Assembly (NCBI GenBank): GCA_965263035.1
Contig: OZ253580.1
Location: 1,376,001-1,440,000 of the forward strand
Origin: Acidobacteriota bacterium
GTDB taxonomy: Bacteria > Acidobacteriota > UBA6911 > RPQK01 > JAJDTT01
Length of the DNA stretch: 64,000 nt
Reading direction: 5' to 3'
Below are positions 1 through 64,000 of the stretch, in pieces. How positions within the stretch are numbered: position 1 is the stretch's first letter; the number at the start of each line of letters is the position of its first letter. A program made the translations under genes and the position numbers. The notes under the pieces were generated by a model. It ran no database searches. It was not told where the DNA came from and saw only the letters and a list, made by a program, of their open reading frames with translations.

Positions 1-5
1 GCCGG

Positions 6-172
6 CTAGGAACCTGCGCCGCAGAAATTAATCTACTGCGAAAGCGGTAGAATCGGTCCATATTTCCTCGATTTCTCGGCGAATAGAACAACTATGCACC
101 TCCAAATCCAGAAAATCTGGCCTCGATTCCCCACTTTCTCGCTACGATCATTTCTACAGCGCAGGCTCCTAA
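6..172 (+). mobile_element. MITE family A, copy 1 (167 bp including CTAG/CTAA flanks)
   Basis: Near-identical to 45382-45548 and to the reverse complement of 51298-51463. Ends are GAACCTGCGC...GCGCAGGCTC. The right flank overlaps the atpH TAG stop. No coding capacity. Confidence 0.9.
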
Positions 173-708
173 TCCCGGCTGATCCGCCGCCTGACCTCCT
201 CCAACTGCGTCCGGATGGAGCCATCGTAGATGACCGATCCTACCTTGATCTTGAGCCCGCCGATGAGGGACTCATCCTGCTCATAGGCGAGGCGAACCCG
301 GGCCCGTGAAATCTCCGAGAGAACTTCTTCGAGGCGATTCCGAACCTCGGCGTCCAGTCCCCTCGCCGAGGTCACCACACCCCGGACGATGCCGGCGCGC
401 AGGTCCATGACCTGCGTGTACGCCTCGACGTATTCGTCGTATTCACCGATTCGACCGTTCTCCAGCAGCACCAGGATGAAGTTGACCGTAATCTCGACCA
501 GGGAGAGCCGGCCCCCCAACTCTTCCACGATCCGGCGCTTGGGAGCGAAGGGTATGGCCGGGTTCATCAGCGTCTCCACCAACTCGGGGGACGCCTGCAG
601 GGCGGTCCCGAACGAGTCCAGGTCTTCCTGGACCCGCGTCTCCCGACCCTCCTGCACGGCCACCTGGGACAGGGCCCGAGCGTACCTGCGTGCCCGCGAC
701 GAAGCCAT
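169..708 (-). CDS. atpH: ATP synthase F1 subunit delta
   Basis: ARRYARAL N-terminus and DESLIGGLKIKVGSVIYDGSIR C-terminus; follows two b subunits. Confidence 0.97.
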   Translation of the reverse strand: MASSRARRYARALSQVAVQEGRETRVQEDLDSFGTALQASPELVETLMNPAIPFAPKRRIVEELGGRLSLVEITVNFILVLLENGRIGEYDEYVEAYTQVMDLRAGIVRGVVTSARGLDAEVRNRLEEVLSEISRARVRLAYEQDESLIGGLKIKVGSVIYDGSIRTQLEEVRRRISRD

Positions 709-729
709 TGTCGGTTCCTTCCAACCCTC

Positions 730-1335
730 TCAGTTTCGGCTGTTGAGATGCTCGACGGCCCGGCCAACGACCCGGGCGTCCTCTTCAGGCGTCAGTTCCT
801 GACTCAATTTCTGCCGGGCCAGCCCCACGGCCAGGTCGGCGGCATGGGACCGGAGCTCGTTCCGGGCCACGCGAGTCAGCAACCGGATCTCCGTTTCCGC
901 TCTCCGGGTCAGACGGTCCACGTCCCGTTGGGACCGTTCCAACACTCGCAGGCGCTCCGCTTCGGCTTCTTCGGCCGTGGCCTTCCTCATGCCCGCCAGC
1001 TCCTCGTCCAGTCCCTGCATCTGAACCTGGACTACCGACAACCGCTCCTCCGCCTCCTGCAAGGCCCGGCCCGCCGAGCTGATGCCTTCCTGTATTCCAC
1101 GCTTGCGATCCGCCAGAAACTGCCGCAGGGGAAGACGGAGAAAGTAGGCGATGATGCCCACCAGGACCGCGAGATTGAACCACCTGCCGGCGGTCTCCAC
1201 CCATCCCCAGCCACTGCCTCCCGAGGCGGCGACCAGGATCGGCGCCAGCAGCAGCAGCGCCAACCAGAGGCCCCCGTAGCTCCGCCGCGAACCTGTGCCT
1301 TGAGTTCCCATGGAGGCTTCCGCGTGATCGTTCAC
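730..1335 (-). CDS. atpF: ATP synthase F0 subunit b
   Basis: Transmembrane segment WFNLAVLVGIIAYFLRLPL followed by an Ala/Glu-rich coiled coil; adjacent to atpH. Start uncertain. Confidence 0.9.
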   Translation of the reverse strand: MNDHAEASMGTQGTGSRRSYGGLWLALLLLAPILVAASGGSGWGWVETAGRWFNLAVLVGIIAYFLRLPLRQFLADRKRGIQEGISSAGRALQEAEERLSVVQVQMQGLDEELAGMRKATAEEAEAERLRVLERSQRDVDRLTRRAETEIRLLTRVARNELRSHAADLAVGLARQKLSQELTPEEDARVVGRAVEHLNSRN

Positions 1336-1506
1336 GTTCGCGTGTTCTTCATCGGCCCGTAGCGGCTGATCCAGTGGCGTTCAGGCCACAGCCGGAAGCA
1401 TCCGGCCGTCTCGCCAAATCTGTTCGCCGGACCCGAGCTTGACGTCGGGTTGCTGTTCACCCTCCGGAAAAATCGGGAAAAGAAAACCGGGGAGGACTGG
1501 CAGCCC

Positions 1507-1929
1507 TCAGGCCCGGCCCAGAATCCTGTCGGCCAGGATTCGCGCTGTGTCCTCGGCTTCGCCAGTCAATTGCCTCTTGGCCAAGTCCAAATCCGCTTCG
1601 ATCTCACTCCTCGCATTCGACAGCATGACCTCGGCCTGACGGCGGGATTGTGCGACTCGGTTGTTTCCCTCTTTCAACGCCTCGGTTCGAACCGATTCCG
1701 CCAGCTTGTATCCTGCCTGCCTCTCCTCTGCCAGTTTCTGTTGGTACTGTTCGTAGAGAGTCTGATGTTGATCCAGAATCTCCTGGACTCGACCACTCAC
1801 CTGGGTAGTCCGAGCCCCCCGTTCGGCCAGGACGTGGAAGAGGGGACGAAAGAGTACCCGGTTGAGAATGAAGAGAGTGGTCAAAAACACGACCGCCGCA
1901 ACCGGCAGCGTCCAATCTGGTGTCAGCAA
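1507..1929 (-). CDS. atpF: ATP synthase F0 subunit b'
   Basis: PDWTL...ILNRVLFRPLFHVLAER motif plus coiled coil, 140 aa. Confidence 0.9.
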   Translation of the reverse strand: MLTPDWTLPVAAVVFLTTLFILNRVLFRPLFHVLAERGARTTQVSGRVQEILDQHQTLYEQYQQKLAEERQAGYKLAESVRTEALKEGNNRVAQSRRQAEVMLSNARSEIEADLDLAKRQLTGEAEDTARILADRILGRA

Positions 1930-2040
1930 GGCTCTCCCACTCCCGTTTCTCGACGGGCATCTTCTAACACGATCCTCCGACGCAGGTCAAGAAATCGGGC
2001 CGTTCCGGACCTCCGCGAAAAGATGTCTACCGTGCCGGCA

Positions 2041-3510
2041 TCAATCGCTGCCAAACCAGCGGGAACTGACCACCTTCTGCTCAGTGTAGAAGTTCACTCC
2101 GTCCCGGCCATGGGCATGCAGGTCACCGAAAAAGGAACCTCTCCACCCGGAAAAGGAGAAAAAGGCCAGGGGCACCGGAACTCCCACGTTGATTCCCACC
2201 ATCCCGACCTGAACCCGGTTCTGGTACTCCCGGGCCGCCCACCCGCTCTCGGTGAATATGGCGGTGCCGTTACCGAACCGGTTGGCGTTGACGACCTCGA
2301 TCGCCTGATCCAGGTCCTCTGCCTGAATGACGCAGAGAACGGGTCCGAAGATCTCGTCCTGGTAGATCTGCATCTTCGGTGAGACCCCCTCGAAGATGCT
2401 GGGACCCAGAAAATATCCGGACAGGCCGTCGACTCCGCTGTGACAGCGGCCGTCCAGAGCGAGTTGGGCTCCTTCATCAAGTCCGGTCTCAATGTATTCC
2501 AGCACCCGGTCCCGGTGAGGTCCGGAGATCAACGGTCCCAGCTGACTGCCTCCGTGGGCGGCGGCGCCCAGCCGCATCGACGCCGCACGGGCCTTGACCT
2601 TCTCCAACAGAGGTTCGTGAACCTCACCCACGGTCACCACCGCGCTGATGGCCATGCACCGCTCCCCGGCAGAGCCGAAGGCGGAACCGATGATGGCGTC
2701 GGCCGTCTTGTCCAGATTGCAGTCGGGCATGGCCACCAGGTGATTCTTGGCGCCGGCCAGCGCCTGAACCCGCTTTCCGGCCATGCTGGCCGCCTCATAG
2801 ACATAGCGGGCCACGGGGGCCGAGCCGACGAAGGAAACGGCACGGACGGCAGGATTCTCCAGCAACGCCTCCACCGCTTCCCGGTCCCCCTGGACAACGT
2901 TGAAGACGCCGGGAGGCAGTCCGGCCTCCACGAACAACTCCGCCAGGCGGAGGGCGGCGCCCGGCACCTTTTCGGACGGCTTCAGAACGAAGGTGTTGCC
3001 GCAGGCGATGGCGACGGGATAGAGCCACATGGGAACCATAACGGGAAAGTTGAAGGGGGTGATCCCGGCACACACACCCAGCGGCTGCCGGAAACTGGCG
3101 CAATCCAAACCCCGGGACACGTTCTCCACCGTCGAGCCCTGGATCAGGGTGGACATGCCGCAGGCGAACTCCACCACCTCGATACCCCGCCGAACCGATC
3201 CTCGGGCTTCCTCCACAATCTTACCGTTCTCCCGGGAGATCCAATCGGCCAACTCCTCCAGCTGTTCCTCCAGGAGCTGCTTGTAGCGGAACAGGGTCCG
3301 GCAGCGCTCCACCACCGGAGTGTCGCGCCAGCCGGGGAAGGCTGCGGCGGACGAAGCGATCACCTCGTCGACTTCCGCCCTGGTCGAAAAGGGGACATGG
3401 GCCAGAAGCTCTCCGGTTCCCGGGTTTCGCAACTCTCCGTACCGAGAGGAGTTCGAGGGGGCCCGAACCCCATCTACGAACAAATCAACTCGAGAAACAC
3501 TGTGCTGCAT
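2041..3510 (-). CDS. mmsA: CoA-acylating methylmalonate/malonate-semialdehyde dehydrogenase
   Basis: ITPFNFPVMVPMW, GAKNHLV, AFGSAGERCMA, EIFGPV and FGDLHAHG motifs. Confidence 0.95.
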   Translation of the reverse strand: MQHSVSRVDLFVDGVRAPSNSSRYGELRNPGTGELLAHVPFSTRAEVDEVIASSAAAFPGWRDTPVVERCRTLFRYKQLLEEQLEELADWISRENGKIVEEARGSVRRGIEVVEFACGMSTLIQGSTVENVSRGLDCASFRQPLGVCAGITPFNFPVMVPMWLYPVAIACGNTFVLKPSEKVPGAALRLAELFVEAGLPPGVFNVVQGDREAVEALLENPAVRAVSFVGSAPVARYVYEAASMAGKRVQALAGAKNHLVAMPDCNLDKTADAIIGSAFGSAGERCMAISAVVTVGEVHEPLLEKVKARAASMRLGAAAHGGSQLGPLISGPHRDRVLEYIETGLDEGAQLALDGRCHSGVDGLSGYFLGPSIFEGVSPKMQIYQDEIFGPVLCVIQAEDLDQAIEVVNANRFGNGTAIFTESGWAAREYQNRVQVGMVGINVGVPVPLAFFSFSGWRGSFFGDLHAHGRDGVNFYTEQKVVSSRWFGSD

Positions 3511-3598
3511 CTTTCACACCTGATTTCAGTGGAGTTCTGGAAGCGGTCCGAATGAAACTTGAAAACGAGTGCCGGATCTCCGAGAATGAATCCTACTC

Positions 3599-4549
3599 AT
3601 GGGCACCGTCAGAGAAATATCGGAAGAGATGGGGATCTTCTCCAAATACTTGAAAGAACGGGGCCTACGCATGACCCACCAACGCCAGAAGGTGGTGCGG
3701 AGCTTCCTCCAGACCAGCGGCCACGTGAGCATAGATGAGCTTCATGACCTGGTCAAGCAGAGCGATCGGCGGATCGGGGCGGCGACGGTCTTCCGCACGC
3801 TCAAGGCCCTGACCGACTGCGGCTTGGCCCGTGAGGTGGACCTGCACGACGGGCGGACCCGCTTCGAGCCGCAGTACAAGAGGCCTCATCACCACCACAT
3901 GGTGTGCGCCAAATGCCACAGCACCATCGAGTTCCTGAGTCCCGAACTGGAGCAGGTCCAATCCCGCATCGTGTCCAACTATGGCTTCAATCCGGTCCAG
4001 CACCAGGTGCAGATCTACGGAATCTGTGAAGAGTGCCAGAACCGGATCGAGACCCACCCGGAACCGGTGAGATCCGATCTGGTCTTTGCCCGAGATGCCT
4101 TGAAGATCGCCATAGCGACGGAAAAACGGGGCGTCAACTTCTACGGCACCGCCTCTGAGTTGGTGACCCATGCCTCAACCAAGTCCACCTTTCTCAGAAT
4201 GCTGGAGGACGAGGAAGGTCATCTGAAGCAGCTTCAGGCGCAATGGGATCGTCTGGTTGCCGATGATGAGGCGGTGCTGAACGCGCCGGTCTTCCTGGAT
4301 TTCGACCTCGACTCCCTGAAACAGATCTTCCCCGGCAAGGACCAGATCAAGGCCCGACTCAAGGAAAACCTGACCGCAGCCGAGGCCTTGAAGATGGCCA
4401 TGAAGATGGAGAAGGACGCGTACGACTTCTTCCACGACTATGCCGACAAGTTCGAGGACACCCAGGGCAAGGAGATTTTTCTGAAGTTCGCCGAAGAAGA
4501 GTGGGAGCACTTCACCGAGATCCGCAAGGAATACGAAGCCCTGACCTAA
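3599..4549 (+). CDS. Fur-family regulator fused to a rubrerythrin/ferritin-like domain
   Basis: N-terminal Fur features (LRMTHQR, ATVFRTL, HHHHMVCAKC, YGICEEC). C-terminal duplicated E...ExxH di-iron helices (TEKRGVNFY/DEEGH; MEKDAYDFF/EEWEH). Confidence 0.88.
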   Translation: MGTVREISEEMGIFSKYLKERGLRMTHQRQKVVRSFLQTSGHVSIDELHDLVKQSDRRIGAATVFRTLKALTDCGLAREVDLHDGRTRFEPQYKRPHHHHMVCAKCHSTIEFLSPELEQVQSRIVSNYGFNPVQHQVQIYGICEECQNRIETHPEPVRSDLVFARDALKIAIATEKRGVNFYGTASELVTHASTKSTFLRMLEDEEGHLKQLQAQWDRLVADDEAVLNAPVFLDFDLDSLKQIFPGKDQIKARLKENLTAAEALKMAMKMEKDAYDFFHDYADKFEDTQGKEIFLKFAEEEWEHFTEIRKEYEALT

Positions 4550-4611
4550 CAGCCCCTGGCCACCGGAAATCACCCCGCGTTCGAAAAACGATCAGAGCAG
4601 GAGGGAAGTCG

Positions 4612-5193
4612 ATGCAGTGTCGACTGAAGGGTGCGCTTCTGCAGTTGATCGAGGGCGATATCACCCTCCAGCAGGTGGACGCCATCGTCAACGCCGCCAA
4701 CCGGCGGCTGGCGGGTGGAGGAGGGGTGGACGGAGCCATTCACCGGCGCGGCGGAACCGCCATCATGGAGGAGACCCGGCGCCGCTATCCCGAGGGCTGC
4801 CCCACGGGTCAAGCCGTCATCACCGCGGCCGGAGAACTTCCGAGCCGTTTCGTCATACATGCGGTGGGACCGGTCTGGAGAGGCGGAAACTACGGCGAGC
4901 CCGCCCTGCTGGCCTCCGCCTACCGGCACTGCCTTGCGCTGGCGGTGGCCCATGAGTGCCGGAGCATCGCCTTCCCCTCCCTATCGACCGGAGCGTATCG
5001 CTATCCGGTGATCAAGGCCGCCCGGACCGCCATTTCCACCGTTATCGAGTTTCTGGATAAACGCAGAGCTCCGGAACTGGCCCGCTTCGTCCTCTTCGAC
5101 AAGGCCACCTATGAGGCATACGCCGGCGCCCTGAGCGAAAACTCTCCCGTCAGCGGATCTGGAAGGAGTAGAGGTCCGCGTTCTTCAGGATGA
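4612..5193 (+). CDS. ymdB: Macro domain protein (O-acetyl-ADP-ribose deacetylase)
   Basis: GDIT..VDAIVNAAN..L.GGGGVDGAIH, VIHAVGPVW, SIAFPSLSTGAY; RBS GGAGG upstream of ATG 4612. Confidence 0.93.
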   Translation: MQCRLKGALLQLIEGDITLQQVDAIVNAANRRLAGGGGVDGAIHRRGGTAIMEETRRRYPEGCPTGQAVITAAGELPSRFVIHAVGPVWRGGNYGEPALLASAYRHCLALAVAHECRSIAFPSLSTGAYRYPVIKAARTAISTVIEFLDKRRAPELARFVLFDKATYEAYAGALSENSPVSGSGRSRGPRSSG

Positions 5194-6652
5194 AACGGAG
5201 CCGCACCGGCTGGTCGAGCTCCTTCAGGCTGCGCCCGCTCTTCCACTGGACCTTCTGGCCCATTCCATTCCCTTCGATGGGCCCGCACGCTTCCCGCTCA
5301 AAGCCGGCGATCGGCTTGCCGAACTGAGTCAGCGCCTCCGCCCGGAGGGATCCTCCGGCGGCATCGACGTTCACCCGAAGCTCGCCTCCCTGGAAGCGGA
5401 GGGGCCAGGTCGTAAGGAGGCCTTCTTCCTCGCCGGCGCGGACCGAGACGAAACCGTCCGGCCGCAGCCGGGCCAGACCCAGGGCGTCCCCTTCCAGCGT
5501 GCGGCCCTTGTATTCGGTGCCGACCAGTTCGTTGAGGGTCCGATGGGGAACGCTGGAGCCCCGGTAGTAGATCCGGATCTCGTCCTCCTGCACGACGGCG
5601 CATTCGGGATAGACCCGCTTGTCGTCCCAGGTCCCGGGGGTCCCCTTCAGGAAGATGTGCCGGTCGCCGACACGCGTCCAGTTCTTTCCGTTCCGGCTGA
5701 AGGCGAGCTGGGCGTCCAGCGTGAAATTGAACCCGTCCAGGAATTCGGGGTCGCCCGTGTATTCGTGATAGACGATCAACATGCCCACGTACCCGCTCTC
5801 GTAGGGAAAGACGGGCATGTAGTAGAACTCGGTGCCGGCGCCGTCCCGCTCGTCTGGCGCCACGACCTCCTTGAGATCCGTCCAAAGGGTGAAATTGAAA
5901 CTCTCCGCCAGACCGATCCGCCGCGTGGGATAGGCCTCCGGTGTCCGGATCTTGGACCAACGCAGGACATGGCCGCCGTTGGGACGATGGTAGTAGACGT
6001 AGCGCTCGCGGCGCTGGTCCCAGAACGGGGTCGAAAGCCCGTCGCCGGTAGGCACGATCACCGGATACGGGTGCGACGTCCAACGCTGCCCGTCGGAAGA
6101 CCAGCCCACACCGATGCCATAGGTGTCGTATTTCATGTAGGCCATCTTGTACGGGCGTTCCGGGTCGTGTTCGTCATAGAAGACCCTGATCTCGGTGATG
6201 TTCTCGGGTATGACGAGCAGGTTGTTCTGGCGGCTTCCCTGGAATTCCCGGAGCCCGAGGTCGGGACGCCGGAACCGAATCCCGTCCCCGGAGGTCGCGA
6301 AGCAGAGATAGTTGGTGGATTCGGGGCGCACGTTGTACCAGAGCTTGTAAAGCCGTTCTTTCCGGTCGTAGATCACGTTGGAGTAAAGGATCCGGTTGCC
6401 CTCCCAAGGCCTTTCCGCCTTGAAGATGGGATTTTCCGGCGCCTTGCGGGCGACGTGGACCCAACGGGCCACGTTCTCGATCCGGTCGATGAGCCAGTCG
6501 TCCAGGAAGAGCTGGCGCTCGGGCCCGACCTCCCGGACCGGAGCTTGCCGCTTGATGTGGTCGAAATCCTGCGCCAGGACCGTTGTGCCCAGCGCCAGAC
6601 TCAGTACTCCGAGAACGATCACCCGCCTCTGGTTTCCGGCCCGCGTCATCAT
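5150..6652 (-). CDS. Secreted five-bladed beta-propeller glycoside hydrolase-like protein
   Basis: Signal peptide, RQLFLDD, Asp-box-like repeats (ATSGDGI, WSSDGQRW, FSRNGKNW), LARLRPDGFVS; RBS GGAGG before ATG 6652. Confidence 0.75.
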   Translation of the reverse strand: MMTRAGNQRRVIVLGVLSLALGTTVLAQDFDHIKRQAPVREVGPERQLFLDDWLIDRIENVARWVHVARKAPENPIFKAERPWEGNRILYSNVIYDRKERLYKLWYNVRPESTNYLCFATSGDGIRFRRPDLGLREFQGSRQNNLLVIPENITEIRVFYDEHDPERPYKMAYMKYDTYGIGVGWSSDGQRWTSHPYPVIVPTGDGLSTPFWDQRRERYVYYHRPNGGHVLRWSKIRTPEAYPTRRIGLAESFNFTLWTDLKEVVAPDERDGAGTEFYYMPVFPYESGYVGMLIVYHEYTGDPEFLDGFNFTLDAQLAFSRNGKNWTRVGDRHIFLKGTPGTWDDKRVYPECAVVQEDEIRIYYRGSSVPHRTLNELVGTEYKGRTLEGDALGLARLRPDGFVSVRAGEEEGLLTTWPLRFQGGELRVNVDAAGGSLRAEALTQFGKPIAGFEREACGPIEGNGMGQKVQWKSGRSLKELDQPVRLRFILKNADLYSFQIR

Positions 6653-6784
6653 GTTGGTTCCTCCAGGTACTTCATCCGATTCCGATGCGGTGCGGTCGTC
6701 GAAGTATAGCAGCCCGTTGCGGAGCTTCGGCGTCGTGTGGAGGCGGCTTCCGCCACCGGCGGCCAAGGCTGCTAAGCTAGGGCG

Positions 6785-8611
6785 ATGCATGCGGAACCAC
6801 CGCCTCTGGTTGCGCGGGAAGAACCGAACGGAGACGCCAACCGCACCACCGGCGCCGAAGGGGTGCATTGGGACTTGGACGCCCTCTATCCCGACCCGGA
6901 GGCCCTGGAAAGGGATCTGGAACGGACACAGGATCGGGCCGGCGGTTTCGAGCGGCGTTACCGCGGTCGGGTGAGCCGTCTCGACAGCCGTGAGTTGGCG
7001 CAGGCCGTCCGCGAGTTCGAAGCTCTACAGGTCGGCCTGGGACGGGCCGCCTCCTATGCCTACCTGCGCTGGTGCACCGATACCCAGGATCCTCCCCGCG
7101 GCGCCCTCCTGCAGAAAACACGAGAGGCCTCCGCTCAACTGGTTCGCAAGATCCTCTTCTTCGAGCTGGAGTGGCTGCAGTTGGACCAGGCGCGGGCGGC
7201 CGAAATGCTGTCCAGCCCGGAGTTGCAGCCCTTTCGCCATTACCTGGAGGTGGAGCGGCTTCGGGCTCCCCACGTGCTGAGCGAGCCGGAAGAGAAGATC
7301 CTGGCCGAAAAACGGGTCACGGGCCGGGCGGCGTGGAACCGTCTCTTCGATCAGATGCATGGGGCCACCCGCTACGCCTACCGGGACGGAAAGCTGACCC
7401 GCGAGGAATTGCTTTCCCGTCTGTACCACCCGGATCGGGAGGTGAGACGGGAATCGGCGCTGGCCTTCAGCCGGGGCCTGGAAGAGCGGGTCAGCGAGAT
7501 GGCTTTCATCTCCAATACCATGCTGGCCGACAAGGCCTGCGACGACCGCCTCAGGGACTATCCCCACTGGTTGGCCAGCCGGAATCTGGACAACGAGATC
7601 AGCGACGATGCCGTACAGGTCCTGGTGCAGGCGGTGACCGGACGCTACGACCTGGTGGCCCGCCACTACCGGCTCAAGCAGCGCCTGCTGAAACTGGACG
7701 TCTCGTGGGACTATGACCGCTACGCCCCCGTCGGCCTGGCCCCCGCTCGATACTCGTGGGGCACCGCCCGGAGAACCGTGCTGGAGGCGTACGGCGCCTT
7801 CCACCCCACCATGGAATCCATCGCCGCCCGTTTCTTCGACGGACGCTGGATCGACGCTCCACCCAGCCCGGGAAAATCGGGGGGCGCCTTCAGTCATCAG
7901 ACCGTCCCCCCGGCGCATCCCTACATCATGATGAACTACACGGGGAACATTCGGGACTTGCAGACCCTGGCCCACGAATTGGGCCACGGCGTCCACCAGT
8001 ATCTCTCCCGATCCCAGGGCTACCTCCAATCCCGGCCTCCCTTGACCACTTCCGAGACCGCCTCCGTCTTCGGGGAGATGCTGGTCTTCGACCACCTGCT
8101 CGGCAACGAGCCGGAGCCCGGGGTCCGGCTGTCCATCCTGGTGAGCAACATCGATGACACCATGGCCACCGTCTTCCGGCAGATCGCCCTGCATTGCTTC
8201 GAGGAGCGGACGCATAACGCGCGGCGGGACGAAGGAGAGCTGTCGGTCGAGCGATTCAACGAGCTCTGGATGGAAACTCAAGGGGAGATGTTCCAGGGAA
8301 GCGTTCACCTGGGAGAGCACTACGGCACTTGGTGGAGCTACATTCCCCACTTCATCCACACTCCTGGCTACGTCTACGCCTACGCCTACGGCAAGCTGTT
8401 GGTTCTGGCCCTGTATGGACGCTACAAGCAGGACGCGGACGGATTCGCCGAGGAGTATCTTCGACTGCTGGAGGCCGGAGGCTCGGACTGGCCCCATGTC
8501 CTGTTCCGACGCATGGGCGTGGACCTCACCGACCCCAATTTCTGGAGCACGGGCCTGGCCATGACCGAGGAGATGATCCGGCAGGCGGAAGAACTGAGTG
8601 AGGCGACCTGA
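6785..8611 (+). CDS. pepF: M3 family oligoendopeptidase F
   Basis: WDLDALY, GKSGGAF, TLAHELGHGVH, ETASVFGE and IPHF..PGYVYAYAYG motifs. Confidence 0.93.
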   Translation: MHAEPPPLVAREEPNGDANRTTGAEGVHWDLDALYPDPEALERDLERTQDRAGGFERRYRGRVSRLDSRELAQAVREFEALQVGLGRAASYAYLRWCTDTQDPPRGALLQKTREASAQLVRKILFFELEWLQLDQARAAEMLSSPELQPFRHYLEVERLRAPHVLSEPEEKILAEKRVTGRAAWNRLFDQMHGATRYAYRDGKLTREELLSRLYHPDREVRRESALAFSRGLEERVSEMAFISNTMLADKACDDRLRDYPHWLASRNLDNEISDDAVQVLVQAVTGRYDLVARHYRLKQRLLKLDVSWDYDRYAPVGLAPARYSWGTARRTVLEAYGAFHPTMESIAARFFDGRWIDAPPSPGKSGGAFSHQTVPPAHPYIMMNYTGNIRDLQTLAHELGHGVHQYLSRSQGYLQSRPPLTTSETASVFGEMLVFDHLLGNEPEPGVRLSILVSNIDDTMATVFRQIALHCFEERTHNARRDEGELSVERFNELWMETQGEMFQGSVHLGEHYGTWWSYIPHFIHTPGYVYAYAYGKLLVLALYGRYKQDADGFAEEYLRLLEAGGSDWPHVLFRRMGVDLTDPNFWSTGLAMTEEMIRQAEELSEAT

Positions 8612-8612
8612 A

Positions 8613-9875
8613 ATGTCCGCCACTCCTTCCCGCCGGCGCAATGGATTGCCGTTCCTCCCAGGCATCAGTCTCCTTTTCATGCTGGCGCTCTGTCTCACCG
8701 GGGTTCGGGCCGGGGACTGGCCCCAGTTCCTGGGACCTACGCGAGACGGCGTCTATGCCGGGGAGGATCTGGCTCGCAAGTGGCCCACCTCGGGACCACC
8801 CGTGCTCTGGAAACGGGCCGTTGGGCAAGGGTTCGCCAACCCCATCGTGGCGGGGGACACCCTGATCCTGTTTCACAGGGTCGACGACCGGGACGTGGTG
8901 GACGCCCTGGGAGCGGACGACGGCCGGGAGCTGTGGACCTTCTCCTATCCCACCGACTACCGGGATGACTTCGGCTTCGACGAGGGACCCCGTGCCAGTC
9001 CGGCGGCGGCCGGGGACCGGGTCTACACCTTCGGCGCTCAGGGAATCCTCCAATGCCTGGGCCTGGGTTCGGGCAGCCGGATCTGGCAGGTGGACACCCG
9101 GTCCCAATTCCGACCGCGCAAGGGCTTCTTCGGCGCGGCCTGCTCCCCGCTGGTCCGGGACGGCGCCGTCTACGTCCATGTGGGAGCCAAGGGCGCGGGC
9201 GTCGTGGCGTTCGACGCCGACACGGGACGCACCCTCTGGAAGGCCACCGACGACGAGGCGGGCTACTCTTCGCCCGTTCACGCCTCCATCGGGGGCAAGC
9301 CGCGGATCGTCTCCTTCACCCGAAACGGTGTCGTCTCCATCGACCCAACGACGGGACGAGTCGGTTTCCGAGTACGCTGGCGGTCACGAAACCGCGCTTC
9401 GGTCAACGCGGCAACTCCCCTCATCGTAGGTGACCAGATCTTCGTGTCCGCCAGCTACAGCACCGGCGCGCTGCTGCTGGATGTCTCCGGAGACTCGCCC
9501 GAAGAGATCTGGACTTCGAACGACGCCCTCAGCAACCACTACGCCACCAGCGTCTACCGGGACGGCTATCTCTACGGCTTTCACGGCCGCCAGGAATACG
9601 GTCCCAGCCTGCGTTGCGTCGAGTGGCGGACCGGAAGGGTCGAGTGGAATCAGGACGGGCTGCGCGCCGGGACCGTCACCCTGGCCGGGGACCGGATTCT
9701 GATCCTGACCGAGCCGGGAGAGTTGATCCTGGCCGCGGCCGATCCCGAGGGGTTTCAGGTGATCTCGCGCGCCCAGGTTCTGGAGGGCACGGTGCGGGCC
9801 TATCCGGCTCTGGCCCGGGGCCGCCTCTATGCCCGGAACGGGACGGCTCTGGTCTGCATCGACTTGAGAAAATGA
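8613..9875 (+). CDS. Secreted PQQ-like beta-propeller repeat protein
   Basis: Signal peptide followed by DWPQFLGPTRDG; repeated W/G PQQ-type motifs. Confidence 0.88.
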   Translation: MSATPSRRRNGLPFLPGISLLFMLALCLTGVRAGDWPQFLGPTRDGVYAGEDLARKWPTSGPPVLWKRAVGQGFANPIVAGDTLILFHRVDDRDVVDALGADDGRELWTFSYPTDYRDDFGFDEGPRASPAAAGDRVYTFGAQGILQCLGLGSGSRIWQVDTRSQFRPRKGFFGAACSPLVRDGAVYVHVGAKGAGVVAFDADTGRTLWKATDDEAGYSSPVHASIGGKPRIVSFTRNGVVSIDPTTGRVGFRVRWRSRNRASVNAATPLIVGDQIFVSASYSTGALLLDVSGDSPEEIWTSNDALSNHYATSVYRDGYLYGFHGRQEYGPSLRCVEWRTGRVEWNQDGLRAGTVTLAGDRILILTEPGELILAAADPEGFQVISRAQVLEGTVRAYPALARGRLYARNGTALVCIDLRK

Positions 9876-9962
9876 AACGAACCACCGTCGGCGGCTGGTA
9901 TGCGGGCGGCGGAAAGAGTAGCCTGAGGACAACCGCTTTTGATTCAAACGGAGGATAAAACC

Positions 9963-11288
9963 ATGGTGAAACCGATCGAGCGAAGAAGTTTTCTGAAGAG
10001 TTCCGCCGGTGTGGTGGCTACGGCCGCCGTGACCAGCGGTTCCGCCGCGAGTCTCCTGTCCCGGGCCGATGCCAACGACACCATCCGGGCGGGGGTGGTC
10101 GGACTCCGAGGCCGGGGAAAGTCTCACCTCAAGGGTTTCTCCGGATTGCCCAAGGTGGAAGTCGTGGCGTTGTGCGACGTGGACGAGAGCATCATGGCCG
10201 AGCGCGCCTCCGACCTGGAGAAGCTGACGGGACGGAAGGCCCGGACCTACACCGACATGCGCCGGTTGCTGGAGGCCAAGGACATCGACGTGGTGGGATT
10301 CGCCACGCCCAACCACTGGCACGCGCTGGGCGGGATCTGGGCCTGCCAGGCGGGCAAGGACGTGTACGTGGAAAAGCCCTGCTCCCACAACATCTTCGAA
10401 GGCCGGAAGCTGGTGGAAGCGGCCCGCCGCTACGGCCGCATCGTCCAGCACGGCACCCAGTCCCGGTCCAGCGTCGGCGTTCGCGATGGAATTCAGAAGC
10501 TCCGGGAAGGCGTGATCGGGGATGTCTACATGGCCAAGGGACTTTGCTACAAGTGGAGAAAAACCATCGGCCACACCCCGGAAGAGCCGGCTCCCAACGG
10601 AGTCCACTACGATCTTTGGCTGGGGCCCGCTCCCCAGCGTCCCTACAGCCGCAACCGGTTCCACTACAACTGGCACTGGCACTGGGACTACGGCAACGGG
10701 GACATCGGGAACCAGGGAGTGCACGAGATGGACATGGCCCGTTGGGGACTGGGAGTGGGACTGCCCACCAAGGTCCAATCCTCCGGCGGCCACTACATGT
10801 TCGACGACGACCAGGAGACCCCCAACTGCCAGTTGGCCACCTTCGAGTACCCGGACCAGAAGAAACAGTTGGTCTTCGAAGTGCGCCACTGGATCACCAA
10901 CCACGAAGCCGGCCTCGGCCAGGGGGAGTCCAACGAAGTGGGGGTCCTCTTTCTCGGCTCCGAGGGCTACATGGTCATGCAAGGCGGCAAGGGTTACAGG
11001 ACCTACCTGGGACGGAAACAGGAACCGGGCCCGACCCGCATGGAAACGGGCAACCACTTTGCCAACTTCATCCAGGCCGTCCGTTCCCGCCGGACGGAGG
11101 ATCTGAACGCCGAGATCGAAGAGGGCCACCTCTCTTCGGCGCTCTGTCACCTGGCGAACATGGCCTACCGCACCGGCCGGACGCTGAACTTCGATCCCGC
11201 GACCGAGACCGTCCGGGGCGACGGCGAGGCCAGCGCCCTGCTGACGCGCGGCTACCGGGCTCCCTTCGTGGTTCCCGAAGTGGTCTGA
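9963..11288 (+). CDS. Tat-exported Gfo/Idh/MocA oxidoreductase
   Basis: RRSFLK Tat motif, ATPNHWH, KDVYVEKP, GDIGNQGVHEMD. Confidence 0.93.
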   Translation: MVKPIERRSFLKSSAGVVATAAVTSGSAASLLSRADANDTIRAGVVGLRGRGKSHLKGFSGLPKVEVVALCDVDESIMAERASDLEKLTGRKARTYTDMRRLLEAKDIDVVGFATPNHWHALGGIWACQAGKDVYVEKPCSHNIFEGRKLVEAARRYGRIVQHGTQSRSSVGVRDGIQKLREGVIGDVYMAKGLCYKWRKTIGHTPEEPAPNGVHYDLWLGPAPQRPYSRNRFHYNWHWHWDYGNGDIGNQGVHEMDMARWGLGVGLPTKVQSSGGHYMFDDDQETPNCQLATFEYPDQKKQLVFEVRHWITNHEAGLGQGESNEVGVLFLGSEGYMVMQGGKGYRTYLGRKQEPGPTRMETGNHFANFIQAVRSRRTEDLNAEIEEGHLSSALCHLANMAYRTGRTLNFDPATETVRGDGEASALLTRGYRAPFVVPEVV

Positions 11289-12784
11289 GTCGACCAGATG
11301 GTGAGAGCTTCCGCCGGAGCCCACGCCGGCGGACGTAAAATCCGGCTGCACAAGTAGGCCGCCATGAGGCAGCTGCCTGCGGACACCGGTCCGTACAGGA
11401 GCCAGTGCACCTGAGTGTGGTTCTGCACGTAGTAGGACAGAGGCAGAACCACGGCCAAGGTCGCCGCCAACCAGCCTCGAAAGTGCCCCCGCCGGGTCAG
11501 TAGTCCCAGCAGGAACAGGGCCGTCACCGGCGCACCGACGTAGCCGGTGACCTGATGCACCGCCTTGATGATGCCTTCGACATTGGAAAACAGGAGTGCC
11601 GTCAGCGTGGCAACGGCGCCCAACCCCACCGTGATTCCCCGCGCCATCATCAGCGACTGCCGCTCCGTGAACCGGATTGAGGCCAGGGGTTTCACCAGGT
11701 CCACGACGATCACGGTGCTTATGGAGTGGATGCCCGAATCCAGCGTGGACATCGATGCCGCGAAGACGCCGGCGATCAGGAGCCCGGAGGCGCCCACCGG
11801 CAGGGCGTGGACGATATAGTAGGGCAGGATCCGGTCCCCCGCCACTCCTTCGGCAAGACGTTCCGGAAAACTCTGGAAATACGCGTATAGTCCGAGCCCG
11901 ATGAAGAAGAGGAGGCCGACCACCAGAAGCTGCAGGAACACGTCCAGGAACACGGCCTTGTACATCTGCCGAAGGTTTCTCACCGCCAGCAGGCGCTGAA
12001 TGGTGACCTGCGCGGTCCCGTACTGGCTGAAGACGACCACCAAGTTGCAGATGGCGACGGTGATCAAGTTGGCCTGATCAAACCGGAACCCGAACTCGAG
12101 GCGGGGAAGCTTGTCGGCCGCGAGGGCCATCTCCAGGATCTGACCCACGCCGCCGGGAAGGCTCGAACTCAGAGAGACCACCACGAGCAGGGCGCCCGAA
12201 CTCAGGACCAGGAACTGGATCACGTCGGTCCAGATGACTGCGGCCAATCCTCCCAGCGCCGTATAGAGGGTGGCCACCGCGCCCATGACCAGGATGGAGC
12301 CGACCAGGTCCATACCGGTGACGGTCGAGAGCGCCAGCGCGGGCGCATAGAGCGCCAGTCCCATCCAGCCCTGGATCTGAAGGATCGCGAACACCGAGGT
12401 GGCATAGCGGGCGGGCCGGCCGAAGCGCCGGTTGACGTACTCGTAAATCGAGGTGACGTCGAGCCGCCGGTAGATGGGGAAGAAGAGGAGGATGACCAAA
12501 GGGGCCGTCATCAGGAGGATGACCGGACCCAGCACAAAGGAGGCGTTTTCCTCGTAGGCCAACGCCGGAGCCCCCAGGTAGGAGAGGGCGCTCAGCAGGC
12601 TGGCGGACAGGCTCAGCGAGACTGCCAGCCATGGCATCCGCCCGCCGGCCAGAAAATAGGTGCGGGTGTCCTTCTGCCGTCCCGAAAGGACCACTGCCAG
12701 GAGGGTGACCAGCAGCAGGTAGGCCACCAGGACCGAAGTGTTGACGGCGCCGAAGGAAGGCTGTTCCACGCTGATCCGGGACAC
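11252..12784 (-). CDS. Sodium:solute symporter (SSS family)
   Basis: YFLAGGRMPW, YTALGGLAAVIWTDVIQF, AASMSTLDSGIHS; about 13 TM helices. Confidence 0.93.
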   Translation of the reverse strand: MSRISVEQPSFGAVNTSVLVAYLLLVTLLAVVLSGRQKDTRTYFLAGGRMPWLAVSLSLSASLLSALSYLGAPALAYEENASFVLGPVILLMTAPLVILLFFPIYRRLDVTSIYEYVNRRFGRPARYATSVFAILQIQGWMGLALYAPALALSTVTGMDLVGSILVMGAVATLYTALGGLAAVIWTDVIQFLVLSSGALLVVVSLSSSLPGGVGQILEMALAADKLPRLEFGFRFDQANLITVAICNLVVVFSQYGTAQVTIQRLLAVRNLRQMYKAVFLDVFLQLLVVGLLFFIGLGLYAYFQSFPERLAEGVAGDRILPYYIVHALPVGASGLLIAGVFAASMSTLDSGIHSISTVIVVDLVKPLASIRFTERQSLMMARGITVGLGAVATLTALLFSNVEGIIKAVHQVTGYVGAPVTALFLLGLLTRRGHFRGWLAATLAVVLPLSYYVQNHTQVHWLLYGPVSAGSCLMAAYLCSRILRPPAWAPAEALTIWSTQTTSGTTKGAR

Positions 12785-12813
12785 TCCTTCCTTTGGGGTC
12801 CCCGTCCACGGAC

Positions 12814-12822
12814 TGCTATACT
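12814..12822 (+). promoter_or_regulatory. Putative extended -10 promoter (TGCTATACT) of tRNA-Val
   Basis: TGnTATACT located 46 nt upstream of the tRNA. Confidence 0.55.
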
Positions 12823-12868
12823 GATTTGGCCTTAGAAACTCGTCTTCGAGTCCGCCGGACTCGGTTGT

Positions 12869-12944
12869 GGGCGGTTAGCTCAGCTGGGAGAGCGCCTCCC
12901 TTACAAGGAGGAGGTCGGCAGTTCGAACCTGCCACCGCCCACCA
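12869..12944 (+). tRNA. tRNA-Val(TAC)
   Basis: Acceptor stem GGGCGGT/ACCGCCC, D-arm TAGCTCAGCTGGGAGAGC, anticodon stem CCTCC/GGAGG with loop CTTACAA, T-loop GTTCGAAC, encoded CCA; 76 nt. Confidence 0.98.
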
Positions 12945-12957
12945 GATCCCGCCTCGC

Positions 12958-13782
12958 TCACGATTCTTCAGTCTTCCGGTTCAACTCTCTCGATCGGGCC
13001 GTCGCCGCTGCTACTGCGCTCATGAGCGCGGCGCGCAGGCCCCGATCTTCCAGCTCCCTCAATGCTGCCGCGGTGGTGCCGCCGGGCGTCGTCACCCGAT
13101 CCCGCAGCACCGCCGGATGGTCGCCGCTTTCCTGCACCTGCCTGGCCGCCCCCAGCACGGTCTGAGCGGCCAGCTTCATGGCCACGTCCCGGGGCAGCCC
13201 CATATGGACCCCGCCGTCGCAGAGGGCCTCGATGACGGTGTAGACGTAAGCCGGACCGCTGCCGCTGAGCCCGGTGACGGCGTCCAGGAGCTTCTCCTCC
13301 ACCCGGACCACTTCTCCCACCGCCCCGAAGAGGGACTCGGCCGCCTGGTAGTGCTCTTCCGTCGCCGGATCGCAGCCCGCGATAGCGCTGGCCGCGGCAT
13401 CCACGGTGGCCGCGATGTTGGGCATGACGCGGACCACCGGGTTGTTCTTTCCCAGAAGGTCCCGAATGCGGGTGCTCTCGACCCCGGCCAGGATGGAGAT
13501 GACGAGTTGACTGGGGCGCACGGAATCGCGAATGTCAGCGGCCACTTTGGGAAGGATCTGAGGCTTGACCGCAAGGATGATGACATCGGCTCCGGCAACA
13601 TGGGGACCCGGAGTGACGTCGACTTCCACGCCATGGCGGGACCGGAGTGTTTCCAGCAGGCCGGGCAGGATGTCGATCACGGTGATCTTCCCGGCCGGGG
13701 CCAGTCCGGACTGGATGATCCCCCGGAGCAGGGCCGATCCCATGTTTCCCCCACCGATCAGGAGAACGTTTTTTTCATTCAT
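12958..13782 (-). CDS. proC: Pyrroline-5-carboxylate reductase
   Basis: GGGNMG, LAVKPQ, VRVMPN, TGLSGSGPAY, VTTPGGTT. Confidence 0.97.
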   Translation of the reverse strand: MNEKNVLLIGGGNMGSALLRGIIQSGLAPAGKITVIDILPGLLETLRSRHGVEVDVTPGPHVAGADVIILAVKPQILPKVAADIRDSVRPSQLVISILAGVESTRIRDLLGKNNPVVRVMPNIAATVDAAASAIAGCDPATEEHYQAAESLFGAVGEVVRVEEKLLDAVTGLSGSGPAYVYTVIEALCDGGVHMGLPRDVAMKLAAQTVLGAARQVQESGDHPAVLRDRVTTPGGTTAAALRELEDRGLRAALMSAVAAATARSRELNRKTEES

Positions 13783-13817
13783 GAGACTCCCTGAACCAAC
13801 AGTCGGACAAAGTTTAG

Positions 13818-13852
13818 CAGTCCATGGAAAACGCCGCCGCCGAGTTCGACCG
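13818..13852 (+). repeat. Degenerate end of MITE family B
   Basis: 26/35 ungapped identity to the family-B end CAGCCCGTGGCAAAAGTCGTCGCGGCATTCGACCG; preceded by TTAG. Confidence 0.6.
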
Positions 13853-14054
13853 AACGATCGTCAGCAAGCATCCTCATCTTCCTCCCAAAGCTCAGGTAAG
13901 ACCGGATCGGGACCGTCCGGGACGAGGGAGCATGCAGACGTGGGAAAGTTCGTCTTCGGAGGATATCATGGGCGTCTCATGGCGTATTCGGATCCTTGGA
14001 AGCGGTGCATCACGGCGGCATAGTAGACTGGGGCGAACAGGCGCGGAACGAGAT

Positions 14055-15119
14055 ATGGAGAATCGATACGAACGCTGGTCCAAGATCTCTCTGAGCGGAG
14101 AATTCTTCCCCCGGGAAGACGCGTTGGAGGTGCTGACCGATCCCACCGTCGACATCCTCCGCCTGGTGGCGGCCGCCGGCGACGTGCGGATGGCCCGCTT
14201 TGGGCGCAAGGTCAAGGTCCACCAGATCAACAACATCAAGAACGGGCTCTGCCCCGAGGACTGCGGCTACTGCGCCCAGTCCAAGATCTCGCAGACTCCC
14301 TTGCGCAAGTACGTCATGAAGGACGAGGAATCCATCGTGCAGGAGGCCCGGGAGGCCAAAGCCCAGGGAGTCTACCGTTATTGCATGGTGGCCAGCGGGC
14401 GCGGGCCCACACCCCACGAAGCGGCCAAACTGGCCCGGATCATCCGCCGCATCGACCAGGAGGTGGGGATCCGGACCTGCCTCTCGGCGGGTCTGGTGGA
14501 CTTGGAGAAGGCGAGCCTGTTCAAACGGGCCGGCCTGGACCGGCTCAATCACAATCTGAACACCAGCCGCCGCCACACCGGCAGGATCGTGGGCACGCAC
14601 ACCTACCAGGACCGGATCGCCACCCTGGAAGCGGCCACTCAAGCGGGACTGGAAAGCTGCAGCGGCATGATCACCGGAATGGGCGAGACGGACGAGGACA
14701 TCCTGGACGTGGCCTACGAGCTCCGCTCGCTGGAAGTCCCTTCCATCCCGGTCAACTTCCTCATCCCCATCGAGGGAAACCCGGTGTACGACTTCGACCA
14801 ACTGTCCCCGCTTCGCTGCCTTCGGATCCTCTGCGCCTTCCGATTCGTCAACCCGCGGGCGGAGATCCGGGTCGCCGCCGGGCGGGAAGGCCACCTCCGC
14901 CAACTGCAGGTCCTTTCCCTCTACCCGGCGAACTCCCTCTTTGTGGACGGTTACCTGGCCACACGCGGCGACCCCAAGCAGCCCGTGTACCGCATGATTC
15001 GGGACGCCGGTTTCGAGATCGAAGGGGAACCGCCCCCGGGCGCATCCCGGACCTCCGCTCAGAATTACGCCATTGACGACAATCCCAGCATCCTGAATCC
15101 CAAGACGGCACGGGTGTAG
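14055..15119 (+). CDS. bioB: Biotin synthase
   Basis: CPEDCGYCAQS radical-SAM motif, NHNLNTS, CSGMITGMGE, SIPVNFL, AGRE. Confidence 0.96.
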   Translation: MENRYERWSKISLSGEFFPREDALEVLTDPTVDILRLVAAAGDVRMARFGRKVKVHQINNIKNGLCPEDCGYCAQSKISQTPLRKYVMKDEESIVQEAREAKAQGVYRYCMVASGRGPTPHEAAKLARIIRRIDQEVGIRTCLSAGLVDLEKASLFKRAGLDRLNHNLNTSRRHTGRIVGTHTYQDRIATLEAATQAGLESCSGMITGMGETDEDILDVAYELRSLEVPSIPVNFLIPIEGNPVYDFDQLSPLRCLRILCAFRFVNPRAEIRVAAGREGHLRQLQVLSLYPANSLFVDGYLATRGDPKQPVYRMIRDAGFEIEGEPPPGASRTSAQNYAIDDNPSILNPKTARV

Positions 15120-15126
15120 GGGCAGG

Positions 15127-16083
15127 ATGAAGAGGCAGGAACCAGGAATGAGTTCCCGACCCGGCCCGCCATCACTCGAGAGGGGCATCATCTCCGTCAT
15201 CCAGACTCCCTTCGATTCCCAGGGCGCCGTAGACCGGCCCTCTCTGGACAATCTGGTGGAGGACGCCATCGCAGGAGGCGTGAACGGCTTCATGGTTCCG
15301 GCGGTGGCCAGCGAGGTCGCCTGCCTCACCCCCGAAGAGCGCTCCGGCATCGTCCGCCGTGTCACCGAGATCGTGGCCGGGCGTGTCCCCATCATCGTGG
15401 GAGCCTCCGAAACCCGGCCTCGCCTCTGCATCGAGCAGGCCCATCTGGCCCGGGAGGTCGGGGCCGCCGCTTACATGGTGGCGGTGCCCACCGAGCTGTA
15501 CCGCGATCCGGAACAGGTGGAACCGTTCTTTCGGGAGGTGGTCGAGGGCGCCGGGGATTTCCCCCTGATGCTGCAGGACCTCGATTTCACCGGCACGGGT
15601 CTGGAACCCGAGACGATCCGCCGGCTCACCCAGGTGCTCCCCAGCCTGTCCTCGCTCAAGATCGAGTCGAATCCGGCCGGACCCAAGTACACGGCCATCC
15701 GGGAGATCTGCGGCGACGAAATGTTCCTCGCCGGAGGATGGGCCATCGGCCAGATGATCGAGGCGCTGGATCGTGGAGTGGACGCCATGATTCCCGAATG
15801 CTCCATGGTGCGGGTCTGGTCAGCTGTCGACCGCTGTTACCGCAATGGACATCGGCAGCAAGCGATCCGAATCTTCAATCGTGTCCAGCCCGTCGTGGGT
15901 TTTACCCACCAGGACCTGTTGGTGGCCATCGCTTTCGGAAAGCGGCTGCTGGTGCGAAAAGGCATCTTCGCCACCGACCGCATGCGGTTCGGCGATTTCC
16001 GGTGGGACCGGTACAACGGCCGTGTCGCCGACGAGCTCATCGACTACTACCTGGAGTTGGAGGCATCCGTTTCCTCTGCCTGA
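15127..16083 (+). CDS. Dihydrodipicolinate synthase (DapA)-family aldolase/dehydratase
   Basis: TPFD..G.VD, GRVPIIVG, Schiff-base Lys in LKIES. Start may be 15148. Confidence 0.88.
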   Translation: MKRQEPGMSSRPGPPSLERGIISVIQTPFDSQGAVDRPSLDNLVEDAIAGGVNGFMVPAVASEVACLTPEERSGIVRRVTEIVAGRVPIIVGASETRPRLCIEQAHLAREVGAAAYMVAVPTELYRDPEQVEPFFREVVEGAGDFPLMLQDLDFTGTGLEPETIRRLTQVLPSLSSLKIESNPAGPKYTAIREICGDEMFLAGGWAIGQMIEALDRGVDAMIPECSMVRVWSAVDRCYRNGHRQQAIRIFNRVQPVVGFTHQDLLVAIAFGKRLLVRKGIFATDRMRFGDFRWDRYNGRVADELIDYYLELEASVSSA

Positions 16084-16103
16084 GACCAGGAATGGAGAGT
16101 TTC

Positions 16104-18548
16104 ATGAATGGATCCGGGACGGCGCGTGGCCTGGACCGGTGGGTTCCAGCAGCCCGTGGTGAAAGTCGTCACAGCATTCGACCGTCCCTGCATCCCGGAG
16201 GACTGCTAGTTCCGCTCGCTTTCCTTCTGGCCTTCGCCGGGCTCAGTGCCAGCCCTGTAAAGGCATCCACTCCCGCGCCGGCAGGCGCCCCGAGCTGCGC
16301 CATCGTTGTAGGATCCCAGGCGCCGGAATTGGAGCGCTACGCCGCCCGCGAGCTTCGCCGCTACCTGAGCGATCTGTACGGCATCCAGGCGGACCCTCTC
16401 ACCACGATTTCCCCTCAGGCCGACGTCAACCTGATCCTGGGCAGCCCGGGGACCAACCGATCCGTCTCCCTGGTGATGGGCGAGCAGGGCTGGCCTCAGG
16501 TCAGCGATCAGGGATTGGTCCTGAAGACCGTCACCTGGAACGGCAAGCCGGCGGTGGTTGTGGGGGGAGGCAGCCCGGCGGCCACTCTCTGGGCCGTCTA
16601 CGACTTGCTGGAGAACCTGGGCGTGCGGTTTCTCCTGGAAAAGGACGTGCTTCCCGCGCAGCCGGCCCAGTTCCCCCCCCAGGGCCTGGACAAGGTCCGG
16701 GAGCCACGCTTTCGTTTCCGCTCCTACCGGGCCATCAACAACCTGGCCACGTCGCTCATCTTCTACGGAATGGACGACTACCGGCATCTCATCGATCAGT
16801 TGGCCAAGTTGAAGTTCAACGTCCTGTACTGTCAGATCTATCCCCATCAGCCCTTCGTCCATTTTCAATTCCGGGACCAGCCCAAGACGACCGGTGTGTT
16901 CCACTACGGTTGGAAGGTGCCGATCCATGGAGAGACCATCGGGCGCGAACTCTTCGGCGGCCGTACTGAACTCGTGAACCCGGACCTGGCCGGAGCCGAG
17001 ACCTACGAGGAACGGGTTCGCGCGGCCCAGAAGCTGCTGCACGGCCTGCTGGCCTACGCCAAGAGCCGGGGGATGCTGACCGGCATCAACTTCCGGATCA
17101 ACCAGTTCACCAACGAATTCAACTGGCGGCTTCCCGAATGGTCCGACCGTGAATACGTCCCCAGAGAGCTGATGAAGGGCACGCACAACGGCCGGCTGGG
17201 CATCTCCGAGTACGGCGTGGATCCCACGGCCTTCCCCTACATGACCCCGGACAACCCGGTGGTCACCGGCCTGAACAAGGCCATCATCCGGGCTCACATC
17301 AACACCTATCCGGAGGCGGACTTCTACGGCCTGACCCAGCCCGAGAATCCGGGAGGCGGCGAGTATTACAAGGCCATGTGGGAGCGGCTGGACCGCAAAT
17401 ACAAACTGGAGCCCCGATTCAGTCTGGAACGGATGGAGGAGTCGGCCCGAACCAACACCCTGCCGGTGGGCGTCCGCAGCCCAGGCCGGCCCCTGTATGA
17501 ACTCAAGGGGGCCATCGCCAACGCCGACACTCTGGACAAGCTTCTCAACGAGGAGCGGATCCTGGAAGGGACCGCCAATCCGGACGCCACCGTCGTGGTC
17601 GCCACCTTCAGCGACGAGTTCTACCCGGTCATGCTCAAGATCTTCCCGGAACGTTCACTGCTTCTGGTCCGGATGGACTACCTGACCTCGCTGGCGGCCC
17701 GCCGCACGGAGATGCTGTCCTTTGCCAGCGAGCATCCGGGGCAGGTGGCCACTCTGGCGACTCTGGCGGACGACAACGTGGGCATCCTGCCCCAGCTCCC
17801 CACGCAGCCGCTGCACCGCATTCTGCAGGCCATGGAACGGTACGGCGTGCACGGCTTCTTCGGCCGGCAGTTCCTGGTGACCAAGCTGGAAGCGGGAACG
17901 GCCTATCTGGCCCAGGCCTCCTGGTCCTCGGAGGTGACTCCCGAATCGGTCTATCGGGACCAGGTGGAACAGGTCTGCGGCTCCGAAGCCGTCCCCGAGA
18001 TGATGGAGTTCTACCGAACCTTGGAAAGGGCCACGGCCCGGGGGGACGAGATCGCCATGGGGTTCCTCTTTCCGGTCACCCGGATGATGCGCAAGCACTG
18101 GCACAGCCTGCAGGGTCCGGTCCCGGAATGGAACGAACTGAAGGCCTTCTACGTGGAGGCCGTCCCCCTGCTGGAGTCCGCGCTGGAGAAGACGCGGCCC
18201 GAGGGACGGAGCTACCTGGAGCAGCTCCTGGGGCAGGTCCGTTTCGGCGTCGACTACATTGAAGCCGTGCAGACGGTTCGCCGGGCCCGGGTCGAATACG
18301 ATCTCTCCCAGCAGGCTTTCGTCGGGAAAGACGCCCGCAGTTTCGAGAAGCGGATCAGGGGAGCTCACCGGAGTCTTGAGAAGGCGGTGGAGCTTCTGGG
18401 CTCGGGGATCCAGTCCTGGGCCGGCGCCGTCCGCGATCCTTCCGATCTGGGGGCCCTGGGCGTCCTCAATTACTTCTGCCGCGACTACCTCAAGGGAGTC
18501 GCCCTGGACGTCTACCTGGAAGCGGAAAACTGGAGAATGCAGTTCTGA
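16104..18548 (+). CDS. Large secreted glycoside hydrolase-like protein (GH67/GH20-type N-terminal domain)
   Basis: Signal peptide, ERYAARELRRYL, GGGSPAATLWAVYDLLE.LGVRF, EPRFRFR. The leader contains an in-frame MITE-B fragment. Confidence 0.7.
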   Translation: MNGSGTARGLDRWVPAARGESRHSIRPSLHPGGLLVPLAFLLAFAGLSASPVKASTPAPAGAPSCAIVVGSQAPELERYAARELRRYLSDLYGIQADPLTTISPQADVNLILGSPGTNRSVSLVMGEQGWPQVSDQGLVLKTVTWNGKPAVVVGGGSPAATLWAVYDLLENLGVRFLLEKDVLPAQPAQFPPQGLDKVREPRFRFRSYRAINNLATSLIFYGMDDYRHLIDQLAKLKFNVLYCQIYPHQPFVHFQFRDQPKTTGVFHYGWKVPIHGETIGRELFGGRTELVNPDLAGAETYEERVRAAQKLLHGLLAYAKSRGMLTGINFRINQFTNEFNWRLPEWSDREYVPRELMKGTHNGRLGISEYGVDPTAFPYMTPDNPVVTGLNKAIIRAHINTYPEADFYGLTQPENPGGGEYYKAMWERLDRKYKLEPRFSLERMEESARTNTLPVGVRSPGRPLYELKGAIANADTLDKLLNEERILEGTANPDATVVVATFSDEFYPVMLKIFPERSLLLVRMDYLTSLAARRTEMLSFASEHPGQVATLATLADDNVGILPQLPTQPLHRILQAMERYGVHGFFGRQFLVTKLEAGTAYLAQASWSSEVTPESVYRDQVEQVCGSEAVPEMMEFYRTLERATARGDEIAMGFLFPVTRMMRKHWHSLQGPVPEWNELKAFYVEAVPLLESALEKTRPEGRSYLEQLLGQVRFGVDYIEAVQTVRRARVEYDLSQQAFVGKDARSFEKRIRGAHRSLEKAVELLGSGIQSWAGAVRDPSDLGALGVLNYFCRDYLKGVALDVYLEAENWRMQF
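16150..16205 (+). mobile_element. Shortened MITE family B copy inside the coding leader
   Basis: First 45 nt match 58041-58085 almost exactly; ends in GGACTG; flanks CCAG/CTAG. Confidence 0.8.
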
Positions 18549-18620
18549 GGAATAGAGGAAAGCAGGAAAGAGAAAAGCTCCCCCACCGGCCCGGTCCGGC
18601 GGACGCCCGGTAGAAAAAGG

Positions 18621-18693
18621 GTAGGAGCGCCGGTTTCCAACCGCCGAACTCCGGTGGAGCATGGAGGAATGGGCGACTGGAAGTCGCCCCTCC
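18621..18693. repeat. REP/REPIN-like palindromic doublet
   Basis: GTAGGAGCGCCGGTTTCCAACCGCC ... GGCGACTGGAAGTCGCCCCTCC: two imperfect palindromes in inverted arrangement, intergenic. Confidence 0.6.
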
Positions 18694-18782
18694 TTGTTTC
18701 TTAGAAGAGTGAAGAATGGCGGGTCGTTGACGCGTAGCGGGCCGCGGGCCGGTGGGGAAATTTCTAACGGGATAACGAATCA

Positions 18783-19841
18783 ATGGAATCGAGAGTTTTT
18801 TCGGCCGACGAGTTGAGGGATCTGGCCCGGCGAATCTTCGCCGCCGCCGGCTCCAACGAGCGGGAGGCGCTCAACATCGCCACCCGCCTGGTGAAAAGCA
18901 ACCTGGTCGGACACGACTCCCACGGGGTCATTCGGATCCCGCGCTACTGGGAGTGGATCAAGAAGGGCCTGGTCCTGTCCAACCGGAAAGTGACGTTCGC
19001 GTTGGACCGGGGTCCGATTGCGGTGCTCGACGGAAACAGCGGCTTTGGACAGTCGACCGGAGAGCAGACCATGGAAATCGCCGTCGACCGGGCCCGGCGT
19101 CACGGTTGCAGCATGGTGGGACTCCGAAACACGGGACACCTGGGGCGGATCGGCGATTGGCCCGAGATGGCGACCGCCGCGGGAATGCTCAGCCTGCACT
19201 TCGTGAACACCAGCGGAATGGGCAATCTGGTGGCGCCCTACGGCGGCAAGGACCGGCGCCTCTCCGCCAATCCCATCGCCTTCGGCGTTCCTCAGCGAGA
19301 GGGCCCTCCCCTGATCATGGACATGTCCGCCTGCATGATCGCCGAGGGGAAGGTCCGGGTGGCTCTCCACCAAGGCGTGCGAGTCCCCGACGGGTGCCTC
19401 ATCGACTCGGAGGGCCGTCCCACCAACGATCCCGAACTCTTCTACCGGCATCCTCCCGGTTCCATACTCCCCATTGCGGGACACAAGGGCTACATCCTGA
19501 GCTTCATGATCGAAATACTGGCGGGAGCCCTCACCGGCGGATCGTGCACCAATCCCGCCAACGCCCACCGGCTGGCCAACGGAATGTTCACCATCGTTAT
19601 CGACCGGAGCTGGTTCGCGGACCGTGACGAGTTCTTCGACGAGGTCGACCGGTACGTCCGGTACGTGAAGAGTGCCCGCACCATCGATCCCGACGGTGAG
19701 ATCCTCGTCCCCGGCGAGTTGGAGGTGCGCACGTCGGAGCGGAGAACGCGGGAAGGGATTCCGCTGGCCGGGACCACCATCGGGCAGATCCTCCAGGTCT
19801 GCGAAGAGTTGAATATCGACTCGGGATGGGAAACCGGCTGA
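18783..19841 (+). CDS. Ldh_2 family (malate/lactate/ureidoglycolate-type) 2-hydroxyacid dehydrogenase
   Basis: GHDSHG, DGNSGFGQ, HLGRIG, NPIAFG, GHKGY, PGE motifs. Confidence 0.92.
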   Translation: MESRVFSADELRDLARRIFAAAGSNEREALNIATRLVKSNLVGHDSHGVIRIPRYWEWIKKGLVLSNRKVTFALDRGPIAVLDGNSGFGQSTGEQTMEIAVDRARRHGCSMVGLRNTGHLGRIGDWPEMATAAGMLSLHFVNTSGMGNLVAPYGGKDRRLSANPIAFGVPQREGPPLIMDMSACMIAEGKVRVALHQGVRVPDGCLIDSEGRPTNDPELFYRHPPGSILPIAGHKGYILSFMIEILAGALTGGSCTNPANAHRLANGMFTIVIDRSWFADRDEFFDEVDRYVRYVKSARTIDPDGEILVPGELEVRTSERRTREGIPLAGTTIGQILQVCEELNIDSGWETG

Positions 19842-19880
19842 CCGGACCGGTTCCTTCCTGTCCGCTCCGGTAGATTCGCC

Positions 19881-20801
19881 ATGGGCCTGATGGATTGGAT
19901 CAAGGCAGCCGACTACGAAGCGGCCCTGCCCACCATTTCGAAGCTGCCCCGCACTCTGGCCTACGGCTTGGCCGATTTGCGGGGAAGATTGCTGACCTAC
20001 ACGCGCCGGGACTCCTTTGCCTGGGCCTCGCGCAACGTCGAGTCCGTTTTTCCCCACTTCGATGCGGGTGAGCGCCGGCGGATCGTCATCGGCCACTACC
20101 AGGTCGAATCCCGCGACACGATGGAGGCGTTTTGGTATTCCAAGCCGCTGAGCCATCTCCAATCCTTCGTTCGTTGCACCGGGCTGGACACCCTCCGGGA
20201 AGCCGCATCCTCCGGGAACGGCGTTCTCCTTTTTTCCAGCCACATGGGGAGTACCGGCCTCTTCCTCGTCTTCGCCGGCAAGAGCGGAGTCCCCATGAAC
20301 ATCGTCGCACGGTCCATCGAGCCCGAAGACAATCCCCTGCACCCCGCGCTGCTCCGCTACAGCAGGAAGCGGGTCCGTTGGATCGAAACGGCCATCGGGC
20401 ATCCCCTTCTCATAACCGGACGCGGGAACTACTCCCGGCTGGTGGAGAAGCTTCGAGCCGGCGGGGTCATCATGATGCTGATCGATGTCTTGCCCAACCT
20501 GGTCAACCCGAAATACACGACGGAGGTCACGTTCTTCGGCCGGCGGGCCTGGTTCCCCAACGGCATCGCCAGCCTCTTCTTCACCACCGGATCCCGCCTT
20601 TTTCACTGGAGGATCCACAGAAACCAGAAGACGGGATACCAGGAGATCGAGATCTCCGAATTGACCGATTCTTTTCGGCCGGCCGCCGACCGGGCGCAAT
20701 TCATGCAAAAGCTGGTGGGACTGCTGGAACAGGACATTCGCCGGTACCCCGATCACTGGCTGAGCTGGGACTCGTTGAGGCACTACTACCGGAAACCGTA
20801 A
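19881..20801 (+). CDS. Lipid A lauroyl/lysophospholipid acyltransferase-like protein
   Basis: GVLLFSSHMG, MLID, VTFFG, IRRYPDHWL.W (LpxL-like). Confidence 0.8.
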   Translation: MGLMDWIKAADYEAALPTISKLPRTLAYGLADLRGRLLTYTRRDSFAWASRNVESVFPHFDAGERRRIVIGHYQVESRDTMEAFWYSKPLSHLQSFVRCTGLDTLREAASSGNGVLLFSSHMGSTGLFLVFAGKSGVPMNIVARSIEPEDNPLHPALLRYSRKRVRWIETAIGHPLLITGRGNYSRLVEKLRAGGVIMMLIDVLPNLVNPKYTTEVTFFGRRAWFPNGIASLFFTTGSRLFHWRIHRNQKTGYQEIEISELTDSFRPAADRAQFMQKLVGLLEQDIRRYPDHWLSWDSLRHYYRKP

Positions 20802-20936
20802 CGCCAGGAGTCCAATGCGCCGTCCCCGGCTCCATTTCGGGTGTCCCCTTCGACCCGTCTCCCGCGCTTTCCGGAACGAATCGTCCGGCCGGTCCGTATT
20901 TGCTGAGAGACCGGTTCATTGACGGAAAGAGGCACG

Positions 20937-21368
20937 ATGACTCGATGGATGGCCCTGGACGTAGGCTCCAAGCGATGCGGGGTTGCCGTGACCGATCCGC
21001 TGAAGCTGACGGCGCGTCCACTGCTCACCTTCGAACGGGAGAGCCTGAAGGGGGACGTCGAGAGGCTCATCGGACTCATGCGGGAATACCGGGTGGAGAG
21101 ACTGATCGTGGGGCAACCCCGGCATCTCAGTGGCCGGCCCAGCCCCATCGAACAGGCCGTCATTCCCCTGGTGTCCCGATTGCGTGGACAGGCGATGGTT
21201 CGAGTAGAGTGGATGGACGAACGCCTGTCGACCAAGGAGGCCGAATCGGTCATGCGGGAGCTGGGAATCCCTGAGCACCTGCGGCGACAGAAGAAGGACG
21301 AGTTCGCGGCGGCAGTGATTCTGAAATGGTATCTGGAGGAGAGGGGATCTCCCGGATTCCCCGGGTGA
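20937..21368 (+). CDS. ruvX: Pre-16S rRNA nuclease / Holliday junction resolvase-like RuvX
   Basis: ALDVGSKRCGVAVTD, IVGQP, DERLST, DEFAAAVIL. Confidence 0.95.
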   Translation: MTRWMALDVGSKRCGVAVTDPLKLTARPLLTFERESLKGDVERLIGLMREYRVERLIVGQPRHLSGRPSPIEQAVIPLVSRLRGQAMVRVEWMDERLSTKEAESVMRELGIPEHLRRQKKDEFAAAVILKWYLEERGSPGFPG

Positions 21369-22363
21369 TTCGCGGACTGACGATCGCGATCCTGATTCTG
21401 GCGGGGAGCGCTCTGGCCGCGGTCAACTGGTGGGAGTCTCGCGTCAGTGAACCTCATCTGGGGCGTTCGACGAAAAACCGGCTTCTGACCGTTCCCTTCG
21501 GGTCGTCGGTGAGAAGCATCGGCCAACTGCTCCAGGGCTCGGACATCATTCGGTCCGACCTCATATTTGCAGCCTATGTCCGCATCAGCGGTCCCGATCC
21601 GCTCCAGGCTGGAGAATACCTTTTCGAGAATCCCATCAGCCTGACCCAAGTGGTGCAGATACTGAGGGAGGGCCGGGTTCACCACTACCGCATCACGATC
21701 CCTGAAGGATTGACCATGGATGAGGTCATCGGCCGTTTCGTCCAGGAGGGATTGGGACAACAGCACGAGTTGGAGCCTCTGACCGGGCGTACGGACCTGC
21801 TGGGCGGCCTGGACCCGGAGGCCACGGACCTGGAGGGCTATCTCTTCCCCGACACCTACTATTTCACTCGGTCGGACCAGGAGTTGACGTTGGTCTCCAC
21901 ACTGGTGACCCGTTTCAGGGAGGTCTGGAACTCCCCGCGGCAGAAGCGCACCGAAGACCTGGGTCTCACCGTTCGGGAGGTGGTGACACTCGCCTCGCTG
22001 ATCGAGAAGGAGACGGCTCTCCCTTCGGAGCGGCCTCTGATCTCCGCCGTTTTTCACAACCGGCTCCGGCGAAACATCAAGTTGGATTGCGACCCCACCG
22101 TCATTTACGCCATCCGCAAGACCGGTGAATACGACGGCGTGCTACACCAGAGCGATCTGGCCCTGGACTCTCCCTACAACACCTATCTCTACGCGGGCCT
22201 CCCTCCCGGCCCCATCGCCAACCCCGGGACCGCTTCCATCGATGCGGCACTGAGTCCGGCGCCGGTCAGGCACCTCTACTTCGTATCCAAGAACGACGGC
22301 AGCCACGTCTTCTCCACCAGCTACCGGGAACACCGGCGGGCCGTACGCCGGTACCAGCGCTGA
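21365..22363 (+). CDS. mltG: Endolytic transglycosylase MltG
   Basis: LQAGEY, TIPEG, LEGYLFPDTY, LASLIEKE, SPYNTY..GLPPGPIANPG; GTG start overlaps the ruvX stop. Confidence 0.96.
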   Translation: MIRGLTIAILILAGSALAAVNWWESRVSEPHLGRSTKNRLLTVPFGSSVRSIGQLLQGSDIIRSDLIFAAYVRISGPDPLQAGEYLFENPISLTQVVQILREGRVHHYRITIPEGLTMDEVIGRFVQEGLGQQHELEPLTGRTDLLGGLDPEATDLEGYLFPDTYYFTRSDQELTLVSTLVTRFREVWNSPRQKRTEDLGLTVREVVTLASLIEKETALPSERPLISAVFHNRLRRNIKLDCDPTVIYAIRKTGEYDGVLHQSDLALDSPYNTYLYAGLPPGPIANPGTASIDAALSPAPVRHLYFVSKNDGSHVFSTSYREHRRAVRRYQR

Positions 22364-22450
22364 TTCGCATCTCGGAAAACCGAATCACGGCCTCCAATTG
22401 GTTCAGCAGTGCGCCCCGGGCTGATAGACTGTGAGCCGGGAACAGCCGGT

Positions 22451-23017
22451 ATGGGACGTAAGCTGGTCTGGACGTCATTGACCCTCTTGGCTCTGGCCGC
22501 GGCGCAGATTGATGCGCAAAAGAGATTCGAACCTCCGATGCGCCTGGGCGTCCCGTTTCCGGCGGCGTGGAAGGCCATGCTGGAAGTCCTGCAAGGCCAG
22601 AAATGGAACCTGGTCAAGAAGGACAGGGGAAGGGGCGAGATCCTGACCGGCTACCGGGAATACATGTCGGGTCCCTTGACGGCAAAACATCTCGACAAGA
22701 TCGGAGTCCGGCCCCGGCTGCCCGACGGGGAGTGGGTTCGGGTCCGCTACCGTTACGATCTGTCGGTCAGTCTGATCCGTGAACGTCAGACGGTGGTTAC
22801 CGTCGACAGCGACATCCAGGCGCTCAAACGCGATTTTCTGGGACGGGAGGAGTGGGTCGAGATCGATTCCACCGGGCGGTTGGAAAAACAGTTGCTGACC
22901 GCATTCGGGCAAGCCCTCTACGGGGCCGACTTCTCCCTGGACAAGCGCCGCAAGGGTTTTCTGGGACTGCCCCCCATTGGGGAAGGCCCCACTCCTGCGA
23001 AGCCGCCGGGCAATTGA
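22451..23017 (+). CDS. Hypothetical exported protein
   Basis: Signal peptide, coding-like codon pattern, upstream TGATAGACT promoter-like site. Confidence 0.65.
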   Translation: MGRKLVWTSLTLLALAAAQIDAQKRFEPPMRLGVPFPAAWKAMLEVLQGQKWNLVKKDRGRGEILTGYREYMSGPLTAKHLDKIGVRPRLPDGEWVRVRYRYDLSVSLIRERQTVVTVDSDIQALKRDFLGREEWVEIDSTGRLEKQLLTAFGQALYGADFSLDKRRKGFLGLPPIGEGPTPAKPPGN

Positions 23018-23159
23018 GAGGAGAGAGACGGCAGACGCCGGGGCGGCCTTGTGAACGCCCGTTAGCGCCGGCAACCGGTCATCCGCCGGCAAACCCGTTC
23101 ATCGCGATACCGCGGCGAACGGACGGCTCGAAGACTTTCCCACGGACTTCTGAATTCCA

Positions 23160-23828
23160 ATGGATCATCCCGTCCTTCGAATCGTAGATTTTCCCGTCCA
23201 GGTCGGCCTCTGGGTCTTTCTCGTCTCTTTTCTGGTTTTCCTGCTGGTGGTCCGAGCTCGCATCCGCGCGCGGAAATTCAGTCTCAAGGATTACTTCAGG
23301 GAGGAGTTCGATCGATACTACCGAGAGAAACTCGAGGAGACCTCCAGCAGGACGCGCCGAAAAGAATCCTGGACCGCCACCCTGAACGAGTACCGCATCG
23401 TCTTCCAGATCATGCTGCTTTCCATCCTGTTGGCCGTCGGGTCCTTCGTGGGCGTGAGCTTCGTGCCCATGCCCTATCTCCAGAACTGGACGGGGGTCGA
23501 GTCCGTCGAAACGGAGCCCCTGAGAATGGTCGCTCTCTCCTATGATCGATTCTATACGGGATTCTCCCTCAAGGGGGAGATCTGGAATCAGGGGCAGATT
23601 CCTCTGCAGGGACTCTCGGCGCGCGTCAGGATCTGGGGACGGGATGACATGCCGCTGGAAGAAATCCTGGCCCAGATCGAGCCGGCCGTGCTGAATCCCG
23701 AGTCTTCGGGCAGTTTCGGCATGAAATACTCGCAGAAGTCCCCTTCCCTGCTCTACGGCTACGAGGTGGCATTCGTCGATTCCGAAGGTGTCGAGACGCC
23801 GCACATCCGGGGATTCGATGCCCCCTGA
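23160..23828 (+). CDS. Hypothetical membrane protein with C-terminal Ig-like (FxLYD-like) domain
   Basis: Two TM segments followed by GEIWN...L.P..S.SF; overlaps the ABC gene start. Confidence 0.7.
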   Translation: MDHPVLRIVDFPVQVGLWVFLVSFLVFLLVVRARIRARKFSLKDYFREEFDRYYREKLEETSSRTRRKESWTATLNEYRIVFQIMLLSILLAVGSFVGVSFVPMPYLQNWTGVESVETEPLRMVALSYDRFYTGFSLKGEIWNQGQIPLQGLSARVRIWGRDDMPLEEILAQIEPAVLNPESSGSFGMKYSQKSPSLLYGYEVAFVDSEGVETPHIRGFDAP

Positions 23829-25581
23829 GCCAGCCGGAGCCGATCGAGAGTGGGCTTTGGCCACCTTGATCCCCTACCTGAGGCAGTACCGCGCCCGTAT
23901 CGCCGTCGGCGTGGCGATGGTCCTCATGACCAACGTGGCCGTGGTCATCACGCCCAAGGTCCTGGGATCGGCCGTCGACGATCTCTTCAGCGGAGGTGAC
24001 ACCCGACTCGTGCTCGGCTACGCCGCCCTGGTGTTGGCCCTGAGCTGCGCCGAAGGCCTCTTCCGCTACCTGATGCGGTGGATCCTCATCGGCGTCTCGC
24101 GCCGGATCGAATTCGACCTGCGCAACGACCTCTTCCGGCACCTGCAGCGACTGACGCCCTCCTTCTACCAGCGGCATTCCACGGGAGACGTGATGGCGCG
24201 ATCCACCAACGACCTGAGCGCCGTTCGAATGGTGCTGGGACCGGGCATCATGTACTCGGTCAACACCCTGTTCATGGTCATCCTTACCGTCCCCATACTG
24301 ATTCGGACCGATGCCGGCTTGGCTCTTCTCACCTTGGCTCCCCTCCTGCTCGTCTCCTACTGCGTCAAGTTCTTCGGCAGGAAGATCCACCAGAGATTCG
24401 AGAAGATCCAGGAACAGTTCTCGATGCTCACGACGCTGGTTCAAGAGAACGTCTCGGGGATTCGAGTCGTCAAGGCCTACAATCAGGAGTCCGCCTTCGT
24501 GAGCCGGTTTCGAGACGCCAACCGGGAATACATGCAGCGAAGCATGGCCCTGGTCAAAGTCTGGGGGATCTTTTATCCCCTGCTGGCTTTTCTCCTGGGC
24601 CTCTCGGCCGTCATTCTCCTCTGGTACGGCGGACGGCAGGTCGTGGACGGGGCTCTGTCTCTCGGCGATCTGGTCTCGTTCATTTTCTATCTGGCCCGAC
24701 TGACCTGGCCCACCATCGCCCTGGGATGGGTCATCAACACCTTCGAGCGCGGATCGGCTTCGATGGGAAGAATCAACCGGATCCTGGCGACCCAGCCGGA
24801 CGTGCTGGACGAGGGCCGCCTTCCTGTCGAGGCCATCAAGGGACGCGTGCAGGTCAAGAACCTCACCTTTTCCTACGATGAAACTCCGGTCTTGAAAAAC
24901 CTGGAATTCGAGCTGCCCGCCGGAACCACCCTTGCCATAGTGGGCAGCACCGGCTGTGGAAAATCCACCCTGGTGCAACTGCTCTGCCGCCTCTACCCCG
25001 TGCCTCGGGACCGGATCCTCATCGATGGAACGGACGTCAACGACATTCCCCTGATCCAGCTGCGAAGAAGCATCGGCTGTGTTCCCCAGGACACCTTCCT
25101 CTTTTCCGAATCGATCCGGGACAACCTGACCTTCGGAGTCCCGGAGGCCCCCGACCACCCCATCCGGGAGGCTGCGCACACCAGCAACATCCTGGCTGAG
25201 ATCCAGAGCTTCCCCGACCAGATGTCCACCTTCGTCGGAGAGCGAGGGTTGACTCTTTCAGGTGGCCAGAAACAGCGGATGACCATAGCGAGAGCGCTCC
25301 TGACCGACCCCAAGATCCTGATCTTGGACGACTCCCTGTCCAGCGTGGATACATACACGGAGGAGGAGATATTGAAGCGGCTCGCTCCCATCATCGCGGG
25401 CAGAACCACCATCCTCATCTCCCATCGCATCTCGACGGTCAAGGCGGCAGACCAGATCCTGGTGATGGATCGAGGCCGAATCGTTCAGCGGGGCCGCCAC
25501 CGGGAGTTGCTCCAGGTCGCGGGTCCCTACGCCGAAATGCACCGGAAGCAGTTGCTGGAACAGGAGTTGGGAATCGCATGA
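23818..25581 (+). CDS. ABC exporter, fused TMD-NBD (MdlA-like subunit)
   Basis: Walker A GSTGCGKST, LSGGQKQR, degenerate Walker B ILDDSLSSVD. Confidence 0.95.
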   Translation: MPPEPAGADREWALATLIPYLRQYRARIAVGVAMVLMTNVAVVITPKVLGSAVDDLFSGGDTRLVLGYAALVLALSCAEGLFRYLMRWILIGVSRRIEFDLRNDLFRHLQRLTPSFYQRHSTGDVMARSTNDLSAVRMVLGPGIMYSVNTLFMVILTVPILIRTDAGLALLTLAPLLLVSYCVKFFGRKIHQRFEKIQEQFSMLTTLVQENVSGIRVVKAYNQESAFVSRFRDANREYMQRSMALVKVWGIFYPLLAFLLGLSAVILLWYGGRQVVDGALSLGDLVSFIFYLARLTWPTIALGWVINTFERGSASMGRINRILATQPDVLDEGRLPVEAIKGRVQVKNLTFSYDETPVLKNLEFELPAGTTLAIVGSTGCGKSTLVQLLCRLYPVPRDRILIDGTDVNDIPLIQLRRSIGCVPQDTFLFSESIRDNLTFGVPEAPDHPIREAAHTSNILAEIQSFPDQMSTFVGERGLTLSGGQKQRMTIARALLTDPKILILDDSLSSVDTYTEEEILKRLAPIIAGRTTILISHRISTVKAADQILVMDRGRIVQRGRHRELLQVAGPYAEMHRKQLLEQELGIA

Positions 25582-27371
25582 TCGAGTACGACCAGGAAGA
25601 GATCCTGGGTCGAGTCTACGACCGGCGATTGGCCCGGAGGATGCTGGGATACCTGGCTCCCTACCGCTGGGTCGTGGGCGCATCGGTAGCGTTGCTTCTG
25701 GTGGTGTCGGCCCTGCAACTGGCGGGTCCGCTCCTGACGCTGATCGCCATCGACCAACACATCAGAATCGGCGACCGGAACGGTCTCACGCTTCTGGCAC
25801 TGCTTTACCTCGGGCTCCTGATTCTGCAATTCGGCTGCTCGTTCGCACAGACGTGGCTGATGAACTGGACCGGACAGCGGGTCATGAACGATCTGAGGGT
25901 CCAGATCTTCAGTCACGTCCAGACCCTGCACGTCGGCTACTTCGACAGGAATCCCGTGGGCCGGCTGATCACCCGCATGACCAACGACGTGGACGTCCTC
26001 AACGAGCTCTTCACGGCCGGCGTCGTGAGCATCTTCGGGGACATCTTCCTGTTGGGCGGCATCGTAACGGTCATGCTCTGGACGGATTGGCAACTGGCCC
26101 TGATCAGCTTGTCGGTCCTGCCCCTCATTTTCCTGGCCACCATGATCTTCAAGATCAAGGTTCGCGGCTCCTATCGATGGGTCCGGGCCTGCGTGGTCAA
26201 GATCAACGCCTTCCTTCAGGAGAACATCACCGGCATGCCGGTGGTCCAGATCTTCGTTCAGGAGGACCGCAAGTTCGACCAGTTCCGGGAACGGAACCGG
26301 GAACACCTACAGGCCAATATTCAATCCATCTTCTACTACGCGGTATTCTATCCCGTGATCAACTTGGTGGGGGCCCTGGCCATCGCCCTGATTCTCTGGT
26401 ACGGAGGGGGCCGCGTGCTGGACGGCGTCCTGACCCTGGGCACGCTGGTGGCCTTCCTTCAGTATTCGGAACGCTTCTTCAAGCCCATCAGCGACCTGAG
26501 CGAAAAGTTCAACATCCTGCAGAGCGCCATGGCCAGTTCGGAGCGGATCTTCAAGCTCCTGGACACACGTGCCGAGGTTCGGCCTCCGTCGGAACCCACA
26601 CCGTTGCCGTCAGGCGGCGGCGCCATCGAGTTTCGCAACGTGTCGTTCGCCTACAAGGAGGACACGCCGGTCCTGCGGAACCTGAGCTTGAGGATCGCCC
26701 CCGGCGAACGAGTGGCCATCGTGGGACCGACCGGTTCGGGAAAAACCACGCTGATCAACCTGATCTGCAGATTTTACGACGTCCAGGAAGGAGACATTCT
26801 CATCGACGGAATCCCCATCGCCGACCTGGACCCCGGGGAATTGAGGCGAAGGATGGCGGTGGTGCTCCAGGACGTCTTTCTCTTCAGCGGCACCATCGAA
26901 GAGAACGTCCGGCTGTGGAGGGCTTCCATCGACCGGCCACGGGTCACGGATGCGGTGCGCCACGTCAACGCCCTGGGCTTCATTCAGGAGAAGCCCAAGG
27001 GACTCGACTCGCCGGTTACGGAAAGGGGCACATCGTTGTCCGTGGGTCAAAGACAGCTACTGGCCTTCGCCCGGGCCCTGGCCCACGATCCCAGAATCCT
27101 GATCCTGGACGAGGCCACTTCGTCGGTCGACACGGAGACCGAGATTCTCATCCAGGACGCCTTGAGCACGCTCATGGAAGGGAGAACCTCCATCGTCATC
27201 GCCCACCGCCTTTCCACCATCCAGAACTGCGACCGTATCGTGGTCCTCCGCCAGGGAAGAATCGAGGAAGAAGGCACCCATCAGGAGTTGCTCAAACTGA
27301 GGGGCCTCTACTACAAGCTTTACCAACTCCAGTATCAGGATGAGGAACGAACCGTGGGGAGTGAGAAGTGA
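25578..27371 (+). CDS. ABC exporter, fused TMD-NBD (MdlB-like subunit)
   Basis: GPTGSGKTT, LSVGQRQ, ILDEATSSVD; ATGA overlap with its partner, indicating a heterodimer. Confidence 0.95.
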   Translation: MIEYDQEEILGRVYDRRLARRMLGYLAPYRWVVGASVALLLVVSALQLAGPLLTLIAIDQHIRIGDRNGLTLLALLYLGLLILQFGCSFAQTWLMNWTGQRVMNDLRVQIFSHVQTLHVGYFDRNPVGRLITRMTNDVDVLNELFTAGVVSIFGDIFLLGGIVTVMLWTDWQLALISLSVLPLIFLATMIFKIKVRGSYRWVRACVVKINAFLQENITGMPVVQIFVQEDRKFDQFRERNREHLQANIQSIFYYAVFYPVINLVGALAIALILWYGGGRVLDGVLTLGTLVAFLQYSERFFKPISDLSEKFNILQSAMASSERIFKLLDTRAEVRPPSEPTPLPSGGGAIEFRNVSFAYKEDTPVLRNLSLRIAPGERVAIVGPTGSGKTTLINLICRFYDVQEGDILIDGIPIADLDPGELRRRMAVVLQDVFLFSGTIEENVRLWRASIDRPRVTDAVRHVNALGFIQEKPKGLDSPVTERGTSLSVGQRQLLAFARALAHDPRILILDEATSSVDTETEILIQDALSTLMEGRTSIVIAHRLSTIQNCDRIVVLRQGRIEEEGTHQELLKLRGLYYKLYQLQYQDEERTVGSEK

Positions 27372-27392
27372 GATCAGGCCGGAGGGCTAGCT

Positions 27393-29857
27393 CTGCCCTA
27401 TACCCACAAATAGTGCTGGACAAACAAGAATGCCTGTCGTAGTCTCCACGACATGGCAGTTCAGAACCAGATCAAGCGCACCTTGAGCCGAGAGTTGGAT
27501 CGTTTGCACGCCGTGATGAGGCGGGAGAAGTTCGCCCACCGGACGGCGCTGGCGGACCGGGTCTGCTCGGAGTTTGGATTTCACGATGCCCGAGGGCGGG
27601 CGCAACGGAGCGGCTGCCTGAAGGCGCTCCGGGAGCTGGAGGCGGGCGGACGGATTCGTCTGCCGACGCCGCGACGGCGGGTGAAACATTGCGGGCCCCG
27701 AGGACTGGGCCGTGCGGTGCCGGAGCCGGTCGGGGTGCCCGAGACGGTGGACGGCGTGCGGGAGCTGGAGTTGATCGCGGTGGAGACGGGTCCGCAACGA
27801 GCGCTCTGGAACGAGTTGATGGCGCGAGAGCATCCACGGGGCGCGGGGCCGTTGGTGGGTGCTCAACTACGCTATCTGGTGGGCTCGGCGCACGGCTGGC
27901 TGGGGGGCTTGGGGTTCGGGGCGGCGGCGTTGCGGTTGCGGGACCGGGACCGCTGGATCGGATGGGATGAGGAACAACGCCGGGCGCACCTGCACCGGGT
28001 GGTGGGGCTGAGCCGGTTTCTGATCCGTCCGTCAGTGAGGTGTCGTAATCTGGCCTCCCGGGTGCTGGGGGAGGTGTTGCGGCGGCTGGGTCCGGAGTTC
28101 CAGGCGCGCTACGGCTACCGTCCCTGGCTGGTGGAGACCTTCGTGGAGACGGCTCGCCACGATGGGGCCAGTTTGCGCGCCACGAACTGGAGGGTTCTGG
28201 GGCAGACGCAGGGTCGAGGCCGGCAAGATCGGGCGCACCGGGGTGCGGAGACGAGCAAGGCGATCTATGGGTATGAGTTGTGCCGGGATTGGCGTCGGCG
28301 GTTGGGGGTGGGACCGGCGCCGAGGCGGGGAGTGGAACCGATGTCGGAGGGCGAGGGACTGGAGGGAGCGGGCTGGGCTCAGCAGGAGTTGGGCGGGGCG
28401 CCGCTGGGAGACCGGCGCTTGAGTCGGCGACTGGTGGAGAGTGCGCACCGTCAGGCGCAGGAGCCGGGGCGGGCGTTCACGGGAGTGGCGCGGGGCGATC
28501 CGGCGGCGGTCAAGGGATACTACCGGCTGATCGACCAGCCGGAAGCCTCGGCGGTGACGGTGTCCAACATCCTGGCCCCGCACCGGGAGCGGACCCGGCA
28601 GCGGATGCAGGGGCAGCGGACGGTGCTGTGCATCCAGGACGGGAGCGATCTGAACTTCACGCGGCACGGCCGGTGTGAGGGACTGGGGGTGATCGGGCGC
28701 AACCAGACGGGAGCGACGGCGCGGGGACTGCATCTGCACGCGACGCTGGTGGTGAGTGAGACGGGGCTGCCGCTGGGGGTGTTGCGGGCGAAGCTGGACG
28801 CGCCGAAGCCGGGACCGGTGGCCACGCGGAAAAAGAAGAAGACGTATCGCTGGATCGAGGGACTTCGGGACTGCGCCGAGGTGTCGCGGTCCCTCGACGG
28901 GGTGCGGGTGGTCAGCGTGGTGGACCGGGAGGCGGATTTTTTCGCACTGTTCGCCGAGCAACGAGCGTCTCCGGAGGTGGAGTTGCTGGTGCGTGCGAAG
29001 CAGGATCGGGTGCTGAAGCGGAAGACCCGGGCGAAGGCGGCCGGGAAAAGCGGGGATCCGGACCAGGAGCAGAAGCGGAAGCTGTTCGGGCGCCTGCGAT
29101 CGGCGCCGGTGCGGGCCCGGATGCTGCTGGAGGTGAAGCGTCAGAGTGCGCGGATCAAGGCCAGCAAGCAGGCGGCCCGCCCGCGGCGGCTGGCGCGGGT
29201 GGCACGGATGGAACTGCGCTACGAGACCCTGACGATTCCGGCGCCGCGCGGGAACCCAACCGGCATCCCGTCGCTGAGACTGTCGGTGGTGCACGCGCGG
29301 GAGGTCGCGCCGCCGGCGCAGGGGAAGCGCCTGGAATGGTTCCTGCTCACCACCCTGCCGGTGACCGATGTCGAGACGGCGCAGCAACTGCTGAGATGGT
29401 ATGCCCTGCGCTGGCGGGTGGAGGATTATTTCCGGGTGCTCAAGACCGGATGCCGGGTGCAACAGCTCCAGCACCAAACCGCCGAACGTCTGAAACGGGC
29501 CATCGCCATGCACGCCGTCATCGCCTGGCGGATCATGCTGATGACGCTGTTGGGGCGAGAGGACCCGGATCTGCCGGCGCAGTTGCTGTTTTCCGATCTG
29601 GAAATCCGGGTCCTGGGGGCGTTTGCCGCGTCGCGACGATACCCACCGCCGGAAGACCTGGGGGCGGCCGTGCTCGTGCTGGCCCGCCTGGGAGGATATC
29701 TGGCTCGTAAACACGACCCCCCACCCGGGCATCAACTGCTGTGGCAGGGCTACGTCACGCTTTACGGCATGTGTCTGGGCTTCGCTTTACGAGAAGAAAC
29801 ATGAACGAAACCAGACCCAGGCTAATGTGCCCTGTGCAATATGTGGGTAAAGGGCAG
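27393..29857 (+). mobile_element. IS4-family (IS50/Tn5-like) insertion sequence, copy 1
   Basis: TIRs CTGCCCTATACCCACAAAT / ATATGTGGGTAAAGGGCAG; 8-bp TSD GGCTAGCT at 27385-27392 and 29858-29865. Confidence 0.95.
27453..29804 (+). CDS. Transposase: DUF4338 (DruA-like) N-terminal domain plus Tn5-like DDE transposase
   Basis: Tn5-like motifs GDRRL, IQDGSDL, DREADF, Y..RW.VE.YF..LK, LARLGG. N-terminal RD.WIGW, SRFLI, NLASRVL, LVETFV, GRGRQD. Confidence 0.92.
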   Translation: MAVQNQIKRTLSRELDRLHAVMRREKFAHRTALADRVCSEFGFHDARGRAQRSGCLKALRELEAGGRIRLPTPRRRVKHCGPRGLGRAVPEPVGVPETVDGVRELELIAVETGPQRALWNELMAREHPRGAGPLVGAQLRYLVGSAHGWLGGLGFGAAALRLRDRDRWIGWDEEQRRAHLHRVVGLSRFLIRPSVRCRNLASRVLGEVLRRLGPEFQARYGYRPWLVETFVETARHDGASLRATNWRVLGQTQGRGRQDRAHRGAETSKAIYGYELCRDWRRRLGVGPAPRRGVEPMSEGEGLEGAGWAQQELGGAPLGDRRLSRRLVESAHRQAQEPGRAFTGVARGDPAAVKGYYRLIDQPEASAVTVSNILAPHRERTRQRMQGQRTVLCIQDGSDLNFTRHGRCEGLGVIGRNQTGATARGLHLHATLVVSETGLPLGVLRAKLDAPKPGPVATRKKKKTYRWIEGLRDCAEVSRSLDGVRVVSVVDREADFFALFAEQRASPEVELLVRAKQDRVLKRKTRAKAAGKSGDPDQEQKRKLFGRLRSAPVRARMLLEVKRQSARIKASKQAARPRRLARVARMELRYETLTIPAPRGNPTGIPSLRLSVVHAREVAPPAQGKRLEWFLLTTLPVTDVETAQQLLRWYALRWRVEDYFRVLKTGCRVQQLQHQTAERLKRAIAMHAVIAWRIMLMTLLGREDPDLPAQLLFSDLEIRVLGAFAASRRYPPPEDLGAAVLVLARLGGYLARKHDPPPGHQLLWQGYVTLYGMCLGFALREET

Positions 29858-29859
29858 GG

Positions 29860-31299
29860 CTAGCTCGCGCCGCGGCCCCAGACTACGGCCGGTATGGTCT
29901 TGAGCAGAATCCAGAGATCGAGCTTCAAGGACCACTGGTCGATGTACTGGAGATCCAGCTTCATCCATTCCTGAAAGTCCAGCTCGTTCCGGCCGGAGAT
30001 CTGCCAGAGACAGGTGATGCCCGGCTTGACGCTCAGGCGCCGCCGCTGGCTCCGGGAATAGTGCCGGACCTCCTCGGGGAGCGGCGCCCGGGGGCCCACC
30101 AGGCTCATCTCGCCTCTCAACACGTTTGCCAGTTGCGGCAACTCGTCGATGCTGTACCTGCGCAGAATGCGTCCCAAGGACGTCACGCGGGGATCGTTGC
30201 GCATCTTGAACACCGGACCGTCCATCTCGTTGAGATGCCGGAGTTCCCGGAGCTGGTCCTCGGCCCCTTCGACCATGGTGCGAAACTTGACCAGCCGGAA
30301 CTCCCGGCCGTAGAGCCCGCGCCGAACCTGACGATAGAAGACCGATCCGGGTGAGGTGAACTTGATCAGAGCCATGATCAGGAGCATGAAGGGGGACGCC
30401 AGCGCCAGCAGAGCCGACGCCAGGACACAATCCATGATCCGCTTGACCACCAGGGCCACGCTCTGGTCCGGAGCCATGGAGAAGGTGATGAGGGGAAGCT
30501 CCTCCAGGAAATCGAGCGATAGCCTGGAGGCGGATGCGGGGAAGAAGTCGGCGGCGATCCGGGTCCGGATTCCGAGCTCCTCACACAGTTTCAGAACCTC
30601 CTGAAACTGGCGGTTGTCCTCGGGCTGAGCGTCCACGAATATGATCTCGTCCACGATCAGCCGGTCCATGACCAAGTCGGGAAGATCCTTGAGCGATCCC
30701 ACAATCCGTATCCCGGGGGCCTCGGTCCAGGTTTCTCCAGGCGCCAGATGTCCGACGACGTGGTAGCCCCACTTTCGGAACCGGACCAGCACCTCGCTGA
30801 CATGCTGGGCCCGGGAGTCGATTCCCACGACCAGGATCTTGACCTGATGGTGCTCGTTGACGTTCCGGGTCCTCAAGATCCAATGCAGCAGAATGCGGTT
30901 CAAGCCCAGAAAGAGACCGGAGAGTCCGATGAAATTGAAGAAAACGGGCCGGCTCACATCCAGGTCGAACACGAAGACGATGAAACCCACGGCAAGACCG
31001 GCGGCGCAGACGAAGCGGCCGATGCGGAACAGGTGCTGGGAGGCGGAGACCTGGTAGAAGCGAGAGTATTGTTGGGTCATCCGGAGGATGGGAATCCAAA
31101 TCGGCAACACGGCCAGCAGATAGACCAGGTAACGGGAATAGGGCAGCAGAACCGGATGGAATGCGGGCGCGATCAAGGCCGGCGCCAATTCCACCAGCAA
31201 GGATCGGGAGAAATAGGCCAGGGTCAAGGCCAGAAAGGCGACGGCGATGTCCGCCGCCTGAAGGAGGTTGCCGTAGACTTGAGACTGGCGATCGAACAT
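29860..31299 (-). CDS. Polyprenyl glycosylphosphotransferase (priming sugar transferase)
   Basis: KRIMD, KFRTM, DPRVT, SIDELPQL.NVL.GEMSLVGPR, KPGIT. Confidence 0.95.
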   Translation of the reverse strand: MFDRQSQVYGNLLQAADIAVAFLALTLAYFSRSLLVELAPALIAPAFHPVLLPYSRYLVYLLAVLPIWIPILRMTQQYSRFYQVSASQHLFRIGRFVCAAGLAVGFIVFVFDLDVSRPVFFNFIGLSGLFLGLNRILLHWILRTRNVNEHHQVKILVVGIDSRAQHVSEVLVRFRKWGYHVVGHLAPGETWTEAPGIRIVGSLKDLPDLVMDRLIVDEIIFVDAQPEDNRQFQEVLKLCEELGIRTRIAADFFPASASRLSLDFLEELPLITFSMAPDQSVALVVKRIMDCVLASALLALASPFMLLIMALIKFTSPGSVFYRQVRRGLYGREFRLVKFRTMVEGAEDQLRELRHLNEMDGPVFKMRNDPRVTSLGRILRRYSIDELPQLANVLRGEMSLVGPRAPLPEEVRHYSRSQRRRLSVKPGITCLWQISGRNELDFQEWMKLDLQYIDQWSLKLDLWILLKTIPAVVWGRGAS

Positions 31300-31358
31300 C
31301 TCGGTGTCGTCCCCGAAGCGGCCCGCCGGACCTGGCCGGGAGCCGGGGGGCGTTCAAT

Positions 31359-32069
31359 TCAGCAATCGGTCAGGTCCCCGATCCGGGGAGGCCGGGACAT
31401 GAGGAAACCCTCCGCCAAGGAGCATCCTACTAGACTCCCCACGTGCGTGTGGAAACTCCGGATCCTTTCCAGGAACCGAGGATCGCTGAGATAGGTGGCA
31501 GGCTCGCTCGAGTCCGAGCGAAATAACTGGGACGCAAAGGCCTCCAAAGCGCGCTCCTTCTGCTCGTAGTGGTCCGAAATGTCCACTCCGAAGTGGGGTA
31601 CGACCGGCTGATCGAAATGGGTCCAGTAGGCGATCCGCTGCGGACGGAAACGCGGTTGAGACGTTTCGATGGCCGCCAGGCCGGCATGGTGAACCGCCTC
31701 CTCTACCAGAATCGTTGCCTTGCCGTGGTCCGGATGGCCCCATCTGGAATGAGTCAGGACCAGCTTGGGCCGGTACTGGCGGATCACTCGGATCAATTCC
31801 AGACGGCTCTCCTCATCGAGACTCAGATCCCCGTCTCTCAACCCCAGGTTCAGCCGGAAGTCCAGACCCAGGAGAGCAGCCGCGCGACGGGCTTCGAGGG
31901 CCCGGGTCTCAATCGTACCGCGGGTTCCCAACTCGCCCCGTGTCAGATCCACGACGCCTGTGCGGCGACCCAGGGACTTCAGGCGAAGCAGCGTCCCGCC
32001 GCAACCCAGCTCGACGTCGTCGGGATGCGCGCCCACGGCGAGAACGTCGACTCGTTCCTGTTCACACAT
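31359..32069 (-). CDS. bshB1: Bacillithiol biosynthesis deacetylase BshB1
   Basis: AHPDDVELGCGG, DLTRGELGTRG, HPDH, AEGF; overlaps bshC. Confidence 0.92.
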   Translation of the reverse strand: MCEQERVDVLAVGAHPDDVELGCGGTLLRLKSLGRRTGVVDLTRGELGTRGTIETRALEARRAAALLGLDFRLNLGLRDGDLSLDEESRLELIRVIRQYRPKLVLTHSRWGHPDHGKATILVEEAVHHAGLAAIETSQPRFRPQRIAYWTHFDQPVVPHFGVDISDHYEQKERALEAFASQLFRSDSSEPATYLSDPRFLERIRSFHTHVGSLVGCSLAEGFLMSRPPRIGDLTDC

Positions 32070-33702
32070 GGATCACCTGGTGGCCCATACAGAAGGGGTC
32101 GATCGTTTCCAACAGGCCATCGATGAACCCGGGTCCCTCTTCCATCAGGAACTGGTTGAAGTTGACGACCCGTTCCTGCAGCTTCTCCTCGGGATGAAGA
32201 CGGGTATGAAGATAGTCCAGATGACGGCCGGCGACGCGGTCGCGGTTTCGATAGTTTTCCAGAAATCGGTTCTCCACCCGGTCCATCTGATAAAAGACTC
32301 GCTTCCAAGCCCTGGGAACCATCCTGTCGAGACTCGGATCGACGCGGACAATGTCCCCCTGTAGCCGAGTCAGGCTCTCCCTGACCACTTCCGAGATCCG
32401 GTCGAACTCGTCCAGGACGTGCTTTGAAGCTCCTGTCCTGGCGACACGTTGGGTGATTCGGGAGGCGCCCAGGGTGAGCAGCTCGACCAGATCCAGCGAG
32501 TGCTTTTTCAGCAGCCGCTGGGACTTCCGGTCCACTACCGTTACCCCGACCCTGGGGAACACGCAGCACTGAATCTTCCAGTAGGGACTGATGGCGCCGA
32601 TCTGACTGAAGTAGGCGACCTCCGCCGGCCCTCCCACGTAAGCTACGGTAGGGAAAAGGTGGTCCTGAATGATGGGCCGCAACAAAACGTTGGGACCGAA
32701 CTCACCAACTCCGGTTCGTATCCGTTCCAGCAGCTCTTCCGGCCGCAGCCGGAGAGAGCGGCTACCGCGGCTCCAATAGGCTCCGGATCGGTACTCCAAC
32801 TTGTAACGCCGTCTCCCCTCGAGCCAGAAGAGGAGTGACTCTGAGCTGTCCACGGGCACCTGCACGCGGTGGCCATCCGCCTCCAGCTTCCGCCCGCGGG
32901 TCTGCAAGGAGCGGATCAGACGTTTCCGCTCCAGGACCGCCGTCTCGAAGACCTGTCTCAACGCGCCCTTGTATCCGGGTTGGAGCGCGTCGAAGAGAAT
33001 GAGCCCCTGGTTTCGAAAGAGCCGGGCGAGCCAACGGCCCTGGGCATCGGTAAAAGGCGTGCCGGGCGCGAAGGCCGATTCGAGGGTTCGAAGGATCGCT
33101 TCCTGACACTCGGAAGTGGGAGCGCCGTCCTGGAGCCTCTTCAGGGGATCACCCACCGATTCCAACGAAACCGTGCCCACCATGGTTGACGAAGGGGGGG
33201 AGGGACCGGAATAGTCCAGATGCAACAACGATCCCTGCGGACCGAAGAAGGCTGTGGAACGGGATTCCAGAAAATCAGAGTCATCGGAAGGAAGCCAGAA
33301 GACGGGAACCGCCGGACACCCCTGAGACTCCAGGACCCGGGCCAGGCTCACGGCGGTCAGCGCCTTGTAGACGGAGAGGGCCGGTCCGCCGAAGAGGCCC
33401 AGCTGTTGGCCCGTCACCACAGCCACGGTCCCCGAATCCCGCAGCTTCTCGATATTCTCGCCGGTGGAGGGCCCCGAGCCCACCCGGGCATTGAAATCGT
33501 GCAGCATCCGGACGAGACTCTCGCGGGGCAACCGGGAGTCCCGTCCCCGCGCGGCCTCGGCCCGTTGGCGCAGAGCCTCCGGGCTGGTGTGCGCCGGTCC
33601 GGCCGGATAGAGCGGTGAGACCCGGTCGAAATCGTGCAGATACTGGAGAAAAAGCCGACTCTGCCCCGGCAACCGGCGGCGGTCGAGACGCTCGACTCTC
33701 AT
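32062..33702 (-). CDS. bshC: Bacillithiol biosynthesis cysteine-adding enzyme BshC
   Basis: VVTGQQLGLFGGP, PVFW..DD.DF.E, PNVLLRP..QD..FPT.AYVGGPAEVAY, LQERV. Confidence 0.95.
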   Translation of the reverse strand: MRVERLDRRRLPGQSRLFLQYLHDFDRVSPLYPAGPAHTSPEALRQRAEAARGRDSRLPRESLVRMLHDFNARVGSGPSTGENIEKLRDSGTVAVVTGQQLGLFGGPALSVYKALTAVSLARVLESQGCPAVPVFWLPSDDSDFLESRSTAFFGPQGSLLHLDYSGPSPPSSTMVGTVSLESVGDPLKRLQDGAPTSECQEAILRTLESAFAPGTPFTDAQGRWLARLFRNQGLILFDALQPGYKGALRQVFETAVLERKRLIRSLQTRGRKLEADGHRVQVPVDSSESLLFWLEGRRRYKLEYRSGAYWSRGSRSLRLRPEELLERIRTGVGEFGPNVLLRPIIQDHLFPTVAYVGGPAEVAYFSQIGAISPYWKIQCCVFPRVGVTVVDRKSQRLLKKHSLDLVELLTLGASRITQRVARTGASKHVLDEFDRISEVVRESLTRLQGDIVRVDPSLDRMVPRAWKRVFYQMDRVENRFLENYRNRDRVAGRHLDYLHTRLHPEEKLQERVVNFNQFLMEEGPGFIDGLLETIDPFCMGHQVIHV

Positions 33703-33720
33703 GCGGCCGCCAGTTTAACC

Positions 33721-33764
33721 GAAAGTCCCGCGCGGCACCGGGACCGATGCCGCGCGGGACTCTC
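33721..33764. repeat. Hairpin related to a MITE-B end
   Basis: 17-bp arms GAAAGTCCCGCGCGGCA / TGCCGCGCGGGACTCTC; left arm resembles GAAAGTCCCGCGTAGCACCGAGACC at about 48733. Confidence 0.55.
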
Positions 33765-33870
33765 ATCAGGGACCTCCGGGAACAGAGTCCGCAGTGTCAT
33801 GCCCCTCGAGATGACCGACGACAATCGCCGGCATCTCCATGAGACGCAAGCCTTTTGGAGGGACGGTCTG

Positions 33871-34179
33871 TTACGGGCGCTTCGCCTTTTCCTCGGAAGG
33901 GGAGGAGGGGGCCTTGACCATGATCCGGTCCCTGAGCCTCAGAAAGGTCTTCTCTCCGATGCCACGGACGTTCATCAGATCTTCAATCCGCTTGAAGGCT
34001 CCGTTTTTCTCCCGGAACGTCACGATTCGTCTGGCGATTGACGGTCCGACGCCGGGGAGGGTGTCCAACTCTTCCACGGTCGCCTGATTCAGATCCAGCT
34101 TGTCCGCAGCCGCGGCATCCGGACACCAGAGCCAGGGCATGGCCATCAGCAAGGTCGAGAACAACAGAATCTTTCGCAT
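33871..34179 (-). CDS. comEA: ComEA-family helix-hairpin-helix DNA-binding protein
   Basis: Signal peptide, DLNQATVEELDTLPGVG, V.GIGEK; RBS GGAGG. Confidence 0.93.
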   Translation of the reverse strand: MRKILLFSTLLMAMPWLWCPDAAAADKLDLNQATVEELDTLPGVGPSIARRIVTFREKNGAFKRIEDLMNVRGIGEKTFLRLRDRIMVKAPSSPSEEKAKRP

Positions 34180-34203
34180 GTGCACCTCCTTTGGTTTGGG
34201 TTT

Positions 34204-34852
34204 GGGGCTTATATATCTGACTTGACATCAGCACACAGTTCCGGCGCCACGCTCGGCCCACTGGCCCACGTTTCGGCACCCAGGGCAAGAACCCCCGCCC
34301 TGAGAATGTTCAGGGCTGCATTGTGGTCCCTGTCCATTCTGAGATCGCAGGCTGAGCAGCGATACGTCTCGCTCCTTCCCGGTCGATACCGGGCACCAAA
34401 ACGGTGACAGTCCTGCGACGTGTTTTGTGGGTTGACTTCCACGAACTCCCGACCGGCCCACTCTGCCTTGTATCGGAGCCGGGGATACCCAGGATTCTCT
34501 CCAGCCTTGCAGCGCCGGAAGAAGGCCTGGAAGGCTCGCTCCTGGCGAAACCACATCCCCCTTTCGGCCTTGACGGCAATGGCCCCGAGCCCGTCCGGAT
34601 CGTTTCTCCGCTGCTGCGTCAAACCCCGCATCTGGTCATATAGAGTCACGGATTTCTCTTCCTTCTCCCAGGTGTCCTTACGCTCCTCCAGGGCGGAGTT
34701 GTAGAGGCGGTTCAAAACCGATCTGATCCAATCCAGATGCCGAAACCCTCCCTTGGACATCTTGGCTCGGCACTGAAATATTGTGTGAACCTTCATAGTG
34801 AATGCGAAAACACATCTCTAGGACGATCTGTCAAGTTAGATAAATGAGCCCC
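34204..34852 (-). mobile_element. 649-bp non-autonomous TIR element carrying a tnpB remnant (IS1595-like ends, inferred)
   Basis: 24-bp TIRs GGGGCTTATATATCTGACTTGACA / TGTCAAGTTAGATAAATGAGCCCC (3 mismatches); 8-bp TSD TTGGGTTT at 34196-34203 and 34853-34860. Confidence 0.88.
34209..34796 (-). pseudogene. tnpB: TnpB with a large in-frame internal deletion (195 aa)
   Basis: N-terminal LYN.ALEER...AF.AFFRR.K.GE.PGYPR joined directly to LRYKAEWAG..VNP..TSQ.C...CSAC..DRDHNAALNI. RuvC-I, bridge helix and RuvC-II are absent. Confidence 0.88.
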
Positions 34853-34912
34853 TTGGGTTTCCTATCTGAGCCTAACGCTCCAGATGGAAAAAACGCGAAG
34901 CGGAGCGGCGGT

Positions 34913-36166
34913 TCACCCGCCAACTGGTGCGTGGACGCCGTTGCAGAGGTAGTCGAAAATTTCGTAGTTCCGGGCTCCGTGGGCCGCCCGGGTCCGGTAC
35001 TCGTCGCTCAAAGGCTCGGAAAGCAGCATGGGGACCATCTCTTCATGGCGTCCGCCGTGGGACCTTAGAGGTTGGTTCAGGACGCTCAGATCATGGTCGG
35101 CAGGGGTCCTGCCGATGACGGCGCCGGCGTCCGCCATCACGACCAGATCGCCGATGCGGTCGGCCGGCAAGTCCAGTTCTCTCGACGCCGCAGTGCGGTC
35201 GTAGACTTCGTCGATGCCGGGCAGCCGGCGGATCCAAGCGGCCACGGCAGCGGTCTTGAGCGGTTCGGTCACGTGCACCATGACCGCCGAACCCAGAGAG
35301 CCGTGGTGAACGACGTAGGGGTCCGTGATGGGACAGACCACTCGGTTTCCCTCTCCGAAACGATCTCTCAGCAGAGATTCGAGATAGACGACGTTGGGGC
35401 TCCCGTCGGGCCGGGTTTTGGCATTCATTCCGTGGTCAGCCGTCACTCCAACCCGGGCGCCGGTCTCCAGCAGCGCGCCGATCTCCCGGTCCAGCGCCTG
35501 GTGGAAATCCAGTGACTCGGAAGACTCGGGAGGGTACTTGTGCTGCATGTAGTCAGTCAGGGAGAGGAAGAGAAAATCGACCATATCCCTCTGGATGAGT
35601 CTGGCCCCGGCCGCCAGCACGAAGAGGCTGGCGTCGGCGCTGTAGATCTCCGGCTGTGGCCTGCCCACCAGGTCTTCCAGGTTCGCGATGCCGTGGGTCT
35701 CGACGGAGGCGACGGCGGCTCGCTCGGAAGAAAAGGCGATTCCGTTCAGGCCTTTCGTGAGCAGGTCACGGAGTTTCTCCTTGGCCGTCACCATAGCCAC
35801 CTTTCTGCCGGCACGGGACGCCGCCGCCAGAATGGTGTCGCACCGGACGTAGCGGGATGAGTTCATCATCAGTTCCCGGCCGGTCCGCGGATCGAGAAAG
35901 AAGTTGCCGCTGATACCAGTCACGGACGGGGGGACCCCGGAGACGATGGCAGCATTGTTCACGTTGGTGAAGGAGGGGAGAGCGCCCCGGACCACGGACT
36001 CGAATCCACCTGCGGCCAGACCGTCCAGATGAGGCATGCGGCCCCGACGCCTGGAGACCTCCAGGTACTCGGGCCCGCAGCCATCGATGCAGACCACCAC
36101 CAGGGGCTTGGCCGGAGGCCGGTATTCCCGCCCGTTGACCCGGAAAGGTGTGGTGCTGATCCGCAT
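34913..36166 (-). CDS. phnA: Phosphonoacetate hydrolase
   Basis: VVVCIDG, PSFTNVNN, TDYMQHK, TADHGM, PITDPYVVHH, LRSHGG. Confidence 0.93.
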   Translation of the reverse strand: MRISTTPFRVNGREYRPPAKPLVVVCIDGCGPEYLEVSRRRGRMPHLDGLAAGGFESVVRGALPSFTNVNNAAIVSGVPPSVTGISGNFFLDPRTGRELMMNSSRYVRCDTILAAASRAGRKVAMVTAKEKLRDLLTKGLNGIAFSSERAAVASVETHGIANLEDLVGRPQPEIYSADASLFVLAAGARLIQRDMVDFLFLSLTDYMQHKYPPESSESLDFHQALDREIGALLETGARVGVTADHGMNAKTRPDGSPNVVYLESLLRDRFGEGNRVVCPITDPYVVHHGSLGSAVMVHVTEPLKTAAVAAWIRRLPGIDEVYDRTAASRELDLPADRIGDLVVMADAGAVIGRTPADHDLSVLNQPLRSHGGRHEEMVPMLLSEPLSDEYRTRAAHGARNYEIFDYLCNGVHAPVGG

Positions 36167-36176
36167 CAAGCAGCCG

Positions 36177-36983
36177 TCAATTGGAGAAGTACCAGCGCAG
36201 AATCTCGGGACCCCAAAGGGCGGCCGCAGCCGATGCCACACCCAGGAACGTTCCGAACGGCAACGGGTAGCTCCGTCGCTTGGAGCGGGCCCGCATGTAG
36301 ATGGAGCCCGCGACGGCTCCCACCACCGAACCCAGGAAGACGCTCAGCCAGGCACACTTCCAGCCCAGGAAGGCGCCCAGCATGGCCGTCATCTTGACGT
36401 CGCCGAATCCCATCCCGTCGATGCCTGAAAAACGGCGGTAGAGGGCGGCGATCAACCAAAGAAAGCCACCTCCCACCCCGGCTCCCAGGAGGGAGAATCC
36501 CAGGTGGTCCCAGGCCGGGAGCGACGCCGTCCTCGCCTCCCAGTGGAAGAAATCCGGATCCTGAAAAGGCGACAGGAGGACACCGGCCGCCAAACCTCCG
36601 AGCGTCAGGACGTCGGGCAGGATCCGATGGTAAAGGTCGATGACGGTGAGAGCCAGGATCAACGCCAGGAACAGGCAGCTGACCACAAAGGCCGAGGACC
36701 AACCGAACCGCATCCAGGCGGTGACAAAAAGAGCTGCGGTCGCGGCCTCCAGCAGCGGGTACTGGAGAGAGATGCGCCGGTGGCAGGCGCGGCAGCGGCC
36801 CTTGAGGAGCAAGAAGCTCAAGACCGGAATGTTGTCCCCGGCCGATATCGGTTTCGAGCAGTTCGGGCAGCGGGAGCGGGGCCGAATGACCGACTCCCGG
36901 CGCGGGAGACGGTGAATGCAGACATTGAGAAAGCTTCCGATCACCAATCCGGCCAGGGCCGGCACGACTGCGATCCAATCCAT
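36177..36983 (-). CDS. pilD: Prepilin peptidase
   Basis: GSFLNVCIHRLP, two CxxC motifs, GMGFGDVK, PFGTFL. Confidence 0.95.
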   Translation of the reverse strand: MDWIAVVPALAGLVIGSFLNVCIHRLPRRESVIRPRSRCPNCSKPISAGDNIPVLSFLLLKGRCRACHRRISLQYPLLEAATAALFVTAWMRFGWSSAFVVSCLFLALILALTVIDLYHRILPDVLTLGGLAAGVLLSPFQDPDFFHWEARTASLPAWDHLGFSLLGAGVGGGFLWLIAALYRRFSGIDGMGFGDVKMTAMLGAFLGWKCAWLSVFLGSVVGAVAGSIYMRARSKRRSYPLPFGTFLGVASAAAALWGPEILRWYFSN

Positions 36984-37053
36984 CTCCCGCAATTATACGC
37001 GTGGCTTGGCAGGGTCCGGTTGCACCAGGAGACGGAGCTGCCCGAATGCCGGA

Positions 37054-38739
37054 CTATTCGCGGCGGGCCAGTACGATGTCGTTGTTGTCGACGATGGTGT
37101 ACATGGCCTTCTCCAGGTCGGTCACGGCCTGTTGATAGTCCACCCGAGCCCTCAGCTCCTGCACCTGCGCGTGGCTCAGGTCCCTCTGATAACGGAGCAC
37201 TTCGAAGTTGGTGGACAGGCCGGCCTGGAAACGCTTGTTCTCGCCCTCCAACTGGGCCTCCGAGAGCTGGCGCGCAACCCCGGCCGCTTCCAGGCGCTTC
37301 CTCTGGGTGGCGATGGTCTCGTAGGCATTGCGCACTTCCACGATGATCATCTGCTGCTGGTTCTTCAGTTGACTGGCAAGCCGGCGATCCCGGATCAGGA
37401 TGCTCGCTCTCTCCGCCTCGTTGGCCCGGTTCTTCAGCGGGATCTCCACGCTGACACCGAGAGTGTAGTTGATGTAGTCGAACCCGAAGACCTGACCCCA
37501 CGAATTTCCGAAACCGCCGTAGAACGGACTCCCCTGCTGAGGCACGTTCTGCATTCGGGTGTCGGGGACGCCGTCCCCATCGGTATCCACGAACTCGCTT
37601 CCGAACACCTCTCCGGCGCGCCCCGTATTGGTCAGGCTCGCCACCAGGTCCACGCTGGGTCGTCCATCCTTTTGAAAGAACTCCCGGTCCACCTCGACCT
37701 GTTCCCGTGCCAACTGATTTTGTTTCAGTTCGGGACGCCTCTCCATGGCCCTGGCGATGGCCTCATCCAGAGTGATCACCAAATCCTGGACTTGAGGACG
37801 CTGGGTGGGGATCAGCGTCAGATTCCAGATGGACGCCGTCGGGTCCGGCGCCAGATAACGCTTGAGTCCGTTCTGGGAGGTAATGATCTGAACCTCCGAC
37901 TGGATCATCTCCTGCTCTCGCGTGGCCACTTCGGCCCGAGAGGCGGTGACTTCGATGGGCGCCATGACGCCGATCCGGACCCGCTTCTGATTGTTCTCGT
38001 GCTGGATGATGGCCAGCTCCATGGACTTGCGAATGGCTTCGTAGCTTTCGATCGCGAACACCAGTTCCCAATACTGATTCTGCACCTGTTGGACGATCTC
38101 CGACACTTTCTGTTGAAACTGGCTGTCGTTGATCTCGGTCTCCAGGTTGTAGATCCTGAGCTGGCGCCGGGTCCAGGTCTCGCGGAATCCCCTCAAGAGC
38201 GGCTGGCGCAAGATAACCGCGATGTTGGATCCAAAAGAGGGATTCATGAAGGAAAAGGAACTGTTGGTGCTGAAACGGTTGTTGTTGAAGTTCAAGGTGA
38301 GGCTGCTTCCGTTAGGCAGATTCTGCACCAGCGAGCTGTCGAAATAGATCCGGTCCGTGGTGTTCACCGGAATGCCCTGACCCGCGTCCAGGATGGACCG
38401 AGCCGGATTCTCAGTGGCCGCCCAGCCCACCTCGAATTGGATCCTGGGATCGTAGAAGCCCTTGGTTCCAAAGATCAGTTGTCGGTTCAGATCCTCGTTG
38501 TAGTCCTCGATGGAGATCTCCAGGTTGTTGATCAACGACAGGCGGATGGCGTCCTTGACACTCAACTCCCGTACCGGTTTCTCACGGCGCATCCGATCCG
38601 CCCACGACTCGGGCCGGTCGATTTCCGGCATCTTTGGCCCGGTCTGATCCGTGGCCGCCTTCCCTTGAGGGCCACCCCGCAAAAAGGACACGGCCAATAC
38701 GAGAAAGATGGGAAGAATGATTCCTGTGACGATCTTCAT
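37054..38739 (-). CDS. TolC-family outer membrane protein
   Basis: Duplicated OEP repeats (V...YWEL, RPEL, EVRNAY, RFQAGLST.FEVL). Confidence 0.92.
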   Translation of the reverse strand: MKIVTGIILPIFLVLAVSFLRGGPQGKAATDQTGPKMPEIDRPESWADRMRREKPVRELSVKDAIRLSLINNLEISIEDYNEDLNRQLIFGTKGFYDPRIQFEVGWAATENPARSILDAGQGIPVNTTDRIYFDSSLVQNLPNGSSLTLNFNNNRFSTNSSFSFMNPSFGSNIAVILRQPLLRGFRETWTRRQLRIYNLETEINDSQFQQKVSEIVQQVQNQYWELVFAIESYEAIRKSMELAIIQHENNQKRVRIGVMAPIEVTASRAEVATREQEMIQSEVQIITSQNGLKRYLAPDPTASIWNLTLIPTQRPQVQDLVITLDEAIARAMERRPELKQNQLAREQVEVDREFFQKDGRPSVDLVASLTNTGRAGEVFGSEFVDTDGDGVPDTRMQNVPQQGSPFYGGFGNSWGQVFGFDYINYTLGVSVEIPLKNRANEAERASILIRDRRLASQLKNQQQMIIVEVRNAYETIATQRKRLEAAGVARQLSEAQLEGENKRFQAGLSTNFEVLRYQRDLSHAQVQELRARVDYQQAVTDLEKAMYTIVDNNDIVLARRE

Positions 38740-38767
38740 TGCATCTCCTGGATAGCTCGAGACTCGG

Positions 38768-38831
38768 CAAACTTTGGTGAAGGTCCCCGCACCATTCGAC
38801 GGTTGCCATTGGGGACTTTCACCACGGAATG
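38768..38831. repeat. Short degenerate MITE-B-like palindrome
   Basis: TGGTGAAGGTCCCC...GGGGACTTTCACCACGG; the right arm equals the family-B end. Confidence 0.6.
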
Positions 38832-39020
38832 TACCACGAGGTTCCACCCTTATGGTGTACGAACGACACGGGAAGATTGTTTCAACAACCTGGAGGTGGG
38901 GTTAAGGGCTCGAAGCGCCGGCCACCGGGGGAGGACCCTCCCAGGAGCCGGCGCTGAAGGTGGTCGCGGCATTCGACCGGCGCTACGCGGAACCTGCCGG
39001 AGACGCCGGAATGCGTGCCG

Positions 39021-40094
39021 TCAATTCTCGGACTCAGGCTCAGACTCGGGCTCGGACTCGGACTCGCTCGGCCGCGTCCGCTTCAGGGAGGGCCGCTTCA
39101 ACGTCGGTCGGTCGCCCTTCAACGTGGGCTCTTCCCGATCGTCCCGGTCGTTGGTCCGACGCTTCAAGGTGGGGCGGGAAGCGCCGCTCTTGGTTCCGCC
39201 CTGCCCCGGACGGATCTCCGCACGATCCATCTGGATCAGCCGCGCCTTCACCCGGTCGAACTCGGAAGTGCTGACCACGTACTCGTCCTTGGCCGGCAAA
39301 TGCGAGATCTCCTTGTTCACCTGGGTGATCCGGTTCTCGAAGGAGGGGTGAGTCCGAAAGAAGCTGGCGAACTTGCCGGGCCGGTTCTTGTCCTTGGCCT
39401 GCATCTTCTCGAAGAAGGAAATGAATCCCTGCGGGTCGTATCCCGTATTCCAGAGGTACTGGGTCCCCAACTGATCGGCTTCGACCTCCGACTTGCGGGT
39501 AATGCCCAGAACCGCCAGGTTCATGCCCATTCCCAGCCCCTGATAGAGCGCGTACTGAGCCCAGCCACCGGTGAAGATCAGGGCCGGCAGAGCCGCGAAC
39601 TGCATGAGTTGGCCCTTGGTCATCCTCTCGGTGGCATGCCGGGCCGTCACGTGGGCGATCTCGTGAGCCATGACCCCGGCCAGCTCGGCCTCGTCCTCGG
39701 CCTCCAGGATCAGCCCCTTGTTCACGAAGAAGTAGCCGCCTGGCAAGGCGAAGGCGTTCACCTCTTCGGAATCGAGCACGCGGATCACGAAGGGAACTTT
39801 CGCGTCGGAGTTCTTCACGATGTACTGTCCCAGTCCGTCGACGTACTCGATCACTACAGGATCTTCCACCAGCCGGGCAGTCTGCTCGATCTGCTGGGCG
39901 TACTGGGCGCCCAAATGGATCTCCTTCTCCAGCGACACGAAGTTCGGGAAGATCATGGCTACCTTCCCGTTGATATCCCGGTTGCCGATATTTTCCACAT
40001 CCCCGTGTTTGCGCCCGGATTGTGTCGGCACGTTCGCCAGCAGCACCAGGGCCACGGTCACGAGAGTCAATGGGATTCTGGTTCGTTTGGTCAT
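39021..40094 (-). CDS. M48 family metalloprotease (BepA-like)
   Basis: NAFALPGG, ELAGVMAHEIAH, E.EAD, THP; signal peptide; repetitive C-terminal tail. Confidence 0.93.
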   Translation of the reverse strand: MTKRTRIPLTLVTVALVLLANVPTQSGRKHGDVENIGNRDINGKVAMIFPNFVSLEKEIHLGAQYAQQIEQTARLVEDPVVIEYVDGLGQYIVKNSDAKVPFVIRVLDSEEVNAFALPGGYFFVNKGLILEAEDEAELAGVMAHEIAHVTARHATERMTKGQLMQFAALPALIFTGGWAQYALYQGLGMGMNLAVLGITRKSEVEADQLGTQYLWNTGYDPQGFISFFEKMQAKDKNRPGKFASFFRTHPSFENRITQVNKEISHLPAKDEYVVSTSEFDRVKARLIQMDRAEIRPGQGGTKSGASRPTLKRRTNDRDDREEPTLKGDRPTLKRPSLKRTRPSESESEPESEPESEN

Positions 40095-40229
40095 GGTAGC
40101 GTCCTCATGAGGGTTAGGGACTGACATTCAGTATATCCGTAGTCAGGCAGATCTGCCAAGAACACGCCGGAACCGTTACGGTCTTTCCATGTGCGCCGCA
40201 TCTCTGCTAACTTCCTTCACCATATTCCG

Positions 40230-41921
40230 ATGCTTCCACAAGCTTCCGGGTTCAATAGCTCAAGGCCACCCGTCTTCCTCGGCGGAGAGGTCCGCTCCTG
40301 GGTCAAGATACTGACCGCGTCCCAGATGGGGACCGTGGACCGGCTCACCACCCGGGACTGCGGACTCCCCAGCCTGCTGTTGATGGAAAACGCCGGGCTG
40401 AACCTGTATCAGGTCCTAAAATCCCACTTCGGGGAACGGCTTGCCAGCCGCTCCACCGTGATTCTCTGCGGCAAAGGGAACAACGGCGGAGACGGTCTGG
40501 TCCTGGCGCGCCAATTGGCGCGCCGCGAATCTTCCCCGACGGTGGTCCTGCTCTGCAGACCCGGGCAGCTGCGGGGAGACGCCGCCGTCCAGTTGAAGGC
40601 GTACCGGAAATCCGGTGGAGAGGTGGTGTCCGTCACCTCACGGGAGGAGTGGACGAAGGTTGCGCCCATCCTCGGCAGCTGCCGGATCTTGGTGGACGCC
40701 CTCCTGGGAACCGGGCTCGGACGTCCCGTAACCGGACTGCTCGCAGAGGTGGTTCGGGACGTCAACGGCAGCGGCGCCTTCGTGCTGGCCGTGGACATCC
40801 CGACGGGTACCCCCTCCGACGGCCTCCGGCCTATCGGGCCCTCGGTCCGGGCTCACGCCACCGTCACCTTCACGGCCCCCAAGATCGCCCACATTCTTCA
40901 CCAGGAGCCGGAGACGTTCGGACAGATCTACGTCACTCCCATCGGGACGCCCCTCCAGGTGCTGGATACACCGGAACACTTTCTGAACCTGATGATGCCT
41001 GCCCGGATCCGGGCGGTCCTGCCGGCCCGAAAGGCGTTCTCCCACAAGGGCACATTCGGGCATGTGGCGGTCATTGCGGGGAGCCGGGGCAAGACCGGGG
41101 CCGGCGCCCTGGCCTCCCGAGCCGCGTTGAGATCCGGGTCCGGCCTGGTGACGGGCTTGGCCCCCGACGCCGTCCAACCACTGATGGCCTCCTTCCAGCC
41201 TGAGATCATGACGGAAGGGGTGCCGTCCACGCCCGCTGGAACCTTGGCCTCGTCCGGAATCGATCGCATTCTGGAACTATTGGAGGGCAAGGACGCCGCC
41301 GGCCTGGGGCCGGGCCTGAGCACGGAGAAGGAAACCGTCGACGTGGTTCGCCGGCTGACGCGGGAGGCCGAGGTTCCCCTGGTCCTGGATGCCGACGCCT
41401 TGAACGCCTATGCCGGCCGGGCCCACGAGTTGGTCAACCTGAAGGGGCAACCCCTCGTCATCACTCCCCACCCGGGCGAGTTTGCCCGCCTGACGGCCCA
41501 TTCCATTCCGCAAATTACGGAAAACGGGATCTCCATCGCCCGCGAGTTCGCCCGGAACCGGAATCTCTGGCTCGTGCTCAAGGGGTTCCGGACCCTGGTG
41601 GCGTCGCCGGACGGCCAAGTCTATGCCTGTCCGCTGGGAAACCCGGGAATGGCCACCGCAGGAAGCGGCGACGTCCTTACGGGCGTGATCACCTCTTTCC
41701 TGGGCCAGTATCGGGCCCAGGCCCGCGTCTCTCCGCCGCAGACCACCGACGCCGTCGTCACCGCCGTCTACCTCCATTCCCTGGCCGGCGATCTGGCGGC
41801 CCAAACGCGGGGGATGGACTCGCTGGCGGCCACAGACATCATCGATCACCTGGGATCGGCCTTCCTCCAGCTGCGCGGCCGTGGAGGGCGGCACAGCGAC
41901 CCGGTGGGAAATGCGGGCTAG
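40230..41921 (+). CDS. nnr: Bifunctional NAD(P)HX epimerase/dehydratase
   Basis: LMENAG, GKGNNGGDG, DALLGTG, HKGTFG, DADAL, TPHPGE, ATAGSGDVL. Start codon uncertain. Confidence 0.95.
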   Translation: MLPQASGFNSSRPPVFLGGEVRSWVKILTASQMGTVDRLTTRDCGLPSLLLMENAGLNLYQVLKSHFGERLASRSTVILCGKGNNGGDGLVLARQLARRESSPTVVLLCRPGQLRGDAAVQLKAYRKSGGEVVSVTSREEWTKVAPILGSCRILVDALLGTGLGRPVTGLLAEVVRDVNGSGAFVLAVDIPTGTPSDGLRPIGPSVRAHATVTFTAPKIAHILHQEPETFGQIYVTPIGTPLQVLDTPEHFLNLMMPARIRAVLPARKAFSHKGTFGHVAVIAGSRGKTGAGALASRAALRSGSGLVTGLAPDAVQPLMASFQPEIMTEGVPSTPAGTLASSGIDRILELLEGKDAAGLGPGLSTEKETVDVVRRLTREAEVPLVLDADALNAYAGRAHELVNLKGQPLVITPHPGEFARLTAHSIPQITENGISIAREFARNRNLWLVLKGFRTLVASPDGQVYACPLGNPGMATAGSGDVLTGVITSFLGQYRAQARVSPPQTTDAVVTAVYLHSLAGDLAAQTRGMDSLAATDIIDHLGSAFLQLRGRGGRHSDPVGNAG

Positions 41922-42372
41922 CCAGATCCTTCGCTCCAGCAGCGAAGAGGAGACACGGCGCATCGGCCTCAGGCTGGGTGAGACGCTGCACCCTCCGCGT
42001 GTGGTCCTCCTCTCTGGAGAGCTGGGAGCCGGCAAGACGGTGTTCACCCAGGCCTTGGCAGCCGGTCTGGAGGTCGAAGATCTCTCCCTGGTCCGAAGTC
42101 CCTCCTTCACCCTGATCAACGAGTACCCGTCGGCTCGCGGTCCCATCTACCATGTCGACCTGTACCGCCTGGAGGGAGCGGACGACTTCCATTCCATCGG
42201 TATGGAGGAGATCCTGGAGCGGGAAGCCGTCGTCATCATCGAATGGGGCGAAAAGCTCGACTTGCCCGTGGAAGACCCCGTCCGTATCCGAATCCTGGTA
42301 GACCCGGCGAGCGACGAGCGCCTGCTGGAAATCGACGTCGGAGAGGAAAGAGGAAAGAGGAAAGAGAGATAA
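41911..42372 (+). CDS. tsaE: tRNA threonylcarbamoyladenosine biosynthesis ATPase
   Basis: GELGAGKT, SPSFTL, HVDLYRL, IEW. Confidence 0.96.
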   Translation: MRASQILRSSSEEETRRIGLRLGETLHPPRVVLLSGELGAGKTVFTQALAAGLEVEDLSLVRSPSFTLINEYPSARGPIYHVDLYRLEGADDFHSIGMEEILEREAVVIIEWGEKLDLPVEDPVRIRILVDPASDERLLEIDVGEERGKRKER

Positions 42373-42750
42373 GGTGGCGGCTGGCTCTGAGATAACTCGA
42401 TCTCACTCGAGGTATGTGACTTGGGCGTGAGAGGAGAGGAGAGCTTTCTTATGGGGCGGGATCCGGTGAAGTCACCGGAGAAACAAGGCATCGAGTTAGT
42501 CCGGCTCAGATGCCCCCGATGAGATCATTTCCCATTCTGCGCCCCCCTGCGCGTCAACTACCCACCCTCTTTCCTCTTTCCTGATTTCCCCTGCTTCCCC
42601 GAAGACAATATTCATGCTTTTCCAGCAGAGATCGTTTGAGTTCTGTGAAGCCAACACACGAAAAGAGGTGAGACCATCGCTGCCAACGCTGTACTGCTGA
42701 CTCGTCTGCTGGAGTTTCCCGCAACTGCGCTTCCAACTCATTTCACCGGA

Positions 42751-43221
42751 GTGGCCACTGGGGAGGGGCGTGTCCGAACCGGATCCCCAGCACGTGGGAA
42801 TGCTCACGGCTATCAGCTGCTGGAAGTCACGTTGACCTGCCTGCTCATCGGCTTTCTGGCCTCGCTGGCATGGCCGGCCTATCAGCAGGTGCGGGATCAC
42901 TGGAGACTGTCGCAGGGGTCTCATCTCTTTCTCTCCCTCCTGGAGCAGGGGCGTACCGCGGCCATCGGGCGGAATCTGACCGTACAGATCCGAGTTTCAC
43001 CCGACGGGGGACGAGCCACGATTGCACCGGCAGGGGAAGAGACCGGACATTGGCTGACCCTCCCCAGGGGAGTTCTGGTCGTCCGGAGGCCAAACCGCGA
43101 AATATCCTTCTATTCCAGAGGGACCGCCGCTCCGGGCGGGACGTTTGTCCTGGGCAACTCTGCCGGCAAGATCCGCATCGTGATCTCGCCGGCCGGGAGG
43201 ATTCGATGGCAGAGAGGATAG
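42751..43221 (+). CDS. FimT/GspH-like minor pilin
   Basis: Prepilin site G|YQLLE with hydrophobic helix; C-terminal F..RG...ISPAGRIR. Confidence 0.8.
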   Translation: MATGEGRVRTGSPARGNAHGYQLLEVTLTCLLIGFLASLAWPAYQQVRDHWRLSQGSHLFLSLLEQGRTAAIGRNLTVQIRVSPDGGRATIAPAGEETGHWLTLPRGVLVVRRPNREISFYSRGTAAPGGTFVLGNSAGKIRIVISPAGRIRWQRG

Positions 43222-43526
43222 CCGGGGACAGCGCCGAGGACGGGTTCGCCCTCCTGGAGCACCTGATGGCCACAACGATACTGACCGTCGCCGTCCTTTC
43301 CCTGATCCAGACCATGGCTCTGACCCTGGGCAACTACGCCATCATGGAAAAACGGCGCCAGGAAATTCTGCAACGGTGGAACCGGGGCGAAGAGGCCCGC
43401 TCCCGGGAGCCGGAAGGGGAGAGGATCGTCCTGGTGCCGGACGGACCCTTGTTGTGGCGCCTGAACGTCTCGGGCACCGAGGACGAGAACGCCTCAAGTT
43501 GGGAGGTGCTCCGATCGCTACCCTGA
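43206..43526 (+). CDS. PilV-like minor pilin
   Basis: G|FALLE prepilin motif; second position in the cluster. Confidence 0.72.
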   Translation: MAERIAGDSAEDGFALLEHLMATTILTVAVLSLIQTMALTLGNYAIMEKRRQEILQRWNRGEEARSREPEGERIVLVPDGPLLWRLNVSGTEDENASSWEVLRSLP

Positions 43527-43540
43527 ATGGAGGCGTCCGA

Positions 43541-44143
43541 ATGAGCCCGATTGATTCGCCGGCGGGACCCCGCGGGGCGAAGACGAAAGAGGGGGAACGG
43601 GGATTCAGCCTGATCGAGGCGCTTCTGGCCACCGCTGCCTCGGCGCTCCTTTTCTCTCTTTTTCTGGGAATGTTCGACCAGGTTCAGACCACCGTCACCA
43701 ATCTCACACGCTTGATGGAACGGGACCGGAACCTGATCCTGGCCCCCGTCCTGCTGGGTGGGTGGATCCTGGGAGCGGGCAACCGGGAGTGGAACCGGGC
43801 CGGGGACGGAATCCTGATCCAGTCCGGAATCCTCCAGATCGAGTCCGACCTGGACGGGAAGGACGGGTTTCCCGACGGGCGAGTCGACGGCAATTTCGAG
43901 AGCCTGTCGCTCCGCTGCCGGACGGAGCATTTGCAACTCAAGAGCGGCGGGGGGAGCTTTCAAGCCGTCCTGAAACACATCCGGCAGTGGGAAATTCTGA
44001 TGCAAGGACGGTTGCTGAGCCTTCGCCTCACCGGCGCCGTCAGCCCCAACCTGATGTACTGGAAAGGGGACGGAGAGACCGTTGAGACGATCCAATTCAC
44101 GCTTCGGAACTACCGGCCCAACCTCTTCCCTCCCCGGGATTGA
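43541..44143 (+). CDS. PilW-like minor pilin
   Basis: RG|FSLIE prepilin motif; RBS GGAGG. Confidence 0.78.
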   Translation: MSPIDSPAGPRGAKTKEGERGFSLIEALLATAASALLFSLFLGMFDQVQTTVTNLTRLMERDRNLILAPVLLGGWILGAGNREWNRAGDGILIQSGILQIESDLDGKDGFPDGRVDGNFESLSLRCRTEHLQLKSGGGSFQAVLKHIRQWEILMQGRLLSLRLTGAVSPNLMYWKGDGETVETIQFTLRNYRPNLFPPRD

Positions 44144-45377
44144 TGAACTCCGGAAATCGGAATCGGAAGCAGGACTTGCCCTGCTGGCCGCCCTGCTCAC
44201 GACGGCTCTGGTCGCGACTCTGGTCTGGACCCTGAGCGTGCAGAACCTGATCCAGTGGAGACTGCTCCAAGGGGTCGAGGCGCAACTCTACAGTCTGTTT
44301 CTGGCCCAGAACGGGATCGAATTCGCTCGCGGCCTTCTTCCCCTGGTCGATGTCGACGAACTCCTTTCCGGTCCCGACGGTTCCTTCTCCGGAACCGATT
44401 TTCCCGAATGGAGAAATCCTCTCCCCTTTTCGGAGGCTCACCGTCTGGACCCGGAGAGTTGGACACCCGACCGCGACGACGGACTCCCGTCTCGTGGCCG
44501 GAACCGGCTGCTGCCGAACGGTTACCCGGACCCTGGAGGGGGGCGTTTCTACTTGAGGTTTTCCAACAACCCCGAGGAGCCGGCCCACCAGGACCGGGAC
44601 GGAGTGGTCCTGGTCCGGAGCATGGGGATCGCTCCTCTCAAACTGCAGAACCCCTTCCTGGCTTCCACCCACAACAGCGTGACTCTGATCGAATCCCGCC
44701 TTCTGCAGGAGACTGCATTTCGACTCCGGAGCGCGCTCACCCTGGCGGGAGACGACGGAGACTTCCATTGGGTGGGAAGCGACTTTCTCCTGGACGGTGG
44801 ACACCGAGAACCGGCGGTCCGCCTCCTCTCCCTGGGAGGCGATGGACTCGGCACCGAGTTTCTGCGGAACCTCAATCCGGCCCAAGCCGGCCGGATCCGG
44901 GGTGCCGGACCGGAACCTTCTCTTCGGGACTCGACTGCGGCATACCGTGAGGACCCTCGTTATCGTTCCCTTTTCCAAGCTGTCTTCTGGAGGCACTTTC
45001 AGGATCAGCTGCCGGCCCTCTCGTCGGCCACCGGGATTGTCCATCTTCCGGAGGGAGGAACCCTGTCAGGCGCGGTGTCGGGGGTCGTCATCGCCCGGGG
45101 GAACCTGATCCTGCAGGGAGACGTCCGGTTCCGGGGAATCCTGCTTCATCTGGGTGGGGGAGGCGTCATTCTGAAAGACCGTGCCCAGATCGTAGGAGGA
45201 CTCTGGCTTTCCAACCTGAGTGTGGAGGGAGAAACGATCCGCGGGGGCTCCTTGAGCCTTCATCTTTCGGACCTGGCCAGTATCCGATACGACGCCGATG
45301 CCATCCGGTCGGGACTGCGCAGCTTTCCGCCGACTCAACTGGGTTGGCGGCTCCTCTTTCCGGAGATGAAGCTGTGA
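44082..45377 (+). CDS. PilX/GspK-like minor pilin (start ambiguous)
   Basis: G|LALL without Glu5, A.NGIE motif, VRSMG, C-terminal G.L...G.L repeats. Confidence 0.72.
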   Translation: MRRSNSRFGTTGPTSSLPGIDELRKSESEAGLALLAALLTTALVATLVWTLSVQNLIQWRLLQGVEAQLYSLFLAQNGIEFARGLLPLVDVDELLSGPDGSFSGTDFPEWRNPLPFSEAHRLDPESWTPDRDDGLPSRGRNRLLPNGYPDPGGGRFYLRFSNNPEEPAHQDRDGVVLVRSMGIAPLKLQNPFLASTHNSVTLIESRLLQETAFRLRSALTLAGDDGDFHWVGSDFLLDGGHREPAVRLLSLGGDGLGTEFLRNLNPAQAGRIRGAGPEPSLRDSTAAYREDPRYRSLFQAVFWRHFQDQLPALSSATGIVHLPEGGTLSGAVSGVVIARGNLILQGDVRFRGILLHLGGGGVILKDRAQIVGGLWLSNLSVEGETIRGGSLSLHLSDLASIRYDADAIRSGLRSFPPTQLGWRLLFPEMKL

Positions 45378-45381
45378 GGGA

Positions 45382-45548
45382 CTAGGAGGCTGCGCCGCAG
45401 AAATTGATCTACTGCGAAAGCGGTAGAATCGGTCCATATTTCCTCGATTTCTCGGCGAATAGAACAACTATGCACCTCCAAATCGAGAAAATCTGGCCTC
45501 GATTCCCCACTTTCTCGCTACGATCATTTCTACCGCGCAGACTCCTAG
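45382..45548 (+). mobile_element. MITE family A, copy 2
   Basis: CTAG-GAGGCTGCGC...GCGCAGACTC-CTAG; near-identical to 6-172. Confidence 0.92.
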
Positions 45549-45550
45549 CC

Positions 45551-48012
45551 CTGCTCTATACCCACAAATAGTGCTGGACAAACAAGAATGCCTGTCGTAG
45601 TCTTCACGACATGGTAGTTCAGAACCAGATCAAGCGCACCTTGAGCCGAGAGTTGGATCGTTTGCACGCCGTGATGAGGCGGGAGAAGTTCGCCCACCGG
45701 ACGGCGCTGGCGGACCGGGTCTGCTCGGAGTTTGGATTTCACGATGCCCGAGGGCGGGCGCAACGGAGCGGCTGCCTGAAGGCGCTCCGGGAGCTGGAGG
45801 CGGGCGGACGGATTCGTCTGCCGACGCCGCGACGGCGGGTGAAACATTGCGGGCCCCGAGGACTGGGCCGTGCGGTGCCGGAGCCGGTGGAAGTGCCCGA
45901 GACGGTGGACGGCGTGCGGGAGCTGGAGTTGATTCTGGTGGAGACGGGTCCGCAACGAGCGCTCTGGAACGAGTTGATGGCGCGAGAGCATCCACGGGGC
46001 GCGGGGCCGTTGGTGGGTGCTCAACTACGCTATCTGGTGGGCTCGGCCCACGGCTGGCTGGGGGGCTTGGGGTTCGGGGCGGCGGCGTTGCGGTTGCGGG
46101 ACCGGGACCGCTGGATCGGATGGGATGAGGAACAACGCCGGGCGCACCTGCACCGGGTGGTGGGGCTGAGCCGGTTTCTGATCCGTCCGTCAGTGAGGTG
46201 TCGTAATCTGGCCTCCCGGGTGCTGGGGGAGGTGTTGCGGCGGCTGGGTCCGGAGTTCCAGGCGCGCTACGGCTACCGTCCCTGGCTGGTGGAGACCTTC
46301 GTGGAGACGGCTCGCCACGATGGGGCCAGTTTGCGCGCCACGAACTGGAGGGTTCTGGGGAAGACGCAGGGTCGAGGCCGGCAAGATCGGGCGCACCGGG
46401 GTGCGGAGACGAGCAAGGCGATCTATGGGTATGAGTTGTGCCGGGATTGGCGTCGGCGGTTGGGGGTGGGACCGGCGCCGAGGCGGGGAGTGGAACCGAT
46501 GTCGGAGGGCGAGGGACTGGAGGGAGAGGGCTGGGCTCAGCAGGAGTTGGGCGGGGCGCCGCTGGGAGACCGGCGCTTGAGTCGGCGACTGGTGGAGAGT
46601 GCGCACCGTCAGGCGCAGGAGCCGGGGCGGGCGTTCACGGGAGTGGCGCGGGGCGATCCGGCGGCGGTCAAGGGATACTACCGGCTGATCGACCAGCCGG
46701 AAGCCTCGGCGGTGACGGTGTCCAACATCCTGGCCCCGCACCGGGAGCGGACCCGGCAGCGGATGCAGGGGCAGCGGACGGTGCTGTGCATCCAGGACGG
46801 GAGCGATCTGAACTTCACGCGGCACGGCCGGTGTGAGGGACTGGGGGTGATCGGGCGCAACCAGACGGGAGCGACGGCGCGGGGACTGCATCTGCACGCG
46901 ACGCTGGTGGTGAGTGAGACGGGGCTGCCGCTGGGGGTGTTGCGGGCGAAGCTGGACGCGCCGAAGCCGGGACCGGTGGCCACGCGGAAAAAGAAGAAGA
47001 CGTATCGCTGGATCGAGGGACTTCGGGACTGCGCCGAGGTGTCGCGGTCCCTCGACGGGGTGCGGGTGGTCAGCGTGGTGGACCGGGAGGCGGATTTTTT
47101 CGCACTGTTCGCCGAGCAACGAGCGTCTCCGGAGGTGGAGTTGCTGGTGCGTGCGAAGCAGGATCGGGTGCTGAAGAGGAAGACCCCGGCGAAGGCGGCC
47201 GGGAAAAGCGCGGATCCGGACCCGGAGCAGAAGCGGAAGCTGTTCGGGCGCCTGCGATCGGCGCCGGTGCGGGCCCGGATGCTGCTGGAGGTGAAGCGTC
47301 AGAGTGCGCGGATCAAGGCCAGCAAGCAGGCGGCCCGCCCGCGGCGGCTGGCGCGGGTGGCTCGGATGGAACTGCGCTACGAGACCCTGACGATTCCGGC
47401 GCCGCGCGGGAACCCAACCGGCATCCCGTCGCTGAGACTGTCGGTGGTGCACGCGCGGGAGGTCGCGCCGCCGGCGCAGGGGAAGCGCCTGGAATGGTTC
47501 CTGCTCACCACCCTGCCGGTGACCGATGTCGAGACGGCGCAGCAACTGCTGAGATGGTATGCGCTGCGCTGGCGGGTGGAGGATTATTTCCGGGTGCTCA
47601 AGACCGGATGCCGGGTACAACAGCTCCAGCACCAAACCGCCGAACGTCTGAAACGGGCCATCGCCATGCACGCCGTCATCGCCTGGCGGATCATGCTGAT
47701 GACGCTGTTGGGGCGAGAGGACCCGGACCTGCCGGCGCAATTGTTGTTCTCGGATCTGGAAATTCGGGTCCTGGGGGCGTTTGCCGCGTCGCGAGGATTC
47801 CCAGCGCCGGAAGACCTGGGGGCGGCCGTGCTCGTGCTGGCCCGCCTGGGAGGATATCTGGCTCGTAAACACGACTCCCCACCTGGGCATCAACTGATGT
47901 GGCAGGGCTACGTCACGCTCTACGGCATGTGTCTGGGCTTCGCTTTACGAGAAGAAACATGAATGAAACCGGACGGCTAATTTGCCCTGTGCAATATGTG
48001 GGTAAAGGGCAG
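45551..48012 (+). mobile_element. IS4-family insertion sequence, copy 2
   Basis: Same TIRs as copy 1 (one substitution); 8-bp TSD TCCTAGCC at 45543-45550 and 48013-48020. Confidence 0.95.
45611..47962 (+). CDS. Transposase: DUF4338 plus Tn5-like DDE, copy 2
   Basis: 783 aa, about a dozen substitutions versus copy 1, intact. Confidence 0.92.
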   Translation: MVVQNQIKRTLSRELDRLHAVMRREKFAHRTALADRVCSEFGFHDARGRAQRSGCLKALRELEAGGRIRLPTPRRRVKHCGPRGLGRAVPEPVEVPETVDGVRELELILVETGPQRALWNELMAREHPRGAGPLVGAQLRYLVGSAHGWLGGLGFGAAALRLRDRDRWIGWDEEQRRAHLHRVVGLSRFLIRPSVRCRNLASRVLGEVLRRLGPEFQARYGYRPWLVETFVETARHDGASLRATNWRVLGKTQGRGRQDRAHRGAETSKAIYGYELCRDWRRRLGVGPAPRRGVEPMSEGEGLEGEGWAQQELGGAPLGDRRLSRRLVESAHRQAQEPGRAFTGVARGDPAAVKGYYRLIDQPEASAVTVSNILAPHRERTRQRMQGQRTVLCIQDGSDLNFTRHGRCEGLGVIGRNQTGATARGLHLHATLVVSETGLPLGVLRAKLDAPKPGPVATRKKKKTYRWIEGLRDCAEVSRSLDGVRVVSVVDREADFFALFAEQRASPEVELLVRAKQDRVLKRKTPAKAAGKSADPDPEQKRKLFGRLRSAPVRARMLLEVKRQSARIKASKQAARPRRLARVARMELRYETLTIPAPRGNPTGIPSLRLSVVHAREVAPPAQGKRLEWFLLTTLPVTDVETAQQLLRWYALRWRVEDYFRVLKTGCRVQQLQHQTAERLKRAIAMHAVIAWRIMLMTLLGREDPDLPAQLLFSDLEIRVLGAFAASRGFPAPEDLGAAVLVLARLGGYLARKHDSPPGHQLMWQGYVTLYGMCLGFALREET

Positions 48013-48014
48013 TC

Positions 48015-48893
48015 CTAGCCACCCGATCTCGATTTTCGGCCCAGGTGAAGACATGCGATCCCGGCCGAGAGGGTTCGGTGGTGGATCTCGCGGAACCCCG
48101 CCCTCTCCAGCAACCGGTCCAGATCCTCGGGCGCGAGGAACTGTCGCACCGACCGGGAGAGATAGTCGTAGGCTGGTCCGTGTCCCGAGATCCAACCGCC
48201 GAGTCGAGGCAGGATCCGCACGAAATAGAACAGGTACAGCGACCTGAACAGCGGCAAAGTGGGGAGCGTAAACTCCAGGATGGCCAACACGCCTCGGGGT
48301 CGGAGCACCCGATGCATTTCGGCCAGACCCTGGCGGTAGCTCTCCAGATTCCTCAATCCGAACGCGATGCTGACGGCGTCGAAGGACCGGTCCGGAAAGG
48401 GGAGTCTCAGCGCGTCCCCTTCGGCGAACGCAACACGACGGCCGTTTGCGGAACGGGACGCCTTCTTCTTACCCAAAACCAGCATGGGATGAGAGAAGTC
48501 ACACGCCACCACCGAACCCACATTGGAGAGCTCCAGGGCCAGGTCCCCGGTTCCCGTGCACAGGTCCAATATCCGCGGTTCCGACGGCAGCCGGCGTTCC
48601 AGCTCGCGCCTCGTCACCCGCCTCCAGCGCCGGTCCACGGACAGGGAGAGAAGACGGTTGGCCCGGTCGTATCGGGGGGCAATGGCGCCGAACATCCGGC
48701 GGATCCGCCCCGATTCCTTATCAGTCCGTGGTGAAAGTCCCGCGTAGCACCGAGACCGGGGCTGCGCCCGCCGGACCAGGCGCGGTGAGGGAGCATATTC
48801 GACCCTATGTGACCGAGGCGCAACGCAGTCCGCGCACGATGCAGACCCGGTCGAATGCCGCGACGACTTTTGCCACGGGCTATTATCCTCCAT
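48015..48893 (-). CDS. ubiE: Demethylmenaquinone/ubiquinone methyltransferase with a 55-aa MITE-derived insertion
   Basis: MF..IA.RYD..N..LS, LDLCTGTGD, GDALRLPF, AFGLRN, RVLRP.G, AY.YL..S. Confidence 0.93.
   Translation of the reverse strand: MEDNSPWQKSSRHSTGSASCADCVAPRSHRVEYAPSPRLVRRAQPRSRCYAGLSPRTDKESGRIRRMFGAIAPRYDRANRLLSLSVDRRWRRVTRRELERRLPSEPRILDLCTGTGDLALELSNVGSVVACDFSHPMLVLGKKKASRSANGRRVAFAEGDALRLPFPDRSFDAVSIAFGLRNLESYRQGLAEMHRVLRPRGVLAILEFTLPTLPLFRSLYLFYFVRILPRLGGWISGHGPAYDYLSRSVRQFLAPEDLDRLLERAGFREIHHRTLSAGIACLHLGRKSRSGG
48722..48882 (-). mobile_element. MITE family B, full copy inserted in frame in ubiE/menG
   Basis: 161 bp, homologous to 58041-58203; TSD ATAA on the minus strand (TTAT at 48718-48721 and 48883-48886). 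Confidence 0.9.
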
Positions 48894-48933
48894 TTGAATC
48901 CCCGGAACCCGCGACGGCAATCCCCGGCGACCG

Positions 48934-50025
48934 CTATTTCACTTGCTTCACTTGGTCCCAGGCCCGCGCCAGGTCCTGGTCTGGAATGTCGTCCCGGATC
49001 CGGGTGATCCCGATCGCCGCCAGCAACACGACGACCGTACGTTGATTCCGGCGTTTCTTGTCCCGCTTCATGGCCTCCACGACGCGACCCGTGGGCACCG
49101 TATCGATCGTTGGCAGAGGCCCGATCTCCCGGATCGACTGCACTGCCCGGTCCCGTGACTCCCGTGAAAGACCCGTGCGCCAATGCGAGAGATGAGCAGC
49201 AGCCATCATTCCGTAGGCTACCGCTTCCCCGTGGGTCACCCCCTGAAATCGGACGGCGGATTCCAGTCCGTGACCGAAGGTATGTCCCAGGTTCAGTATT
49301 CGCCGCAGATCCGATTCGCGTTCGTCCTGGGCGGTGACCTGCGCCTTGATCTGGCAGCAGCGCTGGATCAACTGCTGCATCACCGGGGCCTTCCGGGCCT
49401 GGATCTCTTCCAGCGACGCGTTCAGCCAATCGAAGAATTCGGCGTCCCGGATGAGGCCGTACTTGAACACTTCATAGAGTCCGGACTGATACTCTCGTTG
49501 AGGCAAGGAGAGAAGGGTTTCCGGGTCGATGCAGACCAGGCTCGGCTGCCAGAAGGAACCGACCATGTTCTTGGCCAGACCATGATTGACTCCGGTCTTG
49601 CCTCCAACTGAACTGTCCACCTGAGCCACCATCGTCGTCGGGATCTGGATATACGGAATTCCCCGCATGAAGGTGGCAGCGGCGAATCCCGCGATGTCTC
49701 CGGTCACGCCGCCACCCAGGGCCAACAGGGCCGACGAGCGATCCGCGCCGCCGGTCACGAGCTGTCCGTAGATCCGCTCGACGGTTCGGAGTGTCTTGTG
49801 GGATTCTCCGTCCGGTATCAGAATCTCCGATACCCGGAACCCGAAGTCCGCGAGACCCTGCATGAGCCGCTCGCCGTAGAGTTCGTGGACCGTGGGATTG
49901 GAGACCAGGAACAGCCTCCGGGTCGTCTCGCGGTCGCTCAGCAGCCTCGGGACCTCGGCCAGGAGACCGGGACCGATCAGGATGTCATAGCTGCGGCCGG
50001 GAAGGCTGACCTGAACCGTCTTCAC
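48934..50025 (-). CDS. aroB: 3-dehydroquinate synthase
   Basis: GGGVTGD, QVDSSVGGKTG, LNLGHTFGH, HGEAV, DKK. Confidence 0.97.
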   Translation of the reverse strand: MKTVQVSLPGRSYDILIGPGLLAEVPRLLSDRETTRRLFLVSNPTVHELYGERLMQGLADFGFRVSEILIPDGESHKTLRTVERIYGQLVTGGADRSSALLALGGGVTGDIAGFAAATFMRGIPYIQIPTTMVAQVDSSVGGKTGVNHGLAKNMVGSFWQPSLVCIDPETLLSLPQREYQSGLYEVFKYGLIRDAEFFDWLNASLEEIQARKAPVMQQLIQRCCQIKAQVTAQDERESDLRRILNLGHTFGHGLESAVRFQGVTHGEAVAYGMMAAAHLSHWRTGLSRESRDRAVQSIREIGPLPTIDTVPTGRVVEAMKRDKKRRNQRTVVVLLAAIGITRIRDDIPDQDLARAWDQVKQVK

Positions 50026-50112
50026 CGGGTTCCTTTCCTGCTGTACGCCGCTTTGGGAAATCGCGTCGGCATCGATGCGGCTGGTGCGATCTTGGAAAAA
50101 ACCGGTCCCGGG

Positions 50113-51096
50113 CTAACCCAGCACGCCTTCCAGAGGACTGCTCGCCGTGGCGTAGAGCTTGCGGGGAATCCGCCCCGCCTTATAGGCCAGACGACCCGAC
50201 TCCACGGCCAGTTTCATGCTCCGGGCCATGGACACCGGATCCTTGGCGCCGGCAATCCCGGTGTTCATGAGGACTCCGTCGATCCCCAGCTCCATGGCCA
50301 GCGTGGCGTCGGAAGCGGTCCCGACACCGGCGTCGACGATGACGGGAACCGAGGCGAACTCCAGGATGATGCGGATATTGTTGGGGTTCTGGATGCCGAG
50401 GCCCGAACCGATGGGGGCTCCCAACGGCATCACCGCCGCCGCTCCCGCATCCTCCAGCCGCTTGCAGACGATGGGGTCGTCGTTGGTGTAGGGGAGCACC
50501 ACGAATCCTTCCTTGACCAGCACGTGCGTGGCTTCCAACAAGGCTTCGTTGTCGGGGAACAGCGTGCGCTCGTCTCCGATCACCTCCAGCTTGACCAGAT
50601 TCGACAGGCCCGCCTCCCGCCCCAGCCGGGCGTATCGAATCGCTTCGGCCGCCGTGTAGCAGCCGGCGGTGTTGGGCAACAGCCGGTAGCGGTTGGGGTC
50701 GATGTGGTCCAGGAGGGATTCTCGAGTCTTGTCGGTCAGATTGACGCGCCGCACGGCCACCGTGACCAACTCGGCCCCGCTGGCCTCCAAGGCCTGCTCC
50801 ATCTGGCCGAAGGTCGCGTATTTCCCCGTTCCCACCAGCAAACGGGAGTGATACTCACGTCCGGCTATGGTCAGCGTATCTTCCACGGCCCCTCCTCCCA
50901 CGAAATGAACGATTTCGATCCGATCGCCACTTTGGATTTCCTGCTCGGCCCACCGGGCACGGCGGACGATCCGCTCATTGATTTCGACCGCGACCCGACC
51001 CCCCTCAAGCTCCAGATCCTGAACCAGATCCGCCACACTGCGGCCCAATTCCACCCGGTGCTGCAGACCATTCAAAACGACTTGGATCTTGCCCAT
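50113..51096 (-). CDS. thiG: ThiS-ThiG fusion (sulfur carrier plus thiazole synthase)
   Basis: ThiS ([14 protein letters not shown]) in frame with ThiG ([34 protein letters not shown]). Confidence 0.95.
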
Positions 51097-51297
51097 GGGT
51101 CCATCGTTTTCGAGCCCAGTCTACTACGACGCCGCGCCCGTCTGCCAGCCGGACGGAGCCCTGACCCGCGGGGCATCGGCCCATTCCGGGACCATCGTCC
51201 GGCTCTAGCGGACCCAGGGTCGGAGCCACTCAACTTCCGGTCGAATTCCTCATCGAATGTTGGCGAGCGCCATCAACCTTGACGGGGTTCTGCACCA

Positions 51298-51463
51298 CTA
51301 GAGTCTGCGCGGTAGAAATGATCGTAGCGAGAAAGTGGGGAATCGAGGCCAGATTTTCTCGATTTGGAGGTGCATAGTTGTTCTATTCGCCGAGAAATCG
51401 AGGAAATATGGACCGATTCTACCGCTTTCGCAGTAGATCGATTTCTGCGGCGCAGGCTCCTAG
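51298..51463 (-). mobile_element. MITE family A, copy 3 (inverted)
   Basis: Reverse complement of copies 1 and 2; flanks CTA/CTAG. Confidence 0.92.
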
Positions 51464-51482
51464 CCTGATTGCCGAAGGGTTC

Positions 51483-52162
51483 CTATTGCCGGAAGAGTTC
51501 GTATGCCTCAGGGAGGAAAATCCGGGCGGTCATGATCTCCGTCATGGGGATGACGACCCGAAAATCTCCATACGCCAATCCGGATGACCCCTCAAGGGAC
51601 CTCCATATCATAGGCGCATAGTTGGTCTTGACTACCAACTCCTGTTTGTCTTTATCGCGGTAGCCGCTAGCCATCGGGACGATCTTAATATCGCCCTCAC
51701 CCTGGCTTTCGATTCCGCTCTTGAGGGGGAAGCCAATGTATACCTTTCTGCTCTTCAGCGAGATCTCAACCAGCCTTTGATTCTCGATGGATTCCGCGAC
51801 GAGCAACTCAATGAGGTCACCGCCTCTTTCTGCTACTCGTCAAGCGGCCTGTTCTTCGCTGTAGAAACGGTTGCCCACAAACGGCAGCACGAAGCCCAAC
51901 AGGGCACTCGGCAGTATTGCCGTCGAGGAGTAGGGGATTGATCCGTACGACGTCCATGCCGGGTCTATCCAAGACCAATAATAGTGCAGAGGAAGAACCA
52001 TCAAGTGTCCAATCCCCGCCAGAATGCCGCCGAGACCGCGGCCCGGAAGAAGACATGGTAACCGGAATCACGCAGAGCGCCGTAGCGGGTGAAGTAGAGA
52101 TGGGTCAGGAACCAGTATCCACCCAGAGCCGAGACGAGAAACAGACCAAGACCCAAGGGCAA
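51483..52162 (-). pseudogene. Degraded membrane-protein gene in a lower-GC islet
   Basis: Segments LGGYWFLTHLYFTRY..RDSGYHVFF, SALLGFVLPF..NRFY.EEQAA(TGA)RVAE and GDLIELL...LKSRKVYIG...PMASGYR lie in different frames. Confidence 0.7.
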
Positions 52163-52192
52163 CAGTTCCTGACAGATTGATGGCGTTGATCC

Positions 52193-52390
52193 TTACTGGC
52201 GTTTTTCCGGAGATGCACCGGACGAATCCCTTCCAAAGTCAAGTTTCGCCATTTTTTCGATGACGGCGCGCGCCCGCTTGCTGCGGAGCAGATCATCTGC
52301 TTTGACGTACAGCGCGCCCTTTGGCGTCACGTACACCGGAGGACGTTCCGGGTCCGTTGACGACGGTGCCTTTGGCGAAGTCTTCGTCAT
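52193..52390 (-). CDS. Small hypothetical protein (65 aa)
   Basis: AAGGAG RBS before ATG; lies upstream of the pseudogene. Confidence 0.55.
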   Translation of the reverse strand: MTKTSPKAPSSTDPERPPVYVTPKGALYVKADDLLRSKRARAVIEKMAKLDFGRDSSGASPEKRQ

Positions 52391-52622
52391 GATGTCTCCT
52401 TACTCCATAACGTCCGAAACTCATCGTACATGATCAAGGTGCTTTCGGACATGGAGCGGACCCGGCCAGCCCTCAAGATGGGCTGAAGTTCGAGCCTGCC
52501 CGGTTCTTCCTTTCATCGGAAGGGAGACCGTGTCGCTTGTAATTCACGGCGACCCGACATTAGGCGTCGCCGGGAGCGCATCCCCATATGCGGTGCGAAG
52601 CGGGGACCCTTGCCCCGAACCG

Positions 52623-53549
52623 TCAACGCAACAGATAGGCCAAGGCCAGGCCGACCTGGGCCGTCAGCGTCAGGAGATACATCTGCCGCCAACTGGGGTG
52701 GTTCTCCCAGTCCATGCTCCCTTCCCATTCCTGCGAAGACCGGACCAGCAGGAGGATGATCCAACCGCCCCAACCGGCGAGAATCAGCCCCAGGCCCGCC
52801 AGCAGCGCCGGTTGTCCGGACAGCAGCCCGAAGACCGCGCCCGGGACGAGGGCCAGAAATGGCAGTACAAAGAAAGGCGCGATGATCCGGATCGACCGGT
52901 GCACGCCATAGATAACGGGAAGCGTCCGGCAGCCGCCCCGGCGGTCCCCCTCCACGTCGGAGAAGTCCTTCGTGGTGACGGCCCCCAGGAAATAGACTCC
53001 CAGGATCGCACCGAGCACCCAAGGCTCCGGCTGCAGCACATGCTTCACGGTGGACCAACCGGCCACCGGGAGCAGCGTTCCCCGGACGACGGCGATGGTC
53101 AGGTTGGCCCAGATGCCTCGAGACTTGGTCCGGAATGGAGGCGCCGAGTAGAGACAGGTTCCCAGGGCGCCTCCGAGAACGACGAGAAAGCACTGGTAAT
53201 TGATCCAGATGGCCAGCAGCAGGGCGACCACCAGGAAGACCAGACTGAGGCCCCAGGCTTCCGGCATGGAGATGCGGCCCGATGGCAGCATGCGGTGAGG
53301 CTTGTTGATACGATCGATCTCCAGGTCGCAGATCTGGTTGAGGCCGTTGGAAAAGGCGTTCAGCGCGGCCGCCAGAACGGCTCCGGCCAAGATCCGCAGA
53401 ATGATCTCCTCACCCCCCGGGCTCCAGTCGGATACTCCCTTCGGATCCACCGAGAGCCCCATGAGTGCGCCGCAGACCATTCCCAGCGCCGGCACCAGCA
53501 GGGTGAAGGGGCGAATGAACCGGAAGTAACGGACGATTGGTTCAGGCAT
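52623..53549 (-). CDS. UbiA-superfamily prenyltransferase, homogentisate prenyltransferase-like motifs
   Basis: RPFT, GLNQICDLEIDRINKP, YSAPPFR.K, IAVVRG, TKDFSDVEGD; about 8 TM helices. Confidence 0.88.
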   Translation of the reverse strand: MPEPIVRYFRFIRPFTLLVPALGMVCGALMGLSVDPKGVSDWSPGGEEIILRILAGAVLAAALNAFSNGLNQICDLEIDRINKPHRMLPSGRISMPEAWGLSLVFLVVALLLAIWINYQCFLVVLGGALGTCLYSAPPFRTKSRGIWANLTIAVVRGTLLPVAGWSTVKHVLQPEPWVLGAILGVYFLGAVTTKDFSDVEGDRRGGCRTLPVIYGVHRSIRIIAPFFVLPFLALVPGAVFGLLSGQPALLAGLGLILAGWGGWIILLLVRSSQEWEGSMDWENHPSWRQMYLLTLTAQVGLALAYLLR

Positions 53550-53642
53550 GACGCGGCGGGTGCTTTACCTCGAAGCCCGGAAGGCACGGGCAACCGGCAG
53601 CGATTCCGAGTCGTCGGGAATCCATCGGCGCCGATCCATTTC

Positions 53643-54974
53643 TCAAGGGGTCGCCGGGGAACGGAAAAGGAACCAGATTCCCCCGCTGGCGCAGGCTCCC
53701 GCCAACGTATTGTACAAGTTGAGCACCTGGTGCCGGCCCGGGCCGTCCCGCCCGTCGCCGGCCAGCCAAGACTCGACTCCATTCCCCGCAATGGCTCCGG
53801 CCGCCAACGCCGGCAGTGCCGACGCAGGAATCCAGCTCCACAGGACCGGAACCGACGAAACCGCCAGGGCCGCAACCGATCCGGCCAGCGTGCCCGCAAG
53901 TGAAACGGCGCCGGGAGTCCCCACCGGAACCGGCTTGAAGGTGCGGAGATCCCTGGGAGTCCGTCCCAACCACTGCCCGATCTCGGTGGCGACCGTGTCC
54001 AGGGTGGCGGCGGCCAGGGCGCCGGTGTAGGCCACTCGCGCCACCGTGCTGTCGGCCCAGAAAAACAGCAGCGCCAGGATGCCCGCGACCAGACCCTTGG
54101 ACAGAACGTTGGCCACGCCTCTCCGTCCGAGATTCTCTTCCGCGACTCCCAGAGCCTCCTTCCGTCCCTTCCCCAACCAGGTGCTGAACCCGCCCAGGAA
54201 GAAAAAGAGGCAGAGGACGACATAGCCCGCGGGTCCCGCCGAGAGATAGACGCCGATCCCCAGGACCAGCCCGGCGGCGGCGCCGCGCCAGGAGATCCAA
54301 CCCACCATCAGACTGAGGCCGGCCAGGAGCAAGTTGATTCCAACCGCGTGGGACCAGGGCGCGGCCAGCTCGGGAATCAGGTCGGGCGCGCCCAGGAGCA
54401 GCGGGAAGATCCCGGCGCCGACCACCACGATGACCAGATTGTCGTCCACCAGGTTCGGCAACGACTCGGCCAAGGCGCAGACCAGGGAACCGAAAAGACA
54501 GAAGGCTGCCAGCGTGAGACTGGAAATTCCGTCCGATTGCGGCAGGTTCCAGACCAGGAGTGTCCAGGATCCCGCCGTCGCCGCCAGGAAGAAGCCAAGG
54601 GAGCCGCCCAGGCTCTTCTCCCGATTGTAGGGGAGTGGGACCCAGGGCCACCGCCGTCCCGCCAAGTTGGAAACCGAGTCTCCCACCGCCAGAACGGCCC
54701 AGACGGCCGCCGCGACGTGAAGGCGCTCGCGAAACAGGAGAAGCAGCATCATGATTCCGAAGGCGTAGTAGAGCTTGCCGGCGGAGTATCCCGCCTCCCG
54801 TTCCGAACCCCGCGTCGTCACCCGGATCCAACGAGGGGAAATGAACGCGGCGTAGAAAAACGAAAAGAGGCTCAGGAGAAGGATCAGCCCGTAGTCCACG
54901 TAGGGAAGGAGAAAGGCGAAGGCCAGGGGCAGCACATGTTCCAGCTGCCTCAGGTCCTCTCTTCCGTCCTTCAT
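53643..54974 (-). CDS. Fused prenol kinase (phytol/dolichol kinase-like) and DUF92 (VTE6-like) membrane protein
   Basis: N-half RQLEH, G.LYY, GD....AGR, LPYN..KS..GS, ES...DDNL. C-half RKEALGVAE...GRRG, DT.A.EIG, TFK.VP.GT.GAVSL.GTLAG. ATGA overlap with the upstream gene. Confidence 0.88.
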   Translation of the reverse strand: MKDGREDLRQLEHVLPLAFAFLLPYVDYGLILLLSLFSFFYAAFISPRWIRVTTRGSEREAGYSAGKLYYAFGIMMLLLLFRERLHVAAAVWAVLAVGDSVSNLAGRRWPWVPLPYNREKSLGGSLGFFLAATAGSWTLLVWNLPQSDGISSLTLAAFCLFGSLVCALAESLPNLVDDNLVIVVVGAGIFPLLLGAPDLIPELAAPWSHAVGINLLLAGLSLMVGWISWRGAAAGLVLGIGVYLSAGPAGYVVLCLFFFLGGFSTWLGKGRKEALGVAEENLGRRGVANVLSKGLVAGILALLFFWADSTVARVAYTGALAAATLDTVATEIGQWLGRTPRDLRTFKPVPVGTPGAVSLAGTLAGSVAALAVSSVPVLWSWIPASALPALAAGAIAGNGVESWLAGDGRDGPGRHQVLNLYNTLAGACASGGIWFLFRSPATP

Positions 54975-55894
54975 GATCCCATCCAACGGTTCGTGCTGCT
55001 CAGGCCCTCCTCCAGGGAGCGGGCCGAGTAGCCCAGATGGGAGCGGGCCTTGCCCGAGGAAAACCGCCAGTTCTGGAGAAAGAACTCGGCCGTGGAGGGG
55101 ACCAGCAACGGCGAGGTCCCCCGCAGTCGCGCGCTCCAGTCCTCCAACCGGGCGGCGGCGCGAAACAGCCCGTCCGGGAGACCCAGGGGAACGATCGGCA
55201 CGTCCGCAACCCTTCGGAAGGTCGCATACAGATCCCGGAGCGTCCGGTTTTCGCCTCCCAGGACGAAATCCTCTCCGGGGTCGGCATCCAGGCATCGAAC
55301 CAGAGCCTCGGCGACGTCGTCCACGTAGACGAAGTTCCAGCAGGGGGCCCCGCGGCCGGGCAGTGCCGCCACACGCAGCTTCTTCCACCGCCGAAGGAGA
55401 CGCACCAGCAGGTTCCCCTCCGTCATCGGCCCGGGGCCGTACACGACGGTGGGAAAGACCGTGTTCATGGGAAGCCGTTCCTTCCACCGGCCGGCCAGTC
55501 GAAATGCCTCGAATTTGCTCTGGTCGTACCCGTGGAAGAATCGGGTCCTGTCGGGAATTCGTTCCTCGGTATGGATCCCGTCGCCGCTGGGGCCAAAGAT
55601 GGTGAACGAGGAGACATGGACCATCCTGGCAACCCGGTGGCGCCGAGCCAGTTCCAGGACGTTCCTCAAACCGTCCACGTTGACCCGGAGGAAGGGGCCG
55701 GGCCGGGCCTGGACCAGGGCGGCCAGATGAAACACGGCCTCAGCGTCCCGGAAGCTGGGCTCCAAGGTCCGGATGCGGGTCACGTCCTGGCCCCGGGATC
55801 GCGAAGCCACGGTCACGTCGTGCCCTTGCTCCCTTAGCCTTCGCACCAGGACACTCCCCAGGAAGCCTGTCCCGCCCGTGACCAGGCACCTCAT
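54971..55894 (-). CDS. Extended SDR (NAD-dependent epimerase family), farnesol dehydrogenase/HpnA-like
   Basis: TGGTGFLG, VFHLAALV, VNVDGLRNVLE, SSF, YDQSK, GPG.MTEGN, VDDV, GEN, LGY..RSLEEGL. Confidence 0.85.
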   Translation of the reverse strand: MRCLVTGGTGFLGSVLVRRLREQGHDVTVASRSRGQDVTRIRTLEPSFRDAEAVFHLAALVQARPGPFLRVNVDGLRNVLELARRHRVARMVHVSSFTIFGPSGDGIHTEERIPDRTRFFHGYDQSKFEAFRLAGRWKERLPMNTVFPTVVYGPGPMTEGNLLVRLLRRWKKLRVAALPGRGAPCWNFVYVDDVAEALVRCLDADPGEDFVLGGENRTLRDLYATFRRVADVPIVPLGLPDGLFRAAARLEDWSARLRGTSPLLVPSTAEFFLQNWRFSSGKARSHLGYSARSLEEGLSSTNRWMGS

Positions 55895-57873
55895 GGCGAT
55901 TCGAATGACCAGGCGCGGCCGTCCAGGGGCTCAGGATCTTCGACCTGAAACAACCGGTACAGCGTCGGCGCCACGTCCATGATGTGAGGATTCTCCGTAA
56001 CGATGGTGCGATTTGAGACCGCGAAACCCGCGGTGTCCGAAAAATCGGAAGCACAGTGGTCGCCGCTCCATTTCCTGAGGTTGGCGACGAGGACGTGCTC
56101 GGGCACCGCACCCAGGGCCGTCTGCCACGAAGTCCGGTAACCGGAGCGGAAGCTGAGCTGGATGTCTCCGGCATGCTCGATCTCTTCACCGGTGTAGATC
56201 TCGTCCCTGAAATAAGCGTTCTGCAGCACCGGTTCTCCGGTTTCCGGGTCCCGATACTCGAGAATATCGCGAGAGATTTCCCGGACCAGATCCATATAGC
56301 CGCGGCCGGGTTCGACGATTCCCTGACCCTCCCGCCCCTTCAGGTTCACGTAGATATGGCCCAGGCCCAGGGCGTAGGCTCGAGTCCGGCTCCAGTCCAC
56401 GTTGGGGAAGAAGCTTCCGCCGCGATAGACCTGCTCCATCCGCTTCAGATCAGTGTCGGCCCGCACGCCTTTGAGAACCACGAAACCATTCTCCAGGAGC
56501 CAGGTGTTGGTGTTGAATTCCTTGCGCCAGGAGTGAAACCCATGATCGGAAACGACCAGCAGCAGGTCCTGGGGATCCAGGTGCTCCAGGACTCGGGAAA
56601 GGATGGAGTCCATTTTCCGGTAGACGTTCAACAGGAATCTGCCGTAGGCCTGTGCGGCCTCCGGGTCGTAACGGGGATGATGGGGGTCGATGAAGCGGTA
56701 GAACATGTGGGCGGCGCTGTCGGTGGCCGTGAAAACGGCCGTGTACAGGGACGCCTTACCTCGTTCCAGCTCGTGCATCAGGAGCCGCTCCAGATGGTTC
56801 ATGTTGCGGAAGAGGTCCTCCAGAAAGACCTGCTCGTCGATCTGCTCCTCGTTCAGGCCCCAGGTCTCGTGGACCCAGCCGAGAGTCTTGAACGGGAAGA
56901 GTTGGGCGGCCAGGTCTTCCGAGTAACCGGCCGGACTCGATAGAGGCAGGATGGGATCGGCCGGATCGAGGCTGATGGGCATCAGGTAGAGCCTCACTTC
57001 GGGAAATGTCTCCAGTACGTAGAAGCGGCTGATTCCGCGGATCTTGACCAGGGGCCCCGCGGAGAAGGCGAAGCGGAACCAGTCGCTCCACTGTCCCTCG
57101 TCGACCTCCTCTTCCTGATCCTGGAGCCTCAGCGTCAGGGAGGTCGACTGCGGGTCCAACTCCACCGACAGCGGGATCGTCAGCCGGACCAGGTCCTCTT
57201 CTCTGGGGTCGGCGGGTCCGTCGATCTGCGCTTGAAAACGGCCGTCCTGCTCTTCCAGGCGGATCACCCGGCCGCCGAACTCCGTATCCTGCAGGTCCCA
57301 GCGGCTCACGTCGGTGGAGAGGTAGAAGTAGGTCCCCCAGGTCCCCCGGACGTCGGGCACGCCCAGCCCCGACAGCGTGGTCCCATGGTCCAGGGACCGG
57401 GCCGGGAACTCCAGGGGAAGCCGCAGATTGGCGGTGACGATGCCGGATCGATCCAGTTGCTCCCAAAAGGGGACGCCCTTGCGGTTGTTGGTCAATCGGG
57501 CTCCGCGGATGGGGATGGTCTTGAACAGGAAGCGAGGCTTTTCCACCGTCACCAGCCCGATGTCGGGCATGTAGGTGACCGGGTCCCGCCGGAGAAAGTC
57601 GAAGATTCCGTGCCGGCCTGGATTGAGTCCGGTGGCGAAACTGGCCCAGGCCACGGGGGACGCGGGAGGGTTGGTGGTTCCCAGGGTCGACAGGGTCCCC
57701 TGCTCCCCCAGGCGGCGGATAGTGGGAAGCTCTTCGATCCATCGATCCACCAGGTCGGGATCCACACCGTCGAAGCCCAGGACCACGACCTTGAACCCTG
57801 TACGCCTGGGGTCAGGCGTACAGAAGGATCCCAGAAGGACGATCAGAATGAGTCCCAGCCGACTCCAGGTCAT
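55891..57873 (-). CDS. Alkaline phosphatase superfamily (phosphodiesterase/NPP-type) exported protein
   Basis: VLGFDG, SPVAW.SF.TG.NPG.HGIFDF, SDHGF, SGDH; N-terminal signal with a possible lipobox Cys. Confidence 0.88.
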   Translation of the reverse strand: MTWSRLGLILIVLLGSFCTPDPRRTGFKVVVLGFDGVDPDLVDRWIEELPTIRRLGEQGTLSTLGTTNPPASPVAWASFATGLNPGRHGIFDFLRRDPVTYMPDIGLVTVEKPRFLFKTIPIRGARLTNNRKGVPFWEQLDRSGIVTANLRLPLEFPARSLDHGTTLSGLGVPDVRGTWGTYFYLSTDVSRWDLQDTEFGGRVIRLEEQDGRFQAQIDGPADPREEDLVRLTIPLSVELDPQSTSLTLRLQDQEEEVDEGQWSDWFRFAFSAGPLVKIRGISRFYVLETFPEVRLYLMPISLDPADPILPLSSPAGYSEDLAAQLFPFKTLGWVHETWGLNEEQIDEQVFLEDLFRNMNHLERLLMHELERGKASLYTAVFTATDSAAHMFYRFIDPHHPRYDPEAAQAYGRFLLNVYRKMDSILSRVLEHLDPQDLLLVVSDHGFHSWRKEFNTNTWLLENGFVVLKGVRADTDLKRMEQVYRGGSFFPNVDWSRTRAYALGLGHIYVNLKGREGQGIVEPGRGYMDLVREISRDILEYRDPETGEPVLQNAYFRDEIYTGEEIEHAGDIQLSFRSGYRTSWQTALGAVPEHVLVANLRKWSGDHCASDFSDTAGFAVSNRTIVTENPHIMDVAPTLYRLFQVEDPEPLDGRAWSFESP

Positions 57874-58040
57874 GATCCCTCCCGCGTCCGTTCTTTGGGC
57901 GGAGTGGTCCCGGCTTGCATATCCGCCGTCCAGTCTACTACGACCCCGCGAATCTCAGACACAGGGAACGAACCACCGGCGCAGGGACCACGGCAGGTTC
58001 ACGACTTCGCCTTTCGTCCCCAGAATGGGTCCTCGGTTAA

Positions 58041-58203
58041 CAGCCCGTGGCAAAAGTCGTCACGGCATTCGACCGTCCCTGCATCGTGCGCGGACTGCGT
58101 TGCGAACTCGGTCACATACTCCCGGTAGGCTCCCTCATTGCGCCTTGTCCGGCGGCGGGCGCAGGAATGGTCTCGGTGCTCGCGGGACTTTCACCACGGA
58201 CTG
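58041..58203 (+). mobile_element. MITE family B, full intergenic copy
   Basis: 163 bp; imperfect TIR CAGCCCGTGGCAAAAGTC / GACTTTCACCACGGACTG; TSD TTAA on both sides. Confidence 0.92.
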
Positions 58204-58334
58204 TTAAACGCCCATGTGGACGAGTGTCGAGACAGCATATTCCAAGACTCGCCGCGGCCCGATATCGGGTCCGTTCGTTGACACCATCCGGGCCCTTCAC
58301 TAAGATGCATTCTCCGCAAGCGGGGGAGCCAAGT

Positions 58335-58832
58335 GTGGAGCAAATCGTCTTTTACGTGTTTGCAGCCGTAGCCGTCGGCTCCGCTCTCATGGTGATCCTC
58401 CAGCAGCGCGCCGTCTACAGCGCATTCTCCCTGATCGTCTGCTTCGGCGCTTTGGCCGTCCTCTACTTTCAGTTGGGAGCCGCCCTCGTCGCCGCTCTGC
58501 AGGTCATCGTTTACGCCGGGGCCATCATGGTCCTGTTCCTGTTCGTGATCATGCTTCTGGATCCGAAGTCGGAGATTTTCGGTCCCGACCGGTTCAAGAA
58601 GACGGCCTTGGCCGCATTGCCCGCGGCCGCCTTTCTGGCGTTTGTCCTGCTTCGCGTCTTCCCGGCGTGGAGTCCCCGCGGATCAGGCGACCCCCTCGGA
58701 TCAGGCGAAGGTCCGAAGCGGATCGCCCAGCTTCTCTTCCGGGACTATCTGCTGCCCTTCGAGGTCACCTCCATCCTGATTCTGGTGGCCATTCTGGGCG
58801 CCGTCGTCCTGGTCAAGCATAGTCCCGATTGA
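58335..58832 (+). CDS. nuoJ: NADH-quinone oxidoreductase subunit J
   Basis: QVIVYAGAIMVLFLFVIMLL, YLLPFE; GTG start. Confidence 0.96.
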   Translation: MEQIVFYVFAAVAVGSALMVILQQRAVYSAFSLIVCFGALAVLYFQLGAALVAALQVIVYAGAIMVLFLFVIMLLDPKSEIFGPDRFKKTALAALPAAAFLAFVLLRVFPAWSPRGSGDPLGSGEGPKRIAQLLFRDYLLPFEVTSILILVAILGAVVLVKHSPD

Positions 58833-59140
58833 TGGGTATGGTCCCTGCCACTCATTACCTGGCGCTGGGCGCGGTTCTCTTCGTCATCGGCGTCGCCGGC
58901 TTCATCGTCAGACGCAACGTCATAACCATGTTCATGTCGGTGGAATTGATGCTCAACGCCGTCAACCTCACGTTTCTGGCCTACGCGCGGACGTGGAGCC
59001 AGGTGGACGCCCACATCTTCGTCTTCTTCGTCATGACCGTGGCCGCGGCGGAGGCGGCGGTGGGTCTGGCGCTGATCCTGGGTCTCGACCGGCACTCCCA
59101 GACCCTGGACATCGACTCCGCCAACAAGCTTCAGGGCTGA
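58832..59140 (+). CDS. nuoK: NADH-quinone oxidoreductase subunit K
   Basis: RRN, ELMLNA.N, VAAAEAAVGLAL. Confidence 0.97.
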   Translation: MGMVPATHYLALGAVLFVIGVAGFIVRRNVITMFMSVELMLNAVNLTFLAYARTWSQVDAHIFVFFVMTVAAAEAAVGLALILGLDRHSQTLDIDSANKLQG

Positions 59141-59142
59141 CC

Positions 59143-61080
59143 ATGACCGAGTACTTCTGGCTGGCCCTGGTCCCACCCCTCGCCGGCTTCCTGTTCAACG
59201 GCCTGGTGGGAAAGCGGCTGCCGGCTCGCATCGTCTCCGGCGTCGGCTGCGCGGCCACCGGAGCCAGCTTCCTGTTTCTGCTGTCCGTCTTCGCCGAGTT
59301 CATCCGGCTGCCGGCACCGGAGCAGCAGATCGTCCACCGCCTCTTCACCTGGATTCAGGCGGGGACCTTCACCGCCGAGTGCAGCTTCCTGCTGGACCCT
59401 CTGTCCATGATCATGCTCCTGGTCATCACGGGAGTCGGATTCCTGATTCACGTCTACTCCACGGCCTACATGAAGGGTGAGACGGGTCTGTACCGCTATT
59501 TTTCCTACCTCAACCTCTTCGTGTTCATGATGTCCCTGCTGGTGATGGCGGGAAACTACCTGTTGCTGTTCGTGGGGTGGGAAGGGGTGGGCCTCTGCTC
59601 CTATCTCCTGATCGGCTACTACATTGAACGGAAGAACGCCGGCGATGCGGCCAAGAAGGCCTTCGTCGTCAATCGGGTGGGGGACGCCTGTTTTCTGCTG
59701 GGCGTCTTTCTCATCTTCAAGACCTTCGGGACTCTGGAGTTCGGATCCCTCTTCGAAACCGTGAGCCGGACCCATCCCCAACCCGAGAGCGGGTTCACCG
59801 TGCTGGCGGCAATCACTCTGCTCCTGTTTCTGGGGGCGACGGGCAAGAGCGCCCAGATCCCGCTTCAGGTCTGGCTGCCGGACGCCATGGAGGGACCCAC
59901 TCCGGTGAGCGCCCTGATCCACGCCGCCACCATGGTGACCGCCGGCGTCTACCTGGTGGTGCGCTCGGCCGCGCTCTACAGCCGGGCGCCCGACGTGCTC
60001 CTCCTGGTGGCCATCGTCGGAGTCCTGACGGCGCTCCTGGCGGCCCTCACGGCGTTGGTCCAGCGGGACATCAAGAAGGTCCTGGCGTACTCCACCATCA
60101 GCCAACTGGGCTACATGTTCATGGCGCTGGGGGTGGGCGCCTTCAGCACCGGGATCTTTCATCTGTTCACCCACGCCTTCTTCAAGGCCCTGCTCTTCCT
60201 GGGGGCGGGCAGCGTCCTGCTGCGGCTTCATCACGAGTTGGACCTGTTCCGCATGGGGGGGCTGAAGAACTCCCTGAAAGTGACCTGTTGGACCATGTGG
60301 GTGGGGACCGCGGCCCTGGCCGGAATTTTCCCCCTGTCCGGGTTCTTCTCCAAAGACGAGATTCTGTGGAGAGCGCTCGACAGTCCCCTGGGGCATCCGG
60401 TCTTCTGGGTAGCGGGCCTGGTGGTGGCCGGGCTCACCGCCTTCTACATGTGCCGGCTCATGTTCCTGGCCTTCTACGGCAAGGCCGCCCACGGCCACGA
60501 GGAATCCGGCTCGGAAGCGGGAACCGCCGTCACCGCGCCCCTGGCCATCCTGGCCGGAGCGGCGGCGGTCGCCGGAGTCGCCGGTCTGCCGGCCTACCTG
60601 GGCGACCACCGTTTGGACGACTTTCTGGCTCCCGTGTTCCGGTTCACCTACGACCATGGCGTCTCGGCGGGTCACGGAGCCTCCCACAGCCTGGAATTGC
60701 TGGCGGGTGGCGCCGCCCTGGCCGTCAGTCTGTTGGGCGCCGCCCTGGCCTACCGTCTCTACGCCGGAGACCGGTCTCTCCCCCGGCGGCTGGCCGACCG
60801 GTTGCCGGGACTCCACGGCACGCTCCTGCAGCAGTTCCGGATCGATCAGGCCTATTCCCTGTTCGTGGTCGGCGGTCTCAAAGCGCTGTCCAGGCGGGTG
60901 TTGTGGAGAGTCGTCGACGTGGGCATCGTGGACGGAGCGGTCAACGGCACCGCCTCCCTGTTTCGGCGATGGAGCGGCGTGGCGAGCCGGATGCAGAGCG
61001 GGAACACCCGCACCTACGCGGCCTGGATCGTGACCGGCGCCGCCCTCGTTTTCCTGTATCTCTATAGTGTGATCGGTTGA
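59143..61080 (+). CDS. nuoL: NADH-quinone oxidoreductase subunit L
   Basis: GWEGVGLCSYLLIG, GKSAQ.PL..WLPDAMEGPTP, HAFFKALLFL. Confidence 0.97.
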   Translation: MTEYFWLALVPPLAGFLFNGLVGKRLPARIVSGVGCAATGASFLFLLSVFAEFIRLPAPEQQIVHRLFTWIQAGTFTAECSFLLDPLSMIMLLVITGVGFLIHVYSTAYMKGETGLYRYFSYLNLFVFMMSLLVMAGNYLLLFVGWEGVGLCSYLLIGYYIERKNAGDAAKKAFVVNRVGDACFLLGVFLIFKTFGTLEFGSLFETVSRTHPQPESGFTVLAAITLLLFLGATGKSAQIPLQVWLPDAMEGPTPVSALIHAATMVTAGVYLVVRSAALYSRAPDVLLLVAIVGVLTALLAALTALVQRDIKKVLAYSTISQLGYMFMALGVGAFSTGIFHLFTHAFFKALLFLGAGSVLLRLHHELDLFRMGGLKNSLKVTCWTMWVGTAALAGIFPLSGFFSKDEILWRALDSPLGHPVFWVAGLVVAGLTAFYMCRLMFLAFYGKAAHGHEESGSEAGTAVTAPLAILAGAAAVAGVAGLPAYLGDHRLDDFLAPVFRFTYDHGVSAGHGASHSLELLAGGAALAVSLLGAALAYRLYAGDRSLPRRLADRLPGLHGTLLQQFRIDQAYSLFVVGGLKALSRRVLWRVVDVGIVDGAVNGTASLFRRWSGVASRMQSGNTRTYAAWIVTGAALVFLYLYSVIG

Positions 61081-62612
61081 TGCCCTTGGCTGCGTATCCG
61101 CTGAGTCTGTTGCTGTTGATTCCGCTGACCGGTGCGGCCGTGGTCTGCCTGCTCCCGTCCGGTCGAGAACGACTCCTGAAATGGGCCGCGCTGATCGCAT
61201 CCCTGGCGGCGTTTCTCTGGTCGGTCGTTCTCTTCAGGGATTTCGACAACCAGACCGGATCCTTCCAGATGGTGGAGCAGGCCGACTGGTTCCAGACGGT
61301 CGGTTTTCGAGTCCAATACTACCTGGGCCTGGACGGGATCAGCCTGCTCCTGGTGCTCCTGACCACGGTCCTGATCCCCTTGGCGCTGTTGTCCAGCTGG
61401 AACCTGAAGGACAAGCTCAAGCTCTACCTGGCCTCCATCCTGCTACTGGAGGTGGGGATCCTGGGCGTTTTCCTGGCTCTGGACCTGATCCTCTTCTACG
61501 TCTTCTGGGAGGTCTCCCTGATTCCCATGTACTTCCTGATCGGGATCTGGGGGTCGAGCCGGCGGATCTACGCCGCGGTGAAGTTCTTCATCTTCACCAT
61601 GGCCGGTTCGCTGCTGATGTTGGCGGGGATCGTCCTCCTCTATTCCCTGCTGGGAACCGGCAACTTCGATCTGGTGGAGATGATCGCAATCTTGAATCGG
61701 GGCGAGACGATTCTCTCCCCGGGAATGGAATACGCCCTCTTCGGCCTGTTCTTCGTCGCGTTCGCCGTCAAGGTGCCCGTCTTTCCCCTGCACACCTGGC
61801 TGCCGGACGCCCACACCGAAGCCCCCACGGCGGCTTCGGTGATCCTGGCCGGAGTCCTCCTCAAGATGGGGGCCTACGGGCTCCTGCGCTTCTGCCTGCC
61901 CCTCTTCCCCTGGGCGTCGGCTCAACTGGCGCCGGCGATCTGCATCCTGGCGTTGATCGGAATCATCTACGGCGCGCTGGTGGCCATGGTGCAACCCGAC
62001 CTGAAGCGGCTCGTGGCCTACTCTTCCGTCAGCCACCTGGGCTTCGTGGTGCTGGGAATCTTCTCCTTCAGCTTTCAGTCCATGGAGGGAGCGGCCTACC
62101 AGATGCTCAACCACGGAGTCTCCACCGGAGCCCTGTTCCTCCTGGTGGGCATCCTCTACGATCGCCGCCACACCCGCCGGATCGACGAGTTCGGAGGGCT
62201 GGCTCATTCCATGCCGCGCTACTCGGCCTGCTTCTTCATTGTCCTGCTGGGAAGCATCGGGCTGCCCGGCCTCGGCGGGTTCGTAGGCGAGTTTCTCATT
62301 CTCCAGGGGACCTTTCTCACCAGTGTCCCGTCCGCCGCCGTTGCGGTCTGCGGAGTGGTCCTTTCGGCGGCCTACATGCTCTGGATGTACCAGCGGGTCT
62401 TTCTGGGACGGGTGGAGAAGGAGGAGAACCGCCGGCTCCCGGACCTGAGCCTCCGGGAGGGAGCGATGCTGATTCCGGCCATCGCCCTTTCGCTCTGGAT
62501 GGGGATCGGCTCCGGCACCTTTCTGAGAACCATGGACGGCAGCATTCAACTGCTGGTGGACCGGTTGGACCAGGTACAGCACGCACAGGTAGTCCGAAGC
62601 GATGTCCCTTAA
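61080..62612 (+). CDS. nuoM: NADH-quinone oxidoreductase subunit M
   Basis: FYVFWE, P.FPLHTWLPDAH.EAP, LLKMG.YG, AYSSVSH. Confidence 0.97.
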   Translation: MPLAAYPLSLLLLIPLTGAAVVCLLPSGRERLLKWAALIASLAAFLWSVVLFRDFDNQTGSFQMVEQADWFQTVGFRVQYYLGLDGISLLLVLLTTVLIPLALLSSWNLKDKLKLYLASILLLEVGILGVFLALDLILFYVFWEVSLIPMYFLIGIWGSSRRIYAAVKFFIFTMAGSLLMLAGIVLLYSLLGTGNFDLVEMIAILNRGETILSPGMEYALFGLFFVAFAVKVPVFPLHTWLPDAHTEAPTAASVILAGVLLKMGAYGLLRFCLPLFPWASAQLAPAICILALIGIIYGALVAMVQPDLKRLVAYSSVSHLGFVVLGIFSFSFQSMEGAAYQMLNHGVSTGALFLLVGILYDRRHTRRIDEFGGLAHSMPRYSACFFIVLLGSIGLPGLGGFVGEFLILQGTFLTSVPSAAVAVCGVVLSAAYMLWMYQRVFLGRVEKEENRRLPDLSLREGAMLIPAIALSLWMGIGSGTFLRTMDGSIQLLVDRLDQVQHAQVVRSDVP

Positions 62613-64000
62613 CACCATTGCCCTGCTCCCGGAGATCCTTCTGGCCGTGGCCGGCATTCTGCTCATGTTGGCCATTCCCGTCCTTCCGTCTCGCCACCAG
62701 GTTCGACTGGGATACGCCGCCTCGCTGATCCTGGCCGCAGCGCTGGTCGTCGCTCTGCTCCAATGGGGCGATCACGGCCCCGCCTTCTTCGGCATGGTGT
62801 CCATGGACCCGTTGGGCGGCGGCGCCAGGATCCTGTTTCTGGTCTCCAGCGCAGCGGTTGCCCTGATTTCGGTCTCCTACCTGAAGCGGGAGCAGTTGCG
62901 GCACGGCGAATACTTCCCTCTCCTGCTGATGGCGACGGTGGGGATGTCGCTCATGGCCGTGAGCGCCGACCTCATCATGACCTTCCTGGGACTGGAGATC
63001 CTTTCCATCTCCAGCTACGTCCTGGCCGGCTATCGCCGGGGGGATCCCAGGTCGAACGAGTCGGCCCTCAAGTACTTCCTGCTGGGGGCATTCTCCACGG
63101 CGTTCATGCTCTACGGGATCGCCCTCCTTTACGGCGCGACGGGATCGACGAAATATTCCAGGATCGCCGAGTCGGCGACCCAGGGACAGGCGGACCAGGC
63201 TACTTTTCTCGTGGGTCTCGGACTGCTTTTGGTGGGATTCGGCTTCAAGGCGGCCCTGGCGCCGTTGCACGTCTGGACTCCGGACGTCTACCAGGGAGCC
63301 CCGATTCCCATCACCGCCCACTTGGCAGTGGGCTCCAAGGCGGCCGTCCTGATCACGCTGCTGCGCCTCCTTCATCAGGTATTCCCGGAGAGCGCCGACC
63401 AATGGCAATACCTGCTCTGGATCGCCAGCGCCGCGACCATGATCATCGGCAACGTGGCGGCACTGACCCAGACCGACGTCAAGCGCCTCCTGGCCTATTC
63501 CTCCATCGCCCACGCCGGTTACATCCTGCTCGGCGTCATCGCCAACAGCCCGCGGGGCGCCCAGGGGGTTCTCTTCTATCTGGCGGCGTACTCCCTCATG
63601 ACGCTGGGAGCGTTCGCCGTGGTGCAGGTCTTCTCCCGCCGGGACGAGCAGTTCACCTCGCTCGAGGACTACCGGGGGATCGGCTATCGCTATCCGCTTC
63701 TGAGCGTCTCCCTGACCATCTTTCTCCTCTCCCTGATCGGAATCCCGCCGACAGCGGGATTTTATGGAAAGCTCTTCCTCTTCTCGGCCGCAGTCGAGGC
63801 GGACCTGATCGCCCTGGTGATTCTGGCGGTGCTGGCCTCGGCCGTGGGACTCTACTACTACCTGCAGCTCATCGTCCTGATGTTCATGAAGGAGGCGTCC
63901 TCGCCGCCGGAGCCCGTTCCGATACCTCTGGCGGCACGGATCGTGATACTACTAATGGCCGCTGGAACCCTCTACCTGGGGGTCTACCCGGCGCAGGTTC
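62602..64000 (+). CDS. nuoN: NADH-quinone oxidoreductase subunit N (runs off the window end)
   Basis: Translated by eye: MSLNTIALLPEI..., ESALKYFLLGA, HVWTPDVYQGAP, KRLLAYSSIAHAGY, SLIGIPPTAGF. Confidence 0.95.
   Translation, partial: MSLNTIALLPEILLAVAGILLMLAIPVLPSRHQVRLGYAASLILAAALVVALLQWGDHGPAFFGMVSMDPLGGGARILFLVSSAAVALISVSYLKREQLRHGEYFPLLLMATVGMSLMAVSADLIMTFLGLEILSISSYVLAGYRRGDPRSNESALKYFLLGAFSTAFMLYGIALLYGATGSTKYSRIAESATQGQADQATFLVGLGLLLVGFGFKAALAPLHVWTPDVYQGAPIPITAHLAVGSKAAVLITLLRLLHQVFPESADQWQYLLWIASAATMIIGNVAALTQTDVKRLLAYSSIAHAGYILLGVIANSPRGAQGVLFYLAAYSLMTLGAFAVVQVFSRRDEQFTSLEDYRGIGYRYPLLSVSLTIFLLSLIGIPPTAGFYGKLFLFSAAVEADLIALVILAVLASAVGLYYYLQLIVLMFMKEASSPPEPVPIPLAARIVILLMAAGTLYLGVYPAQV

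Follow-up and report, generated by a model that had tools for sequence, protein, structure and literature searches.

TnpB is the ancestor of Cas12, and its usual hosts are transposons that excise without a scar and insert beside a fixed motif, which doubles as the TAM. The locus described here raises the question of how a tnpB gene comes to be enclosed by terminal inverted repeats with an 8-bp target-site duplication, and of what the gene and its RNA would do in such an element. It lies in a window of 64,000 nucleotides (the whole stretch of DNA that was analysed) from an Acidobacteriota genome. A 2026 review (PMC13565253) explicitly asks how TnpB could function in cut-and-paste DDE transposons, whose targets vary and become duplicated. 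The explanation that we favour, at a rough probability of 0.72, is that the locus derives from a tnpB cassette moved by IS1595-type transposases, which specifies an omega-RNA and homes to empty sites in a TAM-dependent manner.

The element is a 649-bp insertion (34204-34852) with 24-nt inverted ends that pair at 21 of 24 positions. A repeat search over 33700-35400 returned its two arms as the longest inverted pair (24 nt, 88% complementary), and the same octamer directly abuts both arms with an exact 8/8 match, for which the chance at a fixed position is about 1.5e-5 by our own arithmetic. Both the 24-bp repeats and the exact 8-bp duplication claimed by an earlier note on this DNA are present, with the following boundaries:

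34196-34203, no strand: target-site duplication at the tnpB 3' end, TTGGGTTT, which reads AAACCCAA on the tnpB strand
34204-34227, no strand: terminal inverted repeat at the tnpB 3' end, GGGGCTTATATATCTGACTTGACA, which holds the tnpB stop codon and provides the 3' arm of the hairpin that ends the RNA
34829-34852, no strand: terminal inverted repeat at the tnpB 5' end, from the repeat search
34853-34860, no strand: target-site duplication at the tnpB 5' end, TTGGGTTT

The comparison with empty sites that the same note had proposed located the empty allele in four genomes of the same genus (G012, G011, G007 and G008), where the flanks run contiguously through one 8-mer without the element; this 8-mer is TTGGGTTT in G012, G007 and G008, and TTGGGTTG in G011. 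Since the flanks are joined through a single 8-mer in the relatives, the 649 bp are an insertion that duplicated its target. Window positions 34204-34852 are a genuine transposon insertion, and a chance repeat is ruled out by the empty alleles. Elsewhere in the genome, a 24-mer resembling the terminal repeat with five mismatches occurs at 2001917-2001940, near an IS1182-like transposase gene; no inverted partner was found for it within 3 kb at up to 7 mismatches, and it was taken to be a chance match or a solo remnant.

The gene inside the element, and the junction that shaped it, are as follows:

34209-34796, minus strand: truncated tnpB of 195 aa, consisting of an N-terminal part and a zinc-ribbon/RuvC-III part
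34473-34478, no strand: junction of an internal deletion of ~580 bp, placed by split matches to full-length copies and by contig breaks

As the earlier note had claimed, the reading frame ends inside the inverted repeat (TAA at 34209-34211, 5 nt from the element end), but the gene is a deleted fusion and not a full tnpB. Its product matches Pfam Cas12f1-like_TNB at 2.6e-20 and joins residues 1-108 in frame to residues 300-388 of a 388-aa full-length protein. The missing residues 109-299 hold RuvC-I and RuvC-II with two of the RuvC catalytic residues, and one zinc-finger cysteine is replaced by phenylalanine. When the element was searched against the whole genome, the window copy split into two blocks, and in three other copies the distance between these is ~575 bp greater; 589 bp are missing relative to the copy L032, and the contigs of all four sequencing runs used (X1, X2, X11 and X13) break at 34472/34473. 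Both ends and the 3' ~270 nt are kept. Judged from its sequence, the window copy is an internally deleted, nuclease-dead derivative of a tnpB-only cassette of ~1.23-1.25 kb. With RuvC-I and RuvC-II absent its protein cannot be a nuclease, and the copy itself is an ordinary decayed derivative. It could be argued that the 195-aa fusion persists because it has taken on another function, such as RNA-guided or DNA-binding control of the downstream HHH_3 gene. The reading frame does stay open across the in-frame deletion, and the ribosome-binding site of HHH_3 follows closely on the element, from which a contig of an RNA library continues into that gene. We regard this as very improbable, given that the deletion form is seen in this genome only, that a zinc-finger cysteine is mutated, that the closest relatives lack the insertion, and that the features of an exapted TnpB (conserved orthologues, a fixed guide) are missing.

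A genome-wide search for full-length tnpB bounded by the same repeats, as suggested in the earlier note, found copies in this genome and in five relatives. The full-length relatives with the same ends in this genome include copies B (1228 bp), C (1243 bp) and D (1379 bp). Copies B and D have exact 8-bp duplications that differ in sequence from that of the window copy, and copy C has none; within the subfamily of the window copy (S1), three of four copies have exact 8-bp duplications, each of different sequence. Copy B encodes a TnpB of 388 aa (P0001) with the Pfam domains OrfB_IS605 and Cas12f1-like_TNB. P0001 aligns to ISDra2 TnpB (8EXA) at 9.6e-28 and, following what we take to be the ISDra2 residue numbering, has Asp, Glu and Asp at the RuvC motifs together with a CxxC...CxxC finger; this TnpB fold with its RuvC Asp-Glu-Asp and zinc finger is present in copy B and absent from the window copy. 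Relatives of P0001 at 62-91% identity occur as many copies in MAGs labelled Acidobacteriota or Aminicenantes, and a metagenome scan returned distant TnpBs only (≤46% identity) and added no insertion sites. Among 15 genomes of the taxonomic family of the window, tnpB is found in six, all belonging to one Acidobacteriota genus. Inverted ends and a duplication matching at 7-8 of 8 positions were identified at 17 of 24 loci of the relatives, and the 23 aligned full-length copies form five subfamilies. Throughout, the cassette termini read GGGG(A/C)TTATA and the 8-bp duplications vary in sequence. Two copies in this genome, I and J, occupy different sites and show 100% identity over 1244 bp, which indicates recent movement; a search for the empty site of copy J gave no clear orthologue, its flanks belonging to a paralogous family.

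A scan of this genome for the shared terminus GGGRNTTATAWA identified a second set of elements. They belong to the IS1595 family and comprise eight near-identical copies of 1762 bp as well as diverged subfamilies, with 8-bp duplications (18 tblastn hits). The 1762-bp elements encode a 316-aa protein with the domains DDE_Tnp_IS1595 (4.4e-38) and Zn_ribbon_IS1595; their ends are GGGGATTATATACGAAAGTGCC, and they share with the cassettes termini that begin GGGGATTATATA. Termini of the form GGGG(A/C)TTATATA are thus common to the cassettes and to transposase-bearing elements of the same genome. The IS1595-like ends and 8-bp duplication claimed by the earlier note are indeed shared with IS1595 elements of this genome, and the transposase elements with the same termini that it had called for are there, with 8-bp duplications of their own. 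The two domains named above define the IS1595 family, whose members, according to PMC8101967, as a rule produce 8-bp duplications and encode a zinc finger together with a DDE domain.

The degree of agreement between the two sets of ends differs among subfamilies. The ends of S2 cassettes match those of T1-type IS1595 elements at 23 of 27 positions, and a sister genus has IS1595 elements whose ends are like those of S1 and S5. Within this genome, the agreement of S1 with the IS1595 copies is limited to the outer 12-13 nt; the best match of its inner repeat, by our own count on the repeats, is 17/24, with an element in another genus. A search of the 15 family genomes at ≤2 mismatches found S1-type ends at tnpB copies of G000 (the genome of the window), G011 and G012, and at no transposase element. 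Co-occurrence is imperfect, as G007 has 12 transposase hits and no tnpB, and G010 has six tnpB copies and no transposase hit at E<=1e-80. The DDE_Tnp_IS1595 transposase and its zinc ribbon are absent from the cassettes and lie on separate elements. No element with both tnpB and transposase was seen in any of 110 loci, nor elsewhere in the genome, and the tail of the IS1595 element contains no remnant of tnpB or of the RNA. An ORF with restriction-endonuclease-like domains was observed in that tail. Because tnpB and transposase were never found in one element, we take the cassettes to be trans-moved passengers and not parts of a composite transposon; what ties them to IS1595 are the common ends, the equal length of the duplications and their presence in one genome. 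The cassettes are passengers of the IS1595 family and not insertion sequences themselves, and they are probably moved in trans by IS1595-family DDE transposases. Indirect support comes from this genome having eight matching IS copies alongside the identical, differently placed cassettes I and J.

Since tnpB is usual in the IS200/IS605 family, an ordinary element of that type (IS1341-like), moved by a Y1 transposase, has to be weighed as well; the repeats would then be end hairpins and the 8-mer a preferred target. The genome does contain two weak matches to Y1_Tnp (39 and 36 bits), but they lie far from every tnpB copy. The duplications, moreover, vary between copies and are single in the empty alleles, so that the empty sites contradict such a reading, and the cassette ends match those of IS1595 elements. 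The passages of the 2026 review on IS200/IS605 (PMC13565253) describe that family as lacking duplications and inverted ends, in agreement with what the earlier note had stated. We find this reading hardly credible, and continue with passengers of IS1595-type transposases.

If the cassettes are such passengers, the next question is what they carry. Besides tnpB, the 3' end of the cassette contains a conserved RNA module:

34204-34302, minus strand: omega-RNA-like scaffold core, with a terminal hairpin at 34210-34237, helices at 34243-34280 and 34281-34302, and further predicted pairs to 34416

The last ~200 nt on the tnpB strand of 17 copies gave an RNAalifold consensus with 47 pairs. Of the cells in this consensus 98% are paired, against 35-48% when the partners are slid, and 11 pairs show compensatory change; none of 500 shuffles scored as highly. 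The structure was scored on the alignment from which it was derived, which favours it. Most of the covariation falls in the three 3'-most helices (34243-34302). Downstream of these helices stands a hairpin whose sequence differs per subfamily and whose shape is kept, and its 3' arm is the inner inverted repeat; no matching hairpin was found at the other element end. Rfam returned no match to the cassette RNA, and a promoter/terminator scan gave nothing on the tnpB strand. The suggestion of the earlier note that the repeat forms the 3' end of the scaffold is supported by this conserved hairpin, of which the repeat is one arm, and by the compensatory pairs. Its wider proposal, a DDE transposon family that has co-opted TnpB with the repeat closing the RNA, is supported, with the qualification that mobilisation is probably in trans and that no composite element was found.

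Abundance was read from four runs (X1, X2, X11 and X13), leaving out X3-X10, which had small shares. Depth at 34208-34295 is 14,040-30,590 in X1 and 6,230-6,620 in X2, both RNA, and 40-82 in X11 and 521-637 in X13; the 5' part of tnpB has depths of 92, 107, 14.5 and 133 in the same order, and the neighbouring gene 6.35 in X1 and 5.1 in X2, all of these being depths of assembled contigs, summed over every copy of the family and every organism, with neither strand nor ends and with DNA carry-over possible. The 3' end thus exceeds the tnpB 5' part 58-330x in the two metatranscriptomes (150-330x in X1 and ~60x in X2), and 3-6x in X11 and X13, which are runs of a kind not on record. These depths are good evidence that the 3' end of the cassette gives rise to an abundant RNA. 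One contig from an RNA library (33900-34245, depth 6.35) crosses the repeat into the flanking gene, and further contigs run from the element end into flanks that belong to other copies. The earlier note had expected a transcript running across the repeat: the pile-up of contigs at the 3' end agrees with it, and the single strandless contig that crosses is a weak indication of read-through past the repeat into the flank. The contigs of the four runs contain no joint that would skip the element, which says nothing against the existence of empty alleles. We infer that the last ~100 nt, including the inverted repeat, are the scaffold of an omega-RNA.

An omega-RNA of this kind would take its guide from the DNA beyond the repeat, and the corresponding TAM would be expected in the other flank. 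For the window copy these positions are:

34861-34865, minus strand: candidate TAM flank ATAGG (read on the tnpB strand), which immediately precedes the duplication; an independent insertion in G009 uses this flank too
34184-34203, minus strand: predicted 20-nt guide, deduced from TnpB biology; it overlaps the ribosome-binding site and the start codon of the downstream HHH_3 gene

The alignment of 5' flanks that the earlier note had advised was done on 23 duplication-bearing cassette insertions from six related genomes, oriented by tnpB. Their duplications match at 7-8 of 8 positions. A script found 21 of them, to which the window copy and L062 were added manually; copies without a duplication (C, L031 and L040), with degenerate ends (L039 and L045) or with ends that the script did not find (L033 and L050) were left out, as were the partial copies E, F, G and K. 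A shared motif is evident on the tnpB-5' side only. There G occupies -1 in 22 of 23 insertions, with G at -2 in 15/23 and A at -5 in 14/23; the duplication begins with A in all 23, followed by two positions that are A or T in 23/23 and 22/23. The resulting G^A boundary (the caret separates flank and duplication) occurs on the tnpB-5' side of 22/23 insertions and on the opposite side of 5/23 (Fisher 3.8e-7). Four of the copies left out were read by eye, and G^A stands at the equivalent position in L040 alone, as expected if the junctions of the others are rearranged.

One-sidedness of this sort might reflect a target preference of the transposase that has nothing to do with TnpB, the cassettes being plain passengers. 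The targets of IS1595 elements are in fact roughly symmetric, S^WWW...WW^S, so that W at +1 to +3 and S at -1 derive from the transposase, and the partner transposase of S1 was not found in the genomes searched. The cassettes, however, use a one-sided subset of such targets. Among 26 IS1595 transposase elements G^A is found on 8/26 and 4/26 sides, that is on 12 of 52 sides compared with 22/23 in the cassettes (Fisher 1.9e-9); only 11/26 have it on either side, so the choice of orientation alone cannot explain the motif. Two near-identical ends should also give a symmetric preference, yet all five subfamilies are one-sided towards tnpB-5', whether their tips are both GGGGC, both GGGGA or mixed. 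The comparison is closest for S2, which shows the motif, while the T1-type copies with matching ends have G^A on 6/18 transposase-5' sides (own count). A pure transposase preference is in our view unlikely.

The motif is located where a TAM is expected, since in the empty allele it precedes the duplication and the flank from which the guide would come. The G^A boundary would therewith be the TAM of TnpB, or part of it, although its informative part is short for a TAM. By analogy with the Fanzors, the invariant A at +1 may be a TAM base and not a guide base, and the first bases of the duplication in general may be part of the TAM or of the scaffold instead of the guide. The first 16 nt of the guide predicted for the window copy match exactly only at its own junction in the whole genome, and the same holds for the 16-nt predicted guides of seven copies, with exact matches only at their own junctions in a genome search at ≤2 mismatches. 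At an occupied junction it is the repeat end, instead of the motif, that stands before the guide match, and the other junction matches 8 nt only.

These relations suggest a mechanism. The cassettes would be non-autonomous passengers, moved in trans by IS1595-type DDE transposases, and transcription past the inverted repeat would add a guide from the duplication and the flank to the omega-RNA. Only the empty allele would set the TAM beside a full guide match, so that the TnpB of intact copies would cut empty or precisely excised sites, and recombination repair would then restore the cassette at the cut. Insertions without the motif would gain nothing from the nuclease and would be lost, or would not arise. 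The window copy makes no nuclease and would nonetheless have retained both ends and the RNA module. The benefit of such homing is not obvious, given that DDE excision itself already leaves a break, a point made in the review's treatment of these elements (PMC13565253).

One locus bears on whether the nuclease could act earlier, at integration. In G009, a full-length cassette of another subfamily occupies the same boundary as the window copy, shares its flank and is oriented alike. It has duplicated the 8-mer that its own lineage has at this place, which differs from that of the window copy through a 6-bp indel in a T-rich tract. The closest relatives of G000 and of G009 are empty at the shared site, and with different subfamilies involved this implies two independent insertions. 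By our own rough estimate, 0.02-0.2 coincidences of this kind are expected by chance, a value that depends on the number of permissive sites; a single coincident site among 23 insertions points to targeting in a suggestive way only. TnpB, with or without its RNA, might accordingly be imagined to bind at the TAM and to steer DDE integration in one orientation, loosely as Cas12k does. Such steering would fit two subfamilies arriving independently at one boundary, and also a motif that is near-invariant (22/23) and stronger than weak survivorship might give. On the other hand, each copy takes its guide from the flank in which it already sits, so that the guide could not designate a new target, the coincidence is one in 23, and retention through homing explains the same pattern by known TnpB biochemistry. 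We hold steering to be improbable, and the retention of cassettes by homing remains the preferred account of the motif.

A broader proposition is that the nuclease decides where a DDE transposon resides, either because TnpB steers integration or because TAM-dependent homing matters so much that hardly any insertions survive other than those next to a TAM. This is possible but doubtful. If true, a cut-and-paste transposon with loose targets would have acquired a one-sided, nuclease-defined site rule, and the family would show the transfer of TnpB to prokaryotic transposons that make duplications, a step thought to precede the Fanzors. Whichever way this is decided, the locus and its relatives form a compact natural system, in which autonomous IS1595 elements and tnpB cassettes share one genome with recently moved identical copies. 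Exact empty sites, an abundant end RNA and a candidate TAM from 23 sites make the homing model testable. The family also supplies a small TnpB (388 aa) with a candidate TAM that is G-rich rather than T-rich, and gives a direct handle on the coexistence of TnpB homing with duplication-making transposases.

The architecture itself, a DDE-linked solo TnpB that is here of IS1595 type, is rare and has already been reported in outline. Altae-Tran et al. (2023, PNAS, PMC10691335) tied six TnpB branches (DDE-1 to DDE-6) to DDE transposases, with inverted ends and the 3' end of tnpB near the transposon end, and described solo TnpBs between the same ends, implying trans-mobilisation. The cassettes resemble theirs in all three respects: tnpB lies within inverted repeats, its 3' end is near one end, and solo copies share the ends of transposase elements. 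In the main text of that paper IS630 (DDE-6) is named and IS1595 is not mentioned, although the latter may be one of the branches that this text leaves unnamed, and the 2026 review lists ISL2, IS630 and IS1031 for DDE-linked TnpB in its section on the subject (PMC13565253). Titles and abstracts of the literature that names both IS1595 and TnpB point to incidental co-mention. Unlike the DDE-TnpBs of the PNAS main text, the family described here has no composite element, and the one-sided motif and the empty-site evidence are absent from that text; a literature search found no published description of a one-sided flank motif. What is added here is the partner IS in the same genome, the exact empty sites, the abundance of RNA at the 3' end and the one-sided motif.

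Compared with IS1595 insertion sequences (Siguier et al. 2009, as summarised in PMC8101967), the cassettes have the same 8-bp duplications, ends that start with G and DDE_Tnp_IS1595 partners, but their cargo is tnpB with an RNA module overlapping one end, and no transposase. With IS1341-type tnpB-only elements they have in common a single tnpB, a 3' omega-RNA and a guide derived from the flank (both predicted here), and a typical TnpB protein. Those elements, in contrast, have neither inverted ends nor a duplication and insert 3' of a fixed tetra- or pentanucleotide, whereas the cassettes use varied AT-rich 8-mers. Mobile insertion cassettes and MITEs, such as MIC231 of IS231, are stretches of transposase-less DNA between IS ends that are moved in trans. 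The tnpB cassettes differ from mobile insertion cassettes in that their cargo is a maintenance module (nuclease and RNA) and not a housekeeping or resistance gene, and the 649-bp window copy, like a MITE, is a further miniaturised derivative. The closest parallel to the motif is offered by the Fanzors. Fanzor1 and Fanzor2 (in Mariner/Tc1, hAT and other elements) are likewise TnpB homologues within elements that have inverted repeats and duplications, and the review (PMC13565253), where it discusses them, reads the 5' duplication as part of the TAM and places the 3' duplication within the RNA scaffold; the cassette motif similarly straddles the boundary of flank and duplication. The present family differs in being prokaryotic, in its small TnpB (388 aa) and in having the transposase on separate elements. 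The Fanzor elements also duplicate a fixed TA or TTAA, while the duplication here is 8 bp long and variable, so that only its first bases can be constant.

The window copy of the tnpB-only cassette lies directly ahead of a small gene on the same strand:

Window 33871-34203, minus strand: HHH_3 (ComEA-like) gene, 104 aa, with the stretch between it and the cassette end

The start codon of this gene is 18 bp downstream of the cassette end, and the predicted guide region, read outward from the tnpB 3' end, therefore includes the HHH_3 ribosome-binding site. One RNA-library contig runs unbroken from window position 34245 into the gene. The inserted cassette may either promote expression of HHH_3 or interfere with it. 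The intergenic boundary at the other side of the cassette was hit twice: two different cassette subfamilies occupy it, in the same orientation, in two species (window 34853-34870; around 5789050-5790320 of G009:C1, a genome of the same genus, loci L032 and L147). These are independent insertions. The T-rich tract adjoining the boundary differs between the lineages by a 6-bp indel.

Regarding target duplications, three full-length cassettes have none although their ends are intact: copy C of the window genome (G000:C1:1977082-1978324) and loci L031 and L040 in relatives. The missing duplications point to recombination between copies, so that the family may give rise to rearrangements. Cassettes and the IS1595 elements proposed to drive them also occur apart within the genus. 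G007 has 12 matches to the IS1595 transposase, and no tnpB of the cassette family was found in it; G010 has six tnpB matches, five of them with one in-frame stop, and no IS1595 transposase match at E<=1e-80. Judging by these two genomes, either cassettes or drivers can be lost.

The IS1595 elements of the window genome carry additional sequence of their own:

G000:C1:1740263-1742024, outside the window: IS1595 element, 1762 bp, with seven near-identical copies elsewhere

Approximately 700 bp follow the transposase gene, and a 146-aa ORF in this tail matches restriction-endonuclease-like domains (NA-iREase1, 5.6e-8; Mrr_cat, 1.1e-6). The tail may be the remnant of a passenger gene. Ahead of the ORF, in another reading frame, a candidate DNA methyltransferase N-terminal motif was noted by eye. 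A further copy, at G000:C1:976200-979730 (also outside the window), is 3531 bp long instead of the usual 1762 bp because other sequence with a 479-aa ORF sits inside it. A diverged second IS1595 pair directly adjoins it (972968-975668), and the arrangement looks like a nest of insertions.

A sequence resembling the cassette end, and a possible further shell with different ends, were also seen in other settings:

G000:C1:1999865-2001940, outside the window: transposase ORF of about 500 aa, IS1182-like from reading of the sequence, with a cassette-end-like 24-mer

The 24-mer has five mismatches to the cassette end and lies about 530 bp from the ORF; no inverted partner was found within 3 kb, allowing up to seven mismatches. 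On a SAR202 MAG contig (L053, 5578-6959), a TnpB with 44% identity to P0001, the 388-aa full-length TnpB of copy B, is flanked by 17-nt inverted ends (GAGACGATTTCACAAAT), unlike those of the cassette, and by a 7-bp direct repeat. This locus may represent a further shell of the kind that duplicates its target, here enclosing a tnpB relative.

Follow-up and report, generated by a model that had tools for sequence, protein, structure and literature searches.

A four-gene acidobacterial operon probably activating an isoprenoid alcohol for an unclassified UbiA-superfamily prenyltransferase

In the phytol salvage of plants and cyanobacteria, phytol is phosphorylated by VTE5 (phytol kinase) and then by VTE6 (a DUF92 protein, phytyl-phosphate kinase), and the product serves VTE2/HPT, ChlG and MenA. 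The operon described here brings together the same three superfamilies in the same logical order, i.e. a CTP_transf_1-type prenol kinase, DUF92 and UbiA, and its UbiA protein had its highest scores with ChlG-, HPT- and DGGGPS-type models. It differs in that both putative kinases reside on one polypeptide, in that the UbiA protein fell below all curated cut-offs, and in its partners, a short-chain dehydrogenase/reductase (SDR) and an exported NPP-type enzyme. The fusion of a Sec59-like domain with a DUF92 domain has been known from archaea since 2015 (arCOG02245, e.g. Mbar_A3310), and that account shares with the present case the two-domain architecture and a predicted role in a kinase step of isoprenoid metabolism (Makarova et al. 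2015, PMC5898192). The archaeal DUF92 genes described there adjoin uppS (PMC5898192), whereas the bacterial genes adjoin, or are fused to, UbiA. A UbiA-fold enzyme accompanied by a phosphatase and an SDR, with a GT-C in some relatives, is likewise a feature of the polyprenyl-phosphoribose systems, i.e. the mycobacterial Rv3806c/Rv3807c/DprE1-2/GT-C set and the three-component system of Citrobacter (PMC11127046).

Layout of the operon

The window, i.e. the whole stretch of 64,000 nucleotides analysed, belongs to the genome of an uncultured member of the Acidobacteriota, which is a single contig and 97% complete. Four genes were confirmed, all on the minus strand, in the order phosphoesterase, SDR, kinase fusion and UbiA:

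55891..57873, minus strand: NPP-type phosphoesterase of the alkaline-phosphatase superfamily, 660 aa, exported (PF01663 Phosphodiest, 111.2 bits)
54971..55894, minus strand: extended short-chain dehydrogenase/reductase, 307 aa, cytoplasmic (Epimerase PF01370, 115 bits)
53643..54974, minus strand: two-domain membrane kinase candidate, 443 aa (DUF92 match and preceding membrane domain)
54360..54974, minus strand: N-terminal Sec59/VTE5-like domain of the latter, residues 1-205, putative prenol kinase (CTP_transf_1 superfamily)
53763..54335, minus strand: VTE6-like DUF92 domain, residues 214-404, prenyl-phosphate kinase candidate (PF01940)
53550..53642, minus strand: spacer between the kinase and UbiA genes, 93 nt, read in the sequence
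52623..53549, minus strand: UbiA-superfamily prenyltransferase, 308 aa (PF01040, 154.5 bits)

The preliminary description had three of the four genes coupled by ATGA, which is exact: there are two overlaps, followed by the 93-nt gap before UbiA. The SDR gene thus has an ATGA overlap at each end: its junction with the fusion gene (54974-54971) was read directly in the sequence, while that with the phosphoesterase gene (55894-55891) was deduced from the positions of the two ORFs together with the ATG start codon. The sole content of the spacer is a 24-codon frame ending in TAA. RNA-library contigs from two studies covered the operon and crossed all three junctions (X1 record 3, 53261-55066, crosses the kinase/UbiA spacer; X2 record 13 corresponds to 54842-56200); as such contigs may include DNA, they are weak evidence of expression and no proof of a single transcript.

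The kinase candidate and the prenyltransferase

The DUF92 domain was matched by PF01940 with 128.2 bits (cut-off 27.5), as were all 24 aligned relatives of the fused protein, and by TIGR00297 with 116.1 bits, below the cut-off of 205.85. The N-terminal half of the window protein had no Pfam match at E values up to 1; PF01148 matched this half in two of the 24 aligned relatives, and residues 34-154 of the relative P0049 scored 27.8 bits with it (cut-off 24). Residues G98, D99, K120, E170, D177, D178 and N179 of the N-terminal domain are invariant among the aligned relatives, and a stand-alone relative of this domain, P0110, carries the JGI name dolichol kinase. Full-length relatives (400-500 aa) number about 100, and those with a name are all labelled Acidobacteriota. 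The AF2 model of the fusion had a pLDDT of 88.3, and fold searches returned matches at noise level only (CarS, Z 6.2; CdsA, Z 5.5), which, like the missing Pfam match of the N-terminal half, weakens the kinase assignment.

The window UbiA belongs to an unclassified family and reached no curated family cut-off (bits/cut-off: ChlG 122.7/313, BchG 114.7/212.3, PRK12884 110.7/269, HPT 106/226). The same four models ranked highest, below their cut-offs, in all eight family members tested, and PRK12882 stood with PRK12884 among the best matches of each. The nearest solved relatives were DGGGPS (6m31, 78.9 bits) and ChlG (9sau, 77.6 bits), both at E values of about 1e-21, with which the Asp-rich loops and the stretch RINKPxRxLPSG are shared. 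These nearest relatives take prenyl diphosphate as substrate. The scores place the protein closest to chlorophyll synthase, archaeal DGGGP synthase and homogentisate phytyltransferase; the phosphoribosyl type is remote by the same measure. At 50% identity the family falls into at least 146 clusters. In a quick tree, a branch (SH-aLRT 82) separated the 45 family rows from two BchG references and one cyanobacterial DGGGPS-like protein.

The motifs NQxxDxxxD and KDxxDxxGD, reported earlier for this UbiA, are both present in the sequence. The NQxxDxxxD form would be a mark of HPT/HST, and NQ replaces the ND of the DGGGPS and ChlG references in 69 of 86 family members. KDxxDxxGD was not supported as an HPT-specific motif, because the alignment places it in the solved M. 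jannaschii DGGGP synthase also. Membership of the HPT family was not upheld, the ChlG and DGGGPS-like models scoring as well or better. Other paralogues in the genome cover heme O formation, by a heme O synthase, and menaquinone prenylation, by an enzyme resembling MqnP.

Linkage, fusions and accessory partners

Among 301 sampled Acidobacteriota genomes, including the unpublished G024 and G152, the kinase was found in 117 and the UbiA in 97; 95 of the latter also carried the kinase and two had UbiA alone. The two genes shared a contig in 67 genomes and were no more than 5 kb apart in 66 of these (93/95 and 64/65 for co-occurrence and proximity when G024 and G152 are left out). In 62 of 80 named related loci UbiA lay within 6 kb of the kinase, and in all but one of these 62 the two genes shared a strand (61), which argues that the pairing is more than chance. 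Thirteen long relatives were scanned, revealing two DUF92+UbiA, three UbiA+Phosphodiest and one FA_desaturase+UbiA proteins. The conserved core of the module is the fused kinase plus UbiA, and the earlier proposal that a prenol is converted in two steps to the diphosphate feeding UbiA is, given the co-occurrence, adjacency and DUF92-UbiA fusions, the best reading of the operon.

Five of the 80 loci have a PMT_2 GT-C gene in the module or close to it: L002, the only one where it stands directly between kinase and UbiA; L048 and L076, where a histidine-kinase gene accompanies it; and L015 and L024, where it is nearby. Several locus classes have RmlA/RmlB-type or GDP-mannose genes and lptD flanking the module. 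Such neighbours hint at a glycan role and speak against a purely prenol-based reading. Other PMT_2 genes are present elsewhere in the genome of the window organism.

The SDR, which may resemble FLDH as suggested before, has the motifs GxxGxxG and YxxxK and was also matched by the Pfam family 3Beta_HSD (64.8 bits). Its best NCBIfam model was HpnA (127.2 bits, below the cut-off of 367.65), OleD scored 77.9 bits, and the best solved relative was 3wj7, a 'putative oxidoreductase' (95.6 bits). An orthologue lay within 2.5 kb in 48 of the 80 related loci, while in Vicinamibacterales-type loci it is replaced by an NDP-sugar-type SDR and RmlB, and G033 has phosphoesterase, kinase and UbiA genes and no SDR. 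Its presence in the module therefore varies.

The phosphoesterase has an N-terminal hydrophobic helix and an all-beta insertion of about 220 residues within the catalytic core (AF2 model, pLDDT 90.1). ENPP1 and the Xanthomonas NPP were its best Foldseek matches (E about 1e-11, probability 1.00), and D35, D385, H389, D443, H444 and H606 are invariant across 21 relatives, T66 nearly so. In three protein clusters a protein of this UbiA type is fused at its C-terminus to an NPP-type phosphoesterase; in two of them the proteins are labelled by NCBI as Deltaproteobacteria and Planctomycetota MAGs. The window phosphoesterase (residues 28-659) is 46% identical to residues 302-942 of one such protein, P0237, where this part follows the UbiA Pfam match (22-237); with a nine-helix layout and both Asp-rich loops cytoplasmic, the fused C-terminus would lie outside the cell. 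Fusions with this UbiA type bear out the tie between phosphoesterase and prenyltransferase that had been suggested before. The enzyme can also stand alone, as family members occur in 191 of the 301 genomes, often paired in tandem where the module is absent, and as a genus of the same family (g2) has a 67%-identical copy beside thiSG-aroB-ubiE and lacks the SDR, kinase and UbiA.

Alternative readings and proposed function

The component set of UbiA-fold synthase, phosphatase, cytoplasmic SDR epimerase and GT-C in PMC11127046, where a UbiA-fold enzyme is fused to a phosphatase as in the present family, would also fit a lipid-linked sugar donor pathway akin to the DPA route of mycobacteria or to three-component pentofuranose systems. 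Polyprenyl phosphate would then come from the Sec59-like kinase, and UbiA would charge it with a phospho-sugar taken from a diphosphate donor. After loss of a phosphate to the phosphoesterase and epimerisation of the sugar by the SDR, a GT-C would complete the transfer on the outside of the cell; the PMT_2 genes at the five loci named above, and the sugar-nucleotide genes and lptD flanking several classes, are consistent with this. We nevertheless regard it as unlikely. On NF008978, the model for decaprenyl-phosphate phosphoribosyltransferase, the window UbiA reached 13.7 bits (cut-off 207, passed in 1 of 14 genomes in the control search), and it matched no solved chain of that type at E values up to 1, yet it matched DGGGPS and ChlG at about 1e-21. 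The scheme leaves the second kinase domain (DUF92) and the DUF92-UbiA fusions without a role, the operon, with its two kinase domains, has no GT-C, tblastn of the genome with the GT-C proteins of L002 and L048 gave nothing at E 1e-5, nor was a gene for a MATE flippase seen. The fused phosphatase is here NPP-type and would lie on the outer face of the membrane, as opposed to the cytoplasmic HAD domain described in PMC11127046.

An archaeal-type ether lipid, for which UbiA, like DGGGP synthase, would use a C20 diphosphate in the O-alkylation of a glycerol-phosphate-type acceptor and the phosphoesterase would trim the head group outside, is suggested by the M. jannaschii DGGGP synthase as best solved relative with its common motifs, by the PRK12884 and PRK12882 matches and by the FA_desaturase+UbiA fusion, which points to a lipid product. 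It seems improbable, as PcrB/GGGPS was not found in the nearly complete genome by a search that was positive in archaea and Bacillus, the DGGGPS models remained far below cut-off (85.2/296 and 110.7/269), and NQ prevails over the ND of the references. Little probability is likewise given to the maturation or recycling of a carrier lipid, in which the outer phosphoesterase would dephosphorylate a polyprenyl (di)phosphate, the resulting alcohol or its aldehyde would be the substrate of the SDR, and the kinases would restore the phosphate form of the glycan carrier. This scheme resembles the formation of dolichol phosphate in eukaryotes, and the Sec59 dolichol-kinase type of the N-terminal domain, the exported NPP-type phosphoesterase and the archaeal neighbourhood of DUF92 and uppS (PMC5898192) agree with it; however, it leaves UbiA, the tightest partner of the kinase, without a role, and the cluster has no alpha-isoprene-unit reductase. 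Very improbable, finally, is that homogentisate or a different quinone head group is prenylated to a tocopherol-like product or novel quinone, as first proposed, although the HPT model spans residues 6-257, i.e. most of the UbiA protein, the NQ form is frequent in the family and there is a genuine ubiE/menG 3.7 kb downstream. The best 4-HPPD match in the genome was 22.5 bits (cut-off 277), tocopherol cyclase was not found (weak evidence, as the same search passed the cut-off in no control genome), and there was no photosynthetic reaction centre, in agreement with the non-photosynthetic host assumed before; together with the missing PcrB these results leave the tocopherol-like reading unsupported, and they set the host apart from that of phytol salvage and from the usual partners of DGGGPS and ChlG. 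The HPT cut-off was reached by none of the eight UbiA members, the MqnP-like paralogue covers menaquinone prenylation, and ubiE, aroB and thiSG are housekeeping neighbours, their order being kept beside the phosphoesterase in the module-free sister genus.

We put the chance that the operon is a dedicated module for isoprenoid-alcohol activation and transfer at slightly better than even. In such a module the N-terminal Sec59/VTE5-like domain would phosphorylate a free prenol at the cytoplasmic face, the VTE6-like DUF92 domain would supply the second phosphate, and the prenyl diphosphate, with a chain of probably about C20, would be handed directly to the neighbouring UbiA for alkylation of an acceptor, its relatives suggesting either O-prenylation (DGGGPS/ChlG type) or C-prenylation (HPT type). 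The SDR could serve as a cytoplasmic reductase from aldehyde to alcohol, or in preparing the acceptor, and the NPP-type enzyme, which would work at the outward side of the inner membrane, may free the alcohol from phosphate esters for re-entry or else trim the phosphate head group off the flipped product. In short, the operon probably adds two phosphates to a free isoprenoid alcohol and hands it to an unclassified membrane prenyltransferase to form a lipid, a route by which the bacterium may scavenge prenols from outside.

Organization and genomic setting of the operon

Four frames, arranged head to tail, were identified on the minus strand.

Genes of the operon (window positions)
55891-57873, minus strand: phosphoesterase, 660 aa; Pfam Phosphodiest (PF01663), 111.2 bits (cut-off 23)
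54971-55894, minus strand: SDR, 307 aa; Pfam Epimerase-type extended SDR, 115 bits
53643-54974, minus strand: putative fused kinase, 443 aa; Pfam DUF92, 128.2 bits, residues 214-404 only
52623-53549, minus strand: UbiA prenyltransferase, 308 aa; Pfam UbiA, 154.5 bits

The ATGA overlap of the SDR and kinase genes was seen directly in the sequence, that of the phosphoesterase and SDR genes was deduced from the coordinates and the ATG start, and a spacer of 93 nt separates the kinase gene from the UbiA gene. The four-gene operon of the preliminary description was borne out by sequence and Pfam in its frames, families and ATGA coupling, and that observation is therefore confirmed as written. The host genome is one 6.2-Mb contig, 97% complete, and relatives of its proteins bear the labels Candidatus Aminicenantes or Acidobacteriota. 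Most of the operon is covered by RNA-library contigs from two studies (runs X1, X2, X4 and X5), and every one of its three junctions is bridged by one or other of two contigs (53261-55066 and 54842-56200); since DNA may be present in contigs of this kind, they are no proof of a single transcript. A scan for promoters and terminators around the operon gave counts near the shuffled expectation, and positions 47000-59000 yielded no Rfam match at gathering thresholds.

The downstream genes aroB and ubiE were considered as pathway members and rejected. Both aroB and ubiE/menG passed equivalog cut-offs as genuine housekeeping genes, and their position is kept in a genus without the module. In a sister genus (locus L104, G250:C22:802000-820000) a 67%-identical phosphoesterase gene directly adjoins thiSG-aroB-ubiE, the same order as at positions 48015-57873, but no SDR, kinase or UbiA gene is present, from which SDR-kinase-UbiA is taken to be an insertion or deletion cassette. 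In the window, G+C is lower (0.56) over the 0.8 kb that separates the UbiA gene from orf107.

A 168-nt element with inverted ends was observed at 58038-58205, between the operon and nuoJ, with a copy at 48722-48885. Copies of 150 nt or more number 161 in the host genome (median identity 91%), and the element looks like a MITE. RNA-library depth rises to thousands over the 58038-58205 element, and in some contigs position 58037 runs straight on to 58206, which means that strains lacking this copy exist. Two frames of equal length (783 aa) were also identified at 27453-29804 and 45611-47962; the latter encodes a DruA-like N-terminal domain and a Tn5-type DDE transposase (insertion sequence).

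The putative fused kinase and its linkage to UbiA

Approximately 100 full-length relatives of the fused kinase (400-500 aa) share its two-domain layout. The DUF92 match exceeded the gathering score of PF01940 (27.5), and the same domain scored 116.1 bits on the narrower TIGR00297 model, below its cut-off of 205.85. DUF92 was matched by all 24 relatives in an alignment in which G98, D99, K120, E170, D177, D178 and N179 of the first half and R285, D326, T327 and E331 of the DUF92 half are invariant. CTP_transf_1 (PF01148) was matched in the first half of two of these 24, the best match being the relative P0049 (residues 34-154, 27.8 bits, cut-off 24); the N-terminal half of the window kinase itself gave no PF01148 hit at E up to 1. 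The first half also exists as stand-alone proteins, one of them named dolichol kinase by JGI. With a confident AF2 model of the fused kinase (pLDDT 88.3), Foldseek returned nothing from the PDB at E up to 0.001 (CdsA, 4q2g, stood at rank 40), and a wide VIA-align search gave CarS (Z 6.2) and CdsA (Z 5.5), which is the noise range for helical proteins. The kinase-family profile had no match among PDB sequences at E up to 1, and the ESM Atlas gave weak leads (0.91-0.92) for the N-terminal half. Makarova and colleagues (PMC5898192) reported a relationship between DUF92 and pfam01148, described a Sec59-like domain at the N-terminus of archaeal proteins (Mbar_A3310, for example), and predicted that proteins combining the two domains catalyse a kinase step in isoprenoid metabolism. 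These archaeal proteins have the same architecture as the window kinase, and this architecture is therefore not new.

The kinase profile picked out 80 named loci. In 62 of them a UbiA gene lay no more than 6 kb from the kinase gene, and in 61 of these the two share a strand; 48 of the 80 have an orthologous SDR gene within 2.5 kb, and two have a phosphoesterase gene nearby. When 301 genomes sampled evenly across the phylum were searched, the kinase was found in 117 and UbiA in 97; both were present in 95, and UbiA occurred alone in two. Ten of the 22 genomes with a kinase match and no UbiA match only the DUF92 half. Kinase and UbiA were on one contig in 67 genomes and at most 5 kb apart in 66 of these. 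Because relatedness makes the genomes non-independent as samples, the counts are to be read as patterns and not as statistics; they include the unpublished genomes G024 and G152 (93/95 and 64/65 without them). In the neighbourhood of the preliminary description, the kinase-UbiA pair is the conserved core (66/67), and the SDR gene is not a constant member (48/80).

Two of 13 unusually long UbiA relatives (P0293 and P0366) are DUF92-UbiA fusions, and these are the strongest evidence that the predicted kinase product is the substrate of the transferase.

Kinase and UbiA matches were also observed in possibly continuous long frames of 770-1100 aa, for example in genomes G059, G278, G276, G024 (unpublished) and G286, which hint at three-domain Sec59-like, DUF92 and UbiA proteins.

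Family assignment of UbiA, the SDR and the search for partner genes

The window UbiA is a member of a large family that has no name, with 775 matching proteins among 8000 candidates scored in a 90%-identity database and at least 146 clusters at 50% identity with E up to 1e-30. The window UbiA and seven diverse members (8/8) fell under every NCBIfam cut-off; the top models for all eight were chlorophyll synthase (ChlG), PRK12884 (like the archaeal DGGGP synthase, DGGGPS), bacteriochlorophyll synthase (BchG) and homogentisate phytyltransferase (HPT). The window protein scored 122.7 bits on ChlG (NF005742, cut-off 313), 114.7 on BchG (TIGR01476, cut-off 212.3), 85.2 and 110.7 on the DGGGPS models NF009521 and NF009523 (cut-offs 296 and 269), and 106 on HPT (NF009525, cut-off 226), for which the seven further members ranged from 51.6 to 124.8. 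Among solved structures it came closest to M. jannaschii DGGGP synthase (78.9 bits), with chlorophyll a synthase next (77.6 bits). A quick tree took as its only references two plasmid BchG genes, an Acaryochloris DGGGPS-like gene, a Haloferax UbiA gene and the host's three paralogues; a branch with SH-aLRT 82 set all of these apart from the 45 family rows. The other UbiA genes of the host encode a heme O synthase, an MqnP-like enzyme and an EboC-like protein.

Both VTE2/HST-type motifs reported for the window UbiA were present. NQxxDxxxD, a first motif which may be diagnostic of HPT/VTE2, was found in the window protein and, of 86 full-length relatives, in 69; in its place the references for ChlG and DGGGPS have ND. 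KDxxDxxGD was found in 81 of the 86, but it is no marker of HPT because the DGGGPS reference carries it too. The proposed HPT-like membership was not supported, at 106 bits against a cut-off of 226. The homogentisate/tocopherol route fared no better, the best host match to 4-HPPD (TIGR01263) scoring 22.5 bits against a cut-off of 277; tocopherol cyclase (PF14249) had no host match, in a search that is weak since no control genome passed the cut-off. The tocopherol-like product first envisaged is highly improbable. The host was rightly described as non-photosynthetic: type I and II reaction centres (PF00223 and PF00124) had no match in its genome, and both controls were found in Synechococcus. 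PcrB/GGGPS (PF01884) had no match in the host genome either (97% complete, one contig), and the best host match to the geranylgeranyl reductase family (127.6 bits) was below the cut-off of 158.8.

The SDR contains glycine-rich and YxxxK motifs. It scored best on HpnA (TIGR03466, 127.2 bits, below the cut-off of 367.65), followed by OleD and sterol-type models, and among the extended SDRs it falls with the 3-beta-HSD/HpnA-like members. Its best solved relative was 3wj7, and the ESM Atlas gave generic epimerase/3-beta-HSD clusters only. The stretch after the second strand is arginine-rich with no acidic residue, which suggests that the enzyme may use NADPH. In Vicinamibacterales-type loci, the kinase-coupled SDR is of the NDP-sugar type, with a genuine dTDP-glucose 4,6-dehydratase gene upstream.

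The phosphoesterase and the proposed pathway

The AF2 model of the phosphoesterase (pLDDT 90.1) matched ENPP1, Xanthomonas NPP (Xac NPP), ENPP6/7 and PafA in Foldseek (E approximately 1e-11); at the sequence level, nothing in the PDB matched at E up to 0.1. The Asp/His ligands are the same in all 21 relatives aligned, and Thr66 in nearly all; these residues probably serve as metal ligands and nucleophile. Family score, predicted fold and residues all fit, which supports its assignment as an NPP-type enzyme. In the secondary structure of the model, an all-beta insertion of approximately 220 residues was observed inside the catalytic core (residues ~94-310).

Three of the 13 long UbiA relatives (P0237, P0340 and P0372) are UbiA-Phosphodiest fusions; two of the fusion clusters hold members with the NCBI labels Deltaproteobacteria and Planctomycetota MAGs, and P0340 is without a name. 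Residues 28-659 of the window phosphoesterase align with residues 302-942 of P0237 at 46% identity, and identity to P0340 is 33%. As the alignment starts at residue 28, the fused domain begins where the N-terminal hydrophobic segment of the window protein ends. UbiA presumably has the nine helices and the two cytoplasmic Asp-rich loops of the family's solved members; its C-terminus would then be outside the cell, from which we infer that the phosphoesterase acts on the outer face of the membrane. A complex prediction for UbiA and the phosphoesterase yielded no verdict (score 0.00).

The phosphoesterase family was found in 191 of the 301 genomes (including the unpublished G024, G049 and G152), in many cases as two tandem copies where the module is absent. 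Many Acidobacteriota have such adjacent NPP-type paralogues, approximately 38% identical to that of the window and without kinase-UbiA, for example in G227:C58, G133:C13 and G029:C54. In genome G033 the gene order is phosphoesterase-kinase-UbiA, without the SDR gene. The evidence against a strict link between phosphoesterase and module is equal in weight to the evidence for it, and the enzyme is taken to be a recurrent yet dispensable partner. In Polarisedimenticolia, a different alkaline-phosphatase-superfamily gene follows UbiA at L031:10339-11652 and at the same position in L020 (PhoY-like match, 54 bits); this is a second, independent UbiA-phosphoesterase pairing.

On balance it appears probable that the fused kinase makes a prenyl diphosphate and UbiA transfers the chain to an acceptor. 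The fused protein would convert free prenol to its diphosphate, and UbiA would pass the prenyl chain on. A literature search, which did not extend to supplementary tables, turned up no account of this operon in bacteria. The main rival is a pathway for lipid-linked sugars like that of Kelly et al. (PMC11127046), which the accessory genes would fit: a phosphatase, an SDR and, in 5 of the 80 loci, a gene for a PMT_2-type transferase (GT-C). However, the UbiA family scores do not suit it, and neither do the second kinase domain and the host's own operon; this pathway is considered rather unlikely. On the decaprenyl/polyprenyl-phosphate phosphoribosyltransferase model (NF008978, cut-off 207) the window UbiA reached 13.7 bits (E 0.055), no phosphoribosyltransferase-type chain was among its PDB matches at E up to 1, and tblastn with the GT-C proteins of loci L002 and L048 found nothing in the host genome at E 1e-5.

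A further proposal, which we regard as quite improbable, is that an ether-type isoprenoid membrane lipid is produced in many Acidobacteriota, and in some other phyla, with no need for the archaeal GGGPS. The fused double kinase would recharge a C20 alcohol, the DGGGPS-like UbiA would O-alkylate a glycerol-phosphate-type acceptor, and the outer-face NPP enzyme, sometimes fused to UbiA, would either release the alcohol for reuse or shorten the head group. If true, this would be a two-sided lipid cycle with a return trip that takes no flippase.

Only in plants and cyanobacteria are the genes that encode prenol kinase and prenyl-phosphate kinase known (PMC9782597). The fused bacterial protein is a compact candidate for both of these kinase steps, in a module present in roughly one third of the Acidobacteriota genomes sampled (95/301). 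The membrane lipids of this phylum serve as environmental markers. A transferase fused to an outward-facing phosphoesterase suggests that a lipid may be handled on both membrane faces, an arrangement that would be unusual.
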